From the NCBI GenBank assembly GCA_044221725.1, contig JBGAON010000001.1, positions 608,001-672,000 of the forward strand: a DNA stretch of 64,000 nucleotides. Direction: 5' to 3'. The DNA comes from Elusimicrobiota bacterium (GTDB lineage Bacteria > Elusimicrobiota > Elusimicrobia > F11). The position numbers and the translations under genes are program-made. The notes under the pieces were generated by a model. That model saw nothing but the letters and a program-made list of their open reading frames with translations. It was not told the origin of the DNA and searched no databases. Positions within the stretch are counted from its first letter, which is position 1. Every line of letters starts with the position of its first letter. Of the stretch, positions 1-64,000 are shown one piece after another.

Positions 1-1
1 T

Positions 2-1306
2 TTCCGCGATGTTGCCGGAAAGAAATATCTCGACGGTGTCTCCTCTTTGTGGGTGAATCTTCACGGCCACCGCGTTCCGGCGCTTGACCGCGCGCTCAAG
101 CAGCAAATCGCGCGAATCTCTCATTCCACGTTCCTCGGCCTTTCGCACGCGCCGGCCATACAATTGGCGCGCGAGTTGGCCGCCGCAGCGCCCCGTGGGC
201 TCGTGCGCACGTTCTATTCGGACAATGGGGCCACCGCTGTCGAGGTTGCACTCAAGATGGCCTATCAATATTGGATCGAAAAGGATGGCAACGCGCGGCC
301 AGAATTCTTGGCCGTCGAAGGATCGTATCACGGCGACACGATCGGCGCGGTATCGGTCGGCGGCATCGGTGCGTTCCATTCGAAATTCAAGCCGCTGTTG
401 TTCAAAACAAATTTCGCGATGGCGCCCGCTTGCGTGCGTTGTCCATTTAATAAGACCGGTGTGCGTCAGCGCGCGCGCTGCGGCGAGATAACGAAATTGG
501 TTCCGAAACCGGGGCAGTTTCGCGCGGAAACCGGTTGTCGTTGGGAATGCTTGAAAAGCATCGAAACAATTTTGATATCGAAAAAGAATCGCATCGCGGG
601 GGGAATCGTTGAGCCCGTGATGCAAGGCGCCGGTGGAATGAACGTTCTTCCGCCCGGGTATGTGGCCGGGTTCCGGCGTCTCCTAACGCGGCACAGCGTG
701 CTCATGATCGCCGACGAAGTCGCCACCGGTTTCGGTCGCACGGGCACTCTATTTGCGTCCGAGCAGGAACGCGTTTCTCCGGACATGCTGTGCGTGGCCA
801 AAGCGCTCACCGGCGGTTATACGCCGCTTGCCGCTACATTAACCACCGAAAAAGTCTACCGAGCGTTCCGCGCGCCCTATGAAAAATTCAAAACTTTTTT
901 CCACGGACACAGTTATACAGCGCACCCGCTTGGATGTGCGGTGGCCCGTGCCAATTTGCGGCTGATTGAATCGACGAAACTCCTTGAAAAAACACGTCGG
1001 AAAGCCCATCTTTTGAAGGATGAACTCGAACGTCTGTCCACTCTTGACCACGTCGGAAGTATCCGCCAAGCGGGCCTCATGATTGGTGTGGAATTGGTGG
1101 CCGAAAAGCCAACCATGAAACCTTATGCTTCCGCGTTGCGCATGGGCACCCGTGTTTGCAAGAGGCTGCTGGCCGACGGCATATGGCTTCGGCCTCTGGG
1201 CAATGTGGTGGTCATTATGCCGCCGGCGGTTACGAGCGATGCGGATCTGCGTCGCATCGTGCGCGCGCTTAAGGGCGCAATCCTTCATGAGTGCGGCTCA
1301 ACTTAA
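2..1306 (+). CDS. bioA: Adenosylmethionine-8-amino-7-oxononanoate aminotransferase (5' truncated by window edge)
   Basis: Frame is open from position 2 (FRDVAGKKYLDGVSSLWVNLHGH). Motifs YHGDT, IADEVATGFGRTG, AKALTGGY (PLP lysine), FFHGHSY, RPLGNV. Confidence 0.92.
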   Translation, partial: FRDVAGKKYLDGVSSLWVNLHGHRVPALDRALKQQIARISHSTFLGLSHAPAIQLARELAAAAPRGLVRTFYSDNGATAVEVALKMAYQYWIEKDGNARPEFLAVEGSYHGDTIGAVSVGGIGAFHSKFKPLLFKTNFAMAPACVRCPFNKTGVRQRARCGEITKLVPKPGQFRAETGCRWECLKSIETILISKKNRIAGGIVEPVMQGAGGMNVLPPGYVAGFRRLLTRHSVLMIADEVATGFGRTGTLFASEQERVSPDMLCVAKALTGGYTPLAATLTTEKVYRAFRAPYEKFKTFFHGHSYTAHPLGCAVARANLRLIESTKLLEKTRRKAHLLKDELERLSTLDHVGSIRQAGLMIGVELVAEKPTMKPYASALRMGTRVCKRLLADGIWLRPLGNVVVIMPPAVTSDADLRRIVRALKGAILHECGST

Positions 1307-2396
1307 CCAACTGTTCGTCATCCTCGCTGTTGCGATGACGATTGTGGGTTTCGCGGTCGTCGGAATGCTGCACGGCAAACTCACCGCGCTCACCGTTCGA
1401 CGGAACGTGCAACAAGACGACGTTGCCAAGCAGAGCCGTTTGTTGCAGCAAGAAATTGCGTTTTACGAGGACCGTAAAACCGTCCTCGCGAAGCACGCGT
1501 CCCAGCGGCGCGTATTGTCGGAAGCCGCGCGCGGTTTTGGTGCGCTGCTCGATCCCTCGGCGATTCAAGAGAAGCTCATTCAAATATCTCGCATATTGTT
1601 TCCTTCTCAGCCGGTCATGATCTCCTACGGCCAAAAACCCGATGCGGCCGATGCGTACGTGGTGGAGCGGCGCCAACCTTTGATGGTTCCGAGCGATGCC
1701 ATGAAGGGCGTACCGATGTTGGCGGTGCCGGTGTCGGCGCAGCAATCGGTGGTTGGAATCTTGCGGGTTGGGGGCGACGGTCAGGCACCGAATGGGGGAT
1801 ACAGTCGCGACGACCTACGGCTATTGGAAATTCTTGCGAACTTGGCGTCGCTTGCGATGGACAACTGCGTACTCTTTCATCAAGTGCAGCAAACGGCGCT
1901 GCGCGATAATCTGACGGGACTCCTCACCAACCGTGCGTTCCAGGCGGAGCTCGAGCAGGCGGTGTTGGAGGCCAGCCGTTACGGCCAGCCGCTGTCGCTG
2001 ATCTTGGCCGACGTGGACCATTTCAAATTGGTGAATGACACGCACGGACATCAGGCCGGCGATCAAATTCTTCAAGGCGTCGCGCACGTCTTGGATCAAA
2101 ACGCGCGGCCCGTGGACATCATTGCGCGCTATGGCGGCGAAGAATTTGCGATTTTGCTTTTGCAAACCCCGCACCGCGAAGCGGTTCAGATGGCCGAACA
2201 GATTCGGCGCGAAATTGGCCAGCAAGTTTTTGATCTCGGAGGTCAGCGAACGTTGTCGATCACGAGCAGTTTCGGGGTCGCCACGTTTCCCGAGGATGCT
2301 ACGAGCGGTCAGCAGTTGTTTCGCCAAGCCGATCAGCGCCTCTACAAGGCGAAAGCCGGTGGGCGTAACCAAGTGCAAGCGCGGCCGGAACGATGA
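1287..2396 (+). CDS. Membrane-anchored GAF-GGDEF diguanylate cyclase
   Basis: ATG at 1287 overlaps the bioA end. N-terminal hydrophobic helix, GAF-like segment, DNLTGL, DVDHFKLVNDTHGH, RYGGEEF, I-site RPVD. Confidence 0.9.
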   Translation: MSAAQLNQLFVILAVAMTIVGFAVVGMLHGKLTALTVRRNVQQDDVAKQSRLLQQEIAFYEDRKTVLAKHASQRRVLSEAARGFGALLDPSAIQEKLIQISRILFPSQPVMISYGQKPDAADAYVVERRQPLMVPSDAMKGVPMLAVPVSAQQSVVGILRVGGDGQAPNGGYSRDDLRLLEILANLASLAMDNCVLFHQVQQTALRDNLTGLLTNRAFQAELEQAVLEASRYGQPLSLILADVDHFKLVNDTHGHQAGDQILQGVAHVLDQNARPVDIIARYGGEEFAILLLQTPHREAVQMAEQIRREIGQQVFDLGGQRTLSITSSFGVATFPEDATSGQQLFRQADQRLYKAKAGGRNQVQARPER

Positions 2397-3508
2397 GCGG
2401 AATTTTTTTGCCAGCCTACGTCGGAATCGTGACGGTTGCGATTCTCGTCTATGTGATTGTGATTCGAATCAAAATGAGCCGCCTGCAACAAGCGCTCGCT
2501 GGCGGTGACCGAGCACACTTCGATGAGTTGAAGAAAAGGCACATGGTCTTAAAAGACTCCGTGGCGATCGCGGAGCGCGAGGAACAGCGTTCGCTCCAAA
2601 TTTACGGGGTCGCAAAATCACTGGCCGAATCGCTCTCTTGGAAGGATATGGCACCGCGGTTGTCGCAGGGAATTCAGAAGATCTTCGGTGCCTATGAATT
2701 TTTGTTGTACGCGCGGGAGGAATCCGGACACTGGACACAGCTGCAGCGACGCGGCAATTGGAGCAAAGAACCTCCCGTATCCGATATCGATCGGGCGCTG
2801 CCCGGTTTCCTGCACGCGCCACAGGTACAAGAAATTGTGCCAATTCAGCTCGTGCCCGTTTATTCGGACGTGGGCGGGACGCGGCGACAAACCGGAGCGC
2901 TCTTTTTGAAATCCGATAAGAACGCTTCGCAGGAAAACTTGGACGCGGCCGAGGAATTCGGCGCGCAGTTGGGCGTGGCGTTGTCGAAGGCGCTTCTGTT
3001 CAATCAAATGGAAATGCATTCGCGCCAAGACGGATTGACAGGGACATTGCGACGTCAGGCGTTCATGGACCGGCTGAACGAAGAATTGAAACGCGCCGCT
3101 GCGTTTCGAACACCGTTCAGCTTGCTGATGGTCGACATTGACCATTTTAAAGCCGTGAACGATGGGCACGGTCACGCGGCCGGCGACGCCGTGCTAGCGC
3201 GCGTTGGCGAAATATTAAAGGAATCGTTCTATGAGACCGATGTGGTGGGTCGCTACGGTGGAGAAGAGTTTATTGTTCTTTTGCCTCGCGCCGATGCGAT
3301 CGGCGTCGTTCGCAAAGCCGAAGCGCTGCGGCAACGTTTTGAATCGGAGATTATTCCATCAGGATTTGAAAATTTGAAGATCACCGTGAGCATCGGGCTC
3401 GCTCATTTCTCGAAGGATGGGAAAACCGGGGAAGACCTTATTGCATCCGCCGACCGTGCTTTGTACCGAGCCAAACAAACCGGCCGCAACCGCGTTGTAG
3501 CGGCTTAA
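2393..3508 (+). CDS. Membrane-anchored GAF-GGDEF diguanylate cyclase
   Basis: ATGA overlap with the previous gene. TM helix, DGLTG, DIDHFKAVNDGHGH, RYGGEEF; YETD at the I-site position. Confidence 0.9.
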   Translation: MSGIFLPAYVGIVTVAILVYVIVIRIKMSRLQQALAGGDRAHFDELKKRHMVLKDSVAIAEREEQRSLQIYGVAKSLAESLSWKDMAPRLSQGIQKIFGAYEFLLYAREESGHWTQLQRRGNWSKEPPVSDIDRALPGFLHAPQVQEIVPIQLVPVYSDVGGTRRQTGALFLKSDKNASQENLDAAEEFGAQLGVALSKALLFNQMEMHSRQDGLTGTLRRQAFMDRLNEELKRAAAFRTPFSLLMVDIDHFKAVNDGHGHAAGDAVLARVGEILKESFYETDVVGRYGGEEFIVLLPRADAIGVVRKAEALRQRFESEIIPSGFENLKITVSIGLAHFSKDGKTGEDLIASADRALYRAKQTGRNRVVAA

Positions 3509-3861
3509 CGTTCCTCGTCAAACTTACCGAAGAAATTCTGAAAACCCGCGAGCACCGCTTTTGTTGCGATAGGAAAAACTTGCTTAATAATGAGAGCACC
3601 GACCAAACCCATGATACGACCGGTCCAACCGCCCTTTTTCTTGCTCGAGGTCACAGCGCCGAAAATTTGCCGGCCGAACTTGAATGCCGCGATGCCGGAG
3701 AATATACCGCCAAGAATCCAACCCGGGTGTTTGAGAAAATTCATTGGTGATACGTGTGAAAGCGCTGCATCGCGTAGACCAGCGGTGCTGTCGTGCAGAC
3801 GTTTCTTTTTGATTTCGGTGTCGGATTTAAGTTCGGAGATTCGGATTGGGGGGAAGATCAT
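3505..3861 (-). CDS. Small membrane protein (YqjK-like position)
   Basis: 118 aa with two hydrophobic stretches; 4-nt overlap with the upstream holin-like gene. Confidence 0.55.
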   Translation of the reverse strand: MIFPPIRISELKSDTEIKKKRLHDSTAGLRDAALSHVSPMNFLKHPGWILGGIFSGIAAFKFGRQIFGAVTSSKKKGGWTGRIMGLVGALIIKQVFPIATKAVLAGFQNFFGKFDEER

Positions 3862-4196
3862 GACGAGAGTCGGCTTAGCCAGCGTGCCACATACCCGCCC
3901 AAGCCGAGACTAATCACCCCATAGACCGCCCCGATAATAAGGAGGGACCACGCGGCGGAACCGGTCACGTGCGAAAGCCAGATGCCAAAAGCAATGCTCA
4001 CCAACACAAATGCGGTAAGGCCCGACACGATCGCGAAGAAAATCATCAGCACGAACATAAGGCTCGATAGCGCCATCGCTGTCATCTGGGCTTGCAGCAA
4101 GCGTAACACGCTGGCCGCGTAATCGATCGCGTCGCGCACGACGCGGCGTAGTTGATCGATCAGTGAACCCGTTTGGTTGGAGGACTCTTCCTTCAT
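3858..4196 (-). CDS. Phage-holin-family / YqjE-like 2-TM protein
   Basis: Amphipathic N-terminal helix then two TM segments; AGGA upstream of the start. Confidence 0.65.
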   Translation of the reverse strand: MKEESSNQTGSLIDQLRRVVRDAIDYAASVLRLLQAQMTAMALSSLMFVLMIFFAIVSGLTAFVLVSIAFGIWLSHVTGSAAWSLLIIGAVYGVISLGLGGYVARWLSRLSS

Positions 4197-4277
4197 ATTC
4201 CTGTGTATAGTATAGCTTTGGAAAATCAGATAACATGATTTTTCTTCAGAACAAAATCCCGAGAAAAGGACACGAAC

Positions 4278-4895
4278 ATGAAAAAGTTTCCGCTTTTGAT
4301 GTTGGCCTCAGCGTTGGTGGTTTCAATTCCATTTTCTTCCTTTGCCGAATCAAAAAAGGAGAAAACTCCCGCCATGACAAAGACGTCGCAGAACCCAACC
4401 GCCGTATTTGAAACGAGCCTTGGTAATTTTACCGTCGAACTGTTCCAGCAAGATGCGCCGAAGACCGTCGAGAACTTCGTTGGTCTAGCGAAGGGAACAA
4501 AAGAGTTCACGGACCCTAAAACCGGCTTGAAAGTGAAACGCCCGTTGTACAACGGACTTGTTTTTCACCGCGTCATTCCGGACTTCATGATCCAAGGTGG
4601 CGATCCTCTCGGCAATGGCACCGGCGGTCCGGGCTATCAGTTCGAAGATGAATTTAATTCGCCGCGCACGTTCGACAAACCCGGAATTTTGGCCATGGCC
4701 AATGCAGGACCAAACACCAATGGCAGCCAATTCTTCATTACCGTTGCCGCAACGCCGTGGCTGAACAAGCATCACACAATTTTTGGTCAGGTTACACAGG
4801 GCTATGACGTCGTCGAAAAAATCAGCAAAGTTCAACGCGACGGGAACGATCGGCCGCTGACGCCGGTTACAATCACGAAAGTCACCATTAAATAA
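4278..4895 (+). CDS. Cyclophilin-type peptidyl-prolyl cis-trans isomerase with signal peptide
   Basis: [38 protein letters not shown]. Confidence 0.95.
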
Positions 4896-4905
4896 GGAGA
4901 GTTTT

Positions 4906-5487
4906 ATGAGCTTAGTTCAAAAATCAGCACCAGAATTCAAAGGGAAAGCCGTGGTTGGTCACGAATTCCGTGATATCTCGCTTTCGCAATACAAAGGGAA
5001 ATGGGCCATTCTTTTTTTCTATCCGCTCGATTTCACGTTTGTTTGTCCGACCGAAATTGTCGACTTTTCCGACAAAGTAGAGGAATTTAAGAAGTTAAAT
5101 GCCGAAATAATCGGTTGTTCCGTCGATAGCCATTACACCCACCTTGCCTGGATTAACACGCCTAGAAAAGAAGGCGGCTTGGGCGAAATCAAATATCCGC
5201 TGCTTTCCGACCTGAATAAAGATATCGCCCGTGATTATGGCGTTCTTGCGGACGGTGGTCTCGCACTGCGCGGTCTTTTCATCATTAATCCGAAGGGTCA
5301 AATCGTATATGAAGTGGTACACGACCTCGCCGTCGGTCGGAATCCGGATGAAACTTTAAGGGTACTCGCTGCGTTCCAACAGGTGGAGAAAACAGGCGAA
5401 GTTTGCCCTTCCAGCTGGAAACCAGGCGCGAAAACAATGAAGGCTGACCCCGTCGGAGCGAAAGAATACTTCGCGGGCGTGAAATAG
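4906..5487 (+). CDS. ahpC: Typical 2-Cys peroxiredoxin
   Basis: [13 protein letters not shown] peroxidatic motif and GEVCP resolving Cys; SD AAGGAG. Confidence 0.93.
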
Positions 5488-5519
5488 ATTAAGCATTAAA
5501 ATTTTTTAGGAGGTGCATT

Positions 5520-5549
5520 ATGGGTCCGAAAAGTCCTTGCGGGTGCTAA
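5520..5549 (+). CDS. Putative 9-aa peptide MGPKSPCGC
   Basis: SD AGGAGGT at 5508-5514, 5 nt before ATG; lies between the ahpC stop and the terminator. Confidence 0.5.
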   Translation: MGPKSPCGC

Positions 5550-5570
5550 ACCCCCAATAGAATTACCACC

Positions 5571-5617
5571 GAAACGGCCTTCTCGCTGAATGATTGGCGA
5601 GAGGGCCGTTTCTTTTT
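5571..5617 (+). terminator. Rho-independent terminator
   Basis: GAAACGGCCTTCTCGC / GCGAGAGGGCCGTTTC stem followed by TTTTT. Confidence 0.85.
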
Positions 5618-5645
5618 GTTCTAACACCGAGTAAGATCACGTTTT

Positions 5646-6839
5646 ATGAGGATTCCCGCATTTGTCGTTTGTTCCGCGCTGCTTTTGACCTCCGTTGCGC
5701 TCGCGGCCAGCGAGCAAATTCCTCCGTTGCCTGGGTATGTGGTTCATTTCGATTTTTTTGAAAACGAGCAGGAAGGAAAAGATCTCATCCATTTCGCGAA
5801 GAGTGCCGGCGCTAAGGTCATAAACCTCGTCCCGCCGGCTCACGTCTGGGAACGCCCCGACGTTTTGTCCGTGTTGGACAACCTTGTTCAATACATTGCG
5901 GATTCGGATCTCAAGTTGGTTATCACACGCATTGACGCTTCGTACCTTCCCGACCGCCACGGTCGACGCGAAAACTACCTTTACAAGAATATTTTGAATC
6001 GGCCCGGCGTCCTTTCCGATGGGCGAGCGACAAACAGTTGGTTTCTCTCGACGGTGGGCGTTCAATCCTACGATCAATGGATGGAAGACGAAACCCGGTT
6101 CTATGCGAAGCGCTACAGTTACTTGTTGAATTTGATTGGGTTTAATCTCGGACCGTTTAGCGAACCGTTTGTTTCCCAGCGCGGAGGATTTCTTCAGTAC
6201 GACGCAACAACAGGGTTCTATGAATTAACACAATACACCGCCGAGGCCAAAGCGTTGTGCGGAACGTCGTCGCCGACGCGGCAGCAATTGGCGCGGACAA
6301 TAAATGATTGGTTCGTCGGGCGATACGAAGCCTGCCGGAAAATCTGGAAAACAGAATCCGACCGCAAAGATGTTCCGTTTATCCTGCAATTTAGCGGGTT
6401 TGATGAAGAGAAATTTAAGCTGGGCTATCCGGAATACGCGGCATTTAACCGGATGGATTGGGTGTCGCGCGCGGACGCGATCGGGCTATCAATTTACCTT
6501 AACGGAGGATACGCTGATTTGGGGCGGTCGTCGATTGAGGCGATGGTCCGCCATCTGCAGACGGATTATAATTTTCGTAAGCGCGTTTTTGTTCTGGAAG
6601 GCGGCGTCGAAAATCCAACACCGGTTTTTGACAAGGAAAATATCTCGTATTTCGCTACCATTGCGCTACCCCTAAAACCTGTCACTTATATTTACGAATT
6701 CTTAAAGGATCCTTTTTATGCAGATAACGAACCGAATTCCGGCCGCCTTCTCAAAAGCGATGGTACGCCACGCGCTGACCTTGTTCGTTTCCTAAAGAAA
6801 AAGATGAAAGATGTCCGCAAACGTGCAACGCCTACGTAA
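5646..6839 (+). CDS. Secreted protein, possible glycoside-hydrolase-like TIM barrel
   Basis: Signal peptide, aromatic-rich alternating beta/alpha pattern; first gene of the polysaccharide cluster. Confidence 0.55.
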   Translation: MRIPAFVVCSALLLTSVALAASEQIPPLPGYVVHFDFFENEQEGKDLIHFAKSAGAKVINLVPPAHVWERPDVLSVLDNLVQYIADSDLKLVITRIDASYLPDRHGRRENYLYKNILNRPGVLSDGRATNSWFLSTVGVQSYDQWMEDETRFYAKRYSYLLNLIGFNLGPFSEPFVSQRGGFLQYDATTGFYELTQYTAEAKALCGTSSPTRQQLARTINDWFVGRYEACRKIWKTESDRKDVPFILQFSGFDEEKFKLGYPEYAAFNRMDWVSRADAIGLSIYLNGGYADLGRSSIEAMVRHLQTDYNFRKRVFVLEGGVENPTPVFDKENISYFATIALPLKPVTYIYEFLKDPFYADNEPNSGRLLKSDGTPRADLVRFLKKKMKDVRKRATPT

Positions 6840-9800
6840 ACACCTCTCTGTTACTTTTCTTTCGATCCTATTTACGACCGCCGCGTTCGGTGCACCGACC
6901 TGGCTCGATTCGGTCTCGAAAGGACCATCGGTTCTCGTTCTGTACGACGGTCCGGATATCGAAAGCAACCCCGGTCGTCTCGACGCAAATTATCTCGCCA
7001 ATCTGCTCGGTCATTTCACAGCGCATCGATCGGTAAGGTCGCTCGACGCTTATACGCCGGGGGAACTTAAGGCGTTTGATGTCGTCTTCACAATCGTCTA
7101 TCAGAAGAAATACCGCGTCCCACAAAATTTTCTCAATGATGTGGCCACCGGCGGAAAGCCTTTTTGTTGGCTCGGCAACCAAGTGGGGCAGCTGAACCGC
7201 GTTGGAATGCTTGAACGTCACGGACTGAGATTTGATCGATTCTTTGAAAATTCTCCGGCGCGGAACGTTATCTATAAAAGCCGCACGCTCGTTAAAGGTG
7301 ATCCGGATATCAATCTGTTGAAGATCGTCGATTCGGCAAAGGTGAATGTTCTTGCGAATGCCACCGGCGCGAATGGGTGGACCGCGCCCTATATTTTGCG
7401 CGACCGAGATTTCTGGATTGTGACCGATTCACCGTTCTCTTATTCGAGCGAGAACGATCGGTATCTCGCGTTCGCCGACGTGTTGCATGACATTCTTGGT
7501 GTTAACCATCCAGAAGGCCATTCGGCGTTGCTTCGGCTTGAGGATCTGAATCCAATGTCGGACCCGGAGCAGCTGAACGCCATGTTGCGTGTCATTCGCT
7601 CGAATCGAATTCCGTTTTCGTTTGGCATGGTTCCTTTTTATGTGAATCCGGCGCAGCATCTGTTTGAACCGATGGGCGAACGTCCTCTTGTCGTGCAAGC
7701 ATTAAAAGACATGGTTGATGCCGGCGGTTCGCCAGTGTTGCATGGCGACACGCATCAATACCGCGGCGTGACGACAGACGACTACGAGTTTTGGGACAAC
7801 ATCGCCGATCGCGCGGTCAAGCGAGATTCCGATCCGTACGTCGTGCGAAAACTTGAAGACGCGCTTAAAGAATGCGTGCTCACGGAGCTTTACCCGGTCA
7901 CCTGGGAAACCCCGCATTATGCTGCATCGGCTCTCGACTACCACGTGTTCAAGCGATTTTTTGGCACCACGTACGAGCGTCGACTCACGTCCAATCGGTT
8001 GGGATCGGACCAGTTTTTCCCCTATCCCGTCATCGACATGACCGGCCAATTCGTGATTCCCGAAAGTCTTGGATATGTCCAAATCGAAAATCCGCGCGTG
8101 GAACCGCTGTTGGCGAACGCCGAAGCGGCGCTGGTTGTGCGCGACGGGTACGCAAGTTTTTTCTTCCATCCATTCCTTAAGCCACAGTTGCTAAACACGC
8201 TGATCAACGGCATTGAGAACATGGGTTACAAGTTCGTGAGCTTGGCCGAATTTCCGAACCGTGTGCAACACAAAGGCTATCTGACGACGAATGTGAACGG
8301 CGACTACACGCTGGGCGGAGATGGTCGGTACGTAACCGAAATCGTTCGGAGCAAAAAAGGAGGTGTCCTCAGCCAAAAAACGAAGGAAGTGTCACCCAAA
8401 GACCGTGTGCAACTGAAAGTGGTCCTACGGCCTGGCGAGACTTATGTGGCCTACCGGCACGCGGTTCGAGCGCCAAATTTGGTGGAGCGATTGTTCCGCT
8501 TGGCGAAAGGCGATCTGAGCGTGATCAATCAGCGTTGGGAAAATCTTTTTGCGTCCGAAGAGTTTCCCGAAGATCGCACGGTTGCGCTGTTCTGGAACGA
8601 TGCGGCCAAAGGCGACGAGGCGATTGATCAAAAAAGTTTTGACACGATGCTTCAGGTTGTTGGTTACGAGGTGAACCGGGTATCAATTCGCTCCATTCAG
8701 GATCAGGAAATTGGCAAGTTCTCACTGCTTGTGATACCGGCGGCATCCGCACGCCATCTGGGAGCGAAAGATGTGGAAGCGATCTACCGAGCGGTCGAGG
8801 CGGGGATTGTGCTTGTCACCGATGGGGAATCGGCATTGTCCAAAGCGCTTGGTTTCGAAATGGGCCACGACATTCGCGTAAATTTCGTCCAAAACCATTT
8901 GTTTCCCACGCAGGAACTGCGCTGGCCCGACACTCCGTCCGTGCCATGGATTGCTCACGTTTCCGATGAGAACGATGTCGTTTTGTTCTCGGAACGGGAG
9001 GATCAGAGGCCGCTCGTTGTAAATCGTTCGCTCGGCGAAGGCCGTGTGCTCTTTTTCGCGCCGTACTTTGATGCCTTGTCGGGTGAGGGATACAGTCGTT
9101 TTCCGGATGTGCCGTATCTGCTCGTAAACGAGTTTCGCGTGCGGCCCATTTTGCGACGCGCCGCGGCCGAGGCCTATTTTGATCCAGGATATCGGCAAAA
9201 TATCAGTGTTGAACAGCTCGGGCGCTATTGGCGCAAGTACGGAATTCGGGTCATTCACGTGGCGGCGTGGCATTTTTACGACAAGTATTCGTACGATTAC
9301 GAACGACTGATTCGTGTCGCCCATCAAAACGGAATTCTCGTGTACGCGTGGTTCGAGTGGCCGCACGTGAGCCAAAAATTTTGGAATCAGCACCCGGAGT
9401 GGCGCGAAAAGAACGCGCTGTTGGCCGACGCGCACCTGGATTGGCGTTACTTAATGAATTTTCAGAACCCAAAATGCTTTGAGGCCGTGGTCGGCGATGC
9501 GAAACTATTGCTTTCAAAGCTCGATTGGGACGGCGTAAACCTCGCGGAGTTTCATTTTGAGGCGGGTTCTTCACCGCAGGATGCCAGCAAATTTACGCCG
9601 CTTAACAACGAATCGCGTGCATTGTTCGAAAAAGAATACGGTTTTGATCCACTCGAGCTTTGGAAAAATGGATCGCCAAATTCTTTGACGACAAACGACG
9701 CTGCGTTGCAAAAATTTTACGCGTTCCGCAAAGATCAAAATCACATTTTATTTCGCAAGATTGCCAGGGAACTGCAGCAGGTTCGGAACGATAAATCAAA

Positions 9801-10824
9801 ATCGCTCGAGTTTGTCGTAACAATGTTTGATGTGTTTGGTCATCCACAGTTGTCGAATCGCTTGGCAATCGACGGGCCGCGCACGCTCGATGTGATCAAC
9901 ACTATGCACGCGACGCTGCAAGTGGAAGATCCGGCCGTTGAATGGTCAAAAACGCCGGACCGTTACGCGCGGCTTGGCGAACGCTACCGCGCAATGAATC
10001 TAAAAAACCCGTTCATGATCGACATCAATGTGTTGGACGTTCATCCCTCCAATCAACCGGGTTTTGCGACGGCCGTACAGTCGGGCACCGAGCTTTTGCA
10101 ACTGTGGCAAGCGGCGTCGAAATACGCGCGTCGTGTCTGCCTTTATTCCGAATCCACGATCAGCGAATCCGACTGGGAGCTTTTGCCCTACACAATGGCC
10201 GCTGACGCGTCGGTCAATCGCGACGGAGACAATTGGATCGTGAACAGCGAGGATTCGGTCATTCTGGAACTTACGCGTCCTTTTAAACGCGTGTTTGTCG
10301 ATGATCGCCCGTGGTTTTGCGTCACCGGCCAATCGATTTTGCTGCCCGCCGGCGAGCATCGTGTTTCGCTTCAACCGAACCTGCGTTCATGGCTCGATAC
10401 GACGCAGTTGGAGACGCGACTTCTTTCTTTATCGGGCGAATTGCTAGGAAGTGAACCGCGCAAGCACGGACTTGAAGTGGAATACCGTTCAACGGGGCGC
10501 GCCGCGTTGCTTTTTAACAAACAGCCGTTGTTTACCTATGTGGATGACGAATCCATAAAACTGCCCACGATTAAAGGTCAAGACGGGTTTGTTGTTTTGG
10601 CGCCCGCCGGTCAGCACCGTTTGCGGATTGTGACGGAATCAAACTTTCTATTCTTTTTGAACTACACAAGCATGGTATCGGCGTCGTTAATTGTCATTTT
10701 TGGCGTGGCGTCTTCCGGGCTTTTGTTGCTGGCATTTGTTGCTATTAAAATTAGTCGCAAGACGCGGCCGATGCGTCGGAAGTTTCGACAAACGTTGTCC
10801 AAGGGGCCTATTAAAAAATCATGA
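6811..10824 (+). CDS. DUF2334 (YdaL-like) polysaccharide deacetylase fused to a GH-like domain, with C-terminal TM anchor
   Basis: LRLEDLNP, LHGDTHQY and WETPHY NodB-like motifs. The second half (AHQNGILVYAWFEW...WDGVNLAE) resembles a GH-like barrel. Confidence 0.75.
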   Translation: MSANVQRLRKHLSVTFLSILFTTAAFGAPTWLDSVSKGPSVLVLYDGPDIESNPGRLDANYLANLLGHFTAHRSVRSLDAYTPGELKAFDVVFTIVYQKKYRVPQNFLNDVATGGKPFCWLGNQVGQLNRVGMLERHGLRFDRFFENSPARNVIYKSRTLVKGDPDINLLKIVDSAKVNVLANATGANGWTAPYILRDRDFWIVTDSPFSYSSENDRYLAFADVLHDILGVNHPEGHSALLRLEDLNPMSDPEQLNAMLRVIRSNRIPFSFGMVPFYVNPAQHLFEPMGERPLVVQALKDMVDAGGSPVLHGDTHQYRGVTTDDYEFWDNIADRAVKRDSDPYVVRKLEDALKECVLTELYPVTWETPHYAASALDYHVFKRFFGTTYERRLTSNRLGSDQFFPYPVIDMTGQFVIPESLGYVQIENPRVEPLLANAEAALVVRDGYASFFFHPFLKPQLLNTLINGIENMGYKFVSLAEFPNRVQHKGYLTTNVNGDYTLGGDGRYVTEIVRSKKGGVLSQKTKEVSPKDRVQLKVVLRPGETYVAYRHAVRAPNLVERLFRLAKGDLSVINQRWENLFASEEFPEDRTVALFWNDAAKGDEAIDQKSFDTMLQVVGYEVNRVSIRSIQDQEIGKFSLLVIPAASARHLGAKDVEAIYRAVEAGIVLVTDGESALSKALGFEMGHDIRVNFVQNHLFPTQELRWPDTPSVPWIAHVSDENDVVLFSEREDQRPLVVNRSLGEGRVLFFAPYFDALSGEGYSRFPDVPYLLVNEFRVRPILRRAAAEAYFDPGYRQNISVEQLGRYWRKYGIRVIHVAAWHFYDKYSYDYERLIRVAHQNGILVYAWFEWPHVSQKFWNQHPEWREKNALLADAHLDWRYLMNFQNPKCFEAVVGDAKLLLSKLDWDGVNLAEFHFEAGSSPQDASKFTPLNNESRALFEKEYGFDPLELWKNGSPNSLTTNDAALQKFYAFRKDQNHILFRKIARELQQVRNDKSKSLEFVVTMFDVFGHPQLSNRLAIDGPRTLDVINTMHATLQVEDPAVEWSKTPDRYARLGERYRAMNLKNPFMIDINVLDVHPSNQPGFATAVQSGTELLQLWQAASKYARRVCLYSESTISESDWELLPYTMAADASVNRDGDNWIVNSEDSVILELTRPFKRVFVDDRPWFCVTGQSILLPAGEHRVSLQPNLRSWLDTTQLETRLLSLSGELLGSEPRKHGLEVEYRSTGRAALLFNKQPLFTYVDDESIKLPTIKGQDGFVVLAPAGQHRLRIVTESNFLFFLNYTSMVSASLIVIFGVASSGLLLLAFVAIKISRKTRPMRRKFRQTLSKGPIKKS

Positions 10825-12080
10825 TCTCGTCGGTGGTTATAGAAATATTGTTCATTGTGAGTGTTATCTTCATTTGGCTCATGCTGGTGTACCAGTTTGT
10901 TTTGTGTACCGCTGGCTTCCTATACAGTCAAGATGCGGCCCGGGAGAAACGGCGGTTGGATGCGCGTCCGCTGAACGTCGACGGCGTGTCAATCTTAATT
11001 CCAGCGCACAACGAAGAAATCGTTATTGAAGAAACCGTAAAAAGTTTGTTTGCGCTCGATTATCCGAAGGGCAAGCTGGAAGTGTTCGTGATTGACGATG
11101 CATCAACCGACCGTACACCGGAAATTTTGGACGAACTCACGAAAAAATTCAGCGGTCTTCGCGTGCTGCACATTCCGAAAGGCGAAGGGGGAAAAGGAAA
11201 GGCGGCCGCACTGAATCGCGCGATTCCGCTGACCAAGTACGAGCTCATTGCGATCTTTGATGCGGACAACCAACCGGAACCGCGATCGCTCAAGTATCTT
11301 GCGGCGCAATTCGTGCTCGATCCAACGTTGGGCGCGGCGCTCGGAAAATTTCGGACGTTAAACAAAAATAAGAACATTCTCACGAGGTTCATCAACATCG
11401 AAGGTTTAAGTTTTCAATGGATTGTTCAGGCGGGTCGCTGGAAGTTGCTAAAGATCGCCACGCTTTCGGGAACAAACTTTATTATTCGTAAAAAAGTGCT
11501 CGAAGATGTGGGCGGATGGGACATGGAAGCGTTAACCGAAGACGCTGAAATTTCGCTGCGCATTCTCGAAGAGGGGTATCACATAAAATTTGTTCCATAC
11601 GCGGTCACGTGGGAACAAGAGCCGGAGAATCTGAGCACGTGGTTTCGCCAGCGCGTTCGCTGGGCCCGTGGCAACTTTTATTTGATGAGGAAATTTCTGT
11701 CCAGCATTGGCCGGGCGAAAAACAAGGCGCTCGCGACCGAGATGATTTACTTTTTGGCGCTTTATTACGTATTTGTTGGGGCGCTGATGATTTCCACGTT
11801 GCTATTTTTGTTGGGCCTGTTTAGTGTGATTTTTATTCAGGTTCCGGGCCCGTATCTTGAAGTCTGGTTATTGGCTTACTCGCTGTTCGTTTCTGAGATC
11901 ATGATTATGTTATCGCGCGAGGAGCACGAAGATTCGATTTCGAATATTTTCTTTACGATGGCCACGTACTTTACGTATTCGCAGTTATGGCCTTTTGTTG
12001 TGGCGCGCGCGTTCTATCTCGAATACATTAAGAAAACGGAACGCAAGTGGGACAAAACGCGTCGCTTCGCGCAGTCGTAG
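10821..12080 (+). CDS. Processive GT2 glycosyltransferase (IcaA/PgaC/YdaM-like)
   Basis: IPAHNE, DDASTD, FDAD, LTED, QRVRW; flanking TM helices. Confidence 0.9.
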   Translation: MISSVVIEILFIVSVIFIWLMLVYQFVLCTAGFLYSQDAAREKRRLDARPLNVDGVSILIPAHNEEIVIEETVKSLFALDYPKGKLEVFVIDDASTDRTPEILDELTKKFSGLRVLHIPKGEGGKGKAAALNRAIPLTKYELIAIFDADNQPEPRSLKYLAAQFVLDPTLGAALGKFRTLNKNKNILTRFINIEGLSFQWIVQAGRWKLLKIATLSGTNFIIRKKVLEDVGGWDMEALTEDAEISLRILEEGYHIKFVPYAVTWEQEPENLSTWFRQRVRWARGNFYLMRKFLSSIGRAKNKALATEMIYFLALYYVFVGALMISTLLFLLGLFSVIFIQVPGPYLEVWLLAYSLFVSEIMIMLSREEHEDSISNIFFTMATYFTYSQLWPFVVARAFYLEYIKKTERKWDKTRRFAQS

Positions 12081-12081
12081 C

Positions 12082-13521
12082 TTAGAAGTCGACTCCCAGT
12101 TCCTTCGCAAGCGTTGGGGCAATAATTTCGTTTGTGGTTGGTTTTTCGTTGAGCGTTGCACCAAAACCTTTTCCGTAGAAAAAAAGTGGTACCGCAGCAT
12201 CGTAATCGTAGGTCGATCCGTGGCTCGTGCCCGAAACCTTTTCTGTGACGAGAACGCCTTCCTTCATGCGGAAAGTTAAGTCGCCCGATCGTCCGGGGCA
12301 GTTGCTACGCTGAAATGTGTTGCTGAACTTGTCTTGTTGGATAAGCGGATTGTTTAAATACACCATCTCAACGTCGGGCAACGTTTTCATTTCGGTCTGA
12401 ATTCGCAGCAAGAAACTTCCCCAGTCCAATTTCTTTTGTTGAACCAATTCTTTGTTGAAATAAATATCCGGGAATGAAACCCGCATGATCCATTTTGTAC
12501 CGGGGGCGGGATAAATACTTTGGCACAACGTTTCGAGTCTGCGCGAAAATTCGGCCACGAGGATGCGTTTGGCTCCCATGCGGCGACCCTCGATACTTTC
12601 GGGAATCGGTAGAACGCCGTGATCGGACGTGAGCGCCAACACAAAATTGCCGGCCGTCTTCTTCGAAATTACTGCGATCAGCTCGTTCAGCATCTGGTCG
12701 AGTGCCAATATTTGCTCGCGCATCTGTCCGCCGTTCGGCCCGTACAAATGGCCAATGTAATCGGTCGCCGAAAAACTGACCGCGAGAAGATCGGAATGAT
12801 CGTCTTCTCCGAGATGTTTTTCTTCAAGCGCATTTTTCGCTAGTTCGAACGTGGCACGGTCGGTGGAAAATGAAGCGGGATTGAGCGGAAGGGGATGGTT
12901 GGCATTAAATTTATCAAGCCAGGCCGAAACACTTGGGTACGCTTTTGACGACACAAATCCTTTCGCTTTCTTGTTGTACCACACCACGGCGTCCGCTTTC
13001 TTCCCGCCCAGCATGATAGCCGCCCGATCTTTATAAGAAATCGCAACGACCGTGGCGCTGGAGTCTGTTGTCTTTAACGCGTCCCCCAACGTCAACCCGC
13101 GTAACTGACCTGGACCCATTTCGAAATCTGGGTCGTCAATTGAGAGCACCGTTTTTCCGGTCGATCGATCGAACCAATCATTTCCAATAATGCCGTGCAC
13201 GCTCGGTGGTTGGCCGGTGATAATCGTCGCGTGGCCGGGCGCGGTTTCGGTCGGGACGTGATTCAGTTTCGCGTGCGTGTATTGCGTGCCTCTTGTCCCC
13301 AGCGCGCGAAAGCCGCCGGTGAAATCTTTCGCGTAGCGGTCGAGATAATCGGCCCGGAATTGGTCGATGACGACGATCACGGCGAGGCGGGGGGCGGCGT
13401 GGAGCGTCGAGCAGAAGAATAAAAAGAAGGCGAACAACCGTATTCCCTCTCCCTTTAGGGAGAGGGGGCCCGAAGGGCGGGTGAGGGAAGGCGGTAAAGA
13501 AAAGGAAAGTTTGTTGGTCAT
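12082..13521 (-). CDS. Alkaline phosphatase family protein (PafA-like)
   Basis: VIDQFR, TAPGHAT (Thr nucleophile), KDRAAI, DYIGH, TSDHG, SHGS. Confidence 0.88.
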   Translation of the reverse strand: MTNKLSFSLPPSLTRPSGPLSLKGEGIRLFAFFLFFCSTLHAAPRLAVIVVIDQFRADYLDRYAKDFTGGFRALGTRGTQYTHAKLNHVPTETAPGHATIITGQPPSVHGIIGNDWFDRSTGKTVLSIDDPDFEMGPGQLRGLTLGDALKTTDSSATVVAISYKDRAAIMLGGKKADAVVWYNKKAKGFVSSKAYPSVSAWLDKFNANHPLPLNPASFSTDRATFELAKNALEEKHLGEDDHSDLLAVSFSATDYIGHLYGPNGGQMREQILALDQMLNELIAVISKKTAGNFVLALTSDHGVLPIPESIEGRRMGAKRILVAEFSRRLETLCQSIYPAPGTKWIMRVSFPDIYFNKELVQQKKLDWGSFLLRIQTEMKTLPDVEMVYLNNPLIQQDKFSNTFQRSNCPGRSGDLTFRMKEGVLVTEKVSGTSHGSTYDYDAAVPLFFYGKGFGATLNEKPTTNEIIAPTLAKELGVDF

Positions 13522-13559
13522 CTTTCCCTCACCCTGCCCTCTCCCTAAAGGGAGAGGGG
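13445..13559. repeat. Inverted pair of CCCTCACCC-CCCTCTCCC/GGGAGAGGG palindromic elements
   Basis: Copies at 13445-13487 and 13526-13559; their 22-nt cores are exact reverse complements. Confidence 0.85.
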
Positions 13560-13577
13560 ATATAAATTGAGAACCGT

Positions 13578-14192
13578 TTAATATTTGACCGAGCAGCCGT
13601 AGGATTGCGTGATCGGTGTTGAAACTTTCTTGCCGCTGGTGATTTCTGTGAGCGCAGCGTCGACGTAGTTCTTTGCGCCTTTTATGTCGGCGACTTTGGT
13701 GCTGCGTTTGTCGTCGATCGCACCTTTGTAGACGAGGTTTCCGCTCGCGTCGATCACGAACATGTGTGGCGTGGTTTTTGCGTCGTAGGATTTACCGGTG
13801 GTTCCGTTCTCGTCGATGAGAAACGCCGTGGGCGCCGCCTTTTCGCTGGCAATCGCTTTGTTCCATTCGGCCGGTGTCACGTTGCCTTCTTTTCCTTTGG
13901 CCGATGAATTGATCGAGAGCCACACAACTCCTTTGTCGGTCCATTTCTTCTGGAGCGCCTGCATGTTGCCGCTGTCGTAATGTTTCCGCACGAACGGGCA
14001 ACTGAAATTCGTCCACTCGAGCACGACGGTTTTGCCTCTGTATTCGGAAAGAGAATGCGGTTTGCCATTCGTGTCGATCAGAGTAAAGTCCGGTGCTTTT
14101 GCGCCAATTTCGGGAACCTCGGCGCGAACGCCGGCGGCGAACAACACGGACGACATTAAAAACATAGACATGGTTTGTTTCATTTTGCGCAT
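13578..14192 (-). CDS. Exported thioredoxin-fold redoxin (AhpC/TSA family)
   Basis: Signal peptide, APDFTL, EWTNFSCPFV, TTPHMFVID, YGCSVKY. Confidence 0.88.
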   Translation of the reverse strand: MRKMKQTMSMFLMSSVLFAAGVRAEVPEIGAKAPDFTLIDTNGKPHSLSEYRGKTVVLEWTNFSCPFVRKHYDSGNMQALQKKWTDKGVVWLSINSSAKGKEGNVTPAEWNKAIASEKAAPTAFLIDENGTTGKSYDAKTTPHMFVIDASGNLVYKGAIDDKRSTKVADIKGAKNYVDAALTEITSGKKVSTPITQSYGCSVKY

Positions 14193-14204
14193 GGGAAAAA
14201 CTCC

Positions 14205-16109
14205 TTATTTGATTTTCGAAATAGCATCCAAAACAATTTGCTGTGTGAGCACATCCGGAAGCGGGGAAGGCGCGCTGCTTGGATCCGACGGATAGAACAC
14301 ATAAAAGGGTACGCCGTTTCTTCCGAATTGTTCGAGCGCCTTCGTAATTTTCTCGTCGTGCGACGTCCAGTCGCCTTTTAAAAGCGTTACATTTTTTTCG
14401 CGAAACGCCTTTTGCACGTTGTCGGTGTTGAGAATAAGTCTTTCGTTCACTTGGCACGTGAGGCACCACGCGGCAGAAAAATCCACGAACACAGGGCGTC
14501 CATGGGCGCGCTCGTCTTGAATGCGTTCTTCCGAATAAACCTGCCATTGTTCGGACGCGGTCGATTTGTGGCTCAGTTGCAGTGACAGCACCCACGCGAG
14601 CCACGCGGCCGTGCCCAAAAGCAGAATACCCATGATTCTTTTTAATTTGATCATCCACGGGCCCGGCTTTGGAACAAACTTCAAAAACACCGGGAACGCC
14701 GAAAGAACAATGTAGGGGAAGGCCATGCCAACGCCAAGCGACGTAAAGATTGCTATCGCTGCGGGCCAACTCTGTGTCAGCGCGAAGCCGAGCGCCGACC
14801 CCATGAAAGGGGCCGTGCACGGTGTCGCCACAATTGTCGCGAGCACACCGTTTAGATAGGACCCGAAATAACCGGTGGCGGAATTTGTGTCGGCTAGTCT
14901 TAAAAAAGAGGTGCCCACCTCGAACAATCCCATCATGTTGAGGCCGAGAAAAACAAAAAGCATCGCTAGCCCGCCCACAATGTACGGATTTTGAAGTTGA
15001 AAGCCCCAGCCAAGTTGGGCCCCGCCCGCACGGAAGAGCAACAGTGCGCCGGACAAAAGCCAGAACATATTGACGATTCCGAGAGAGAACACAAGCGCGT
15101 GCAGCAGCGCGTGACGCGAGCCGCTTTTCGCGTGCGACACAAAGCCGAGCACCTTGATGGAGAGTACCGGCAACACGCACGGCATGAGATTGAGAATGAG
15201 GCCACCAACGAACGAGAACACCAGCGCGAAGAGAAACGAAATGTTGGTCGTGGGAGCGCTCAGCGGTTTCGGGGCCACGACTGGCACGTCAATGGCCAAA
15301 GCGGTTTCCGTGGGCACACCGCGCCACCCGGAAGTATTGATGAGCACACCGCGCAACTGTTTGGCGGTTTCGGTCGACGCTTCCGACTTCACGAGTTCAA
15401 GCGCGTACGCGCTGTCCGATTTTTCGAAGGTTTGCGGTGCGGCGTACGCGATCACGTCGGGATCCTCGGCAAAAAATGAAAGGTCGCTAGCGGCGAGTTT
15501 TGAGTTGGCCGGCGGTGTGACGAGAACGCGGTAGCCTTTGGACATCGCTTTGGCGGTGATGGACCATTCTGAATTCTCGAGTGGCCACTGGGCTCGCGTA
15601 TCGTTGAAGCGGGGCCCCCAGGTTTTGTCTTTCTTTGCGGGTTCAATTTTTATCGGAAGGGTTAATGCCACGTCTCCTTCGCCCGGAATACATTCCACTT
15701 CGCATTCGAGCCAATTGACGTGAGCGTTCAGCGTCACCGGTTTTGAATTGGTGACGACGCTGGGGGGCGTGATCGGAACCATCAGCAAAACGTCTTCTTC
15801 GTAGCCGTACACCACGACCGGCGGGACCATAAACTTTTTGGGGACCGGCCAACGAATTTCGCCCGCTTTGTATCCGTCGGGCAGTTTCCACTGAATCTGA
15901 GTGGCTTCGCCGGATTCGCCCGGATTTTTCCAGTACGTGTGCCAATGAGGCGCCATTTCGAGCCGGACGGCCACCCAGAATGGGGTGCCGGGTTGAATTG
16001 CGGTGTCCTCCGAAACGAGTGTCGCCTTTACGTGCCCTCCTATTTTCAGCGCGTGCGAAGACGGAACGCCGAGCAGCAGGATCAGCAGCAAAAATGAAAA
16101 TTTTTTCAT
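14205..16109 (-). CDS. DsbD-family protein-disulfide reductase
   Basis: WHTYWKNPG N-domain with CxxxC, NLMPCVLP and ATPCTAP TM motifs, C-terminal WCLTC thioredoxin. Confidence 0.9.
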   Translation of the reverse strand: MKKFSFLLLILLLGVPSSHALKIGGHVKATLVSEDTAIQPGTPFWVAVRLEMAPHWHTYWKNPGESGEATQIQWKLPDGYKAGEIRWPVPKKFMVPPVVVYGYEEDVLLMVPITPPSVVTNSKPVTLNAHVNWLECEVECIPGEGDVALTLPIKIEPAKKDKTWGPRFNDTRAQWPLENSEWSITAKAMSKGYRVLVTPPANSKLAASDLSFFAEDPDVIAYAAPQTFEKSDSAYALELVKSEASTETAKQLRGVLINTSGWRGVPTETALAIDVPVVAPKPLSAPTTNISFLFALVFSFVGGLILNLMPCVLPVLSIKVLGFVSHAKSGSRHALLHALVFSLGIVNMFWLLSGALLLFRAGGAQLGWGFQLQNPYIVGGLAMLFVFLGLNMMGLFEVGTSFLRLADTNSATGYFGSYLNGVLATIVATPCTAPFMGSALGFALTQSWPAAIAIFTSLGVGMAFPYIVLSAFPVFLKFVPKPGPWMIKLKRIMGILLLGTAAWLAWVLSLQLSHKSTASEQWQVYSEERIQDERAHGRPVFVDFSAAWCLTCQVNERLILNTDNVQKAFREKNVTLLKGDWTSHDEKITKALEQFGRNGVPFYVFYPSDPSSAPSPLPDVLTQQIVLDAISKIK

Positions 16110-17935
16110 GAAAAGGTTTTTAGCTTTTTTTGAACTTCGCCCAGACGTTTTGTGAGATCACTGACCTTGGAAACGTCTTGGTGCGTTTCCGGGTTTCCGA
16201 GAGCTTCCATTATTTGTGTTTCTTCCTTGGTCAATTCGTCTTTCTCGCTCAGCAGTGACTTGCCTTCGCGTTGCGCTCGGTAACGGGCGTTGCGTTCCTC
16301 GGCTTCTTTTCGCTTTTGTTCTTTTGATTTGCGTCCACCGCTGGACGGCGCGGAGCTCGTCCCGGCTAGATCGTCAGTCTTTTTGACGGGCGCAGCAGGA
16401 TGATGCGCCGCCTCTATTCTCTCTTCGCTCCGAAACAGTTCCGCCTCTTCGCCCTCTTCGAGCGACTTCTTGTGCAGGAAATAATCGTATCCGCCCGGAT
16501 ACAATGTCACCTTGCCTTGATTCACATGCAACACGTTGTCAACGAGTTGCCTCAAGAAATAGACGTCGTGGCTGATCACGCACAGCGTTCCTTCGTACGC
16601 TTTCAGCGCTTCAATTAGTCGCTCAACGCTGGCGATATCCAAGTGCGTGGTTGGTTCGTCCATTAGTAACAGATTCGGAGGGTCAAGCAACAATTTCGCG
16701 AGGCCGAGGCGACTTTTTTCTCCGCCGCTCAGTACCTCCACTTTCTTGAATGCCATGTCACCATGGAAAAGAAAACTTCCAAGCACGGTGCGGATCGTTG
16801 TTTCCGAATGCGCCCGGCGCGTGTCGCAACCTTCTTGAAAAACGGTGCGGCCTTCTTTGAACATTTCGGCGCGGTGTTGCGAGAAATAGCCGACCTCCAC
16901 ATCAAAGCCGAGTTTTCGTTCCCCAGACTGGAATGGAATTTGCCCGGCCAAAAGTTTTAACAGCGTGGATTTCCCGGCGCCGTTCGGACCCACGAACGCG
17001 ATTTTTTGCCCGCGCTCGAGTGTGAGATCAAGTCCGTCGTAGACGAAGCGTTTGCCGTCGTACGATTGCCGAATGTTTTTCAGAACGAGCACGTTGTGTC
17101 CGCTGCGCTTTGGTTGGGGGAACGAAAAGCCCACGGTTTTCTGTTCGTCGGGCAACACGATCCGCTCCATGCGCTCCAAATATTTGATTTTGCTTTGAAC
17201 GCTCGCGGCCAATGACGCTTTTGCTCGGAACCGGCTGATAAAGATTTCGAGATCTTCAATTTCTTTCTGCTGGCGCTTCCAAGCATTTAAGAGATCTTCT
17301 TCTTCCTTTTTGCGCTGGGCGAGATAGTCTTCGAACGAGCCGTGGTAGGTTTTTAGTTTCGCTTCGCGTACTTCGACGATGCGGTTCGTAACCGAATTAA
17401 TGAATTCCCGGTCGTGGGATATGAGAAACAGCGCACCGCGATACGATTGCAAATGGTTTTGGAACCACAACAGCGACTCGAGGTCCAGGTGGTTCGTTGG
17501 CTCATCCAGCATCAGCAGGTCCGGTTCATCAAGCAATAGCCGCGCGATCATTACACGCATTTGCCATCCGCCCGAAAGTTCGGAGACGGGGCGTTGAAAA
17601 TCCGTTACCTTGAAACCCAATCCCATAAGGATTTTTTTTGCCTGCGCTTCACGGCGGTTGTCGGCAACATCGTCTCCGATCGTCTCTTCAACGACACTTT
17701 TGCCGGAATGATTTGGTGTTTCTTGTGGCAGGTAACCGAAGCGCACGCCGGACCTGAGCGCCACTTCACCGTTGTCGGGTTGTTCGGCGCCCATGATGAT
17801 TTTAAAAAGTGTGGACTTGCCGGCGCCGTTCGGCCCCACGAGCGCAAAACGGTCTCCGGTGTTGATTTGAAGCGAAATATCTTCAAACAGGGTTTGTGCG
17901 CCAAACGATTTGCTGATGTTGCGGAGCGTGATCAT
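16106..17935 (-). CDS. ABC-F family ATPase
   Basis: Two ABC domains (GPNGAGKST, LSGG, DEPT), no TM segments. Confidence 0.92.
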   Translation of the reverse strand: MITLRNISKSFGAQTLFEDISLQINTGDRFALVGPNGAGKSTLFKIIMGAEQPDNGEVALRSGVRFGYLPQETPNHSGKSVVEETIGDDVADNRREAQAKKILMGLGFKVTDFQRPVSELSGGWQMRVMIARLLLDEPDLLMLDEPTNHLDLESLLWFQNHLQSYRGALFLISHDREFINSVTNRIVEVREAKLKTYHGSFEDYLAQRKKEEEDLLNAWKRQQKEIEDLEIFISRFRAKASLAASVQSKIKYLERMERIVLPDEQKTVGFSFPQPKRSGHNVLVLKNIRQSYDGKRFVYDGLDLTLERGQKIAFVGPNGAGKSTLLKLLAGQIPFQSGERKLGFDVEVGYFSQHRAEMFKEGRTVFQEGCDTRRAHSETTIRTVLGSFLFHGDMAFKKVEVLSGGEKSRLGLAKLLLDPPNLLLMDEPTTHLDIASVERLIEALKAYEGTLCVISHDVYFLRQLVDNVLHVNQGKVTLYPGGYDYFLHKKSLEEGEEAELFRSEERIEAAHHPAAPVKKTDDLAGTSSAPSSGGRKSKEQKRKEAEERNARYRAQREGKSLLSEKDELTKEETQIMEALGNPETHQDVSKVSDLTKRLGEVQKKLKTFS

Positions 17936-17943
17936 GAGCGGAT

Positions 17944-18942
17944 TTATTTCGTACGGGATTTAACGGCCGCGTTCGCGAGCGAGGTGAGCTTCCCGATCGC
18001 TTCATCCACTGTGCGGGTTTTAAGTCCCGCATCGGTGGAGAGCCAGATGCGATGGGCCGGCAAAACTTTTCGGACCTGTTTCACATGGGCCAGGATATCT
18101 TTCGGTGTTTCGATTGCGTGGTTGTGCGAATTCACCACGCCGACCGTCAGGTCTTTGTCTGTGGGGAATTTGCGAAGCGTTGGCAACGCACGGAAATTTG
18201 AATTGATCATTTCGATATGAAAATTCTGAACCGGCAGCTTTCGAAGTTGCGGCCAACAAAGGCTCATGTCGCCGACGCCGAGTCGCAAAATATAATACGC
18301 CCGACCCTTCTTTAATAGTTCCTTGAGAGCGTCCATCGCCAGCGACAGCTCAGTCGCGTTGCCGGGAATGGCGAGTTCGTCGATTTGAATGATCTTTGCT
18401 CCGGCTTCAATTAGGTAGCCGCTTTCTTTGGTCAATACGTGTGTAAGGTCGCGGCACAATGTTTCGCGCGACTCGTAGTATTCGTTGAAGGTCCAACTCA
18501 TTAGTGTGTAGGGGCCTGTCAGGACCGCCTTCACCGGTTTGTGCGTCAGGCGTTGCGCGTATTTCCAATGGTCCAAAATGAGTTGGCCTTTCCATTCTAT
18601 TTTGGATTTGATGATGGGCTTGTGCGTGAAACGATTTCCGTAGCTGCGCACGATGCCGCCATCGCTAAAGCCGTCGATCCGCTTAGCGAAATAGTTAATG
18701 AGGTCGCTGCGGTACATCTCACCATCAACGAGCACATCCAATCCCATTCGTTCTTGCTGGCGGACCCAAATCTCGGTCGAAAGTTTCTCTTTTCGCTCGA
18801 GTTCGGCCGCTTGTTGGATTCCTTTCGATACGCGGTAGCGCATTTCAACAAGTTCCGTTTGTTTGGGCAGCGAACTGGCGGCGCACGCCGGAAACAACGG
18901 AAGGTTCAGTAACGATTTCTTAGTGGGTGCCGATGGTTTCAT
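17944..18942 (-). CDS. Cobalamin-independent methionine synthase C-terminal-half homolog, metal site degenerate
   Basis: GLDVLVDGEMYRSD, KAVLTGPYT, IIQIDE, DAGLKTR. Start placed at ATG 18942. Confidence 0.8.
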   Translation of the reverse strand: MKPSAPTKKSLLNLPLFPACAASSLPKQTELVEMRYRVSKGIQQAAELERKEKLSTEIWVRQQERMGLDVLVDGEMYRSDLINYFAKRIDGFSDGGIVRSYGNRFTHKPIIKSKIEWKGQLILDHWKYAQRLTHKPVKAVLTGPYTLMSWTFNEYYESRETLCRDLTHVLTKESGYLIEAGAKIIQIDELAIPGNATELSLAMDALKELLKKGRAYYILRLGVGDMSLCWPQLRKLPVQNFHIEMINSNFRALPTLRKFPTDKDLTVGVVNSHNHAIETPKDILAHVKQVRKVLPAHRIWLSTDAGLKTRTVDEAIGKLTSLANAAVKSRTK

Positions 18943-19930
18943 GGGAAGAGAGCACTTCGTCACGGACGTCTCGTAAAATTTGAAGTTTTCGGAGCGCCTT
19001 TGGCCGCGGCACGAATTCAAGACCGGTGGAGGGCGTGAGGAAAATTCGGGAAGCGGTTGTTTTTTCCCGCCAGCGCGAGACCGCGGTTGAAAGTTTATGC
19101 GCTTGCTCCTCAAGCGTGTTTCGGGAATTCACGATGCCCAGCCCGATTTCTTTCGTGCCGGGCTTGTTCAGCATCTGTGCAAACAAGGCGTCACCGTCCC
19201 AAGTGAAGTCGAGCACGATTTGCTGCACGGGCAATTCATCAAGCAAGCGCCAAAGCTTGGCAAGCGGCCCGAACCCCAGCGATACGGCAAACGTTACGGC
19301 GGGACCCTTCGGTATCATTTTTTCGAAATTCTTCTTCGCCCAGGCGAAAGTGTCGGGGTTCGTAACGAGTGACGGCTCGTCAATCTGGATTGTTTTTGCT
19401 CCGACTTTAACCAGCGCCGCAATTTCTTCGCGGATCACATCGACAAAAAAATCGTTCCGCTTGATCGTTGCCCCATAGTTTTTCGCTGTCGCGTCCGTGT
19501 GCAACGCGAGGGTCATCGGACCGGTCACAACGGCGCGCACCGGTTTGCTTGAAATGCTTTGGGCGTATTGGTACTCGGCGGCGATGACGGGGCCTTTGAA
19601 TCGCGGCGTCGACGTGAACCTCGGCTGTCGATAATAAAAGTTGGAATTGAAGTACGGCATGAGTCCGCCGCGTTCAATGCCGGCGACGTTTTTGCAGAAG
19701 TGCGAAATCGGGTCCTGCCAGCTGACGAGTCCATCCGTTACTTCGTCGATTTGGGCGTTGATTTGTTCGTGAACAATCTCTTGGATCACCGATTGCTCAA
19801 CGTCACGAAACGCGTGCGCCGAAATTTGTTTCGATTCAAAATGCGCGTGCCCCCGGCGATAGCGCTGTTGATCTTTCTCCTCGCCGATACGCGGGTAACT
19901 TCCAATATTCGCGACCAAAATATCCGTCAT
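18920..19930 (-). CDS. Cobalamin-independent methionine synthase N-terminal-half homolog
   Basis: GSYPRIG, FNSNFYY, TGPMT, IQIDEP, GIVNSRN, PSTGLEFVP. Confidence 0.8.
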   Translation of the reverse strand: MTDILVANIGSYPRIGEEKDQQRYRRGHAHFESKQISAHAFRDVEQSVIQEIVHEQINAQIDEVTDGLVSWQDPISHFCKNVAGIERGGLMPYFNSNFYYRQPRFTSTPRFKGPVIAAEYQYAQSISSKPVRAVVTGPMTLALHTDATAKNYGATIKRNDFFVDVIREEIAALVKVGAKTIQIDEPSLVTNPDTFAWAKKNFEKMIPKGPAVTFAVSLGFGPLAKLWRLLDELPVQQIVLDFTWDGDALFAQMLNKPGTKEIGLGIVNSRNTLEEQAHKLSTAVSRWREKTTASRIFLTPSTGLEFVPRPKALRKLQILRDVRDEVLSSHETIGTH

Positions 19931-19983
19931 TGCCGACGGAGATTAGTAGAAATGGATTCGCGGGGCGAGTATAATTCTTCGCT

Positions 19984-20271
19984 ATGAAAACAATTGATTT
20001 TGATGTGAATGGAAAAAAGGCCAATGGTGTTGAAATTCCGCTGCCCAAGGCGCCGCTGGTTTTGGCGTCGGGGCCCGGCGGGTTCGTGATGTGCGGTTAT
20101 TTGAACGTTGAAGTGGCCGAGAAGCTGGAGGTCGCGGCGGCTATGGTGCGCGGCGTTTCCACGGTGGACGATTTGCTCAAGGCAAATGTTGTGAGTTGCA
20201 CAAAAGCGGCCGCGGCCAAAGGCGTGACGGCCGGAATGACCGGCAAAGAAGCACTCGCGAAACTTTTGTGA
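19984..20271 (+). CDS. YunC / DUF1805 family protein
   Basis: GFVMCGYLN...AAMVRGV...GMTGKEAL. Confidence 0.85.
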   Translation: MKTIDFDVNGKKANGVEIPLPKAPLVLASGPGGFVMCGYLNVEVAEKLEVAAAMVRGVSTVDDLLKANVVSCTKAAAAKGVTAGMTGKEALAKLL

Positions 20272-21659
20272 CGGAAATTCGCATCGATCGGCTCGCGCTC
20301 GATGGCGATGGGATTGGGCGGCTGGCCAACGGCCAGGCCGCGTTCGTCCCATACGGTTTGCCGAATGAAACTGTCCAAGCTTCTGTTCTGATTCAGAAGA
20401 AGAACCACTCCCGCTGGCTCCCGAAGAAAATCGTAACGCCATCGCCCGATCGTATTGCTCCCAAGTGCCCGTATCACTTTGATGTCGGTCGCAACGCGCT
20501 CGCGTGCGGCGGCTGTGATTGGCAACACATGCCCACCGCGGTGCAGGTGAGAAACAAGCGTCAGCTCGTGGTTGAAACTTTTGAGCGTTTGGGTGGCGTG
20601 AAAAATCCGCCCGTCAAAGAAATGATTTCGTCGCCTCAGGAATGGCGTTACCGCAACAAAGTGCAAGTGCCGTTCGGTCGCGACGGCAAACATGTTATCG
20701 CCGGCTTTTTTGCGCCGGGCAGCCACACAATCGTCGACTTTGATGATTGCCTGATTCAACCCGAATTTTCTGTCGACATCGTTCGGTTTGTGAAGATGTG
20801 GGCCAACGCGAGCCCGTGGGCGCCGTACAATGAAGACAAACGCGTGGGTTGGATTCGTCATTTGCTGGTGCGCACAAACGAGCGCGGCCAAGCCCTTGTG
20901 ACGCTCGTGACCGCGTCGGAATTTTTTCGGGATCGGGATGCGTTCGTGTCCGCGCTACGAAAAAAATTTCCAAACGTGGTCGGAATTCACCAGAACATTC
21001 AGAAAGCGCCGACCCACGTGATCTTGGGGCCCAAGTGGATACGGCTTTGGGGCGCCGACACGATTGATGAAACGATGCTCGGAATTCGACTGGCCTGTTC
21101 GGCCGGCTCGTTTTTCCAGGTGAACAAATTTGCGGCAGAGCTTTTGTACAAGAAGGCGATCGAGGAAACGGCGATTACGAAGGATTCTCATGTTCTGGAT
21201 ATTTACTGCGGCGGCGGAGCGTTGACGCTGGCGGCCGCGCGATTGGCTCGGCATGCGACCGGCGTGGAAGCGGTGCCTTCCGCCATTCGCGATGCCAAAC
21301 GAAACGCGGTGCAAAACAATATTCGAAATGTTGATTTTATGGAGGGGGATGCGGCGTGGGTAATGCAGGACATTGCCAAAAACCGTCAATTTAGAAGTGG
21401 GCCCTGGATAAAAGATTTCCAGGGCGACGGCCTGTTGGTGCTTCTTGATCCTCCCCGCTCGGGGTGTGAGCCGCGCGTGTTGGATGCGCTTTTGCGTTTA
21501 AATCCGTTGCGCATCGTTTATGTCTCATGTCATCCGGCCACACTCGCTCGCGACGTGAAGCATTTATCACGCCAATATAAGCCGACATCCATCACGCCCG
21601 TCGATTTGTTTCCGCAAACCTCGCACATCGAAACCGTATGCCGACTGGAACGTCAGTAA
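20268..21659 (+). CDS. rlmD: 23S rRNA m5U1939 methyltransferase
   Basis: TRAM-like N-terminus, CGGC Fe-S motif, YRNK, SFFQVN, DPPRSG, YVSC, DLFPQTSHIE. GTG start overlaps the previous stop. Confidence 0.9.
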   Translation: MTEIRIDRLALDGDGIGRLANGQAAFVPYGLPNETVQASVLIQKKNHSRWLPKKIVTPSPDRIAPKCPYHFDVGRNALACGGCDWQHMPTAVQVRNKRQLVVETFERLGGVKNPPVKEMISSPQEWRYRNKVQVPFGRDGKHVIAGFFAPGSHTIVDFDDCLIQPEFSVDIVRFVKMWANASPWAPYNEDKRVGWIRHLLVRTNERGQALVTLVTASEFFRDRDAFVSALRKKFPNVVGIHQNIQKAPTHVILGPKWIRLWGADTIDETMLGIRLACSAGSFFQVNKFAAELLYKKAIEETAITKDSHVLDIYCGGGALTLAAARLARHATGVEAVPSAIRDAKRNAVQNNIRNVDFMEGDAAWVMQDIAKNRQFRSGPWIKDFQGDGLLVLLDPPRSGCEPRVLDALLRLNPLRIVYVSCHPATLARDVKHLSRQYKPTSITPVDLFPQTSHIETVCRLERQ

Positions 21660-24600
21660 AAATTTCCGGAATGCCGCGCGGTGCGCTGGCGTGGTGGCTC
21701 CTTCAGAACAAAAGCGATAAGAAAAGGCTCGTCGTGCTGCCCGCCGAAGAAGAGGTGATGAGCCTCGTCGACGATATGCGCGCGCTTTTTAAAATTCCCG
21801 ACGCGGGCCTGCCGAAGCCGTTCCTTATCGAAGGGTACACGAGCGACGATGAGCCGGAGCGACTGACGGCTCTTTACCAGTGGACATTTGGCAAAGCGAT
21901 GTTGCTCGTCGCGTCAAAAGAAGGATTAGCGCTTCCGGTCGATCGACCGGACGACCTGCGGCGACGCACATTCAAACTAAAACCCGGCATGACGATTGGC
22001 CGATCGGCGTTCGAAGAAATGCTTTCGAGCGCTGGCTACACGCGCAACGAACGAACCGAGCAGGTGGGCGAATATTCGATTCGCGGTGATGTGGTCGACA
22101 TTTGGCCGACGCGCTTGGGCGCGATTCGGCTCACTTGGAATTTCGACACGCTCGAAGCGATTCGCACGATCGACATGCACACGCTGCGGTCGGAGGAATT
22201 TCTTGGCGAAGCCACGCTTTATCCGATAACGGCCGGAACCGGCGCAACCCTTGAGGACTACAGTCCCTCTCCCCAACGGGAAGGGGGCCGGGTGAGGGAC
22301 GGCGCTGAGGATGACGGAGAGATTGTCTTTGTCGAACCCGGCGAAAACAGTCACCCAGAATTTCAACCGCTGCCCGCCATCGGCGGTAGCATGGACCGCC
22401 TCCGCGATCAACTCACAAATTGGCACGACGACGATTGGAAGGTCACCCTTTTCTGTCACAACCGCGGCGAACGGGAGCGTCTTGAAGAATTGCTGATCGA
22501 TCCCCTCACCGCTGCTCGGGGCGCGCGGCCACCCTGGCTTCCTCCTATTATTATAGGGGAGCTTGAACACGGGTTTGCAAGCGACCAATTGCGCTTGGCC
22601 GTGCTGCCGAACAGCGAGATCTTCGGCCGCTTCCGCAAGCGTGTGCGATTACCGAAGTTTGAGGGCGGCGGAGCTTTGGGTTCCGCGCTCGATGTTCGGC
22701 CGAACGATTATCTCGTGCATGAGAAACACGGCATTGGGCGGTATCAGGGGCTGCGGTCGCTCAAAGTCGGAAAAGTGACCTCGGAGTTCCTCGCGATCGA
22801 ATACAAAGGCGGCGACAAACTTTACGTTCCTATTTTTGAGATTCAGCAGGTGCAAAAATACTTGGGCGCGGAAGGAAAGCGCCCGGCGCTCTCAAGTTTG
22901 GACACGGCCGCCTGGGAACGCATCAAGTCCAAGGTTAAAGAAGACGTCGCGAAATTGGCCGCGGATCTGTTGCGCAAAGCAGCAAAACGCTCCGTGCGGC
23001 CCGGTTATGCGTTTCCGCCGCGCACGCATTTGGAAGACGAATTTTCGGCGAGCTTTATGTACGAGCTCACGCCCGATCAGAAGAAAACACTCGATGAAGT
23101 GGAACAAGACATGATGGCGCCCAAGGCGATGGATCGCTTGATATGTGGCGACGTGGGTTACGGAAAAACCGAAATTGCGATGCGCGCGGCGCTGAAGGCG
23201 GCGCTCGCCGGCAAGCAAGTCTGTCTTTTGTGTCCGACGACGATTCTTGCCGAACAGCACGCGCGAAATTTTGCCGAACGCATGGCCGATTACCCGGTGA
23301 CCGTGAAATTTATTTCGCGGTTTCAAGAAAAGTCGGAACAAAAGAAAATTCTCGAGCTGGTCGCCAAAGGAGGCGTCGATATCATTATAGGTACGCACCG
23401 GCTTTTGTCGGCCGATGTGACGTTCGCCAACGTCGGACTTTTGATTATCGACGAGGAACACCGATTTGGCGTGAAGCAAAAGAACAAACTGCTCGCGCTG
23501 CGCGAAACCGTGGATGTGTTGTCGTTGACCGCGACGCCGATTCCGCGAACGCTCGCATCTTCGCTGGCCGGCATCAAAGATTTGTCGGTGATCGAAACGC
23601 CGCCCGAAGGCCGGTTGCCGATCTCGACCCATGTCGGACTTTTTGATGAAGATCTCATGGCGAAAGCCGTGCAACAAGAATTGGACCGCGGCGGACAAGT
23701 TTTTTACGTGCACAATCGTGTGAAGACGCTGCAAGCCCGAAAAACGTGGCTCGAGGGAATTTTGCCATCCATCCGCATTTCCATGGCCCACGGGCAGATG
23801 AAAGAAGACGAACTTGAATCCGCCATGCACGATTTCTTGCACAAAAAAGTCGACGTGCTCTTAGCCACCACGATTATTGAATCGGGATTGGATATACCAT
23901 CGGTCAACACGCTGATCGTCGAAGAAGCGGAAGAATTGGGGCTCGCCCAGCTCTATCAATTGCGTGGCCGCGTCGGTCGTTCGAAAATGCGTGCGTATTG
24001 CTATTTGTTTTATGCAACGGGTGGACTTACAACCGATGCGAAAAAACGATTGGAAGCGCTGAAAGAATTCACGGCGCTTGGAAGCGGTCTGCGTCTTGCA
24101 ATGCGGGATATGGAAATTCGTGGCGCCGGAAACTTGCTCGGACCACAGCAGCACGGCAACATGGCCGCGGTCGGTATCGAAACCTACAGCAAGCTGCTAA
24201 ACGAAGAGATCCACAAAATTCAAGGCGAAGCGCCCGAAGAAGCGGCCGGCGGACCGCTGTTTGAACTGTCCCTTTCGGCTTACATTCCCGACGACTATAT
24301 GCCGGCGGAGTCCGAGCGTGTGCACATGTACAAACGAATTTTGTCGGCGAACGCCGTTGATCTTCAAAAAATTAAAGAAGAACTGGTGGACCGGTGCGGG
24401 CCGCTCGTTCCGCCAGTAAAACTTTTGTTTGATACAGCAGCGCTGCGGCTCATCGCACACGACAAGGGCGTGAGCGAGGTGCATGAAGAGTCCGACGGCA
24501 TCCTCATTTATTTCCGTCCAAACTTTAAATTGCCCGAGGCTTCGTTCAATCGGTTGTTTTCAGCAAAACCGACCGAGCTTACGTTGATTCCCGGGCCGCC

Positions 24601-24718
24601 CACCGGCGTGCGCGTGTTATTTCAGCCGGAGGAGGACGGACTGGATGCGCTGGGCCGGTTTCTGAGATTCGTTTTTCCGGCTGAAGACGTTTCGAAGAAA
24701 TCCGGAGCCCGGCCGTAA
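21638..24718 (+). CDS. mfd: Transcription-repair coupling factor
   Basis: VHEKHGIGRY (RID), GDVGYGKT, DEEHRFGV, TATPIPRT, QLRGRVGR, DMEIRGAGNLLG. Confidence 0.95.
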   Translation: MPTGTSVKISGMPRGALAWWLLQNKSDKKRLVVLPAEEEVMSLVDDMRALFKIPDAGLPKPFLIEGYTSDDEPERLTALYQWTFGKAMLLVASKEGLALPVDRPDDLRRRTFKLKPGMTIGRSAFEEMLSSAGYTRNERTEQVGEYSIRGDVVDIWPTRLGAIRLTWNFDTLEAIRTIDMHTLRSEEFLGEATLYPITAGTGATLEDYSPSPQREGGRVRDGAEDDGEIVFVEPGENSHPEFQPLPAIGGSMDRLRDQLTNWHDDDWKVTLFCHNRGERERLEELLIDPLTAARGARPPWLPPIIIGELEHGFASDQLRLAVLPNSEIFGRFRKRVRLPKFEGGGALGSALDVRPNDYLVHEKHGIGRYQGLRSLKVGKVTSEFLAIEYKGGDKLYVPIFEIQQVQKYLGAEGKRPALSSLDTAAWERIKSKVKEDVAKLAADLLRKAAKRSVRPGYAFPPRTHLEDEFSASFMYELTPDQKKTLDEVEQDMMAPKAMDRLICGDVGYGKTEIAMRAALKAALAGKQVCLLCPTTILAEQHARNFAERMADYPVTVKFISRFQEKSEQKKILELVAKGGVDIIIGTHRLLSADVTFANVGLLIIDEEHRFGVKQKNKLLALRETVDVLSLTATPIPRTLASSLAGIKDLSVIETPPEGRLPISTHVGLFDEDLMAKAVQQELDRGGQVFYVHNRVKTLQARKTWLEGILPSIRISMAHGQMKEDELESAMHDFLHKKVDVLLATTIIESGLDIPSVNTLIVEEAEELGLAQLYQLRGRVGRSKMRAYCYLFYATGGLTTDAKKRLEALKEFTALGSGLRLAMRDMEIRGAGNLLGPQQHGNMAAVGIETYSKLLNEEIHKIQGEAPEEAAGGPLFELSLSAYIPDDYMPAESERVHMYKRILSANAVDLQKIKEELVDRCGPLVPPVKLLFDTAALRLIAHDKGVSEVHEESDGILIYFRPNFKLPEASFNRLFSAKPTELTLIPGPPTGVRVLFQPEEDGLDALGRFLRFVFPAEDVSKKSGARP
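22265..22298. repeat. Palindromic element copy inside mfd
   Basis: CCCTCTCCCCAACGGGAAGGGGGCCGGGTGAGGG, same family as the 13445 copy. Confidence 0.75.
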
Positions 24719-24779
24719 TTTCGTCAAGTCGGAGCGCCGAATTGAAAACTTTTTTCAAATTGTTTCTAATCGTTGACGC

Positions 24780-25730
24780 ATGATTAACGTTTCCAACCTA
24801 ACCAAACGGTTTGGTGCCACGCTGGCCGTGGACGGAATTAGTTTTGAAATTCCGCAAGGTCAGGTGGTCGGTTTCCTTGGTCCGAACGGCGCTGGGAAAA
24901 CCACCACCATGCGGCTTCTGACCGGTTATCTTCCTCCGGACGAAGGTTCGGCTCAGCTGATGGGTTTGGATGCTCTCACGCAATCGCTCAACATTCGCCG
25001 CCATTTGGGTTACCTGCCCGAAAACAATCCGCTTCCCGATGACATTGAAGTAACCGATTACCTGCACTTTGTTGGACGCTTGCGCGGCTTGCACGACGAC
25101 AACGCACGGCTCGCGCGCGTGAAAGCGGTTCTTAAATTGGCTTCGCTGCACGCTGTCGTCGGAAAAAAGCTCGGCGAACTTTCGAAAGGCTATCGTCAGC
25201 GCGTCGGCTTGGCGCAAGCGATGATTCACGATCCCGACATTTTGATTTTGGACGAACCCACCTCGGGCTTGGACCCGAATCAGGTGCAAGAGGTGCGCGG
25301 CCTCATCGCGGATTTGAAAAAACAGAAAACCGTTATTCTCTCCACGCACATTCTCAGTGAAGTGCAACACACGTGTGACCGCGTCCTTATTATTAGCAAA
25401 GGGAAAGTGGCGGCCGATGGCACGCCGACGGACCTGGCTGGGTCGCTGCAAAACGTGAACCGACTGTACGTGTCTCTCCGGGGGCCACAAGAAGATGTGG
25501 CGCGCGAGTTGCAAAATTTGTCCGGCGTCAAACGGTTTGTTCCACAAGTGGCGGATCCTGAAGCGGCCGCCGAATTTCTGTTGGAGTCGGACGCCACTCA
25601 CGATCTTCGCGAAGACGTGTTCAATTTGGCCGTGAAAAATCGCTGGCCGATCCTCGGCCTGCAGCAGAAACGTCTGAGCCTCGAAGAGGTTTTTCGCGCG
25701 CTCACGCAGGCGGAGGCCCCTCGTGCTTGA
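24780..25730 (+). CDS. ABC transporter ATP-binding protein (GldA-like)
   Basis: GPNGAGKTT, LSKGYRQRVG, DEPTSGLDP. Confidence 0.9.
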   Translation: MINVSNLTKRFGATLAVDGISFEIPQGQVVGFLGPNGAGKTTTMRLLTGYLPPDEGSAQLMGLDALTQSLNIRRHLGYLPENNPLPDDIEVTDYLHFVGRLRGLHDDNARLARVKAVLKLASLHAVVGKKLGELSKGYRQRVGLAQAMIHDPDILILDEPTSGLDPNQVQEVRGLIADLKKQKTVILSTHILSEVQHTCDRVLIISKGKVAADGTPTDLAGSLQNVNRLYVSLRGPQEDVARELQNLSGVKRFVPQVADPEAAAEFLLESDATHDLREDVFNLAVKNRWPILGLQQKRLSLEEVFRALTQAEAPRA

Positions 25731-26451
25731 TAAACGCGTCATTTTCGCGATGGCGAAGCGCACGTTTCGCCAAGCGGTGGAATCGCCGATTGCCTACGTG
25801 GTGGCCATGCTGTTCTACGGATTCATCGGGAGTTTTTTTGGTCTCAACTACTTTTTGAACAACCAGGGTTCCATCGAGGGCGTGGCACAGATTGCGCCAT
25901 GGATTCTGTGGTTCGTAATCCCAGCGCTCACGATGGGGCTTATCTCTGAGGAGTTTCGACTTGGCACGTTTGAGCAGTTGGCCACGCTTCCGCTGCGCGA
26001 TTGGGAAATTGTTCTTGGAAAGTTTCTGGGTTTTGCAGGGTTGGTCGTTGCTCTGATTGCGGGTCTTTGTTTTTATTTGTGTGTTGTTGTTTTGACGGTT
26101 CAGAAAACTCCCGGCATCGACTGGGGAGCGACCTTCGGGGTCCTAATCGGTCTTTTGCTCGTGTGTTTGTCGTTTGGAGCCATGGGCATTTTCGCGTCAT
26201 CGCTCACCAAGAATCAAGTGGTCGCGCTCATTCTCGGAATGATTTTTTGCACAACGATCTTTATGCTGGGACAACTCTCGGGCGCTTTGCCGGGTCCCTT
26301 ATCGCGGCTTGCTGATTTTGTTGGGGTGCTCTCGCATCTCGAAACAGTGGCGCGCGGCGTGTTCGATTTTCGTGACCTGTTTTATTTCGTGTCGCTGATC
26401 TTTGTGTTCCTGTATTTCACGGTTCAGCGGCTCGCAACGAGGAGATTTTAA
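25723..26451 (+). CDS. ABC transporter permease (GldF-like)
   Basis: Multi-TM; EEFRLGTFEQLATLP...IVLGKF. Confidence 0.88.
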   Translation: MLDKRVIFAMAKRTFRQAVESPIAYVVAMLFYGFIGSFFGLNYFLNNQGSIEGVAQIAPWILWFVIPALTMGLISEEFRLGTFEQLATLPLRDWEIVLGKFLGFAGLVVALIAGLCFYLCVVVLTVQKTPGIDWGATFGVLIGLLLVCLSFGAMGIFASSLTKNQVVALILGMIFCTTIFMLGQLSGALPGPLSRLADFVGVLSHLETVARGVFDFRDLFYFVSLIFVFLYFTVQRLATRRF

Positions 26452-26453
26452 TC

Positions 26454-27980
26454 GTGGCCGAATCTCACGTTCAGCAGAAGCGGCGCGAATTCAAAGTTTT
26501 CTCGTGGGCCGGGGCTGCGCTTGTTGCTGCAATTTTTATCGGTCTCAACTACATTGTGAGCTTTCTGCCGTTGCGACTCGATCTCTCTGCGGGCGGTGCC
26601 TATTCGATCTCGCGAGGTTCCAAAGAAATCCTCAGGAAATTGGACGACACACTCACGGTCAAAGTGATGTTTTCGGAGCAGCTGCCACCCGTCTACAAGC
26701 TGAATGAGAAATATCTCACCGATTTGCTCTTTGAATATCGCCGCGCGTCCGGTGGAAAGATCCATATCGAGTATATGGATCCAAGCCGATCCCAGAAAGA
26801 CAAGAGCGAAGCTCTGTCGAGCGGAGTGGCGCCGGTGCAACTGGATGTGCGCGAGCGGGATAGGCGTGAAGTAAAGGAATGCTTCATGGGCGTCGCGTTC
26901 TATTACGGCGACAAGCGCGAAGCGATTTCCGTTGTGCAGGATACCGACAATCTCGAATACGAAATTTCCGTGCGCATTAAGCGGCTTATTGATCCAACGA
27001 AATTATCGATTGGCGTGGTCACGAACGGCGAGGCGGAAACAATGGCCAGCAAATCGCTGGAATCGTTGGCGTCGCCGCTGCGTGAACTTTACGACATTCA
27101 AGAAATTGACCTAACACAGCCGCGACCGCTGCCCGTCAAAGCGCTGTGGATTATCGGTCCAGCAAAGCCGTTCGATGCACCGGCGATGGCGAATCTGCGG
27201 GCGTTCCTGAGCTCGGGCGGCGTGGTCGGCATCATGCTGAATCGGCAGTCGACGCCGATCGGACAATTTCGCGCGTCGCCGCTCGATCCTGGTTTTAACG
27301 ACTTCCTGGCCGAGTGGGGGCTTTCGCAACGCGCGGGACTTGTCGTTGATCCACGCTGTGACCGGATTCAGATTCAGGCCACCCAAGGCGCTTTCCGAAT
27401 GATCAATATTGTGGATTATCCGTATTTCCCGTGGGTTTCCGATTTGGACCGGAAACATCCGGCGACGAAAGGCTTGGACGGCGTATCGCTGCCGTTCGTA
27501 TCACCGATCGATATAAACGCGAAAGCAGGAATAACTTACACGGCGCTGGCGCGCACATCGAACTTGAGTTACCTGGACGAGCGGCCGATGGACTTAAATC
27601 CACTGCAGACGCGGGTTCCGCCGCTGGGGGCGCCCGGCGGCCCGTTCAATGCGGCCGTGTTGGCAGAAAAGGGAACTTCACGCTTGATTGTGATTGGCAC
27701 GTCCCACTTTATTGAGTCCGATTATCCGGCGCGTCCGACCAATTACAGTATGTTCGTTAATTTGTTGGATTGGTCCGTGCAGGATGAAGCGTTGATTCAG
27801 ATTCGCTCGAAAGGCTTTGCGCGGCGTCCGCTTCGCGAGCTGCCGCCGGGGCTGCACCTGGTGCTCAAATATTTGATGTTGTTTTTCCTGCCCATTGCGT
27901 CCGTGGTGATTGGACTTATTGTTTGGCAGCGTCAGAAAACTCGCCGTAGACTTTTACCGCTCGACTACCAGGAGAGTTAA
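26454..27980 (+). CDS. GldG-family ABC auxiliary protein
   Basis: RLDLS...YSIS, LEYEI, N- and C-terminal TMs; position in the cassette. Confidence 0.85.
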   Translation: MAESHVQQKRREFKVFSWAGAALVAAIFIGLNYIVSFLPLRLDLSAGGAYSISRGSKEILRKLDDTLTVKVMFSEQLPPVYKLNEKYLTDLLFEYRRASGGKIHIEYMDPSRSQKDKSEALSSGVAPVQLDVRERDRREVKECFMGVAFYYGDKREAISVVQDTDNLEYEISVRIKRLIDPTKLSIGVVTNGEAETMASKSLESLASPLRELYDIQEIDLTQPRPLPVKALWIIGPAKPFDAPAMANLRAFLSSGGVVGIMLNRQSTPIGQFRASPLDPGFNDFLAEWGLSQRAGLVVDPRCDRIQIQATQGAFRMINIVDYPYFPWVSDLDRKHPATKGLDGVSLPFVSPIDINAKAGITYTALARTSNLSYLDERPMDLNPLQTRVPPLGAPGGPFNAAVLAEKGTSRLIVIGTSHFIESDYPARPTNYSMFVNLLDWSVQDEALIQIRSKGFARRPLRELPPGLHLVLKYLMLFFLPIASVVIGLIVWQRQKTRRRLLPLDYQES

Positions 27981-28922
27981 ATGGCCAAAAAATTCACAAT
28001 CCTTGCGGGAATTCTGTTTGTGGTCGTTGCCGCTGCCGTGTATCTCAGGTTTTTTGGTCGAACAATGTCCAAATCCGAAAATCCTCTCGCGAAATACAAA
28101 GTCGAAAAGATCAACCGGTTTTCGCTTGAATTTGCGGGGAATAGTTTTGAGTTTGAGAAAACCCCCGCCGGCTGGTTTGTGACGAAGCCATTGCGCGACA
28201 ATGCGGATGAAAAATATGTCGATGAGATTACGACAGCCATGCAGAGCGTGACCATTGGGAATCCCATCTCGGAGAATCCTTCGAAGCACGAGCAGTTTGA
28301 AGTAAACAAGGAACGAGGGGTTCATATGCAGGTGTTTGTTGAAGGCGAGACAAAGCCGGCGCTGGACGCTATCATCGGGAAAATGGCGGACACGTACGGG
28401 AAATCCTATTTTCGATTCGAAGGCAAGACGCCTGTTTTCATTGCCAACGGTATTGCTGATTTTTATCTGCGTCGCGAACTTAAGGGAATGCGCAGCAAGA
28501 AAATGTTGCCCAATTTAGCGGATGTCGAATCGTTAATGATTTCACACGAAAAAACCAATCTCGACTTGGTACGTTCCAGTGCGACTTGGACGCGTCGGAA
28601 TAGCTCCAATGTTATTGCTGCCAGCGTTATGCAGGGGTTGATTGAAAAACTCGATGGCCTGAGCGCCGTCGATTTTGTGAAGCCCGAGGGGCCAACGGAA
28701 ACGGATGGATATGGATTCGCAAAGCCTTTTCTGCACGTTACGGCCGTGATCTCGGGCCGAACTGCTTCTTTTGTGGTGGGAACAAAATCTCCAAGAAAGA
28801 ACCCGGAAGACGAGGCCGCCGTTTATCGATTTGCGAAGATTGATGGGCGGGACGCAATCCTCATTGTGCGGGAAGATTCGGTCACAGAGATCATAAAGGA
28901 CCTAAAGACGCTCGCCAAATAG
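27981..28922 (+). CDS. DUF4340-like exported protein
   Basis: N-terminal anchor, two repeated beta-rich halves; usual fourth gene of GldAFG cassettes. Confidence 0.75.
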   Translation: MAKKFTILAGILFVVVAAAVYLRFFGRTMSKSENPLAKYKVEKINRFSLEFAGNSFEFEKTPAGWFVTKPLRDNADEKYVDEITTAMQSVTIGNPISENPSKHEQFEVNKERGVHMQVFVEGETKPALDAIIGKMADTYGKSYFRFEGKTPVFIANGIADFYLRRELKGMRSKKMLPNLADVESLMISHEKTNLDLVRSSATWTRRNSSNVIAASVMQGLIEKLDGLSAVDFVKPEGPTETDGYGFAKPFLHVTAVISGRTASFVVGTKSPRKNPEDEAAVYRFAKIDGRDAILIVREDSVTEIIKDLKTLAK

Positions 28923-28930
28923 TCCGAGGT

Positions 28931-29008
28931 TGGGGTGACCAACGGGACTTGAACCCGCAGCCTCGAGGTCCACAACCTCGCGCTCTAACCAATTGAGCTA
29001 TGGCCACC
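28931..29008 (-). tRNA. tRNA-His(GTG)
   Basis: Cloverleaf on the minus strand, loop TTGTGGA, G-1 and encoded CCA. Confidence 0.95.
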
Positions 29009-29189
29009 AAATAAAAGCGCCGGTGAAAGCCAGGCTTTTCACCGGCGACGTGGCAGAGTGTAGCAAAACTTCCGCCGGGCAGAACGCGGTGAAGAGCGGT
29101 GGGCGCTAGTACCTTCAAAGATTTGGTGATTCGAATGTTGCTCAAAACCTCCTCAATTAACAGGTCGTTTTTTATAGGAGCCTTGGACC

Positions 29190-29218
29190 TTGACAATATA
29201 ACTATATAGTAATATGCT
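29190..29218 (+). promoter_or_regulatory. Sigma70 promoter of the TA operon with palindromic spacer
   Basis: TTGACA-17 nt-TATGCT; ACTATATAGT palindrome at 29201-29210. Confidence 0.75.
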
Positions 29219-29230
29219 CAGTTGGTAATT

Positions 29231-29551
29231 ATGGCGATTCCTCTGGCTTGGATAAGAGCTTGTGCTAAAAATGAAGATTATGAAGTTTCTTCACATGCAG
29301 ACGATGAGGCTCAAGATGAGAACATTTCTATCGATGATATCGAGGCTGTATTAATGAACGGAGAAATTTTAGAACAGTATCAACCTGGGGGAAGGAGAAA
29401 AGATCCGTGCTGCTTATTGAGCGGAACTGGATTAGATAACCGGCCCATACACGTTGTTATTGCACAAACAAAGTATGGTATGAGAATTGTTACAACGTAT
29501 CTCCCAAAGCCACCACAGTTCATTGATCCAAAAACTAGGAGTAAAAAATGA
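29231..29551 (+). CDS. DUF4258-family putative toxin
   Basis: SHA...I...DIE.VL.NGEILEQY...CLL.G...RPIHVV...IVTTY.P pattern. Confidence 0.8.
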   Translation: MAIPLAWIRACAKNEDYEVSSHADDEAQDENISIDDIEAVLMNGEILEQYQPGGRRKDPCCLLSGTGLDNRPIHVVIAQTKYGMRIVTTYLPKPPQFIDPKTRSKK

Positions 29552-29793
29552 TTAAGAAATCCTACGCTGACTGCCATGTTTGTGGCGGAAAAGTAAAAGA
29601 GCAACACGTTGATAAAATTTGCCGACGTGGTGGCCAAATCATCGAAATTATTCAGAACGTTCCAGCAGGTGTTTGTGAGCAGTGTGGAGAGCGTTATTAT
29701 TCGGTTAAAGTATTGAAAGCCATTGATGCCTTAATTAGCTCGCATAAGATTTCTAAGCGTCGTATTGAAGTGCCTATCGTTGAATATGCCTGA
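29548..29793 (+). CDS. YgiT/MqsA-type zinc-finger antitoxin
   Basis: CHVCGG...NVPAGVCEQCGERYY. Confidence 0.85.
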   Translation: MIKKSYADCHVCGGKVKEQHVDKICRRGGQIIEIIQNVPAGVCEQCGERYYSVKVLKAIDALISSHKISKRRIEVPIVEYA

Positions 29794-30067
29794 GAGTCTT
29801 AAAAAGAAAACCCAGATGCCATTGTCCTCTTCGGTCCTGGATGCACTGATTGAGTTGCCGTTGTCTTCTCAGTTAGCTACTTTAAGGAAATTAAAGGGAA
29901 TTTCTCAGGAAAAAATGGCCTCGGATCTGAAGGTGAAACAAGGGTACTTGTCTAGACTCGAGAATGGACTTTCGGATCATCGCTTAAGCAGTTACCAAAA
30001 AGAAGCAAAGTATTTAGGCGTCAGAATTATTGCCTTGCCGTTTGGGGCTAAAATAGTTTCCAGATAA
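29786..30067 (+). CDS. XRE-family HTH regulator
   Basis: LRKLKGISQEKMA...QGYLSRLENG. Confidence 0.8.
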   Translation: MPESLKKKTQMPLSSSVLDALIELPLSSQLATLRKLKGISQEKMASDLKVKQGYLSRLENGLSDHRLSSYQKEAKYLGVRIIALPFGAKIVSR

Positions 30068-30141
30068 TTTTCACCCGTCACTCAACCGTCACTGAAAAAG
30101 TGACCGGAAAATCTAGAGTGAAAATGACTGATAATCAGAAC

Positions 30142-30214
30142 GGGTCGCTAGCTCAACTGGCAGAGCAGGTCCCTCTTAAGGACAAGGTTGGGAGTTCGAT
30201 TCTCCCGCGGCCCA
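30142..30214 (+). tRNA. tRNA-Lys(CTT)
   Basis: Cloverleaf, loop CTCTTAA, T arm GGGAG-TTCGATT-CTCCC; no encoded CCA. Confidence 0.92.
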
Positions 30215-30234
30215 AGCTTCATTTTTACATGAAA

Positions 30235-30268
30235 AACCAGGTGGCACCCAATACCGCGCCACCTGGTT
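30235..30268. other. Hairpin downstream of tRNA-Lys (possible terminator)
   Basis: AACCAGGTGGC / GCCACCTGGTT 11-bp stem; poor U tract. Confidence 0.5.
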
Positions 30269-30524
30269 AGGTTTGACTATCGATTCGTTGCCGTAAAGTC
30301 GAAGTCCTCTATTTCTTTGTTCTTCGAGGAACTCCGTTTTTTGTTCGATTTTTTGTTGCCACCGCTCATTCGTTTCTTCGAACGGTGGGACGATTGATTC
30401 TTTCGCATAGATCCTCCTTCGATTTTTTTTGACGCTCCTTTTTGTTACGTGATCGTATATGGATAGTTCAGAGCCTGAGAATAGTTGTAACCGAGTGTTT
30501 CGCTCATCCATCTAACCGGTATGG

Positions 30525-31049
30525 ATGGAATTGTTCCCTATGAGTGAACTTTTGTTTGAAACATTGCAAAAGGACATTCGCACGCGGCAACAGCGCATCG
30601 AAAAGCTGGATACGAAGGTTCTCAAGTTCACGCGCGGCTTAATCCGAGACGAGACGAAGAATTACGAATCGTTGGTTGATAATGAGTACTTTTTAAAAAT
30701 TAGCCAACCCGGTTTTACGGAGCTTTCGACGCTTGATCAGCTGATGTATTTGGCGTTGTGGTTTTGTGAACGCAGTCGCAGCGCTTCAGATAATCGGTTC
30801 TCGTTCGAATGCCAAAAAGAAGTGAACGGACAGGTGGTGACATTCCTTGTGTCGTTGCAGATTGGGGAACAGAAATTTAACGTAGCTCTGGAATACGGCG
30901 CAAAAAAAGAAAAGCAAGAAACACTCGAAAAATCCGGTCTTCCTGTGCTGAACTACACGCCGATGGAATTGTGGCGCCGTCCACTGGAAATCGCCGAAGA
31001 GGTGTTTGATTTCTTGGATAAACTGGCGGAGTCCATATCTCCATCCTAG
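30525..31049 (+). CDS. Hypothetical protein with a degenerate DUF559/Vsr-like nuclease C-terminus
   Basis: FECQKEV...VTFLV...VALEYG...SGLPVLNYTPMELW follows the DUF559 pattern without its Asp residues. Confidence 0.5.
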   Translation: MELFPMSELLFETLQKDIRTRQQRIEKLDTKVLKFTRGLIRDETKNYESLVDNEYFLKISQPGFTELSTLDQLMYLALWFCERSRSASDNRFSFECQKEVNGQVVTFLVSLQIGEQKFNVALEYGAKKEKQETLEKSGLPVLNYTPMELWRRPLEIAEEVFDFLDKLAESISPS

Positions 31050-31055
31050 GACCCT

Positions 31056-31808
31056 ATGCCTGCCCATTTTTTTCTGATCGAAGACCTCGGGTTGTTTATT
31101 TCGAATCTCGAGTTGCGCGGTTATACGCGCGTGCGGTCGGATTCGTTGATCGAATATCATAAGACGATCTCGGGTGTATTGACGAAGTACTACGCGTATT
31201 CGTCGGTTGCCAGTCCGGACGCGCCCATCCAAGTTCGCGTGACGTACAAATTATTGGGCGATGGCAAGGCGCTTCAAAAGCTGGCCAAGAAGCTCAAGGA
31301 ATTAAACTACCGGTACCGCAAGACGTTGCCGGGCTGGAAAACAAAACGTGAACCATCCAAAAGGCGCCGAGATTTCCATTGGCACAATCTTGAATCCTTT
31401 TTGAATCATCACAGCGAACTGATCGCGTGTTTTAAGTACGAAGGCGACAATCGCCTCACCGAGGGAAATTATTCGTTTAATTTGCAGGTGGCGAGCACGC
31501 CCAAAGAGCAAGCGATTTGTCTCGACTTTATTCGCGCTATCGCCGAGGCGCACGCGCCGTACGGAATTGTTCGCCGACGCCGAGAGGCGGATCGCCCCAT
31601 ACAACAACGGAATGGCTGGATTCGCCGTTACGCGCAGTTGCACAAAAAGCGCGGCTGGGGCCCGCTTGAAATCGCGCGCGAGATTCAAAAGGAACTGCGC
31701 AACGGGACCTGGAACGAGCGCACGCGGTTTCAATTCAATATCGCGAACAACACGATCTGCAAAATTGCCGGACTAAAAATTCCTCGACAGCACTCCCACT
31801 TCAACTGA
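31056..31808 (+). CDS. Hypothetical basic protein, possible C-terminal HTH
   Basis: 250-aa ORF with AGGA upstream; GWGPLEIAREIQ helix-turn-helix-like tail. Confidence 0.6.
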   Translation: MPAHFFLIEDLGLFISNLELRGYTRVRSDSLIEYHKTISGVLTKYYAYSSVASPDAPIQVRVTYKLLGDGKALQKLAKKLKELNYRYRKTLPGWKTKREPSKRRRDFHWHNLESFLNHHSELIACFKYEGDNRLTEGNYSFNLQVASTPKEQAICLDFIRAIAEAHAPYGIVRRRREADRPIQQRNGWIRRYAQLHKKRGWGPLEIAREIQKELRNGTWNERTRFQFNIANNTICKIAGLKIPRQHSHFN

Positions 31809-31868
31809 CGAAGGCGACGAAATAGCGTTTTCGTTATTCGGTGGAAAATCAGCGACTAAACTGGTCGC

Positions 31869-33803
31869 ATGAAAAACCATCGAATGCTCTTCTCCCTGAT
31901 TCTCATAAGTGCCATCGGTTCGGTTCGAGCCGAAGATCTGCTCGTGGATAACTTCAATTATCCCGACGGCCTTATAACCAACGAATATGCGTTTTGGAAT
32001 CCGGAGGATCCAAACTCAGTGAAAAATCCCATTTGGGAAATGGACAGCGGATCGTTCTTCGCAAGTGGTGGTGCCGGTTGGAGCGGCGTCCCGAACGATC
32101 GCGCGCCAAACGCACGATCAACGAACGGCAACAATTCAGCGGTTTTCCGGTTGAACACCAAGAGATCCGACTTCGGCGATGTCGCTGTTTCTTTTTCCTT
32201 GCTAAATCAGGGGTTGACCCCTTCGCCGTCGACGCCGCCCGTCGACTGGGACGGTCTTCACATCTGGCTCCATTATCAATCCGAGTACTACTTGTATTAC
32301 GCGAGCATCAACCGTCGCGACAACACGGTCGTGATCAAGAAAAAGGTGCCGGGGGGGCCATCGAACGGCGGCACGTACTACGAGCTGAGTGACTACGTTC
32401 CCCATACGGTTCCGTACAACACGTGGCAACAGATAAAAGCCACGGTTCAAAACAACCTCGACGGGAGCGTCACAATTAAGCTTTTCGAGAACGACGTTCT
32501 GTTGGTCAGCGCCACGGACAACGGCACGATCGCCGGCCCCCCGATTCGGGGCCTGGGGAAAGTGGGGTTGCGTGGTGACAATGCGAACCTGAAATTTAAG
32601 AACTTCGTCGTGTCCACGCTGTCGGGTTCGACCCCCGCGACAATTCCGAACGCGCCGACGGGCTTAAGCGCGAGTTCCGGCGATCGCCGAGCCACCGTTC
32701 AATGGAGCGCGGTCGGAGGAGCGACCTCTTACAATATGTATTGGAGCACGAGTCGCGGTGTAAACAAAAGCAACGGCACTCGAATTTCCGGTGTGACGTC
32801 TCCACGAACGTTGAGCAACCTTACAAACGGCACCACGTGCTACGCTGTGGTGACGGCCGTCAATTCCATGGGAGAAAGCGCGGAATCGGTACAGGTCCAA
32901 TTTACGCCGGCGCCCGTACCGACGGGCGTATTGCCGGCGCCGCGCGGCGTTTCGGCGTCTTCGGCAGAATCCAAGATCACAATCTCTTGGAATCCGGTGC
33001 CTGGGGCGACGTCGTACAACCTTTACCGAAATCGGGTGACCGGTGTTTCAAAAGCGAACGGTTACAAAATCGCGAATGTTACCGCGCCTTATGTAAACAA
33101 AGGTCTCGTGAATGGGCAGGCGTATTACTTGGTGGTAACCGCGGTGAATCAGGCCGGGGAAAGTTTGGAATCCGCGGAAGTAGCGGCGACCCCGGGCTCG
33201 ACCAGCGCGCCCGTCCCTCCGACGAACATTCGCACAATTCCGGGCGACGGCCAAATTGTTATCAAGTGGGACCCGGTTCCGGGAGCCACCTCTTACAATC
33301 TCTACCGATCGCGCGCATCGAACGTCAACAAACAGACCGGATATCAAATCGAAAATGTCACGAATCCGTCGCTAAACACCGGATTCGCGAACGGTAAACC
33401 GATTTACATGGTCGTTACGGCCGTGAACGAGATGGGCGAAAGCGACGAATCCGTGATGGTTTCCGCGATTCCGTACGCCGGCGGTCCGCGTGGACTCGGA
33501 ATAAACGGTCCCGGGTCTCTCGGCGCGTCGACGAGTTTGGAGACCCGTCGCATTTTCCCGAACCCTTGGCGCAACGATAAGAATGCCGGGAATCCGGTGA
33601 CGTTCGATCAATTAACACCCGGCACATCCATCAGAATCTTTACGCTCGCGGGCCAGTGGGTGAACACGCTCGAAGCCGAAAGCGCCACCACGTGGGATCT
33701 TCGCAACCACGAGGGCGAAAAAGTGGCGTCGGGCGTCTACGTGTGTCTGTTCACAAACAACAATGGAGAAAAGAAACGCAGTCTTTTAACGGTGATCCAA
33801 TGA
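31869..33803 (+). CDS. Secreted protein: beta-sandwich domain, three FN3 repeats, T9SS-type/FlgD-Ig C-terminal domain
   Basis: Signal peptide; three W..V.GATSYN.Y...VVTAVN..GES.ES repeats; FPNPW...IFTLAG...WDLRN..G.KVASGVY tail. Confidence 0.85.
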   Translation: MKNHRMLFSLILISAIGSVRAEDLLVDNFNYPDGLITNEYAFWNPEDPNSVKNPIWEMDSGSFFASGGAGWSGVPNDRAPNARSTNGNNSAVFRLNTKRSDFGDVAVSFSLLNQGLTPSPSTPPVDWDGLHIWLHYQSEYYLYYASINRRDNTVVIKKKVPGGPSNGGTYYELSDYVPHTVPYNTWQQIKATVQNNLDGSVTIKLFENDVLLVSATDNGTIAGPPIRGLGKVGLRGDNANLKFKNFVVSTLSGSTPATIPNAPTGLSASSGDRRATVQWSAVGGATSYNMYWSTSRGVNKSNGTRISGVTSPRTLSNLTNGTTCYAVVTAVNSMGESAESVQVQFTPAPVPTGVLPAPRGVSASSAESKITISWNPVPGATSYNLYRNRVTGVSKANGYKIANVTAPYVNKGLVNGQAYYLVVTAVNQAGESLESAEVAATPGSTSAPVPPTNIRTIPGDGQIVIKWDPVPGATSYNLYRSRASNVNKQTGYQIENVTNPSLNTGFANGKPIYMVVTAVNEMGESDESVMVSAIPYAGGPRGLGINGPGSLGASTSLETRRIFPNPWRNDKNAGNPVTFDQLTPGTSIRIFTLAGQWVNTLEAESATTWDLRNHEGEKVASGVYVCLFTNNNGEKKRSLLTVIQ

Positions 33804-34720
33804 AAAAAATACTTTCGATATTCATTACTTTTTCGTTCTTCGGAATCGCAGGTGTCGGGTTTGCCGATCCTGGAACCGAAGGGGCAAGCTTTTTAAACAT
33901 CCCGGTTGGCGCGGAACCCGCCGCTCTTGGCAGCGCGTACAGCAGCCTCGCGGAAAACGCATACGCGCCGGTGTGGAACGCGGCCGGTTTGGGGCGCGTC
34001 GAACAAATGCAGCTCGCAGCGCAACACCTGGCGTATTTGGAATCGATTCATTACGAGTTCGCCAGTTTTGTCATGCCGCTAAGAAACAAAAGTGCGTTCG
34101 GCGTGAGCATTCAGTATCTCGGAACCGGCGATATCGCCGCGACGGACGCCAACGGAAATTCGATCGGTGCAACCACGAACCAATACGGCGCTTACAGCGT
34201 CGCCTATGGCCGTTCGTTGTCGGACCGGCTGTCGCTCGGATTGACGGGAAAATTTATTTCCGGGCATCTCGATAATGTCGGCGCGAGCGCTTACGCGCTT
34301 GATTTCGGCAGCATGTACCGCGTTTCGGAGCGATTAAATTTGGCCGCGACAATTCAAAACGTTGGGTCGCGACTGAAGTTCATAAGTCAAAGCGATCCAC
34401 TTCCGCTGGCGGCGCATGTGGGTGGCACGTACGCGTTTTTAAAGAATGTGTCGGCCTCGGCGGAAGCGGTTATTCCGCAGACGAAGCTTGTGTCGTTTCG
34501 TGGCGGCCTCGAATGGAAACCGGCAAATGAGTTGGCGCTGCGCATTGGATATCGCACGGACACGATCAAACAGTTGGGGCCGATCGCCGGACTAACCATG
34601 GGCGTCGGATTCAATCTGCTCGGACAAGAATTGTCGTATGCCTGGGTTCCGCTCGACGAGCTCGGCAATACGCACTATTTCTCTCTATTAATGCGGTTTA
34701 ACGACCACAAAAACCGTTAA
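33800..34720 (+). CDS. PorV/PorQ-family outer-membrane beta-barrel
   Basis: Signal peptide, FLNIPVGAEPAALGSAY...WNAAGL, alternating beta strands; ATGA coupling to the upstream gene. Confidence 0.82.
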   Translation: MKKILSIFITFSFFGIAGVGFADPGTEGASFLNIPVGAEPAALGSAYSSLAENAYAPVWNAAGLGRVEQMQLAAQHLAYLESIHYEFASFVMPLRNKSAFGVSIQYLGTGDIAATDANGNSIGATTNQYGAYSVAYGRSLSDRLSLGLTGKFISGHLDNVGASAYALDFGSMYRVSERLNLAATIQNVGSRLKFISQSDPLPLAAHVGGTYAFLKNVSASAEAVIPQTKLVSFRGGLEWKPANELALRIGYRTDTIKQLGPIAGLTMGVGFNLLGQELSYAWVPLDELGNTHYFSLLMRFNDHKNR

Positions 34721-34750
34721 TCATTCGTCGTCCAGGGATGACGACTCAAG

Positions 34751-34777
34751 TGTAACCTTCCGTGCCCCTCAATCGTC
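34751..34777 (+). promoter_or_regulatory. Putative ECF-type promoter TGTAAC-N17-CGTC
   Basis: Motif read directly; a similar site lies upstream of glmS. Confidence 0.45.
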
Positions 34778-34817
34778 GTAAGTAATGGACTTCATTACTT
34801 TTGATTCGGAGGGGCAC
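34762..34817 (+). promoter_or_regulatory. Hairpin sequestering the dehydrogenase RBS
   Basis: GTGCCCCTC pairs with GAGGGGCAC (SD); inner stems AATC/GATT and AAGTAATG/CATTACTT. Confidence 0.6.
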
Positions 34818-34818
34818 T

Positions 34819-36145
34819 ATGACAGCAGCAACCGTAGCATCAGACAACATCGTTCTTCAAAATAAGATTGAAACCCGCCAAGCACGCATCGGCGTTTTGG
34901 GACTTGGATACGTGGGTTTGCCTTTGGCGGTAGAGTTTGCAAAAACCGGTTTCTCCGTTTCCGGTTTCGAAGTTGATCCGGCCAGGATTCGTACGTTGCT
35001 CGCCGGAGAATCCTATATCGCCGATGTTCCGAGCGAGGATGTTCGCTCGCTCGTCGAGAAAAAGCGATTTGTCGCGACGACCAATTTCACGCAATTGAAT
35101 GCGATGGACATCATCATCATTTGCGTGCCGACGCCGCTCAGCAAAGCGAAAGAACCGGACATTTCTTACATCGCGAAAGCCACCGAAGCCGTCGCGAACG
35201 GACTGCACCGCCAACAACTGATCGTTTTGGAAAGCACCACGTATCCGGGCACAACGCGCGACTTCATGCTGCCGCTGCTCGAGAAGAAAGGTTTTAAGGT
35301 GGGCCGCGACTTCTTCCTCGCATTTTCTCCGGAAAGAATCGACCCGGGAAATCCGCAATTTCATCTCACGAACACGCCAAAAGTGGTGGGCGGCATTACG
35401 CCGGCGTGTGGGGAATTGACCGCTCTTCTGTACCGCCAAGTCGTTGACACCGTTGTTCCCGTCTCATCGTCGGAAGCGGCGGAGATGGTGAAACTTCTTG
35501 AAAACACGTTCCGCGCGGTGAACATCGGACTCGTGAACGAGCTCGCGCTCATTTGTGACAAACTGAAACTAAACGTTTGGGAAGTTATTTCTGCGGCGTC
35601 GACGAAACCCTACGGTTTCATGCCGTTTTATCCGGGCCCCGGGCTCGGCGGGCACTGCATCCCGATCGATCCGCTTTATTTGTCGTGGAAGATGAAGGTG
35701 CTAAATTTCTCAGCGCGCTTTATTGAGCTTGCAGACGAAGTGAATTCGCACATGCCCGACTTCGTTATTCAGAAAACCGCGCTCGCATTGAATCAGCGAA
35801 AAAAAATCGGTGAACGGTTCAAAGATTCTCGTGCTCGGTGTTGCCTACAAAGCGAACGTGAGCGATGTTCGGGAATCTCCGTCGCTCGATGTGATTCATT
35901 TGCTGCAGAATCTCGGAGCCGACGTTTCGTTCCATGACCCGTATGCCAAGTCCATTGAAGTGGGTGGCAAGCAGCTCACCGGTCGCGCGCTTTCGCCTTC
36001 GTTGCTTGAATCGATGGATGCGGTGATTGTTGCGACAGCGCACAGCGCTTTCGATGCGAAAGAAATCGTGCGGCACTCCTCTCTGGTGATCGATACGCGT
36101 AACGTGACGAAAGGAATGCGGAACGCGAATATCGTCCGGTTATAA
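34819..36145 (+). pseudogene. Nucleotide-sugar 6-dehydrogenase (WbpA/WecC-type), frameshifted at an A8 run
   Basis: GLGYVGLP, LESTTYPG, KLLENTFR, PGPGLGGHCIPIDP. The C-domain (LGVAYKANVSDVRESP...DTRN) continues in another frame after A8 at 35799-35806. Confidence 0.85.
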
Positions 36146-36148
36146 GCC

Positions 36149-37729
36149 ATGTCGCCGGTTATTACCTCAACACCTCGTCGCCGTCGCCACTTTCGGTTTC
36201 GCTACGTTGACGACGCAACGGTAAAAGTTGGCCATTCGCGCATGCACACGCGTCTGGTGGACGCGAGCGAATCCGGTGCGTGCGTCGAAGTGGACAAAAA
36301 CAGGCGTCTCCTTCCCGGGGCGGAAGTGACACTGGAATTGCCTGTTCCTCCCGGAATGAACGGCACGTCGGCCGATCACTTCTGCAAAATTGCTGGCACG
36401 GTTGTGCGCGTCGGGCATTCAACCGATGCGTCGCAGCGTTACGTGATCAAATTTAAACGATTGGTTCACGATCAGCTTGTGCTAAATCGCACACGCACAC
36501 ACAAGTTGGTTGTTGGCTTTGCGGCCACCGCGTTGGCAGCGGTCATTTGTTTGTTAAAGGTGAACAACCTTATTTACTTCTGGTACGACCCGTGGTTGCA
36601 GTTCTACAGCGTGGGGGCGGCTGCGTTTGTGGTTTCGCGCGTGGTTCTATCTTTGTCCTATCAGGAGCCGCTCGATCACGGATATTTCCCGAAAATTTCG
36701 ATTGTGATCGCCGCGAAAAACGAACAAGCGCATATTGCCGAGACCATCGAGCATTGTTTCCGTTCGCACTATCCGCCCGATCTTTTTGAAGTGTTGGCCG
36801 TCGACGACGGTTCCACCGATCTCACGTGGGACATTATGCAATCGCTTGTGAAGAAGTATCCGCGGTTGTCGGTCATTCATTTCGAAAAGAACAAAGGAAA
36901 AAGACACGCCATGGCGATCGGTGCTGAGAAGGCCACCGGCGATGTTCTCGTCTACGTGGATTCTGATAGCTACATTGACCCGGAGAGCTTGTACCGAATC
37001 GTGCAGCCATTTGCGCGGCGCAACGTCGGTGCGGTGTCGGGGCATGTGCTGGCCGCCATCGAGTCGGATAACTTTATTTCAAAAATGGAAGCGGTCCGTT
37101 ATTACATTTCCCATCGCGTGATGAAGGCGGCCGAAAGTATTTTCGGTGTGGTAACCTGTTGCCCCGGTGCGTTTTCGGCGTACCGAAGATCCGTTGTGCT
37201 CGACATTATTCCTGAGTGGTTGAACCAGAGGTTTTGGGGCACGCCCGCAACGTTCGGAGACGACCGCAGTCTTACGAATTATATTTTGCGCGAACACGAA
37301 GTGATTTACCACGCCGGGGCCTTGTGCTTGACCTACGTGCCTCGCACGTTGATGCAGTTTCTTCGTCAGCAATTGCGATGGAAGAAATCGTGGTCACGGG
37401 AAACAACGGTGGCCGTTCGAATTATGTGGAAAAAGCACCCGGTCGCCGCGCTGTTCTATTACCTTGGGATTGTGCTCACCTTGGTCTCTCCGCTGGTGGC
37501 GATGCGGGCTTTGTTTTATCTGCCGTTTGTTAGTGCGACGAGTTTCATTCCGTACATCAGCGGCGTTTTCCTCGTGTGTTTGTTCCTGTGTCTGATCTAC
37601 CTTTATTTCACGCGCTCACGATATTGGTATTTCGGCCTGCTGTTTGCGGCGCTCTATTTGGTCGTGCTGTCGTTCCAGAACTACTACGCGATTCTCACGA
37701 TGAACAAGAACCACTGGGGGACCCGATGA
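36149..37729 (+). CDS. PilZ-fused hyaluronan-synthase-like GT2
   Basis: PilZ RxxxR (RRHFR) and DxSxxG (DASESG); DDGS, GKRHAM, VDSD, GDDRSLTN, QQLRWKKSW. Confidence 0.85.
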   Translation: MSPVITSTPRRRRHFRFRYVDDATVKVGHSRMHTRLVDASESGACVEVDKNRRLLPGAEVTLELPVPPGMNGTSADHFCKIAGTVVRVGHSTDASQRYVIKFKRLVHDQLVLNRTRTHKLVVGFAATALAAVICLLKVNNLIYFWYDPWLQFYSVGAAAFVVSRVVLSLSYQEPLDHGYFPKISIVIAAKNEQAHIAETIEHCFRSHYPPDLFEVLAVDDGSTDLTWDIMQSLVKKYPRLSVIHFEKNKGKRHAMAIGAEKATGDVLVYVDSDSYIDPESLYRIVQPFARRNVGAVSGHVLAAIESDNFISKMEAVRYYISHRVMKAAESIFGVVTCCPGAFSAYRRSVVLDIIPEWLNQRFWGTPATFGDDRSLTNYILREHEVIYHAGALCLTYVPRTLMQFLRQQLRWKKSWSRETTVAVRIMWKKHPVAALFYYLGIVLTLVSPLVAMRALFYLPFVSATSFIPYISGVFLVCLFLCLIYLYFTRSRYWYFGLLFAALYLVVLSFQNYYAILTMNKNHWGTR

Positions 37730-38997
37730 TGACACAAACGTTCCCTGTTCGTCGTCCCTACCCATGGAAGTGGCTTGTGCTGTTTGCTGCCATCGGAGCG
37801 CTTTTCGTTTACGGAATGTTTTTTTCTCCGCAGATTCCTCAGTTTGATTCGCGCGAACGATCGGCGTTGTTTGGCGGCCGGCAGACGTATTACTTGATTC
37901 ATATGCCGGCGGTGCCGAACGGCCAAGATTTTATGGTATCGAAGGCCGAAGCATGGCTCGTCGGCATGGCCACAAAAGGTTTTCATCCTTTGTTGCTGTC
38001 GGAAGTGCATCGTCGGTTGCAAGCAAACGAAGGGCTGCCGGGGAAAACGGTGGTGCTCATGTTTGATCCGGGAACCACCTACACATTTGAAGTCATGGCG
38101 CCGCTATTGGCGAAATACAAATACCCGGCTGTTTGGGTCACCAACGTGAATGCCATGAGCCGCCATGACCGGCAGTACGTGAGTTATCACGTGATGCACG
38201 CGATGGAAAAATCAGGAATTTGGGACGTTGCGCATTACGAGGGATCGCGGCTGGTGATCCATTCACCGAAGGCGAAAGACATCGTTATTGGTCAATCGAA
38301 AGGCACGTGGCGTGAGAATTCGGGTCGGCGCGCGCTTAACCGTGGCGTTCCGGAAGACCGTCTAAACCGGTTGCATGTGAATTGGAACTGGACCGAGCAG
38401 CAGATGGTGGACCGGCTACAAGCCGAAGAGCCGTTACAGATCAACGGTTTCTTAACACTAAAAAATATTTCCGGTCACAATTGGGGAATTATTATGCCGG
38501 TTACCTCGGCCGCGAACCCCGGGTTTAGTTTGAAGGCCCCGATGGAAGGTCGCACCGCGAATCTTAGCTGGCTGGGGACGCGTGGAATAAAAGACGCTCA
38601 GTTTCGGCTGAACGTGCAATCGTTGAGCGGCGAAATGTGGCTCATGATGCGTTCCGACGAAGAAGTCGGCGAGAGCGTCGGCGTTTGTTTCGGCAATGGC
38701 GTGCTCACGGTCGGTCAAGCGCGCGATCATCAGTTCCGGCCGATCGCGACCTATCCAATCGAATCGTTGCGGCAGCCCACCAGCTTTTTGGCGCGTATTT
38801 CTTTAAACGGGCCAAACCTTGTTGTCACTGTGAACGGCGTTCAAGCCGCTCGCCTAAATTCATTGACGCCACCGCAGTCCGACGAGGGGATTGTCCGTAT
38901 GCTGGTTTACGACAAAATCATGGGCGGCGCGCAAGTGGAGTCCGTGAAACTGGAGATGGAACGACAGGGAAATATTATTAGTGGAGAACGTCCATGA
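37726..38997 (+). CDS. Membrane-anchored degenerate CE4 deacetylase-like domain plus beta-sandwich domain
   Basis: N-terminal TM; LPGKTVVLMFDPG where TFDDG is expected; beta-rich C-terminus. Confidence 0.65.
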   Translation: MMTQTFPVRRPYPWKWLVLFAAIGALFVYGMFFSPQIPQFDSRERSALFGGRQTYYLIHMPAVPNGQDFMVSKAEAWLVGMATKGFHPLLLSEVHRRLQANEGLPGKTVVLMFDPGTTYTFEVMAPLLAKYKYPAVWVTNVNAMSRHDRQYVSYHVMHAMEKSGIWDVAHYEGSRLVIHSPKAKDIVIGQSKGTWRENSGRRALNRGVPEDRLNRLHVNWNWTEQQMVDRLQAEEPLQINGFLTLKNISGHNWGIIMPVTSAANPGFSLKAPMEGRTANLSWLGTRGIKDAQFRLNVQSLSGEMWLMMRSDEEVGESVGVCFGNGVLTVGQARDHQFRPIATYPIESLRQPTSFLARISLNGPNLVVTVNGVQAARLNSLTPPQSDEGIVRMLVYDKIMGGAQVESVKLEMERQGNIISGERP

Positions 38998-41900
38998 AAC
39001 GCAACAATCGTAGTTGTTTGTTTTCTGCCGCAGCGCTTTTTATCTTAATGGCCTCGCAGGTTCGCGCCGAAGATTTGGGCCTTTTGAGGTCCCAAGCGCT
39101 CGCGCGTTATCACGAGGGTCGGTACGAGGAGGCCGCGCAACTTTATCGGAAAATAATTGCTCTTCGACCCGGAGACGTTGAGATGTTGCGCAATCTCATG
39201 TGGGTTTTATGGAAAGACGAACGTTTCAATGACGCGAAGCGTATAGCAACGCAGCTCTTGGCAATTGATAAGAACGATGCCGAAGCCACAACCATTGTTC
39301 GCAAAGCACCGACATTGGCATTGCGCGCCGAAGCGAACGCGAATTTTCACGCGGGACGCTTTACGCAAGCGAACAAGCTTTACAAAGATTTGGCCGCGCT
39401 TGAGCCCGACAATCCGTCGGTGTTGCGGGATTATATGTGGTCGTTGTGGGAAACCGGAAATTACGATGAGGCTCGTGATACGGCGAAGAAAATTCTCACG
39501 TTGAATAAAAGCGACCAGGAAGCCAAAGACATGCTCACGAAAGCACCGCTTGCCTCGCTTCGGGCGCGTGCGATTCAAAGTTACAAGGCAAAGCGCTACC
39601 AAGATGCAATCGATGCGTATCAAAAACTTCTCGCGCACTCACCAAACAGCGCCAGCATTCTCAAGGATATCTACTGGTGCCAGTGGCAGCTCGGTCACTA
39701 CAAAGATGTAACGGACATCGCTACAAATCTCACAGAGCTTTATCCGAACGATCCGGAAGTGTGGAACCTGCTTGGGCGGGCGCACGTGGCGAACGACAAA
39801 TTGGAAGAGGGGCTTCGGGCCTACAACCGAAGCTTGGAGCTGAAACCGAGCCAGCCCGACACGCAGCGTGTGGTGGGTCGGCTGCACGTTGATTTGCGCG
39901 AATTCGATAATGCGATTGGCGTGTTGAGCGAACTTGAAGCCAAAGACCCCAGCATCCGCACAATCTATCCGCAGCTCGCAAAAGCGCAGTTTTTTAAAGG
40001 TTTTTACTCGGAATCCGCGAAGAACTGGGCCAAAGCGGCGCAGCTTTATCCGGAAAACGATAACTACAAACTGCACGAGGCGCGCGCTCTCTATTACAAC
40101 GGGCAAATCCCCGAGGCGATGACCAAGCTCGAAAAGCTGGCCAACGGCAACGGTCCCATGAAATGGATGGCCATTGATTTCATTGTGGACGATGCGTTGT
40201 CTCATCGCGACATCAAGACGGCGATCCGCATGCTTGAGACAAATCTCAAAGGCAATGTGGAGCCCGCGCAAGAATCACGGCTTTTAAAACTTGGGACGAT
40301 CTATCTTGATAATCACCAATCGCGCAAAGCGTTGCAGACGTTGAATCGGTTTTTGAAATTGAATCCCGGAAACATTCCGGGCTTGTTGATCAAAGCGGAT
40401 ACACTATACGACTTGGGTCACAATGGTGCGGCGGCCCGCATCTATAAGCAGGTTCAGAAGTTGAATCCTTACTCGATCAATGCGCAGGAAGGGTTGGCCA
40501 ACGCCGAGTTTGCGGCCGGAAATTTCCATAACGCGTTAACCGCGTTTGATAAAGCGTACGCGCTCGATCCGACCGATCCTTACTTGATGATTCTCGAAGC
40601 TCACTACATGAACGAAAGTGGTTTGTATAAGAAGGGCCGGAACGTTCTTTTGCGGTGGTTAAACGAAAATAAAAATCATCAAGTGGTGCCGGTGCTGTTG
40701 TATCACGGCCTCACGCCGTTCAATCGCGATCCCATGTTGGCTTACCCGGTTCACGTCCGAGTCTCCGTCTTTGAAGACCATATTCGCGCGCTGAAATCCG
40801 CTGGTTACACGCCGATCACATCCGAACAATTGGCAGCGTGGTACAAGAAAAAAGGCGATTTGCCGAAGAAACCCATCTTGCTCACGTTCGATGACGGCCG
40901 CTTGGACAGTTTCAAATATGCGGATCCGATCCTTCAAAAGTATGGATTCAAGGCCACGATGTTCGTGCCGATCGCGAACATTGAAGGACACATGCCGCCG
41001 TCCTATGTGTCGTGGAGTCAGATTCTTCAGTACCAGAAGTCGGGGCGATGGGAATTTCAATCGCACGCGGATATGGGACACGGCCGCATCGATATCGATG
41101 CGAAGGGTCGCCAGGGACTGTTTCTTGTGAACCGCCAGTGGTTGGAGAAAGAGAATCGTTTGGAGACCGTCAAAGAATGGGAAGAACGCGTGCTGAACGA
41201 TCACATCAATGCGAAGAAAAAAATTGCACAAATGCTTGGAAAAACACCGGTGGCTTACGCGTATCCGGAAGGAACTTACGGGCAGATCGATATTGTGAAT
41301 TCGCCCGAGGCGGTGCCGGTCAATATTGCGGCGATGAAAAAAGAATATCAACTCGCGTTTCATCAAGACCGGTTTGGGCTGAACGTTCGTACGCGCGATC
41401 CAATGTATCTTACGCGGCTTGAGCCAAATCCGGCATGGACGGGCGAGGAGCTGGTGCGTTATCTGCAAGACAAAAGTCCTTACGTGGTGATTCCACGGCA
41501 ACTGCTTTGGCTTGCCTTATGGAATGAAAAGCCGCGACAAGCGGATGGCTATTTGAAAGATTTGCGCAATGCCGGCGCCTCGCAAGTCGTATTGCTTGGG
41601 GAAGAAGGGCGTATTCGTTCGGCGTTGGGCGATGTTCCGGGGGCGCGCCAGTCCATTAACGCGGCGCGCGCGCACGGAGCGGACGCCGACAACGACAAGT
41701 TATTCGCTTCGATCGACGTGCAGGGCGGTCGGTTGTGGAGCCCCGCGTACACGTTTACGGAAGACAACCGACGCCGACGCAATTCAATCTTCGAGCAGAC
41801 ACTTCGCCCTTTCAAAGTATCGAAGTTCAATGTCGGCATCGACTATATGTACGGGTCTTACCGTGAAGTGGGTGTGTCCACGATCACGCAGAACGGCGCG

Positions 41901-42560
41901 GGCCTTAGTTTCTACACGAATCCCTCGTTGTTCCATACGTTGAGTGGAAGAGCCATGTGGCACTGGTTCCCAAAAAGTTTCGGTGTGACGGATACGTACA
42001 CGGCGTCTTTGGCTCTCGACTCCCGTTGGTCGGACTCGTTTGAAACGGAAGTTACCGGCGGGCGCGCGTTGTACGACACCGCTTCGGCCATCCAACACAA
42101 CGTGACGGAAGACTACGGAAATCTCTATCTCGCGTTTAAACCAGAACTGTGGAGAATATCGTTGAAAGCGTCGGGCGGGAATCTTTCCGACGACAATCAA
42201 CGTTACGGAGGGCAGGCCGGAATTTCACGCGACATAGCGTTCGGTTTCCGTGGCGTTTACCGTTACACGTACGACAATATGAAAGAAATCAGCCCGCTTT
42301 ATTACAGCCCGCAACAATTGCATCAGCATCAATTGGGTTTGCAATTTAAGCCGGCGTTCCGTGTGATCGAACCATCGCTCACGTACATGCCGGGTATCGG
42401 TAAGGAGCGGAACACAAACCAAACATTCGTGCAAGACATCGAAGCGGCGGTGCTCTTCCACATCGGTCGTCGCACGACACTAATGCCGTTCTACGGTCTC
42501 ACCAAAACTCCAACCTACACGCGCGACACGTACAACGTGCAGTTAACCATCCACTTTTAA
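38994..42560 (+). CDS. TPR - polysaccharide deacetylase - beta-barrel fusion (PgaA/PgaB-like exporter)
   Basis: Signal peptide, many TPRs, PVLLYH, LTFDDG, SHADMGH, YAYPEG; C-terminal amphipathic strands ending in Phe. Confidence 0.8.
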   Translation: MKRNNRSCLFSAAALFILMASQVRAEDLGLLRSQALARYHEGRYEEAAQLYRKIIALRPGDVEMLRNLMWVLWKDERFNDAKRIATQLLAIDKNDAEATTIVRKAPTLALRAEANANFHAGRFTQANKLYKDLAALEPDNPSVLRDYMWSLWETGNYDEARDTAKKILTLNKSDQEAKDMLTKAPLASLRARAIQSYKAKRYQDAIDAYQKLLAHSPNSASILKDIYWCQWQLGHYKDVTDIATNLTELYPNDPEVWNLLGRAHVANDKLEEGLRAYNRSLELKPSQPDTQRVVGRLHVDLREFDNAIGVLSELEAKDPSIRTIYPQLAKAQFFKGFYSESAKNWAKAAQLYPENDNYKLHEARALYYNGQIPEAMTKLEKLANGNGPMKWMAIDFIVDDALSHRDIKTAIRMLETNLKGNVEPAQESRLLKLGTIYLDNHQSRKALQTLNRFLKLNPGNIPGLLIKADTLYDLGHNGAAARIYKQVQKLNPYSINAQEGLANAEFAAGNFHNALTAFDKAYALDPTDPYLMILEAHYMNESGLYKKGRNVLLRWLNENKNHQVVPVLLYHGLTPFNRDPMLAYPVHVRVSVFEDHIRALKSAGYTPITSEQLAAWYKKKGDLPKKPILLTFDDGRLDSFKYADPILQKYGFKATMFVPIANIEGHMPPSYVSWSQILQYQKSGRWEFQSHADMGHGRIDIDAKGRQGLFLVNRQWLEKENRLETVKEWEERVLNDHINAKKKIAQMLGKTPVAYAYPEGTYGQIDIVNSPEAVPVNIAAMKKEYQLAFHQDRFGLNVRTRDPMYLTRLEPNPAWTGEELVRYLQDKSPYVVIPRQLLWLALWNEKPRQADGYLKDLRNAGASQVVLLGEEGRIRSALGDVPGARQSINAARAHGADADNDKLFASIDVQGGRLWSPAYTFTEDNRRRRNSIFEQTLRPFKVSKFNVGIDYMYGSYREVGVSTITQNGAGLSFYTNPSLFHTLSGRAMWHWFPKSFGVTDTYTASLALDSRWSDSFETEVTGGRALYDTASAIQHNVTEDYGNLYLAFKPELWRISLKASGGNLSDDNQRYGGQAGISRDIAFGFRGVYRYTYDNMKEISPLYYSPQQLHQHQLGLQFKPAFRVIEPSLTYMPGIGKERNTNQTFVQDIEAAVLFHIGRRTTLMPFYGLTKTPTYTRDTYNVQLTIHF

Positions 42561-42577
42561 AAGCTGCGACTGCGGTG

Positions 42578-42618
42578 CCCCTCACCTCATCCCTCTCCTC
42601 GCCACCGCGAGGAGAGGG
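42578..42618. repeat. Palindromic element copy after the polysaccharide operon
   Basis: CCCCTCACC...CCCTCTCCTCGC / GCGAGGAGAGGG, enclosed by AAAGCTGCG / CGCAGCTTT. Confidence 0.75.
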
Positions 42619-42696
42619 AACGCAGCTTTGTTGCATACATTTCTCATACCCATGGCTAAAGAAATCTTACATGGGAGTCAGAAATGGAGAAATATC

Positions 42697-43095
42697 ATGA
42701 AAAATCAAACAGTTTCGCTGTTCCTTTTAACCGTGGTGTTTTCAAATTTCAGTTTTGCCGATGTTCCCTACCCCGGTCCAGACAACCCGCCGCCCACGGC
42801 TCCGACCCCTGGTAGTGGATATCGGTCTCCCGAATCCTATTATCCAAAGGAGAATCCGTTTGAAGGTATCGGTCAGCGCGCCGGGGTGGGGACCAGTCCG
42901 TGCGACAGCCTCTGGGAACAGATCCGTCGTATTCAATCCGACTTAATTTATTTGCACGCTCAGCGAAATCACCTTCTTGCAAATGGGAGCAACGAAGGCG
43001 ACGACTGCATTCAGGGCATTGATAGGCAAATTGCCTCCGATACAACTCGGTTGGATGCACTTGAGGCGCAATTCACTGCGCTTAATTGCCAATAG
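42697..43095 (+). CDS. Small secreted hypothetical protein
   Basis: GGAG SD, signal peptide, Pro-rich linker, coiled-coil tail with three Cys. Confidence 0.6.
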   Translation: MKNQTVSLFLLTVVFSNFSFADVPYPGPDNPPPTAPTPGSGYRSPESYYPKENPFEGIGQRAGVGTSPCDSLWEQIRRIQSDLIYLHAQRNHLLANGSNEGDDCIQGIDRQIASDTTRLDALEAQFTALNCQ

Positions 43096-43117
43096 AGACT
43101 GAGCTCCGGCTTCCGGC

Positions 43118-44944
43118 TTATTCCACCGTCACGCTTTTTGCGAGGTTGCGGGGTTGGTCGACGTCGCAGCCGCGTAGCACCGCGATGTGGTACGCGAGCA
43201 TTTGCAACGGAATAATTGTCAGTAGTGGCGACAGAAATTCGTGGGTGCGCGGTACCGCGATCACGTGATCCGCTTTGTCGCTAACTTCGGTGTCTATTTC
43301 GTTCGTGATAGCGATCACGCGCCCACCGCGCGCTTTTACTTCCTGAATATTCGAAATCATTTTTTCTTTAATCGATGAATCGGTGGCGATGGCGACCACC
43401 GGCAAGCCTTCTTCGATAAGCGCAATCGGCCCGTGTTTCATTTCGCCGGCCGGATATCCTTCCGCATGGATGTACGAAATTTCCTTTAATTTCAAGGCCC
43501 CTTCCAACGCCACGGGATAATTCAAGTGGCGTCCCAAGAAAAGAAAATCTTTCGCGCGATAATATTCGCGCGCCACGTCCTCAACGATGCCGCTTTTGTC
43601 GAGAAATACTTGAAGCATGTGCGGTAGATAGTCCAGTTCTTTGAGAATCAATCGTTGCTGCGACAACGGAATCGTGTTTCGGCATTCGGCGATGTAAAGT
43701 GACAACAGAAGAAGCGCCGTCAATTGCCCGGTGAACGCTTTCGTGGAAGCCACGCCGATTTCGGGACCACAGTGCGTGTACAGCGTGTTGTCCGCGTCGC
43801 GCGTAACCGTTGAGCCGAGCACGTTGCAAACGGACAACGTCGGAAAACCTTTTCGTTTGCAGTCGCGCAGCGCCGCCAGCGTGTCGGCCGTTTCGCCGGA
43901 TTGCGAAATCGCCGTGATGAGGGTTCCTGGCTCCTTGCTGGCTTTCATGTAGCGAAATTCGCTGGCGATTTCGACGTCGCACGGTATCTTTGCTAACTCT
44001 TCCATCCAAAATCGCGCGACGAGCCCCGCGTGATAAGACGTTCCGCATCCAACCAAGCAAATTTTTGGAATTTCTTCGGCAAGTTTACGAGGGAGTGCTT
44101 CTTCGAGTTTTACCGACGCTTTGTTGAGATCAATCCGACCGCGAAATGTGTTTTGAATCGTCTCGGCCTGCTCGTGGATTTCTTTGAGCATAAAATGCTT
44201 GCGGCCATTTTTCTGGGCCATCTTCGCGTCCCACTTGATTTCTTTGACGGGGCGATTCACGAGGGTTCCTTTTCGGTCGTAAATTTGGAGGCGTTGCTGC
44301 CGAATTTCGGCCATATCGCCATCCTCGAGGAAAATAACGTTGCGCGTGTGATTGAGCAGCGCCGGCACGTCGGAAGCGATCATCATCTCTTTGTTGCCGA
44401 CGCCGATGACGAGAGGCGAATCTTTTCGTACCGCAATGAAGCGATCTCTTTCATCGGCCGAAACCACGCCCAACGCATACGAACCTTTTACGTTCTCAAG
44501 CGCCCTTTTGACAGCTTCAAGAATGTCGCCGTTGTAGAACTCTTCGATGATGTGCGCGAGAACCTCGGTGTCGGTTTGTGACTTGAAGATATGTCCTTTG
44601 CCCGTGAGATCGTGTTTCAAAACGTCATAGTTCTCGATGATGCCGTTATGAACAACGAAAATTTTGCTCTTGCAGCAGGAGTGGGGGTGAGCGTTTTCTT
44701 TGGTCGGGCGTCCATGGGTGGCCCAGCGCGTGTGACCAAGCCCCAACGACCCGTGCAGCGGGCGTTCTTTGATCAGGTTTTCGAGCGCGGCCAATTTTCC
44801 AATGCTTCTCACCAATTGGACTTCGCCACCATTCAAAATCGCCAAGCCGGCCGAATCGTATCCCCGGTATTCCAAACTTTTAAGCCCTTGAACGAGCACA
44901 TCCGACGCTTCTTTATCTCCAATATAACCCACAATTCCGCACAT
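43118..44944 (-). CDS. glmS: Glutamine--fructose-6-phosphate aminotransferase
   Basis: MCGIVG, EYRGYDSAG, HTRWATHG, SQSGETAD, PRNLAKSVTVE. Confidence 0.97.
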   Translation of the reverse strand: MCGIVGYIGDKEASDVLVQGLKSLEYRGYDSAGLAILNGGEVQLVRSIGKLAALENLIKERPLHGSLGLGHTRWATHGRPTKENAHPHSCCKSKIFVVHNGIIENYDVLKHDLTGKGHIFKSQTDTEVLAHIIEEFYNGDILEAVKRALENVKGSYALGVVSADERDRFIAVRKDSPLVIGVGNKEMMIASDVPALLNHTRNVIFLEDGDMAEIRQQRLQIYDRKGTLVNRPVKEIKWDAKMAQKNGRKHFMLKEIHEQAETIQNTFRGRIDLNKASVKLEEALPRKLAEEIPKICLVGCGTSYHAGLVARFWMEELAKIPCDVEIASEFRYMKASKEPGTLITAISQSGETADTLAALRDCKRKGFPTLSVCNVLGSTVTRDADNTLYTHCGPEIGVASTKAFTGQLTALLLLSLYIAECRNTIPLSQQRLILKELDYLPHMLQVFLDKSGIVEDVAREYYRAKDFLFLGRHLNYPVALEGALKLKEISYIHAEGYPAGEMKHGPIALIEEGLPVVAIATDSSIKEKMISNIQEVKARGGRVIAITNEIDTEVSDKADHVIAVPRTHEFLSPLLTIIPLQMLAYHIAVLRGCDVDQPRNLAKSVTVE

Positions 44945-44953
44945 AGACGTTCC

Positions 44954-44971
44954 TCCTTATATATATAAGGA
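44954..44971. promoter_or_regulatory. Perfect 18-bp palindrome overlapping the glmS RBS
   Basis: TCCTTATATATATAAGGA is its own reverse complement and includes part of AAGGAGG on the minus strand. Confidence 0.6.
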
Positions 44972-44974
44972 TTG

Positions 44975-45001
44975 GACAATCCAGCCCGCCGGGGGGTTAC
45001 A
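44975..45001 (-). promoter_or_regulatory. Putative ECF-type promoter TGTAAC-N17-TGTC
   Basis: Minus-strand read TGTAAC CCCCCGGCGGGCTGGAT TGTC. Confidence 0.4.
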
Positions 45002-45002
45002 T

Positions 45003-46670
45003 TTAGGCTAAGAGAGAGGACTTGTTTTCGGACGCTTCGATCGAGTCAAAAAATACGGTGTCCGGCGTTGTGTTGTCAGGTTTGTAAACGGGCAGGCGAA
45101 AACGAAATGTGGATCCTTTGCCGAGCTCAGAGTCCACCCAAATGCTGCCGTTATGACCTTCGACAATCTTTTTAACAATGGCGAGACCCATTCCGGTGCC
45201 CGGGTATTTGTGCCACGTGTGAAGGCGTTGGAAAATTCCAAAAATTCTCTCGAAGTGGCTTGGATCAATTCCGATGCCGTTGTCGCGGACCGAAAAACTC
45301 CATTCGTCTCCGTCCCGTTCGGCGTCGATGCGAATCTGCGGGGCGCATTCACTTCGAAACTTGATCGCGTTGCTGATTAAATTTTGAAACAACTGGCTCA
45401 TCGAAACGCGGCTCGCAAAAACTGTCGGAAGAGAGCCCACGGACACTTCGGCGTTCGCGGTCTTGATCTGCAATTCAAGATTGAGCAACGCGTTTTTTAC
45501 GGTTCGATTAAGATCGACCGGTTCAAACGCTTTTTCCTTCGTCACGATGCGCGAGTATCGAAGCAGATTGTCAATCAGTTCGCTCATGCGCGAGGCGGCT
45601 CCTTGAATGCGCGTGAGATATTCCCGTCCCTTATCTGAAATTCCGGTGCCTTCGGATTTGAGCAGGTCGCCAAAATTAAGAATTTTTCGCAGTGGTTCTT
45701 GAAGATCATGCGAGGCCGAAAACGCAAATTGCTCCAGTTCCTTGTTGGAGCGGAGCAATTCTTTCGCTTGTCGTTCCAGTTCTTCGGTCGCTTGTTTACG
45801 ACCATGAATATCGGTGCACGTCACAATCCAGCCGGCGGGCCGAAATTCCGAGTCTCTTTGCAGCACGCCCCGGATCAAATGCCAGCGTTCCGGTTCATCG
45901 TCTCTTCCGTTGCGAATGCGGCCTTCGCCCTCAAAATTTTCGTTTCGCTCTTGTGCTTTGTCCCATATCGACAAGATCAGTGCGAGATCGCTCGCGTTAA
46001 ACGCTTTTTGCCAGCCGTGCCCCATCGATTTATCGGATGCAAAGCCAGTGTATTCAAACCAAATGCGATTGAAGTAGTCGGCCGATCGGTTCACCCCGGT
46101 GCGCCAGACGATATGAGGAACGGAATTCGCCAAGTCTTGATATTGGCGCAGGTTCTTTAATTCCATTTCGGCCAACTGGCGGGATCGCTCGCGTTGTTCG
46201 GCCTCAACCAGCAATCGCGCCTGTCGTTTTATTTTTTTGTTTTTATCGTAGAGCTCGACGAGCACCGCTACTTTGGACTTTAGAATCAGCGGGTCGAACG
46301 GTTTGAAGATGTAATCAACGGCGCCGCAGTCGTAGCCACGATAAACATGCGCTTCTTCTTTGTTGATCGCCGTAATGAAAATAATCGACGTGTTTTTCGC
46401 ACTTTCGATTTCGTTTATGCAACGGGCCGTCTCAAAACCGTCCATGCCGGGCATCTGCACGTCGAGCAAAATCACGGCGAAGTCGCGTTCGGTGACCATC
46501 TTGATGGCCTCAATGCCCGAGGCCGCTTGATAGCACGTGTATCCGAGGCCATCGAGAACCGCCTCGAGCGTCAGTCGCCCTTCGGGGCGGTCGTCGACGA
46601 TGAGAATATCGATCTTGTCGTCTTCGTCCGCTTTCGCGGACATTATTGCTTCGACACTTTTGTTAACCAT
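45003..46670 (-). CDS. REC-PAS-histidine kinase
   Basis: ILIVDD...LLDVQMP receiver, PAS/PAC, SHDLQEPLR H-box, NLISNAIKF, GTGMGL. Confidence 0.92.
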   Translation of the reverse strand: MVNKSVEAIMSAKADEDDKIDILIVDDRPEGRLTLEAVLDGLGYTCYQAASGIEAIKMVTERDFAVILLDVQMPGMDGFETARCINEIESAKNTSIIFITAINKEEAHVYRGYDCGAVDYIFKPFDPLILKSKVAVLVELYDKNKKIKRQARLLVEAEQRERSRQLAEMELKNLRQYQDLANSVPHIVWRTGVNRSADYFNRIWFEYTGFASDKSMGHGWQKAFNASDLALILSIWDKAQERNENFEGEGRIRNGRDDEPERWHLIRGVLQRDSEFRPAGWIVTCTDIHGRKQATEELERQAKELLRSNKELEQFAFSASHDLQEPLRKILNFGDLLKSEGTGISDKGREYLTRIQGAASRMSELIDNLLRYSRIVTKEKAFEPVDLNRTVKNALLNLELQIKTANAEVSVGSLPTVFASRVSMSQLFQNLISNAIKFRSECAPQIRIDAERDGDEWSFSVRDNGIGIDPSHFERIFGIFQRLHTWHKYPGTGMGLAIVKKIVEGHNGSIWVDSELGKGSTFRFRLPVYKPDNTTPDTVFFDSIEASENKSSLLA

Positions 46671-49600
46671 ATATGGATTAGCGACAACAGTTTCTCAGGA
46701 TCAACCGGCTTCGTGATGTAGTCCGATAGCCCTGCCTGCAAACATCGTTCCTGATCTTCTTTCATTGCTTTGGCCGTGAGCGCCACGACCGGCGTTGTTT
46801 TGAACAGCGGATTTTTTCGAATTATCCGTGTGGCTTCCAAGCCGTCCATGCCGGGCATCATGATGTCCATGAGCACGACGTTAACGGCCGGATTCTCCTC
46901 GAGCCGCTTAATTCCGTCTTGCGCATTTTCGGCGGCCAATACCTTGATCCCGCGGTCTTCCAATGCCGTCTTCACGGCGAAGATATTTCGGTTGTCATCA
47001 TCGATCAACAGCACTTGGCAGCCGTCGAATTTGAACCCTTCTGGCAATGGCGGCAACGTGGGAATCGCTGCCGGTGTGCTCGGCGCCGCGGATTCCACGA
47101 TTCCCGAGTACTGTTCCGGTAAATAGAGCGTAAATACGCTGCCCTCCCCCGGACTGCTTTCCACTTCGAGAATTCCACCGAGTAGGCGCGCGATTTCGCG
47201 ACTGATGGTGAGGCCGAGGCCCGTGCCGCCGAAGCGACGGCTGGTTGTTCCGTCGGCCTGTTGGAACGCCTCGAAGATGATCTTTTGCTTTTCTTTAGGA
47301 ATTCCGATACCCGTGTCCGCCACCGAGAACGCGATCACGTTGCGAGCTTGATTCAGGGCTTCGACCATGAATTTTTGATTCTTCGGAGCGCGATGAATTT
47401 TGAGTGACACCGTGCCTTTCTCTGTAAACTTAAACGCATTGGACAAAAGGTTTTTAAGAATCTGCTGCAGACGGTTTGGGTCGGTGTGGATTTCTTCGGG
47501 ACGGCTTGTCGCATTCGCGAACGAAAACCGCAGCCCTTTGTGATCCGCGACGGGCCGGAAGCTCTGCTCGAGATATTCTTGCACCTCGGAGATTGGCACG
47601 TTGCGCGGTTCGATCGGCATTTTGCCCGCTTCGACCTTCGACAGATCCAAAATCTCGTTGATCAATGACAGCAAGTCGCAGCCAGAGGAGTGAATCGTCT
47701 GTGCGTACTTCACTTGTTCCGGCGTCAGATTATGGTTTTTGTTTTCGGTCAGCATTTTCGACAGGATCAGCAAGATGTTGAGCGGCGTTCGCAGTTCGTG
47801 TGACATGTTCGCTAAGAACTCAGACTTATATTTCGAGATCAGCGAGAGCTGCTCGGCTTTTTCTTCGAGAGACAGGCTGGCGAGCTCGATTTCTTGGTTT
47901 TTAAGTTCAAGCAGTTTTGCTTTCTCTTCGAGTTCCTTGGCCTGCATTTCGAGTTCGGCGTTTGACTTCTGAAGTTGTTTCAGAAGCTCTTCTGTTCGCA
48001 TGTTCGACTCAATGATGTTCATGATGACGCCGATGTTGTCCATCAATTGATCAAGGAAGATGAGGTCGTTTGCCGAGAAACGTCGGAAGGACGCCAGTTC
48101 GATCACCGCTTTTAGTTCGCCTTCGAAAAGCACCGGCAGTATGACGATATGGTTTGGTGCGGCTCCGCCAAGACTCGAGCTGATTTTCAAATAGCCTTCG
48201 GGTGGCGCATTTAGAATGATGCGCTTCTTTTCGAATCCGCATTGTCCCACGAGTCCTTCGTGCATCCGCACCTCGAGAGGCACATTGTCATCCTGCTTCA
48301 CACCATACGACGCTATCATCCGAAGAATTGTTTGCGGTGCCGCCATGTCATAAATGAAAAACGTACCGTAATGCGCTTCGATAAGCGGCGTAAGTTCGGA
48401 CATGATGAGTTGCGCGACAGCCTTGATACTTCGTTGGCCCTGCATCATTTCGGTGAATTTCGCGATGTTCGTTTTCAACCAGTCCTGTTCGCGATTTTTT
48501 TGCGTTGTGTCTTTAAGGTTCGCGATCATCTGATTGATGTTGTCCTTGAGCGCGGCCACTTCTCCCTGCGCTTTCACGGCAATGGAGCGCGTTAAGTCTC
48601 CTTTTGTCACGGCGGTGGAAACTTCAGCGATTGCGCGCACTTGCGTGGTCAAATTTCCGGCCAGCTGATTTACGTTTTCGGTTAAGTCCTTCCAAATACC
48701 GGCAGCGCCCGGCACTTTCGCTTGGCCGCCCAGCTTTCCTTCAATACCCACTTCGCGCGCCACGCTCGTCACCTGATCGGCGAACGTGCGCAGAGTGTCG
48801 GTCATGCTGTTGATCGTTTCGGCGAGCGCGGCCACCTCGCCCTGCGCTTCGAGCACAAATTTTTGGCTCAAGTCGCCGTTCGCCACCGCCGTTACCGTTT
48901 CCACGATGCCGCGCACTTGCTTCGTAAGATTCGCGGCCATAACGTTCACGTTTTCGGTTAAGTCTTTCCAAATACCGGCAGCGCCCGGCACTTTCGCTTG
49001 ACCGCCCAGCTTTCCTTCAATGCCCACTTCGCGCGCCACGCTTGTCACCTGATCGGCGAACGTGCGCAGAGTGTCGGTCATGCTGTTGATCGTTTCGGCG
49101 AGCGCGGCCACCTCGCCCTGCGCTTCGAGCACAAATTTTTGGCTCAAGTCACCGTTGGCGACGGCGGTCACGACTTTCACAATACCGCGCACTTGCTTCG
49201 TGAGATTCGACGCCATGATATTCACGTTATCGGTCAAATCTTTCCAAGTTCCCGATACACCGATAACGGCCGCTTGGCCGCCCAATTTTCCTTCGGTGCC
49301 CACTTCTTTCGCAACGCGCGTCACTTCGGCGGCAAACGATCGCAGCTGGTCCACCATGGTGTTGATCGTTTCTTTGAGTTCCAAAATTTCGCCGCGAGCA
49401 TCGACCGTGATTTTTTGCGACAAGTCGCCGCGCGCAACGGCGGTCGTCACTTTCGCGATGTTGCGCACTTGGTCCGTTAGGTTTTTCGCGAGACCGTTCA
49501 CGTTATCGGTTAAGTCTTTCCAAGTTCCCGACACCCCTCGCACGTCCGCTTGACCACCCAAAATTCCGTCCGTGCCCACCTCTTTGGCCATACGCGTTAC

Positions 49601-51274
49601 TTCGGCGGCAAACGAGTTTAGTTGGTCCACCATTGTGTTGATCGTGGTCTTTAGTTCAAAAATTTCGCCCTTCGCGCCGACCGTGATTTTCTGAGACAAG
49701 TCGCCGCGCGCCACGGCGGTGGTCACTTTCGCAATGTTGCGCACTTGGTCCGTTAGGTTTTTCGCGAGACCGTTCACGTTGTCGGTTAAGTCTTTCCAGG
49801 TTCCGGACACCCCTTTCACGTCGGCTTGTCCGCCCAATTTTCCTTCGGTTCCCACTTCTTTCGCAACGCGCGTCACTTCGGCGGCAAACGATCGCAGCTG
49901 GTCCACCATGGTGTTGATCGTTTCTTTGAGTTCCAAAATTTCGCCGCGAGCGTCGACCGTGATTTTCTGCGACAAGTCGCCGCGCGCAACGGCGGTCGTC
50001 ACTTTCGCGATGTTGCGCACTTGGTCCGTTAGGTTTTTCGCGAGACCGTTCACGTTATCGGTTAAGTCTTTCCAGGTTCCCGAGACACCTTTCACGTTTG
50101 CTTGGCCTCCGAGTTTTCCTTCGGTTCCTACTTCTTTGGCCATACGCGTTACTTCGGCCGCGAAAGAACGAAGTTGATCCACCATCGTGTTGATGGTTTC
50201 TTTGAGTTCCAAAATTTCGCCTTTCGCGTCGACCGTGATTTTTTGCGACAGGTCGCCGCGCGCAACGGCGGTCGTCACTTTCGCGATGTTACGTACTTGG
50301 TTGGTGAGATTGCCGGCAAGACCGTTCACGTTGTCGGTTAAGTCCTTCCAAGTTCCCGAGACCCCTTTCACGATGGCCTGGCCTCCGAGTTTCCCTTCGG
50401 TTCCCACTTCTTTCGCCATTCTCGTCACTTCGGCCGCGAACGAATTGAGCTGGTCCACCATTGTGTTAATCGTGGTCTTTAGCTCAAAGATTTCGCCTTT
50501 GGCGTCGACCGTGATTTTCTGCGACAAGTCGCCCCGAGCAACAGCGGTTGTCACCTTCGCGATGTTGCGCACCTGGTCGGTAAGATTTCCGGCCAGATTG
50601 TTCACGTTATCGGTTAAATCTTTCCAAATGCCCGACACGCCTTTCACATTCGCTTGTCCACCCAATTTTCCTTCGGTACCCACTTCTTTCGCAACACGCG
50701 TCACTTCCGATGCGAATGAGTTCAGCTGGTCCACCATTTCGTTCACGGTGATACCGATGCGCGCGAATTCTCCTTTCAATGGTCGCCCGCGGATTTGCAT
50801 GGATGTTTTCTGAGAAAGGTCTCCTTTTGCGACGGATGTGATTACGCGCGCCACTTCGTTAGCGGATTGAACGAGGTCGTTAATGACAGCACTCACCGAC
50901 TCGATACCGGCGGTCCACGCTCCGCGCGCGGGGCCGAGTGTGCCACGCTCCGGCATTTTTCCTTCTTTGGCAACGGTCTCGCTGACGCGCATTAATTGGA
51001 ACGAGAAATTCTGATTGATCTCAATGATTTCATTCAATATATCGCCGGCTTCAGCGAGGGGGCCTTCCTCGGCGACAGGAAATCGAACAGTAAAGTCTCC
51101 TCGCCGTATCGCTTTCAGCGTGCTCACCAACGACTTTAATTCGGTTCGACTAATAAGGTAGCGGAAATCCGATGGCGATCCGTGGGAATTTGCGGCATTG
51201 GCGACAGCCTTTCTTTTTTTTGGTTCCTTGTGGCTGGGCACCGAGAGCACCGCGGAATTAGTTGATTGATCCAT
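46643..51274 (-). CDS. Poly-HAMP GAF hybrid histidine kinase (OsaA / fungal group III-like)
   Basis: Tandem ~92-aa repeats, [29 protein letters not shown]-terminal receiver. Confidence 0.93.
48600..50830 (-). repeat. Tandem ~276-bp HAMP-coding repeats
   Basis: Eight well-conserved EVG..G.LGGQA.V....G.WKDLT.NVN units; DNA-level near identity among several. Confidence 0.9.
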
Positions 51275-51338
51275 TGAAGCCTCCAGAATTTACTTGCGAA
51301 TTTAAATTGTTAGAATAATTTTCGAGGTGCGATGAATT

Positions 51339-51773
51339 ATGGAAAGCAAAGTGATTGAAGTGTTGCTTGTGGAGGACGATCTCGATAGCGTTTACCTGAC
51401 GGTAACCGCTGCCGAGATGGGGAAAACCGCGTTTCATGTTAACTTAGCCTTCGATGGCGTTGAAGCCATGGACTATCTTTACCGGAGGGGGAAATACACC
51501 GCGGTGCCTCGACCCGATTTGATTTTGCTCGATCTGAATATGCCACGCATGAACGGGCAGGAAGTTTTGCATGAAATTAAAAAGGATCCGAATTTGAGCA
51601 CGATCCCCGTGGTGATCCTGACGACCAGCGACCAACATCCCGATTTGAAGACGACGTACGGTCTTTCCGAAGACAGCTACCACATTAAGCCCAGCCGATT
51701 TAACGACTACATTGATCTGATGAAGTTTGTGGCGGAAGCGTACAAGAAAGGCCGATTGAATTACGCGCATTAG
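51339..51773 (+). CDS. Single-domain response regulator (Rcp1-like)
   Basis: VLLVEDD, RPDLILLDLNMP, PVVILTTS, KP. Confidence 0.9.
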   Translation: MESKVIEVLLVEDDLDSVYLTVTAAEMGKTAFHVNLAFDGVEAMDYLYRRGKYTAVPRPDLILLDLNMPRMNGQEVLHEIKKDPNLSTIPVVILTTSDQHPDLKTTYGLSEDSYHIKPSRFNDYIDLMKFVAEAYKKGRLNYAH

Positions 51774-51867
51774 TTTTACTTTTCTGATCTGACCCACCGA
51801 AGCCCCCCGCTTACAAGACGACAAACAGCCGCTTGACGCCCCTGTCCTCAAGTTAGTTCCCCGTATA

Positions 51868-51919
51868 TACGAACCGGTTTTGAAAAAGTTCACACAACTT
51901 TTTGGGACGATTTTCGTAA
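51868..51919. promoter_or_regulatory. Back-to-back putative ECF promoters
   Basis: Plus strand CAAC-N16-CGTAA (51895-51919); minus strand TGAAC-N16-CGTA (51892-51868). Confidence 0.6.
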
Positions 51920-51946
51920 GTGAGGTAAGTTAAACAAGGAGACATC

Positions 51947-52621
51947 ATGGTCGCAGTCACAACGGTTGGAAGTTTTGCAGGCAGTGTTATCGTTGCGGAA
52001 TTGGAAAACGTCTCGACGGTGCCGCCTCCCATCGGAAGTGACGAGGCGTACATAAAGGAAATATTGAAAGGGAACGCGGATGCGTTCTCTGTTTTATTTA
52101 ATAAATATCACCCGCGTTTTTTGGGCATGGCGATGCGGATTCTCCGCAATCAGGCCGAAGCCGAGGACGCTGTCGATGAAGCCTTCGTTGACGCTTATCG
52201 TCACCTGTCCGATTTTCAGAACAAAGCAAAGTTTTCCACATGGTTATACTCCATTGTGATTAACCATATTCGTAACCGAATGCGGCACAATCGCGTGATT
52301 CGCTGGACGTCTCTCGACGGCACCGAAACGGTTCGGGAAAGCGGGGAGCATCGCCCGCTCGATGTGGCCGAGGCGGCCCCCGGGATTGATAGTGTTGTTG
52401 ACGGAAAAATTCAGATGGAAACGCTCTACGAGATGGTTCTCCAACTTCCCCAGCCGTACCGAACGATTTTCTCAATGCACTATTTTAAAGGCCAACTGTT
52501 GCAAGAAATCGCGCACGAGTTGCATCGGCCCATTGGTACCGTCAAAGCCTACCTTCATCGCGCTCGCAAGACGATTGAGCGCCGCCTAAAAGTTAACCAC
52601 CCATCCATGTTGGTGAGCTAA
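51947..52621 (+). CDS. ECF RNA polymerase sigma factor
   Basis: AEDAVDEAF, FSTWLYSI (sigma2); EIA..L..PIGTVKAYLHRAR (sigma4); SD AAGGAG. Confidence 0.92.
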   Translation: MVAVTTVGSFAGSVIVAELENVSTVPPPIGSDEAYIKEILKGNADAFSVLFNKYHPRFLGMAMRILRNQAEAEDAVDEAFVDAYRHLSDFQNKAKFSTWLYSIVINHIRNRMRHNRVIRWTSLDGTETVRESGEHRPLDVAEAAPGIDSVVDGKIQMETLYEMVLQLPQPYRTIFSMHYFKGQLLQEIAHELHRPIGTVKAYLHRARKTIERRLKVNHPSMLVS

Positions 52622-52653
52622 AAAAAACCGGCTCACAAGGAGCCGGTTTTTTT
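52620..52653. terminator. Bidirectional intrinsic terminator
   Basis: A-run CCGGCTC loop GAGCCGG T-run between convergent genes. Confidence 0.9.
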
Positions 52654-52672
52654 GTGCCCGAACGAGCGGCGT

Positions 52673-53059
52673 TTATTGTGGATTGTTTACTTCAACCCGC
52701 GTAACGAGCATGCTTGTGGGATCATATTCGAATGTTACGGAGTCGCCGGCGTTCACGTTCGTAACGCTGGACGTCTTGCCGCTTTTCATATACGCGGTTT
52801 GATCGCTCAGTGTGTACTCGGTGGTTTGACCTTGGCTCTCGATGCGGACGCGATTCCCGCTGCGGTCGATTGATTTTACGGTGCCGGTGGCCATCGATTT
52901 CGTTGATGAGTTTGACGAATTCGATGTGTCGGATGCGTTTGAGGTGCCGTCCGATCCGGTTGGTGAAACGGTGGTGCTAGGGGATGTGGTGTCCATCGCG
53001 GCCCAGACGAAACTGCTCAAGGCGAGACTCACAACAAATCCTCGGATGATGTTTTTCAT
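52673..53059 (-). CDS. Small secreted Ser/Thr-rich protein with OB-fold-like (DUF5666-like) domain
   Basis: SD AGGAGGAG, signal peptide, TGTVKSID...GDSVTFEY. Confidence 0.75.
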   Translation of the reverse strand: MKNIIRGFVVSLALSSFVWAAMDTTSPSTTVSPTGSDGTSNASDTSNSSNSSTKSMATGTVKSIDRSGNRVRIESQGQTTEYTLSDQTAYMKSGKTSSVTNVNAGDSVTFEYDPTSMLVTRVEVNNPQ

Positions 53060-53110
53060 TTTTCTCCTCCTGTGATTTTGAATACGGTTCGACTGCGAAC
53101 CGCATAATTT

Positions 53111-53137
53111 TTACGGGGGGCTCACCACAAAAGTTCA
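53111..53137 (-). promoter_or_regulatory. Putative ECF promoter TGAAC-N17-CGTAA
   Basis: Minus-strand read TGAAC TTTTGTGGTGAGCCCCC CGTAA. Confidence 0.6.
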
Positions 53138-55183
53138 AACGGGCGGCGCTGGATTTAAGGACAGATACGAACGCAAAACCTCAGCGACGGACCACGCTTG
53201 CGCGATGCAGCCGCGCGGCATGAAAGGTTCATCGCCGTCAAAAATTTCGCTGACCGATCCCATGCCCGCTTCGGCCAAGTGCGCTTCGAAATCGGCCAGG
53301 CAATGCGCGAGATCTTTCGGATCCCGGTAAATTTTTCGCCCCGCATCAATATAGGGGCCTATTAGCCAAGCCCAAACCATTCCTTGGTGATAAGCGGAGT
53401 CGCGCGCGTGCCGATCCCCTTGGTACCGCGAATGATAATTTTTGTCCGTCGGTGCCAGTGACCGCAGTCCGAACGGCGTCAACAAGTGCTTGGTCACGAC
53501 ATTGAACATGGGTTCCCATTGGGCGGGGTTCAACACCGGAAAGCGCAGCGACAACGAGAACAGTTGGTTTGGTCGCAGAGAAGCGTCGGCGGGGAAGTCG
53601 CCATCGATCACGTCGTAAAGATAACCGCCATCGCTGTACCAGAAGCGTTGATTGAACGACGCGTATGTGCGGTCGGCCATCGCAACATATTGCTTGCTCG
53701 GTTGCCCCAGTTTTTCCGACCACTCGTTCATGAGCCGCAACGCGTTAAACCACAAGGCTTGGATTTCAATGGGTTTTCCGCGGCGCGGCGTCACAACCCA
53801 ATCGTCTGCTTTTGCGTCCATCCATGTGAGCGCCACGCCTTCCTGGCCACCTTTGAGCAATCCATCGTTCGGATCGACACCAATGTCAAAGTGGGTTCCT
53901 TTTTTGTGCCATTCAATAATGGATTCCAGAGTCGGATAAAGCGCGTGCAAGATCTCTTCGTCTTTCGTGATATGGATGTACCGATCGATCGCGTGGAAAT
54001 ACCACAATGTCGCGTCCATCGTGTTGTAAAGAGCGGTGCGTTGGCCTTCGGGAAACAAATTCGGAATCAGACCGTCTTTCACGTATCTCGCGAACGTTTG
54101 AAGGATGGCTTTTGCTTCTTCGAAACGACCGGTGCACAGCGTCAATCCTTCCAAGCTGATCATCGTATCGCGGCCCCAATCGGTAAACCAATGATAACCG
54201 GCAATTATGGTTCTAAGCGGTTCGCCGGCCGCATCGGCGATGGACCGTTCGTGCGGGCGGGTTGCCGGGAAAACAATGAATTGATTGGCGGCCAACACGA
54301 GCTGAGCTGGAAATCCCTCTCGCGCCGCGGCCGGGGCGATGTTAATCAGATGCTTCAAGCGGTGCTCTTCCGATTCAAAGATCGTTTTTGCATCCCACTC
54401 GAACGAGTCCCACGTTTCGACGCTCGCAACGAAAGCGACGGATTCGTGTTCGGCCAGTTCGGCAAAGAAGAAACCGGGACTTAAATTATGATCCTCGCAT
54501 TCCAGCCCGCGTTCTTTTTCAACGCGGTAATAAATTTTTTCTGCTTCCACGAAATCGGATACAAAGAGCCCTTTGGGTTCCTTGAGGGCCATGCGCAGCG
54601 GAGCAATGTTATCGGACGGATGAACTTCGCACAGTCCTTTTTTCAACATCACCGTAAACGGCCAGTTGGTGGGGTGCCCGAGAGGGCCATCGTGCCCGCG
54701 GAATCCCACGTAAGGTCGAACGAAAAGTCGAACACTTGATCCCTTTATAAGCTTGTATTCGACATAGATTGTGTTTTGTGCCCACGGCATCGCGATCTTT
54801 TTTTGAAACGTGCGTCCTTCGATTTCAAACGTCCACACCGGCATTTGCCATGCGAGCTTGAATTCATTCAGGTATTGGTGCGTTTGGCCGACGATGTCGC
54901 CCGCGTAGCGTTCGGCGCCGCTCAGTTGAATCATACGGTGATCAATCTGCAGTGTTTCATCGATCCGGGGAATGAGCACCGTTCGTCCCCATGGTGCGGG
55001 AAGATTCGGAATAAAAAGACCGTGGTAGCGGCGTGTCGGAATGTTGCGCACGGTGCTCGACCCATAGCCGCCAAGCCCGTTCGTGACCAACCATTCTTGG
55101 CTCAACAAATAATCGGGGTCTTCGCCGCGGCGCCACTTCGAGACGACGGACACATCTTCTAAGGCATGGGTCGTCGTGTTCAT
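53135..55183 (-). CDS. Amylo-alpha-1,6-glucosidase (glycogen debranching enzyme)
   Basis: EWLVTNGLGGY, AGYHWFTDWGRDTMI, TWMDAK, AYHQG, QAWSVAE. Confidence 0.92.
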   Translation of the reverse strand: MNTTTHALEDVSVVSKWRRGEDPDYLLSQEWLVTNGLGGYGSSTVRNIPTRRYHGLFIPNLPAPWGRTVLIPRIDETLQIDHRMIQLSGAERYAGDIVGQTHQYLNEFKLAWQMPVWTFEIEGRTFQKKIAMPWAQNTIYVEYKLIKGSSVRLFVRPYVGFRGHDGPLGHPTNWPFTVMLKKGLCEVHPSDNIAPLRMALKEPKGLFVSDFVEAEKIYYRVEKERGLECEDHNLSPGFFFAELAEHESVAFVASVETWDSFEWDAKTIFESEEHRLKHLINIAPAAAREGFPAQLVLAANQFIVFPATRPHERSIADAAGEPLRTIIAGYHWFTDWGRDTMISLEGLTLCTGRFEEAKAILQTFARYVKDGLIPNLFPEGQRTALYNTMDATLWYFHAIDRYIHITKDEEILHALYPTLESIIEWHKKGTHFDIGVDPNDGLLKGGQEGVALTWMDAKADDWVVTPRRGKPIEIQALWFNALRLMNEWSEKLGQPSKQYVAMADRTYASFNQRFWYSDGGYLYDVIDGDFPADASLRPNQLFSLSLRFPVLNPAQWEPMFNVVTKHLLTPFGLRSLAPTDKNYHSRYQGDRHARDSAYHQGMVWAWLIGPYIDAGRKIYRDPKDLAHCLADFEAHLAEAGMGSVSEIFDGDEPFMPRGCIAQAWSVAEVLRSYLSLNPAPPV

Positions 55184-57117
55184 GACAGAGACCTCGGAAC
55201 AAGATTGAGAATGCAGGTCTGGCTTCGTGGAATACGAACGCCTTGCGACGTGTCAATCTTTGGGCGGGGGGCTTGATCGAAGGCGCTCGTCCACAGCAAA
55301 TTCCAATCGCTGTTTTCGGGGGGAGCCAGAAGCGGCTCCGACACCGGAGAAAAATCGAAGGCGGATCCCAAATTGACAATCATTAATCGGTCGCCGTGGG
55401 TCGCGTCAAAGTAACGGAGCGCAAAACTTTTTGAGTGCAAAACGGCACCGTCGATGTGGGGTTCGGACTGGGCCAAAACCGGATCGGTACGTCGCAGAGA
55501 AAGCAGCTCTTTAACGAACGCGCTGGCGCTCAGCGCGCGTTCTGTTCGCGGCGAACCGATTTTCGATTGGCTGAAAACGACTTCGTCGTTGGGATTAAGC
55601 ATTGCGGCGAGCGCGGGCGAGTCTCGGTACGTCGGGAATTGCGACAGAAATTCGCGGCGCCCAGCGTCCACCGCTTTCGCCAGCTCCTTATTATGATCGG
55701 TAAAAAAATGAAACGGGCGGGGGGACTCAAACTCCTGGCCCATGAAAAGCATCGGCGTGCCGGGCGCGAGCAGCGCAAACCCGAGAAGCGCGCGGTATGT
55801 TTGTTGATCCGTAATCTCGTGCAAGCGTTTGCCATCAGGATGGTTCGCCACTTGATCGTGGTTCTGTGTGTAGGTCACAAAAGAACATTTCGGAACATGG
55901 AGCGTCGGCGTTCCGCGGTTTTTCTTTTGCCAGCCGTAATATTGTCCTTGAAATAGAAACCCGTGCTTCGCGAGCGCGACAAACTCGCTTGCGTTTCCTG
56001 TGTAATCGGTGAAATAAGCTTCGCTGAATCCGGTTATGGCGACACGACTCGCATGATGAAAGTCGTCGTTCCACATTGCATCAAGACCAAATCCGCCCTC
56101 ATCTATGGATTGCACGCAGCGCACATTTTGCGGTTCGTTTTCGGCAATCAAAATGATGGCGCGGTCTCCGGCCGCCGCACGCGCGTTCGCCGAAATTTCC
56201 GCCAATATGTGACGGCGACTGTTGTCGAAAATACTTTGGGTCGCATCCAGACGGAGGCCATCCAAATGAAACTCCGAAATCCAATAACACGCATTTTGGA
56301 TGAAGAAGTGGCGTACGGCTTCGCAATTGGGACCGTCGAAATTGATTGCCTCGCCCCATTCCGTATCTTGCTTACTGAAATAATTGTCGCTGAACTGCGT
56401 GAGATAATTTCCGTCCGGCCCGAAGTGATTGTAAACGACGTCAAGAACAACCGCCATCCGCAGGGCGTGCGCGGAATCAACAAACCGTTTTAGTGCATCG
56501 GGCGGTCCGTACACGTGATAGGGCGCGAACAGATCAACCCCATCGTAGCCCCAGTTCCACCGGCCCGCGCACTCGTTGAGCGGCATAAGCTCGATGACCG
56601 TTACTCCAATGTCCTTTAAGCGGTCGAGTTCGCGCGCCGCAGCGTCGAGCGTGCCTTCCTCCGTAAACGTTCCGACGTGGAGTTCGTAAATAACTTGGCC
56701 CGCCATTTGGATTCCTTTCCAGTTGTGGTCGGTCCACGGAAATTCCTGTGGGTCGATGATCTGCGACGGGCCGTGCGGTCCTTGAGGCTGGTAGCGGGAG
56801 CATGGATCGGGAAAACGCGCGCCGTCGTCCAATTGGAATTTGTAAAGCGCGTTTTTCTTTATCTCGGGAAATTGGCCCGTGAAATAACCGGATTCGTGTT
56901 TCGACAGAACGAACGTTTCATGATTGCTGAGCTCGACGGCCACGTTGTTCCGCTCGGGAGCCCACACCCGGAACGTCGTCCCTTCTTCGGTGACGTTCGC
57001 ACCAAGGTCAAGACGCCATTTAGGGGAGTTGGGAAAAAGAAAGCTGTCCACGATCAGAGGGGGACCGATCCGGACAGCTTTTCGCACGCGCATCACCGTG
57101 TCTTTTTGAACGGTCAT
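55180..57117 (-). CDS. treZ: Malto-oligosyltrehalose trehalohydrolase
   Basis: YELHVGTF, WGYDGV, DVVYNH, GLRLDAT, WNDDFHH, QNHDQVAN, LFMGQE. Confidence 0.9.
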   Translation of the reverse strand: MTVQKDTVMRVRKAVRIGPPLIVDSFLFPNSPKWRLDLGANVTEEGTTFRVWAPERNNVAVELSNHETFVLSKHESGYFTGQFPEIKKNALYKFQLDDGARFPDPCSRYQPQGPHGPSQIIDPQEFPWTDHNWKGIQMAGQVIYELHVGTFTEEGTLDAAARELDRLKDIGVTVIELMPLNECAGRWNWGYDGVDLFAPYHVYGPPDALKRFVDSAHALRMAVVLDVVYNHFGPDGNYLTQFSDNYFSKQDTEWGEAINFDGPNCEAVRHFFIQNACYWISEFHLDGLRLDATQSIFDNSRRHILAEISANARAAAGDRAIILIAENEPQNVRCVQSIDEGGFGLDAMWNDDFHHASRVAITGFSEAYFTDYTGNASEFVALAKHGFLFQGQYYGWQKKNRGTPTLHVPKCSFVTYTQNHDQVANHPDGKRLHEITDQQTYRALLGFALLAPGTPMLFMGQEFESPRPFHFFTDHNKELAKAVDAGRREFLSQFPTYRDSPALAAMLNPNDEVVFSQSKIGSPRTERALSASAFVKELLSLRRTDPVLAQSEPHIDGAVLHSKSFALRYFDATHGDRLMIVNLGSAFDFSPVSEPLLAPPENSDWNLLWTSAFDQAPRPKIDTSQGVRIPRSQTCILNLVPRSLS

Positions 57118-57129
57118 ACACCATGAGAT

Positions 57130-57588
57130 CTATGGAATGTTCCATTGCGAGGTAACTTTAATGGCACTAATTAGTCCGCTGGATTGCTTGAGCACCTCGA
57201 ATTGCTCGCGAACTTCGTTGAGGCTTTCACCGGCCAGTCCTTCTCCCAGGGCTTCGTCATAGGCTTTTCGAATGGACTCTTCCGCGCGGTCGCACACCTC
57301 AATAATCGCCGTGTCGTCTTTTGCGGTAATAATCTCCTTAATATTGTCCCAGCGATTTTTAAAAAAGGGAAACGCGAGGTCAGACTCGGAAAGTCCGCCG
57401 AGGCGGTTGATGTGGGCCTCCAAGTTCAGGGCGAAAAGGGCCCTCTGATCCATAAAACTCTTAAAGATCTTCTTTAAGTCGCGATTATTGGTGAGCGCGT
57501 ACGCGATTCGGTACCCGCTTTCGCTCAAGCGACAACACTCGAGCAGGTTATTCAGGATGGAAACGGCACTTCGGTATGTGGTGAACAT
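57130..57588 (-). CDS. PA2169/DUF2383-like four-helix-bundle stress protein
   Basis: LNNLLE...GY...QR...L...I.RLGG...W..IK...CDRAE...Y.EAL pattern; start placed at ATG 57588. Confidence 0.7.
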   Translation of the reverse strand: MFTTYRSAVSILNNLLECCRLSESGYRIAYALTNNRDLKKIFKSFMDQRALFALNLEAHINRLGGLSESDLAFPFFKNRWDNIKEIITAKDDTAIIEVCDRAEESIRKAYDEALGEGLAGESLNEVREQFEVLKQSSGLISAIKVTSQWNIP

Positions 57589-57595
57589 AGCCTTG

Positions 57596-57653
57596 TTACG
57601 TGCCGCGGATAAAAAAAGTTCAACACACCGAACTATTTTCGCTTCCTTCCGTA
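57596..57653. promoter_or_regulatory. Second back-to-back putative ECF promoter pair
   Basis: Minus strand TGAAC-N17-CGTAA (57622-57596); plus strand CGAAC-N16-CGTA (57629-57653). Confidence 0.6.
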
Positions 57654-57687
57654 CGAGGAGATGCATACCAATAATGAGGGAGGAGCA

Positions 57688-57852
57688 ATGAATTACAAAC
57701 TGTCAGAGATTCTTGGGTCCATCGATTTTTATGGCTCGACGCTTGGTAAAACCGCCTGGTACCAAAACACTGCTCCCGGAAAACGCGGTCGGCCGCCCAA
57801 AGACAAAGAAGCGCACAAACCCATCAACAAAAAACCAAAATCTCCAAAATAG
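57688..57852 (+). CDS. 54-aa basic protein with AT-hook-like motif
   Basis: SD GGAGGAG, KRGRPPK, Lys/Pro-rich tail. Confidence 0.55.
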   Translation: MNYKLSEILGSIDFYGSTLGKTAWYQNTAPGKRGRPPKDKEAHKPINKKPKSPK

Positions 57853-57878
57853 AAAGCACCGTCATTGCAATTCGTTTT

Positions 57879-57913
57879 ACTCCAGAGGATTACCGTCAGA
57901 AATCCTCTGGAGT
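57879..57913. other. Perfect 13-bp hairpin
   Basis: ACTCCAGAGGATT / AATCCTCTGGAGT after the small ORF; no clear U tract. Confidence 0.55.
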
Positions 57914-58018
57914 GCGCTGTTTCATTTTGCTAGGCTCCTTCGCGTCGCCCGGCAAGCTGGAAGTTTGTCCTGCCCTGCTATTTCCCGACGCTTCAGGCCT
58001 CTCCGTGGCACACAACAA

Positions 58019-58834
58019 ATGGACCAATTTGAGCGAGAGGTTCAATCAGGAGACCGGTTCACATTCGGTAAGAACTGGAGCCGGTTTCTATTAACTCTAA
58101 CCGATGCACGAATTCTCGAAGCGGAAAAGTCGCTTCGTGAAATGCTCGGAGTTTCGGATCTTCAGGGACTAAAATTTTTGGACGTCGGTTCGGGCAGCGG
58201 TTTGTTTTCGTTGGCCGCAAAACGATTGGGCGCGCAGGTGCGCTCGTTCGATTACGATCCGCAATCGGTCGCCTGCGGCATGCGGCTGAAGCAACAATTT
58301 TTTCCGAACGAGAATCATTGGACGGTCGAACGCGGATCCGCGTTGGATCCCAAGTTTGTAGAAGCGGTCGGTGAGTTTGATGTGGTTTATTCCTGGGGTG
58401 TTTTGCATCACACCGGAGCCATGTGGACGGCGCTGGATTTGGTCTCGAAGCCCGTTAAGCGCGGCGGGAAACTTTATATCGCTCTCTACAACGATCAGGG
58501 GTGGCGTTCCACGTTTTGGTGGCAGGTGAAACGAATTTACTGTTCCGGGTTGGTGGGGCGGTGGCTTATGAGCGCAATTTTCATTCCGTACATGGCGTTT
58601 CGCGCGCTTTGCAAATCAATTCTCACTGGAACGAATGTTTTTAAGGAATACAAGCAATACCGTGGAATGTCTATCTGGCACGACTGGGTGGATTGGTTGG
58701 GCGGATTTCCGTTCGAGGTAGCGTCCCCGGATCAAGTTACTGATTTTTTTAAAAAGAGAGGGTTCGCTCTTTTTAAGATAAAGACAACACAATCGCTCGG
58801 AAATAACGAGTTTGTGTTTGTGAGAAACGTATGA
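58019..58834 (+). CDS. Class I SAM-dependent methyltransferase
   Basis: FLDVGSGSG, FDVVYSWGVLHHTG; start placed at ATG 58019. Confidence 0.88.
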   Translation: MDQFEREVQSGDRFTFGKNWSRFLLTLTDARILEAEKSLREMLGVSDLQGLKFLDVGSGSGLFSLAAKRLGAQVRSFDYDPQSVACGMRLKQQFFPNENHWTVERGSALDPKFVEAVGEFDVVYSWGVLHHTGAMWTALDLVSKPVKRGGKLYIALYNDQGWRSTFWWQVKRIYCSGLVGRWLMSAIFIPYMAFRALCKSILTGTNVFKEYKQYRGMSIWHDWVDWLGGFPFEVASPDQVTDFFKKRGFALFKIKTTQSLGNNEFVFVRNV

Positions 58835-58907
58835 GCGCCCGTAGCTCAGCTGGAAGAGCGTCTGGCTTCGAACCAGCAGGTCGCAGGTTCGAGTCCTGCC
58901 GGGCGCG
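58835..58907 (+). tRNA. tRNA-Arg(TCG)
   Basis: Cloverleaf GCGCCCG...loop CTTCGAA...CGGGCGC G. Confidence 0.92.
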
Positions 58908-58944
58908 CCCTCCTTCGCCGAAGCTCCGAAGGAGCGAAGGAGGA

Positions 58945-59028
58945 TGGGCAGGAAGGGAGTTGAACCCATAAGCCCTTGCGGGCACGAGGTCCTAAGCCTC
59001 GCGCGTCTGCCAGTTCCGCCACCTGCCC
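58945..59028 (-). tRNA. tRNA-Leu(TAG)
   Basis: Minus-strand cloverleaf, loop CTTAGGA, long variable arm GCCC-GCAA-GGGC. Confidence 0.92.
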
Positions 59029-59103
59029 GTGACGGCGTGGAATATACAAAGATTCGAAAATCGAGATTTGAAAATAGAATTAGAAAGGTGAGGTTGAGAG
59101 CAT

Positions 59104-60402
59104 ATGTTGGGTCTAACAAGTGAAATGAAAGTAAAAGTGGTTTCCGAGGAAGGTTGCTTGCAAACATTTTCGGTGGAGCTTCCGGTCGCAAAAGTAAAAG
59201 AGAAAATTGAGGAAGCGTTTAAGAACGTGCAGAATCAGGCGAAGTTGCCGGGTTTCCGGCCGGGCAAAGCACCGCTCGACATGGTACGCGAAAATTTCAA
59301 AATGGCTGCCTACGAGCGCGCGCAGGACCTGTTGATGCGTGAGGGTGTCAGCGAAGTGCTGAAGTCAAAAAAAATTAATCCGGTGCAAACGCCTGTTGTG
59401 CAAGATGCGAAATTCCTTCCGGAAAAGCCTTTCCAATTTCAATTCCAAGTGGAAATTGCTCCGCAAATCAAGCCAACCAACTACAAGGGACTTAAGCTGA
59501 CGCGCAAAGCGGTTGCCGTCGGCGACGCCGAGCTTGCGAAATCGCTTGCCAATCTGGCCGACATGAACGCGCGGCTTGTGGAATCAAAAGACGACACGCT
59601 TAAGCCCACGCATTACGCCGTCGTTAATTACGAAGGCTTCCTCGACGGGAAAGCGATCGATGGAGCGAAAGCCGAAAACTTTTTGCTCGATATGTCGGCG
59701 CCGCAAGCCATCGCGGGCTTGGCCGAAGGTCTGGTGGGCAGCAAAGTGTCGGAAGAGCGCGACGTCAAAGTGCAATTCCCGGCCGATTCTCCGGCCAAGG
59801 AACTTGCCGGTAAAGAAGCCGTTTTCAAAGTCACACTGATCGGAATTAAAGAGAAAAACGTGCCCGTGTTGGATGACGAGTTCGCGAAAGATTTGGGCCT
59901 TGATTCGCTCGCGACGTTGAAAACAAAGTTGCGGGAAAATTTGGAGCGCGAACAAAAACAAGCGTCCCAAGCCGATGTCGAGAAGCAAATCATTGAAAAA
60001 CTTTTAGAGGAACACCAATTCGCTGTACCCCCGAGCCTCGCGAAAGGACAGCTGCAAAGCCTCGTTCAGCGTCAGTCGAGCCGTCTCCTGCAGCAAGGTG
60101 TGCCGCAAGCGGAGGTCGACAAGGCGCTAGCGAAGGCCACGCCAGAATTGCAGAAACAGGCGGAAAAAGACATTCGTTTGGCCTATATTTTAAATGCGAT
60201 TGCGAACGAAGAATCAATTGACGTGTCGGACGAAGAAATAAGTGCGAAAATTAACGACATCGTCAGCAAATCGGAAGAAAAGCAACGCGGATCGCTCGAA
60301 AAAGCCCTGCGGGCAAAGTACAACGATCAGCTTCGTTCCGAAATTCGGGAATCGAAAATTTTTGTTTGGATCATTGAACACGCTAAAATTAAAGAGGCTT
60401 AA
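59104..60402 (+). CDS. tig: Trigger factor
   Basis: PGFRPGKAP ribosome-binding motif, FKBP-like middle, LDDEFAK; tig-clpP-clpX-lon order. Confidence 0.95.
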   Translation: MLGLTSEMKVKVVSEEGCLQTFSVELPVAKVKEKIEEAFKNVQNQAKLPGFRPGKAPLDMVRENFKMAAYERAQDLLMREGVSEVLKSKKINPVQTPVVQDAKFLPEKPFQFQFQVEIAPQIKPTNYKGLKLTRKAVAVGDAELAKSLANLADMNARLVESKDDTLKPTHYAVVNYEGFLDGKAIDGAKAENFLLDMSAPQAIAGLAEGLVGSKVSEERDVKVQFPADSPAKELAGKEAVFKVTLIGIKEKNVPVLDDEFAKDLGLDSLATLKTKLRENLEREQKQASQADVEKQIIEKLLEEHQFAVPPSLAKGQLQSLVQRQSSRLLQQGVPQAEVDKALAKATPELQKQAEKDIRLAYILNAIANEESIDVSDEEISAKINDIVSKSEEKQRGSLEKALRAKYNDQLRSEIRESKIFVWIIEHAKIKEA

Positions 60403-60417
60403 TTCACGAGGAGGTCG

Positions 60418-61044
60418 TTGATGCTCATTCCATCCATCATTGAGAGGTGGAATCAAGGTGCGGTCGTCGGTTACGACATTTATTCGCGGTTGTTGCGTGA
60501 TCGCATTATTTTTGTAGGTGGTTTCGGCGGAGCGGTAACAACGGACTCGGCTAACCTTATTATTGCGCAGCTTCTTTTCCTTGAAGCGGAAGATCCGGAA
60601 AAACAAATCAATCTTTACATTAACTCGCCGGGCGGCATGGTGACCGCGGGTTTGGCTGTGTACGACACGATGCAGTACATTAAATCGCCGATCACAACGA
60701 TATGCATGGGAATGGCGATGTCGTTTGGCGCCGTGTTGTTAACCGCCGGTACAAAGGGTCAACGTTTTGCGTTGCCCAATTCGCGCGTGATGATTCACCA
60801 ACCTCTGCTTTCGGGGGGGGGGCTTTCCGGTCAGGCGACCGATATCAAAATTGAGGCGACCGAACTGGTAAAGACGAAACAACGGCTTTGTGAGATCATG
60901 TCGAAGCACACCGGCCAAAGCATTAAGAAAATTACCGATGACATGGAACGTAATTTTTATATGTCGGCCGAGCAGGCAAAAGAGTACGGCATTATTGACG
61001 AAGTGATTAATCCGCGGAAGCTTCTGGATTTGAAGAAAAAGTGA
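60418..61044 (+). CDS. clpP: ClpP protease subunit
   Basis: [17 protein letters not shown] catalytic Ser, MIHQP; SD GAGGAGG. Confidence 0.96.
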
Positions 61045-61052
61045 GGTAATTT

Positions 61053-62324
61053 GTGATCGACTCGAATTTTGGAATGGGCGATTCTCCGCAATGCGTGTTT
61101 TGCACGAAGGGGAAAGTCGACGGTCTTAAACTGATCGGCGGTCAAGGAACGTACGTTTGCGAAGAATGCATTCGTAATTCCTACGCACTGCTCCAGAAGA
61201 TATCCGAGGAAGAACAACGCCACGCGATTCGTACGCTGCCGCCTCCAACACAAATCAAGTCCGCGCTTGATGAATATGTCATTGGCCAAGAAAAAGCAAA
61301 ACGCATTTTGTCGGTGGCCGTGTACAACCATTACCGTCGCGTGGAACTCGCCGAGAAGGCCGCCAAGACTGGCACGAAGAACGATGTGGAATTGTCGAAG
61401 TCGAACATTTTGTTGGTTGGTCCCACCGGAACCGGGAAAACGCTGCTCGCGCAAACGCTCGCACGTTTGCTCAAAGTTCCCTTTGCGATGGCCGACGCCA
61501 CGGTGCTCACCGAAGCCGGGTACGTTGGAGAGGACGTGGAGAATATAATTTTGCGCTTGCTCCAAGCATCCTCGTACGATGTGAAGCGTGCCGAAAAAGG
61601 CATTGTGTACATCGACGAGATCGACAAAATCTCCCGCAAATCGGATTCGCCCTCCATTACGCGCGACGTTTCGGGCGAAGGTGTTCAGCAAGCGCTTCTG
61701 AAAATTCTTGAAGGGACCGTCGCGTCGGTGCCCCCTCAGGGCGGTCGCAAACATCCGCAGCAGGAATATATTCAGGTGAACACAACGAACATTTTGTTTA
61801 TCTGCGGTGGTGCGTTCGAAGGAATGGATGACATTATTCGCCATCGCATGGGGCGCCAGGGATTGGGTTTCGGCGCCGATGTTCAACCCACAAAGAAGGT
61901 GCCGCACGGCGAAATGATGAAACATCTGACGCCCGAAGATTTAAATTCGTTCGGCTTGATTCCCGAGCTTGTTGGTCGTTTGCCGGTCGTGACCACGCTC
62001 GAGCCGCTTGGTCAAGGCGCGCTCGTTGACATTCTTACGCGCCCGAAAAATGCGCTCGTCAAGCAATTCACAAAGATGTTCAAACTTGAAGGTGTGGATT
62101 TGGAATTCACCGATCAGGCGCTCAAAGAAATTGCGGCGATTGCGCTCAAGCGCGGATCGGGCGCTCGTGGGCTTCGTTCGATCATCGAAGAGCTGACGCT
62201 CGACCTTATGTACGAATTGCCGGAACAAACCAATTTGCGCAAAGTTGTGATCGACGACTCTGTTGTGCGCAAAGAAAAATTGCCGGTTCGTTTGTACGGC
62301 GACGCCGAACGCCAATCCGCCTAA
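61053..62324 (+). CDS. clpX: ClpX ATPase
   Basis: C4 zinc domain, [29 protein letters not shown]. Confidence 0.96.
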
Positions 62325-62331
62325 GTTTCGA

Positions 62332-64000
62332 ATGAGCAACGCATCCCCATTTCCACCACGAATGCCCGTATTGCCGGTCCGCGACCGCGTGCTGTTTCCG
62401 AACGTGTACGTGCCGCTCGTGGTCGGCCGCGCGCGTTCAATTCAAGCGATCGAAGCCGCGATGGCCGGCGATCGATTGATTTTCGTGGCCACGCAGCGTC
62501 ATCTGAAAGTCGAAGAACCGACGCGCGACGATTTGTTCGAACACGGCACGATCGCTGAAATTTTGCAAACCATTAATATGCCGGACGGAACCGTTCGAAT
62601 TCGTGTTCTCGGCCGCTCACGCGCGAAAATGGTGGATGTGTCTTTGGGTAGCAATATGATTATGGGCGACATCCATCCGATTGAAACGCCCACGGTTCCC
62701 ACGGAAGACAACACGCAAATGGAAGCGATGCGCCGCATGGTCGCCCGGAAATTCGATGAATACGTCCGCAAAAACGGCCGCATCCCGGTCGACACGGTGG
62801 CGTCGGTGAATCAAATTACGGCGCTCGATAAGTTGGCGGACACCGTGTCGGACGCGCTTCTGATTGGCATTGAAGAGAAACAAGACTTGATCGAAATGGT
62901 CGAGATTCCGAAACGGCTCGCGCGTCTCGTGGAAATCCTCGATTCTGAAATTGAAATTCTCAACATCGAACGCAAAATTCAAACACGCGTGCATCATCAG
63001 ATCGAGAAAAATCAGAAGGAATACTATCTGAACGAACAGATGCGCGCGATTCAGAAGGAATTGAAACAGAAAGACGATCACGGTCGCGAAGCCGATGATT
63101 TGCGCGCAAAAATAAAGGAATTGAAGCTGGCGGCGGCCACCGAAGAAGTGGCGCTAAAAGAATTGGCGCGGCTCGAAAAAATGTCGCCGTTCTCGCCGGA
63201 AGCGACGGTCGTCCGCAGTTATCTCGAATGGATTATCGCGTTGCCGTGGAACACGTCGACCAATGACGACGCCGATGTTCAGCACGCGCGGAAAATTTTG
63301 AAAGAAGATCACTTCGGACTTGAGAAACCGAAAGAGCGTTTGCTCGAATATTTGGCGGTTTTAAAACTCACGAAACAAATCAAAGGTCCGGTTCTTTGTT
63401 TTGTTGGCCCGCCTGGCGTGGGAAAAACCTCGGTGGGCAAATCATTGGCGCGCGCGCTCGGACGGCAATTCGTTCGCATTTCATTGGGCGGCGTGCACGA
63501 TGAGTCGGACATTCGCGGTCATCGCCGCACCTACATCGGTTCGATGCCAGGCCGCATTATCCAGGCTCTGCGCAAGGTAAAAACAAAAAATCCGGTTATT
63601 TTGCTCGATGAAATCGACAAGATGGGGTCCGACTGGCGCGGAGATCCCGCGGCGGCGTTGCTCGAAGTGTTGGACCCCGAGCAAAACAAAACGTTCGTCG
63701 ATCACTATCTCGACGTCGAGTTCGATCTTTCCCAGATTATTTTTATTGCGACCGCGAATTCGCTTTACAGCATTCCAGCCACGTTGCTCGATCGCTTGGA
63801 AGTGATTCGGTTTTCTTCGTACACGACCGACGAAAAAGTTCAGATCGCAAATCGGTTTTTGATTCCAAAAGCAGTGACGGAACACGGTTTGTCGGCCGAT
63901 GCGGTTAAGATTGATGACGAAGCACTGCGCAAAATTGTTCACACCTACACGCAGGAAGCGGGTGTTCGCGATTTGGGACGTAAGATCGCACAAATTTGCC
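62332..64000 (+). CDS. lon: Lon protease (3' truncated by window edge; absent from the ORF track)
   Basis: Hand translation MSNASPFPPRMPVLPVRDRVLFP; later GPPGVGKTS, RGHRRTYIG, LLDEIDK. Confidence 0.95.
   Translation, partial: MSNASPFPPRMPVLPVRDRVLFPNVYVPLVVGRARSIQAIEAAMAGDRLIFVATQRHLKVEEPTRDDLFEHGTIAEILQTINMPDGTVRIRVLGRSRAKMVDVSLGSNMIMGDIHPIETPTVPTEDNTQMEAMRRMVARKFDEYVRKNGRIPVDTVASVNQITALDKLADTVSDALLIGIEEKQDLIEMVEIPKRLARLVEILDSEIEILNIERKIQTRVHHQIEKNQKEYYLNEQMRAIQKELKQKDDHGREADDLRAKIKELKLAAATEEVALKELARLEKMSPFSPEATVVRSYLEWIIALPWNTSTNDDADVQHARKILKEDHFGLEKPKERLLEYLAVLKLTKQIKGPVLCFVGPPGVGKTSVGKSLARALGRQFVRISLGGVHDESDIRGHRRTYIGSMPGRIIQALRKVKTKNPVILLDEIDKMGSDWRGDPAAALLEVLDPEQNKTFVDHYLDVEFDLSQIIFIATANSLYSIPATLLDRLEVIRFSSYTTDEKVQIANRFLIPKAVTEHGLSADAVKIDDEALRKIVHTYTQEAGVRDLGRKIAQIC

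Follow-up and report, generated by a model that had tools for sequence, protein, structure and literature searches.

A putative c-di-GMP-gated exopolysaccharide cassette built on a hyaluronan synthase-like enzyme in an Elusimicrobiota bacterium

The described systems closest to this locus are those of hyaluronan, PNAG, alginate and cellulose, together with the NodC/NodB pair. Its synthase shares with class I hyaluronan synthases (HAS), including the HasA candidate of Bacillus cereus G9241, the motifs DxD, GDDR, QxxRW and WGT, a channel arginine and a short bacterial-type C-terminus. It differs from them as a separate sister clade of about 30% identity with an N-terminal PilZ domain and a K-x-x-E-S motif, in a cassette with a HexNAc-type dehydrogenase (no linked Ugd), a partner protein, a deacetylase and a putative outer-membrane pore. 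Like the PNAG systems PgaABCD and IcaADBC, the cassette has a PgaB-type CE4 domain, a TPR scaffold with a PgaA-like barrel and, as in enterobacteria, probable c-di-GMP control. However, its synthase is not PgaC, a single chain holds its deacetylase between TPR and barrel, a GH18 enzyme stands in for the PgaB hydrolase domain and a dead-CE4 partner is added; no recurrent small PgaD-like gene was found among neighbour ORFs of at least 90 aa. The alginate (Alg8, Alg44, AlgD, AlgK, AlgE) and cellulose (BcsA, B, C, Z) systems also combine a PilZ-gated GT2, a membrane-anchored partner, TPR plus barrel and a polymer-cleaving enzyme, with an operon-linked nucleotide-sugar dehydrogenase in alginate. 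According to PMC8461298, BcsA has its PilZ domain at the C-terminal end and the alginate system has one on a subunit of its own, whereas here it is N-terminal on a synthase of the HAS/NodC group. NodC/NodB resemble the cassette in pairing a GT2 with a CE4 protein, but NodC has E and not R at the channel site, and the cassette lacks nod genes and carries polymer export machinery.

The window, a stretch of 64,000 nucleotides of the Elusimicrobiota genome, carries the following features:

31869..33803, + strand: secreted protein with jelly-roll domain, FN3 repeats and T9SS tail (Pfam fn3 and a weak Por_Secre_tail match)
33800..34720, + strand: PorV/PorQ-family outer-membrane protein (NCBIfam NF033709)
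34819..36145, + strand: GGHC-type nucleotide-sugar 6-dehydrogenase in two frames (Pfam N, central and C domains across two ORFs)
35799..35806, + strand: run of 8 A with a frameshift (one extra A)
36149..37729, + strand: PilZ-GT2 synthase, 526 aa (Pfam, motifs, AlphaFold2, fold match)
37726..38997, + strand: membrane partner, dead CE4 plus beta-sandwich (structure model, PgaB and CBM66 fold matches)
38994..42560, + strand: export protein, TPR plus CE4 plus predicted barrel (Pfam, PDB PgaB match, Atlas features)
42628..43095, + strand: 155-aa ORF, family-less in Pfam and NCBIfam
43118..44944, - strand: second glmS (TIGR01135, 835 bits), convergent with the operon

The proposal of a single operon faced by glmS agrees with this layout: three nucleotides separate the dehydrogenase stop from the GT2 start, and ATGA overlaps join GT2 to partner and partner to export gene. 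The core cassette consists of these last three genes. The 155-aa ORF, which has no Pfam or NCBIfam match and no homologue in any fetched locus, is probably outside the system. Long contigs identical to the window DNA were found in a bioreactor metagenome.

The synthase runs from the PilZ domain (residues 11-105) through two membrane helices, the GT2 domain, and interface and membrane helices to a WGTR end. The sequence-only reading had named the GT2 motifs GDDRxLTN and QQxRWxKS, here GDDRSLTN and QQLRWKKSW, and an N-terminal PilZ domain. The latter is borne out by Pfam (42.8 bits, cut-off 22.5), by the presence of both c-di-GMP motifs and by an all-beta model of the N-domain with pLDDT mostly 80-92. 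Across 53 aligned homologues, residues R12, R13 and R16 of RxxxR do not vary; for DxSxxG, conservation of S40 and G43 is at least 90%. Both motifs are kept in 79/88 close homologues with a long N-terminus and in only 37/64 loci of the wider family. The host genome has 14 GGDEF matches. By analogy with known PilZ-gated synthases, the enzyme is likely gated by c-di-GMP through its PilZ domain.

The processive GT2 set (D, DxD, D, QxxRW) and all HAS catalytic motifs (GDDR/QxxRW/WGT included) are present in this inner-membrane enzyme. Its AlphaFold2 model (mean pLDDT 88.8) is closest to the HAS fold, with Chlorella-virus HAS as best match: 364 residues superpose at an rmsd of 2.4. The HAS structures compared, Chlorella-virus 8snc/7sp7 and Xenopus HAS1 8smm, give Z 34.2 and 30.5. 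The trees join the family with HAS and NodC (100/98), PgaC standing apart, and a clade of the family with PgaC is rejected (p-AU 0.014). The earlier placement with HAS and NodC, not PgaC, is thereby supported. Membership inside the HAS clade was not recovered: with few HAS references (a single HasA candidate, from Bacillus, and neither streptococcal HasA nor chitin synthase nor Alg8 in the trees), the family forms its own clade (96/97), sister-side to HAS and NodC. NodC gives the best NCBIfam match (TIGR04242, 175 bits); NodC identity is rejected by the cut-off of 550, the separate clade and gene maps devoid of a nodAB context.

In Xenopus HAS1, according to PMC11750622, R287 and R296 sit near GlcA-2, and R296K is tolerated with shorter product chains. 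Their equivalents are R317 (R in 92/94 family members) and K326 (K in 94/94). The R317 site is E in 4/4 NodC and 2/2 PgaC. This conserved HAS-type channel arginine is a new argument that the product contains a uronic acid.

The partner had been called a degenerate CE4 protein, rightly so: it reads FDPG where TFDDG is expected, and FDD is kept in 0/25 aligned partners. It is a single-pass membrane protein with a PgaB-like CE4 fold (Z 16.1) and a CBM66/lectin-like beta-sandwich (Z 14.5; model pLDDT 89.6), and is predicted to act as co-polymerase or periplasmic guide. The export protein matches the fusion proposed for it, with a signal peptide, a Pfam TPR scaffold, a PgaB/IcaB-type de-N-acetylase (residues ~565-810; E 1e-18 to PDB PgaB) and a predicted C-terminal PgaA-like beta-barrel (~890-1188), the barrel call being a lead only (Atlas features match PgaA-barrel clusters with a score of 0.97). 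The CE4 motifs TFDDG, SHADMGH and YPEG are intact and the catalytic D, D, H, H are kept in 33/40 homologues; the deacetylase is probably active. GT2, TPR and predicted barrel in one operon support a synthase-dependent exopolysaccharide secretion architecture.

The cassette recurs elsewhere, as a second copy in the host genome (C3:850891-857166) and in several other phyla. Synthase relatives occur in Omnitrophota and Nitrospirota, and a plasmid of the cultured Paenibacillus cellulositrophicus has the order dehydrogenase, PilZ-GT2, CE4, GH18, and so the first two core genes. After removal of 10 near-duplicates from 102 loci, 92 were compared. A CE4-like partner lies 3' of the GT2 in 55/68 loci with enough flank, and the barrel is found in 39/43 with at least 6 kb downstream. 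Identity between the cassette and that of locus L044 is 0.77-0.94 at second and 0.41-0.49 at third codon positions: the cassette is under purifying selection. No description of it was found in the literature searched, in line with the original claim of an undescribed system. The three-gene cassette appears conserved, and its combination of an N-terminal PilZ on a HAS-like enzyme with a deacetylase fused into the putative export pore is an architecture not found in our searches.

The dehydrogenase, GH18, jelly-roll protein and glmS recur near the cassette without being obligatory. The unnamed jelly-roll domain (~residues 21-256), which precedes the FN3 repeats and the tail of T9SS type-A-like kind, belongs to a family of 1250 clusters; its only named match is a weak one to DUF1080 (E 0.008). 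It adjoins the GT2 in 12/92 loci, is fused to CE4 in L098 and is likely an accessory part of the locus. The PorV/PorQ gene (NF033709, 173 bits, cut-off 90) overlaps with its start the stop of the jelly-roll gene; both genes recur next to the cassette, and in L001 and L044 PorV again precedes the dehydrogenase. A GH18 gene with a DxDYE motif is found in 9/31 long loci and 21/92 loci, and is absent from the window copy. A housekeeping glmS at C3:294959, near what we take from a motif to be a glmM-like gene, is 57% identical to that of the window. The idea of a dedicated amino-sugar supply holds in part: glmS is present, but it and the dehydrogenase are accessory (3/31 and 9/31 long loci; glmS adjoins the GT2 in 5/92 loci), and the second glmS would be an optional precursor source.

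The operon dehydrogenase carries GGHCIPIDP and scores 199-238 bits with WecC/TviB models against 41 with Ugd, which supports the HexNAc-type (WbpA/WecC) assignment made from its letters rather than a Ugd type. The sequence-only reading missed that one extra A at 35799-35806 splits the gene. Contigs of two runs from one sample, possibly the source of the DNA, span this run gaplessly; a single depth-2 contig, from a different study, is shorter by one base at 35799. Intact orthologues of 438-449 aa (86-88% identity) occur in L044 and L001, and an intact paralogue at C3:858-859 kb. No dehydrogenase equivalog cut-off was reached. GGHC does not fix the substrate, because CalS8, presumably a TDP-glucose dehydrogenase, also scores well.

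The motif is visible in 21/24 neighbouring dehydrogenase ORFs and is GGHC in 21/21 of these, with no Ugd-type gene among them. In the tree the neighbours are spread over five or more separate branches, which indicates repeated recruitment, directly upstream of the GT2 also in Paenibacillus (TviB, 429 bits) and a PilZ-less branch. The dehydrogenase beside a HasA-like plasmid gene is a Ugd (499 bits), and Ugd-type genes lie elsewhere in the host genome. In L171 a same-clade dehydrogenase sits in a wbpABDEI-like gene run. Linkage is loose: 22/31 long loci lack the gene, GGHC dehydrogenases occur in 17/21 genomes against 8/21 for the synthase, and in G282 the paralogue's dehydrogenase is kept before rpsB with the cassette absent.

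We privilege the hypothesis, to which we give about an even chance, of a synthase-dependent system, gated by c-di-GMP, whose surface polymer is partly de-N-acetylated and likely contains HexNAc-uronate. The intact PgaB-type CE4 and the GH18 with DxDYE would favour a HexNAc product; against the hypothesis speak the optional, frameshifted dehydrogenase and a deacetylase and barrel resembling those of the neutral PNAG system. The same machine and control could instead make a neutral-to-cationic beta-1,4 GlcNAc homopolymer, chitin- or chitosan-like, the dehydrogenase serving other glycans. The best model being NodC, the optional dehydrogenase, GH18 and CE4 activities that both act on GlcNAc polymers, and K-x-x-E-S, found in 94/94 members where HAS has E-R-x-x-Q-S and known from chitin synthases, all fit. 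R317 in place of the E of NodC, conserved membrane-side positions that are strongly basic (14 against 4 acidic) and the recruited GGHC dehydrogenases make it unlikely. If the product were hyaluronan proper, or some other alternating polymer with GlcA that is de-N-acetylated afterwards, the dehydrogenase would supply UDP-GlcA. This reading would suit the HAS fold and motifs, the kept R287 equivalent, a lysine at the R296 site, tolerated in Xenopus HAS with shorter chains, the presumed non-HexNAc enzyme CalS8 within the GGHC type and the distant Ugd genes; it is distinctly unlikely given a synthase outside the HAS clade and no linked Ugd, where the HasA-like plasmid gene has one. A rearranged PNAG system producing plain beta-1,6 GlcNAc, with PilZ replacing PgaD, would account for the PgaB/IcaB-type CE4 and PgaA-like barrel, and is improbable: PgaC/IcaA identity is rejected (TIGR03937, 126 bits against 422), as is the PgaC clade, and the synthase reads GDDR for TEDID and RWKKS for RWAQG. 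A short oligosaccharide, as NodC-like signal or envelope anchor, would fit the few membrane helices, the WGTR end and the shortening effect of R296K on the Xenopus HAS product, and is very improbable beside the TPR scaffold and barrel in 39/43 loci and a Bacillus HasA that also ends at WGTR.

Under the HexNAc-uronate hypothesis, glmS and the GGHC-type dehydrogenase would raise UDP-GlcNAc and UDP-GlcNAcA, with the intact paralogue supplying the latter activity in the host strain. Binding of c-di-GMP to RxxxR/DxSxxG would free the C-terminal WGTR gating loop, by analogy with BcsA and HAS. The single GT2 site would add sugars and thread the anionic chain past R317, K326, K137 and R164, all conserved in the family. 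The dead CE4-lectin partner may complete or steady the small membrane channel and pass the chain to the TPR-CE4-barrel protein, which would strip some acetyl groups and move it across the outer membrane. The GH18 N-acetylglucosaminidase beside many copies could trim or release the chain.

The product of the cassette would join the few biofilm polymers made by synthase-dependent systems, and matrix chemistry matters in practice in the bioreactor with matching contigs. Paenibacillus cellulositrophicus KACC 16577, a cultured soil bacterium, carries dehydrogenase, PilZ-synthase, CE4 partner and GH18; the product is therefore directly testable in it. More tentatively, a widespread and so far unrecognised sister lineage of HAS may make a new glycosaminoglycan-like GlcNAc plus GlcNAcA polymer, switched on by c-di-GMP through the N-terminal PilZ, rendered zwitterionic by a deacetylase in the pore and bound or cleaved by jelly-roll proteins of a new family. 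As a natural sister group, the synthase family would help in asking how the alternation of two sugars arose at a single GT2 site, and it may provide a new enzyme with which to produce analogues of glycosaminoglycans.

All the genes named in the sequence-only reading are present and tightly arranged as an operon, in a 2.8 Mb genome assembled in five contigs, of which the window covers C3:608001-672000. The nearest loci are Elusimicrobiota records. The main coding features, all read on the forward strand, are the following.

31869-33803: protein with an unnamed jelly-roll domain, upstream of the dehydrogenase, with PorV next, as in the homologous loci L001 and L044
36149-37729: GT2 synthase
37726-38997: membrane-anchored CE4-like partner
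38994-42560: TPR/CE4/barrel export protein

The synthase has a Pfam PilZ match above cut-off at residues 11-105, which bears out the N-terminal PilZ domain proposed earlier. Its AlphaFold2 model (pLDDT 88.8) finds its best fold match in Chlorella-virus HAS (Z 34.2), followed by Xenopus HAS1 (30.5), an archaeal mannosyltransferase (30.4), BcsA (22.3) and chitin synthase (18.9). The 20 family rows of a 37-row tree form one clade (96/97) that joins HAS and NodC (100/98), apart from PgaC, with few references: one Bacillus HasA candidate, one Lactococcus HasA-like gene, NodC and uncharacterised HAS-like genes of a viral collection, chitin synthase and Alg8 being absent. A quick tree of 106 rows agrees. 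By the tests applied, the synthase belongs to none of the HAS, NodC and PgaC families. Its membrane helices are similarly few as those of streptococcal HAS, so that a dimer or the helix of the partner is likely needed to form the channel; the streptococcal channel is itself likely at a dimer interface, according to the accessible part of a review (PMC10939387). Plasmids of Lactococcus (L126) and Enterococcus faecium (L127) carry a nucleotide-sugar dehydrogenase together with a HasA-like GT2 annotated merely as glycosyltransferase.

The partner is predicted to be anchored by a single membrane helix at its N-terminus and to combine a CE4 fold resembling that of PgaB (Z 16.1) with a CBM66/lectin-like sandwich (Z 14.5). 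The catalytic FDD is kept in none of 25 aligned partners, in keeping with the degenerate CE4 protein seen at first sight. The TPR-CE4-barrel fusion was also rightly recognised: its CE4 residues D, D, H and H are kept in 33 of 40 aligned proteins, with PgaB as nearest relative. Language-model features liken its C-terminal 300 residues to the PgaA barrel, a lead that involves no alignment, and pairwise BLAST against E. coli PgaA gave weak TPR matches only. Export of the polymer would very probably proceed through this fused protein. In its way of working the system resembles those for alginate, cellulose and PNAG.

Control by c-di-GMP, which would gate the synthase, is highly probable. Among close homologues having a long N-terminus, 79 of 88 retain the PilZ motifs; in the wider family, 37 of 64 loci do. 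Known systems carry PilZ at the C-terminus of BcsA or on the separate Alg44, and in the PNAG system c-di-GMP binds PgaC and PgaD together (PMC8461298, accessible part of the review). The genome has 14 GGDEF matches. A pair of neighbouring diguanylate cyclase (GGDEF) genes, of which the first also encodes a GAF domain, lies at 1125-3508 (forward strand). In another locus (L035:7574-9195) PilZ and GT2 occupy two neighbouring ORFs, through a real split or an error in the sequence.

To look for the same operon elsewhere, loci found by searching genomes, metagenomes and handles were pooled and their ORFs labelled. A family GT2 is present in 102, of which 10 near-duplicates were removed before counting. 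Named relatives of the synthase are from Omnitrophota and Nitrospirota. Where at least 1.5 kb of downstream sequence is available (68 loci), a CE4-like partner follows the GT2 in 55; where it reaches at least 6 kb (43 loci), a barrel gene is present in 39. Most partner-less loci either belong to a PilZ-less branch, with the GT2 between dehydrogenase and GH18, or are loci where labelling overlooked a divergent gene. In the PilZ-less branch (L093, L095, L105, L112, L113, L115, L120 and L121) the dehydrogenase is directly upstream of the GT2, an FN3-GH18 gene follows where the contig extends, and no barrel was seen in the eight loci. In the phylum, 11 of 301 genomes have a family GT2, as do 8 of 21 in a set of relatives, this genome counted in both. 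It holds a second full cassette (C3:850891-857166) with a convergent dehydrogenase-GH18 pair; this GH18 has the motif DGIDIDYE and is nearest to YdhD/YaaH-type enzymes. Around this second locus (L013, C3:850891-859713), PorV and a T9SS-tailed DMFA2_C/DUF4082 protein lie upstream, the convergent dehydrogenase is intact and rpsB follows. A plasmid of the cultured Paenibacillus cellulositrophicus KACC 16577 has a row of CE4, TviB-like dehydrogenase, PilZ-GT2 (GCU45_RS31010, 39%), CE4 partner and GH18, and is without the barrel gene. A viral-collection contig (L137:2547-8344) carries a dehydrogenase, a family GT2, a CE4 gene and two jelly-roll genes.

For 31 loci the flanks reach at least 4 kb upstream and at least 6 kb downstream. 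Of these, 9 have a dehydrogenase, 9 GH18, 6 the jelly-roll protein and 3 glmS; these genes are accessory to the cassette. On these counts the amino-sugar supply attributed to the system is weaker than first proposed. Immediately upstream of glmS and in its (reverse) orientation, 45003-51274 encodes a hybrid histidine kinase that has many HAMP repeats, and a second receiver-PAS-kinase. The jelly-roll domain has no Pfam match above cut-off, and profiles of 11 or 44 sequences found no match in the PDB. Profile comparison with the partner's beta-sandwich gave nothing significant (probability 0.4%). With an E-value limit of 0.001 its family counts 1250 clusters. Of 36 proteins scanned, 4 have the domain fused to CE4, and others have it joined to GH or CBM domains. 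The invariant residues are R, Y, R, K and Y, and from R, K and Y one might guess at a lyase. Copies are found at 31929-32636 and at C3:25300-26487 of the genome. The segment 5646-12080 (forward strand), which we take to resemble Bacillus ydaLM, is a second, unrelated polysaccharide locus encoding a secreted protein without Pfam match, a 1337-residue DUF2334 protein and a GT2; this GT2 falls outside the family in the tree, and the locus is not part of the same system.

The operon dehydrogenase is present as first read, but its reading frame is not intact. The coding sequence is split over two frames because a run of eight A (35799-35806) holds one base more than the frame of the intact L044 orthologue. 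Assembly error is unsupported: contigs of runs X1 and X2 span the run gap-free, though they come from one sample that is possibly the source of this DNA. A contig of depth 2 from a different study is one base shorter there, a weak hint. Identity to L044 past the shift is 61%, so the frameshift is recent; slippage switching or decay at strain level may account for it. The genome also has an intact paralogue (51%), at C3:858-859 kb. RNA-library coverage (four runs, one study) is patchy, at a depth of about 1-4, and extends over flanking genes; because DNA carry-over is possible it was not taken as evidence of expression. A scan for promoters and terminators was at chance level (6 versus 8.6 and 23 versus 21.6). 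Just upstream of the locus, a lower-GC stretch (28931-31808) has tRNA-His and tRNA-Lys flanking a DUF4258 gene and an HTH gene, inferred to be a toxin-antitoxin-like pair; it is possibly an integration site.

Gene order, domains, motifs, conservation, clade and predicted fold were directly observed or computed, and the sugar make-up of the product was deduced. We favour, at about an even chance, a partly de-N-acetylated polymer containing HexNAc-uronate. The non-Ugd type assigned early to the dehydrogenase holds in the family: 21 of 24 neighbouring dehydrogenase ORFs show the motif, GGHC in 21 of 21. Against a link with the cassette, 17 of 21 genomes have such enzymes, frequently within other glycan loci, and genome G282 has the dehydrogenase of the paralogue at the same site without a cassette. 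The 18 cassette-linked enzymes fall in at least five branches, intermixed with unlinked ones. At the residue level, R287 and R296 of Xenopus HAS1 are near GlcA-2 in the channel (PMC11750622, accessible part). Through an alignment offset by 13 residues, with Y288, F292 and C307 as checks, they map to R317 (R in 92 of 94 rows) and K326 (K in 94 of 94).

A chitin-like homopolymer is unlikely. K177 and R341, which hold the donor carboxylate in viral HAS (PMC12987647, accessible part), have equivalents in the family, but these do not discriminate because NodC has both too; at the R317 site, the four NodC and the two PgaC all have E. A product with GlcA, hyaluronan or another, is less likely still. 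The family has K-x-x-E-S in place of E-R-x-x-Q-S of HAS. The control dehydrogenase, next to the Lactococcus HasA-like gene of L126, is Ugd-type. PNAG, which the PgaB-like proteins would recall, is improbable; a clade of the family with PgaC is rejected (p-AU 0.014). Short oligomers are the least probable product, and the C-terminal WGTR was discarded as a mark of a short, NodC-like product since the Bacillus HasA candidate ends likewise.

No description of the system was found in the literature searched, for which subscription journals were mostly out of reach, including the accessible parts of PMC7112194, PMC5122149 and the epsSMASH preprint. The main text of PMC7112194 has nothing on hyaluronan, NodC or Paenibacillus in its accessible part, and that of the preprint nothing on hyaluronan or chitin; the 14 synthase-dependent systems of its supplement could bear on novelty. 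The system is real and conserved, and apparently undescribed. It is a novel form of synthase-dependent polysaccharide secretion, resting on a separate synthase clade. To this the locus contributes a complete diderm form, with a deacetylase within the export protein, the case for an acidic product at both the residue and the dehydrogenase level, two paralogous cassettes within one genome, and a cultured organism, P. cellulositrophicus, as test bed.

Follow-up and report, generated by a model that had tools for sequence, protein, structure and literature searches.

Predicted promoters of two ECF sigma factors suggest a two-tier stress circuit in an Elusimicrobiota genome

Five AAC-N16/17-CGTA sites in a 64,000-nt stretch of DNA from an Elusimicrobiota bacterium (contig JBGAON010000001.1 of GCA_044221725.1, contig positions 608,001–672,000; hereafter the window) belong to a genome-wide set of GAAC-N16/17-CGTA (B-type) sites that is probably read by ECF-B, an ECF sigma factor encoded on contig C5 (67750–68307). 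ECF-A, the ECF sigma factor encoded among the five sites, would then be one of the targets and read a different (A-type) promoter, TGTAAC-N17/18-GTC. The evidence consists of the sites and their enrichment, the genes behind them, clade-specific motifs, and residues that differ between the two sigma factors.

ECF-A (51947..52621, + strand, 224 aa; PF04542, PF08281 and TIGR02937) has the sigma2 and sigma4 domains of an ECF (group 4) sigma factor, scoring 97.9 bits against TIGR02937 (cut-off 42.9). Its gene converges with that of a 128-aa protein having a signal-peptide-like N-terminus and no confident Pfam family (52673..53059, −; homologs at 41% in G003 and 30% in G009), and the A-run, hairpin and T-run seen between them (52622..52653, no strand assigned) are likely to form a bidirectional terminator, a stretch absent from the terminator-scan listing. 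The − strand further encodes a 152-aa PA2169/DUF2383 four-helix-bundle protein (57130..57588; TIGR02284, over cut-off), the malto-oligosyltrehalose trehalohydrolase TreZ (55180..57117; TIGR02402, 606 bits, cut-off 538.8) and a glycogen debranching enzyme (53135..55183; GDE_N and GDE_C of Pfam), followed on the + strand by a 54-aa basic protein of no known family with a strong ribosome-binding site (57688..57852; 74% over 34 aa in G003). On the other side of ECF-A, domain searches identified a single-domain response regulator (51339..51773, +), divergent from an operon for a 1543-aa hybrid kinase with poly-HAMP, GAF, HisKA, HATPase and REC domains (46643..51274, −) and a 555-aa REC-PAS-HisKA-HATPase kinase (45003..46670, −). 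The profile matches bear out the labels of ECF sigma, PA2169/DUF2383, TreZ, debranching enzyme and HAMP hybrid kinase given in a first-pass annotation, and the flanking genes examined include no anti-sigma gene adjoining ECF-A, as it had also stated.

All five sites listed in that annotation were found, at positions 1–2 nt downstream of those it had given, with the T-rich run it described after AAC in every case, and in form they look like true ECF promoters. A genome scan, which it had proposed as a check, was made with a weight matrix built solely from 13 sites that other genomes carry before their ECF-B relatives; the four gene-facing sites ranked 2, 7, 8 and 15 of 2248 genes. Rank 15 is the predicted ECF-B promoter before ECF-A (51896..51918, +; cAAC, T-tract, N16), rank 7 the site upstream of the secreted protein gene (53112..53135, −; spacer 17), rank 8 the site 8 nt before the PA2169 ATG (57597..57620, −; spacer 17), and rank 2 the site upstream of the small basic ORF (57631..57653, +; spacer 16), back-to-back with the former. 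As the PA2169 ATG (57588) follows CGTA by 8 nt and has no ribosome-binding site, the PA2169-treZ-debranching mRNA is predicted to be leaderless. Homologs of the secreted protein adjoin ECF-B in G003 and G009 with the same site upstream, and the site before the small basic ORF is likewise kept in G003. The fifth site (51868..51890, −; gAAC-N16-CGTA), back-to-back with that of ECF-A, scored 21.0 with the ECF-B-derived matrix, exceeded by only one gene site. For about 590 nt it faces no sense gene, the next start being that of the HAMP kinase at 51274, so that any transcript from it would be antisense to the REC gene; a small RNA in this position is unsupported, the downstream RNA folding no better than shuffles (z 0.75), with no Rfam match above threshold and no homolog in 4 relatives. 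Short metatranscriptome contigs of depth about 2–8 (4 runs of one study), from which neither strand nor start can be read, cover the stretch.

The regulon had been called compact, a description that does not fit the genome. Exact matches lie within about 100 nt of the start of 64 genes, where about 21 would be expected from control (altered) spacers, leaving about 45 above background; spacers served as controls because a reversed pattern differs in composition. CGTA-N8/9-ATG occurs 18 times at spacers 16/17 and 19 times over 11 control spacers combined, and back-to-back pairs number 10 at the true spacers versus 0–2 in controls; the CGTT and CATA variants showed no excess at spacers 16/17 in this genome. 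The proposal of general-stress targets fared better: by Pfam assignment of 43 genes that carry a site in this genome or lie behind one, the targets include end joining (Ku, LigD), trehalose/glycogen (TreZ), SOD, MscS, BON and small stress proteins. As a marker in other genomes Ku was uninformative, being present in 2 of 30 relatives, both times inside an operon and without a site directly upstream.

Among 31 genomes, which are related and not independent, GAACYW-N14/15-CGTA was above two control spacings (p<0.01) in 5, all of which carry ECF-B or its sister clade. Ten of the 15 genomes with ECF-B-like sigmas had no excess at p<0.01, so these sigmas are not always paired with a large set. In G009, B sites precede both the DUF2383 gene and that of the secreted-protein homolog, while the targets sampled in G027 encode aspartyl proteases and a BrnT toxin and are no classic stress genes.

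That ECF-B is the reader is suggested first by its own upstream regions: at 11 of 17 loci that encode ECF-B-like sigmas in other genomes, AAC-N16/17-CGTA is kept within 250 nt upstream (control spacers, 0–1), the pattern expected of autoregulation. We found that ECF-B and the ECF-A clade also differ at two RpoE positions, with Ser172 and Asp84 in ECF-B and Val/Ala172 and Asn84 in the ECF-A clade (Ala and Asn in ECF-A of the window). In Dataset S3 of PMC7776599, Ser172 goes with G at −34 at 0.83 (Val 0.17, Ala 0.16), and Asp84 with CG at 0.62 and TG at 0.02 (Asn84, 0.40 and 0.19). The loop FDPSRPF of ECF-B aligns with FDINRKF of SigW, and the ECF-A loop with FRGDSAF of RpoE/AlgU. The best PDB match of ECF-B is SigE (9m9d; E 1.4e-34), followed by SigW (9e-27) and RpoE/AlgU (7e-18 and 1e-16). 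Its gene is preceded by a divergent SOD gene (−1) and followed by genes for a 158-aa protein with one hydrophobic segment and a weak zf-HC2 match lacking visible His/Cys ligands (+1), and for a 335-aa RseB-like protein with a weak MucB_RseB_C match (+2), the anti-sigma and RseB matches (E 2.6e-4 and 7.4e-4) being below cut-off. ECF-B may be restrained by the membrane anti-sigma-like protein whose gene follows its own, together with the RseB-like partner, and be released upon stress; the free sigma factor would transcribe its own gene and about 45 units, with back-to-back promoters and leaderless mRNAs both frequent, comprising end-joining repair, trehalose/glycogen, SOD, MscS and small stress proteins, with the ECF-A gene as one such unit.

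The first-pass annotation had the regulon run by the ECF of the window. GAAC-N16/17-CGTA was found upstream in 0 of 13 ECF-A ortholog loci (three from one genome), against the expectation for autoregulation, whereas TAAC-N17/18-GTC was present in 8 of the 13. Three genomes of 94–97% completeness (G009, G019 and G027) have the B-motif excess and no ECF-A match above 33% identity, and three others (G008, G015 and G020) have ECF-A and no B-motif excess. The B site before ECF-A was seen in this genome only, the upstream region of the closest relative, G003, ending at a contig edge, and reads CAAC, not GAAC. The case shows that a matching site before a sigma gene does not by itself establish autoregulation, as most ECF promoter predictions assume. 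ECF-A falls in an Elusimicrobiota clade (support 100/97) in a tree interpreted without the C4 ECF, L080 and L069, whose rows were dropped by the program or mis-framed; a scan of metagenomes with the ECF-A alignment returned only ECFs of 27–36% identity.

The A-type motif is tied to ECF-A relatives by its counts. In 107 kb around 15 ECF-A ortholog loci, TGTAAC-N17/18-GTC occurred 21 times and each other spacer 0–4 times, and the strict pattern numbered 27 versus 6 control matches in 6 ECF-A genomes and 11 versus 9 in the other 25. The motif was not enriched genome-wide in G000 and G003, and in G008, an ECF-A genome of 99% completeness, A-type matches were not in excess either (0 strict, 5 versus 6 relaxed). 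Nor is the motif exclusive to this clade, being enriched around ECFs from other phyla too, with 19 matches at spacers 17/18 across 61 loci. A matrix of 50 sites from other genomes, including those of the G003 glmS and dehydrogenase orthologs, placed three genes of the window in its top 5 and scored the five B sites at −2.8 to −16.5.

It is unlikely that ECF-A, with ECF-B as main reader, also reads the nearby T-tract CGTA promoters, its own among them, and so amplifies the response in the manner of paralogous EcfG or Bacillus ECFs. Such cross-reading is possible because Asn84 tolerates CG and T-tracts, present at all five sites, widen the range of sigma factors (PMC5758882); moreover, residue 172 of this ECF-A is Ala in place of Val, and the site before its gene is CAAC. 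Against it, the Ala172 ortholog L059 has four T/ATAAC-N17/18-GTC matches and no CGTA site upstream, the five sites are negative under the A matrix, and T-tracts are equally common at promoters of ECF-B itself in genomes without ECF-A.

A paralog of ECF-B on contig C1 (139744–140316), adjoined by RseB-like and HtrA genes, is an improbable reader of the sites, by itself or together with ECF-B. It is 53% identical to ECF-B, shares Asp84 and the loop type, and has the clearer MucB_RseB match (E 1.9e-9), but it carries Cys171, favouring G (0.68) over C (0.07) at −31 (PMC7776599 Dataset S3), its own upstream site is GAAG-N16-CGTA, and G007 and G020, in which the close copy is of the C1 paralog type, have no GAAC excess.

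Very improbable is the original proposal, in which ECF-A, switched by the poly-HAMP phosphorelay, is the reader of the CGTA regulon. It drew on the matching site upstream of the ECF gene, four more within 6 kb, the missing adjacent anti-sigma and the kinases next door. Besides the ortholog and genome distributions above, a grouping of ECF-A and the ECF-B clade is rejected in tree comparison (p-AU 2.7e-6), and the hybrid kinase, present in 7 of 30 relatives, occurs in none of the 5 other ECF-A genomes. All three signalling proteins lack a DNA-binding output domain, and upstream of the kinase in 6 relatives (one upstream stretch being short) no A or B site was found. The locus is similar by description to OsaA-OsaB of Streptomyces coelicolor (PMC9739842), a system with links to osmotic stress and to a stress sigma, in which a large cytoplasmic multi-HAMP hybrid kinase lies beside a REC protein without DNA-binding output; the partners here are a REC-PAS kinase and a single-domain REC protein.

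Chance matches in A/T-rich intergenic DNA are a negligible explanation even though the loose AAC-CGTA pattern occurs 24 times in the window and 754 times in the genome, given the spacer-specific excess upstream of genes, the back-to-back pairs, the fixed distance to ATG, the conservation in relatives, and the 5 matches in the four gaps holding the sites (399 nt), where 5000 Markov simulations averaged 0.14 and never exceeded 3. The strict T-rich pattern, with 5 matches in the window and 15 in the genome, is no independent evidence, having been defined on the five sites themselves.

ECF-A is itself likely to be a target of ECF-B and to run a small polysaccharide sub-regulon. A predicted ECF-A promoter, TGTAAC-N18-GTCCAA (44972..45001, −; A-matrix rank 2), lies 27 nt before a second glmS copy (43118..44944, −; 58% to the housekeeping copy), and A-type sites precede 4 of 4 second-copy glmS loci and 0 of 5 housekeeping copies. 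TGTAAC-N18-GTCGTA (34751..34780, +; rank 3) precedes a polysaccharide operon (34819..42560, +; by domain search) encoding, in order, a UDP-sugar dehydrogenase (frameshifted), a PilZ-GT2 synthase-like protein, an uncharacterised protein and a TPR-polysaccharide deacetylase, and the G003 dehydrogenase ortholog is preceded by TATAAC-N18-GTCTTA. A weaker site, TGTAAC-N18-ATCTAA (30486..30515, +; rank 5), with one mismatch in the −10 core, stands before a 174-aa ORF of no known family. ECF-A would switch on some 5–8 promoters, chiefly those of the second glmS and the polysaccharide operon 7–17 kb away, with amino-sugar supply and polymer synthesis following as a second tier; since transcription would limit how much of it is made, it may do without an anti-sigma.

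In other Elusimicrobiota lineages, ECF-A adjoins a PAS-HisKA_2 kinase and also a REC-PAS protein, and the A motif precedes the same families of stress genes; here it precedes the second glmS and the polysaccharide operon. The DUF2383, DUF1328, DUF5670, SOD and hemerythrin families have A or B promoters depending on lineage (the DUF2383 gene of G011 has neither within 170 nt), and stress genes appear to have changed sigma factor between lineages. On balance we lean slightly towards one stress set served in Elusimicrobiota by two unrelated ECFs with incompatible promoters, this genome being part-way through a hand-over: a kinase-linked, anti-sigma-less clade would read TGTAAC-N17/18-GTC and an anti-sigma-linked clade GAAC-N16/17-CGTA, and the displaced ECF-A, having lost its kinase and been put under the new master, would retain only the glmS-polysaccharide branch. 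If true, an entire regulon has naturally passed from one sigma factor to another, with matched promoters of the same gene families to be had under each of the two. A search of one literature collection for Elusimicrobiota with sigma factor and regulon returned no paper; the two predicted sigma-promoter pairs and two-tier stress circuit come from a phylum with almost no cultured members.

The predicted B regulon is similar to that of EcfG/SigT (ECF15, Alphaproteobacteria), an ECF-run general-stress regulon with GAAC-N16-CGT promoters and ku-ligD, mscS, csbD-type and envelope genes, and EcfG2 of Sphingopyxis granuli (PMC7083833) transcribes EcfG1 as predicted here for ECF-B and ECF-A. However, the −10 here is CGTA, not CGTT, and the ECF15 form (GGAAC with CGTT or CATT) does not apply, CGTT and CATA being without excess; no NepR/PhyR lies beside either sigma, and the neighbouring REC proteins have no sigma-like domain. 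EcfG1 and EcfG2 are, moreover, paralogs sharing one motif, unlike ECF-A and ECF-B, of different clades and with different predicted promoters. AlgU-MucA-MucB (ECF02, Pseudomonas/Azotobacter; PMC10651043) shares the GAACTT −35, spacer 16/17 and target genes for trehalose, glycogen, hemerythrin, transaldolase and polysaccharide, and has an anti-sigma and a MucB/RseB-like gene, for which ECF-B has the candidates with matches below cut-off. ECF-B differs in its −10 (CGTA versus TCtgA), in Asp84 where ECF02 has Asn84, and in being nearer in sequence to SigE and SigW, and the polysaccharide branch is here predicted to be delegated to a second sigma. SigW, SigV, SigX and SigM of Bacillus subtilis (PMC5758882) have AAC −35, CGTA −10 (SigW type) and a T-tract by the −35, but their targets are those of envelope stress, not general stress in a Gram-negative phylum. 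SigE, the best PDB match of ECF-B, typifies ECF14 (Actinobacteria), in which a zinc-finger-type anti-sigma is expected at +1; ECF-B has the weak zf-HC2 match without visible ligands there, and SOD at −1 and the RseB-like gene at +2 replace the O-methyltransferase and trypsin-like peptidase of ECF14 (PMC7826278 supplement). The stem "Elusimicrob" is absent from the main text and part of the supplement of Casas-Pastor 2021. By description in the PMC7826278 supplement, ECF120 (TGTAACAAA/TCGTCAT) and ECF231 (TGTAACCTT/GTTTCCAC) have a TGTAAC −35 like the ECF-A motif; ECF231 differs in its −10 and its membrane zinc-binding anti-sigma, ECF-A having none adjacent and lying, in other lineages, beside a HisKA_2 kinase.

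The five AAC-CGTA promoter-like sites reported in the window by the first-pass annotation (51896+, 51890-, 53135-, 57620- and 57631+, four of them gene-facing) were all found where it had placed them. They share one layout, with AAC, a T-rich run, a spacer of 16 or 17 nt and CGTA, and include two back-to-back pairs (51890-/51896+ and 57620-/57631+). The gene labels given with them were borne out by Pfam and NCBIfam. The loose AAC-CGTA pattern is frequent, with 24 matches in the window and 754 genome-wide. Across 5000 simulations, however, the intergenic DNA concerned (399 nt) contained 0.14 matches on average and never more than 3, whereas the real sequence contains 5. The earlier interpretation was partly supported: the observation itself stands, and the extent of the regulon, its sigma factor and its control had to be revised.

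The genome is 2.82 Mb in size, with the window on contig C3. Counting sites no more than 100 nt from the starts of our own gene calls (2249 genes), we found 45 occurrences of AAC-Nx-CGTA with spacer 16 and 21 with spacer 17; each of 14 other spacers gave 6–15. The excess over background is about 45, so that the site set is genome-wide and not the compact regulon first proposed. These B sites (GAAC/AAC-N16/17-CGTA) are concentrated on contigs C1 (150–240 kb) and C5 (29–70 kb), and back-to-back pairs number 10 (0–2 at control spacers). Pfam analysis of 43 genes at or behind B sites identified 1) repair proteins (Ku, LigD), 2) small or other families (BON, DUF1328, DUF5670, DUF6496, DUF4142 and two hemerythrins), 3) MscS, Fe/Mn-SOD, transaldolase, a DegP-type protease and PEP synthase, and 4) sugar enzymes (a second TreZ-like enzyme and a TreT-type synthase); 9 of the 43 had no family. 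CGTA followed after 8 or 9 nt by an ORF-starting ATG was found 18 times at spacers 16/17, compared with 19 summed over 11 control spacers. This distance places the likely transcription start and implies leaderless mRNAs, among which that of the PA2169 gene of the window (ATG at 57588) is predicted.

Ten sigma2 matches, 7 of them ECF-sized, were detected in the genome. The nearest homologs of the ECF sigma factor encoded in the window (ECF-A) are all Elusimicrobiota records. Another ECF sigma factor, ECF-B (C5:67750-68307), is preceded by the second-best match in a genome scan with a matrix built from the five sites and followed by an anti-sigma-like gene and then an RseB-like gene, both matches being weak. 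B sites lie upstream of 11 of 17 ECF-B-like loci of other genomes (control spacers, 0–1), and a matrix made from these foreign sites alone ranked the four gene-facing window sites 2, 7, 8 and 15 of 2248. For the ECF-A clade (support 100/97), GAAC-N16/17-CGTA was found within 400 nt in none of 13 loci, three of which are from one genome. Among 31 genomes, an excess of GAACYW-N14/15-CGTA over two control spacings (p<0.01) was seen in five, namely the genome of the window (G000), G003, G009, G019 and G027, all of which possess ECF-B or its sister clade. ECF-A was not found in G009, G019 and G027 (best matches ≤33%), yet the excess is present there; no excess was seen in G008, G015 and G020, which have ECF-A, or in G001 and G002, members of the same genus with neither sigma factor. 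G009 carries B sites at a DUF2383 gene and at a homolog of the window's secreted protein. The lack of GAAC-N16/17-CGTA at these 13 ECF-A loci and the excess in genomes where ECF-A was not found argue against the earlier proposal that ECF-A runs this regulon. However, some observations run counter to a simple picture: i) of 15 genomes encoding a B-like sigma factor, 10 show no excess at p<0.01, ii) G012, which has no such factor, reaches p=0.033, and iii) the sampled G027 targets are not classic stress genes. Highly regular GAACTWWW...TCGTA sites, with the strongest excess among the 31 genomes, precede tandem aspartyl proteases and toxin-antitoxin-like genes in G027 (L243-L245) and G019, where the sister sigma factor of ECF-B appears to control a different gene set.

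With residues numbered by alignment to RpoE, position 84 of ECF-A is Asn in all 110 sequences parsed from 120 homologs, and position 172 is Val or Ala in 111 of 112 parsed; ECF-B has Asp84 and Ser172. In the mutagenesis table of PMC7776599, G at -34 is preferred by Ser172 (0.83) but not by Val (0.17) or Ala (0.16); the same table has Asp84 limiting -13/-12 to CG and Asn taking TG as well. An excerpt of PMC3397946 assigns the DXXR Asp to -12G. The loop of ECF-B resembles that of SigW, and the loop of ECF-A those of RpoE/AlgU; excerpts of PMC5758882 and PMC6648896 link SigW to CGTA, RpoE to C there, and the loop to this choice. The residue differences agree with two distinct promoters for ECF-A and ECF-B, as support and not as proof, because the values were obtained on other scaffolds and CG is still accepted by Asn.

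A paralog of ECF-B on C1 (C1:138119-141307, L025), with RseB-like and HtrA neighbours, has Cys171, for which the same table lists G as favoured at -31, and its own upstream site is GAAG-N16-CGTA. GAAG-N16/17-CGTA precedes this paralog, a small neighbour and an HtpX-like gene (labelled by eye) at C1:9959, and showed no genome-wide excess in G000. Judged from these sites, the paralog likely governs a small envelope regulon.

We found TAAC-N17/18-GTC near the gene start in 8 of the 13 ECF-A loci, four of which (L059, L065, L067 and L069) have the site facing the sigma gene. TGTAAC-N17/18-GTC (A site) occurs 21 times in 107 kb around 15 loci, against 0–4 times for other spacers, and is also enriched around related ECFs from other phyla. 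The strict A pattern was matched 27 times versus 6 in controls in the six ECF-A genomes, chiefly G015 and G005, and 11 versus 9 times in the other 25; G008 had zero matches although it is an ECF-A genome. A sites in other lineages front the same gene families that bear B sites in G000, namely DUF1328 (B in G000 and G003; A in G015 and L059), DUF5670 (B in G000, G003 and G005; A at four loci), SOD (B in G000, G003 and G004; A in G005, G020 and two loci), and hemerythrin and DUF2383 (each B in G000; A in G015). None of the genes in these marker families combined the two site types, and several copies carried neither. In the window, G003, G005 and L059 (4/4), the second glmS lies behind an A motif, and none of five housekeeping glmS genes does; the motif also precedes the UDP-sugar dehydrogenase gene opening a PilZ-GT2 polysaccharide operon, in the window as in G003. 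With an A matrix from 50 foreign sites, including two G003 sites orthologous to the glmS and dehydrogenase sites, 8 genes scored at least 12 (controls, 0–5), three of the top five lay inside the window, and the five B sites scored negative.

These data point to a likely cascade in which stress would release ECF-B, ECF-B would transcribe the stress set together with ECF-A, and ECF-A would transcribe glmS2 and the polysaccharide operon. As far as the excerpts of PMC7083833 and PMC10651043 go, the proposed model works like the EcfG2-EcfG1 hierarchy and like AlgU, respectively. By the individual defining features tested, neither sigma factor could be placed in ECF15 or ECF02. The one literature search directed at sigma factors and regulons in Elusimicrobiota found no paper.

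Control of ECF-A by the neighbouring phosphorelay (poly-HAMP kinase, REC-PAS kinase and single-domain REC gene), as suggested earlier, is disfavoured, since the poly-HAMP kinase, present in 7 of 30 relatives, was found in none of the five other ECF-A genomes; in G009 it is on the same contig as ECF-B. Outside the subclade of the window genome, the gene after ECF-A encodes a HisKA_2 kinase (7/7 proteins scanned), and a REC-PAS protein is encoded there too; searches of G000, G003 and G009 (94, 91 and 94% complete) found no HisKA_2. The phosphorelay is still linked to the sigma circuit only by site 51890-, which ranks second in strength genome-wide and, across the REC gene, faces the kinase operon at a distance of 590 nt. 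Should this site be real, the kinases would be targets rather than controllers. Genes for a small membrane protein, a PAS-HisKA_2 kinase and a REC-PAS protein that lacks a DNA-binding domain recur as a cassette with ECF-A relatives (L061-L070, L004).

The UDP-sugar dehydrogenase gene of the window (34819-36145, + strand) is frameshifted near an 8-A run (about 35797-35804), with the C-terminal part in another frame. Since the G003 ortholog is a single 449-aa frame, either an assembly error or a phase-variable tract may explain the split. Downstream (36149-42560, +), a PilZ domain fused to a GT2 synthase-like protein is followed by a TPR-polysaccharide deacetylase gene, a possible c-di-GMP-controlled exopolysaccharide system; close homologs of the PilZ-GT2 system occur in 9 of 30 relatives, and a second copy of it lies at C3:850993. 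Upstream are genes for a secreted FN3 protein and then a PorV-like protein (31869-34720, +), and two ORFs of 174 and 250 aa (30525-31808, +) without Pfam matches and with a weak A-type site ahead. PorV-like genes recur near ECF-A relatives, and others in G000 (C3:384661 and C5:38817) have A-type sites ranking 1 and 8. Elsewhere in G000, a SigH/SigR-like ECF conserved across the family (C5:294751, L026; L044-L047) has GGAAC-N17-GTT upstream and a small cysteine-rich protein downstream, and C5:197717-203413 (L027) encodes a 1898-aa protein in which one segment is sigma2-like and one stretch kinase-like. Between the methyltransferase and trigger factor genes of the window lie two tRNA genes (58835-59028), one on each strand.
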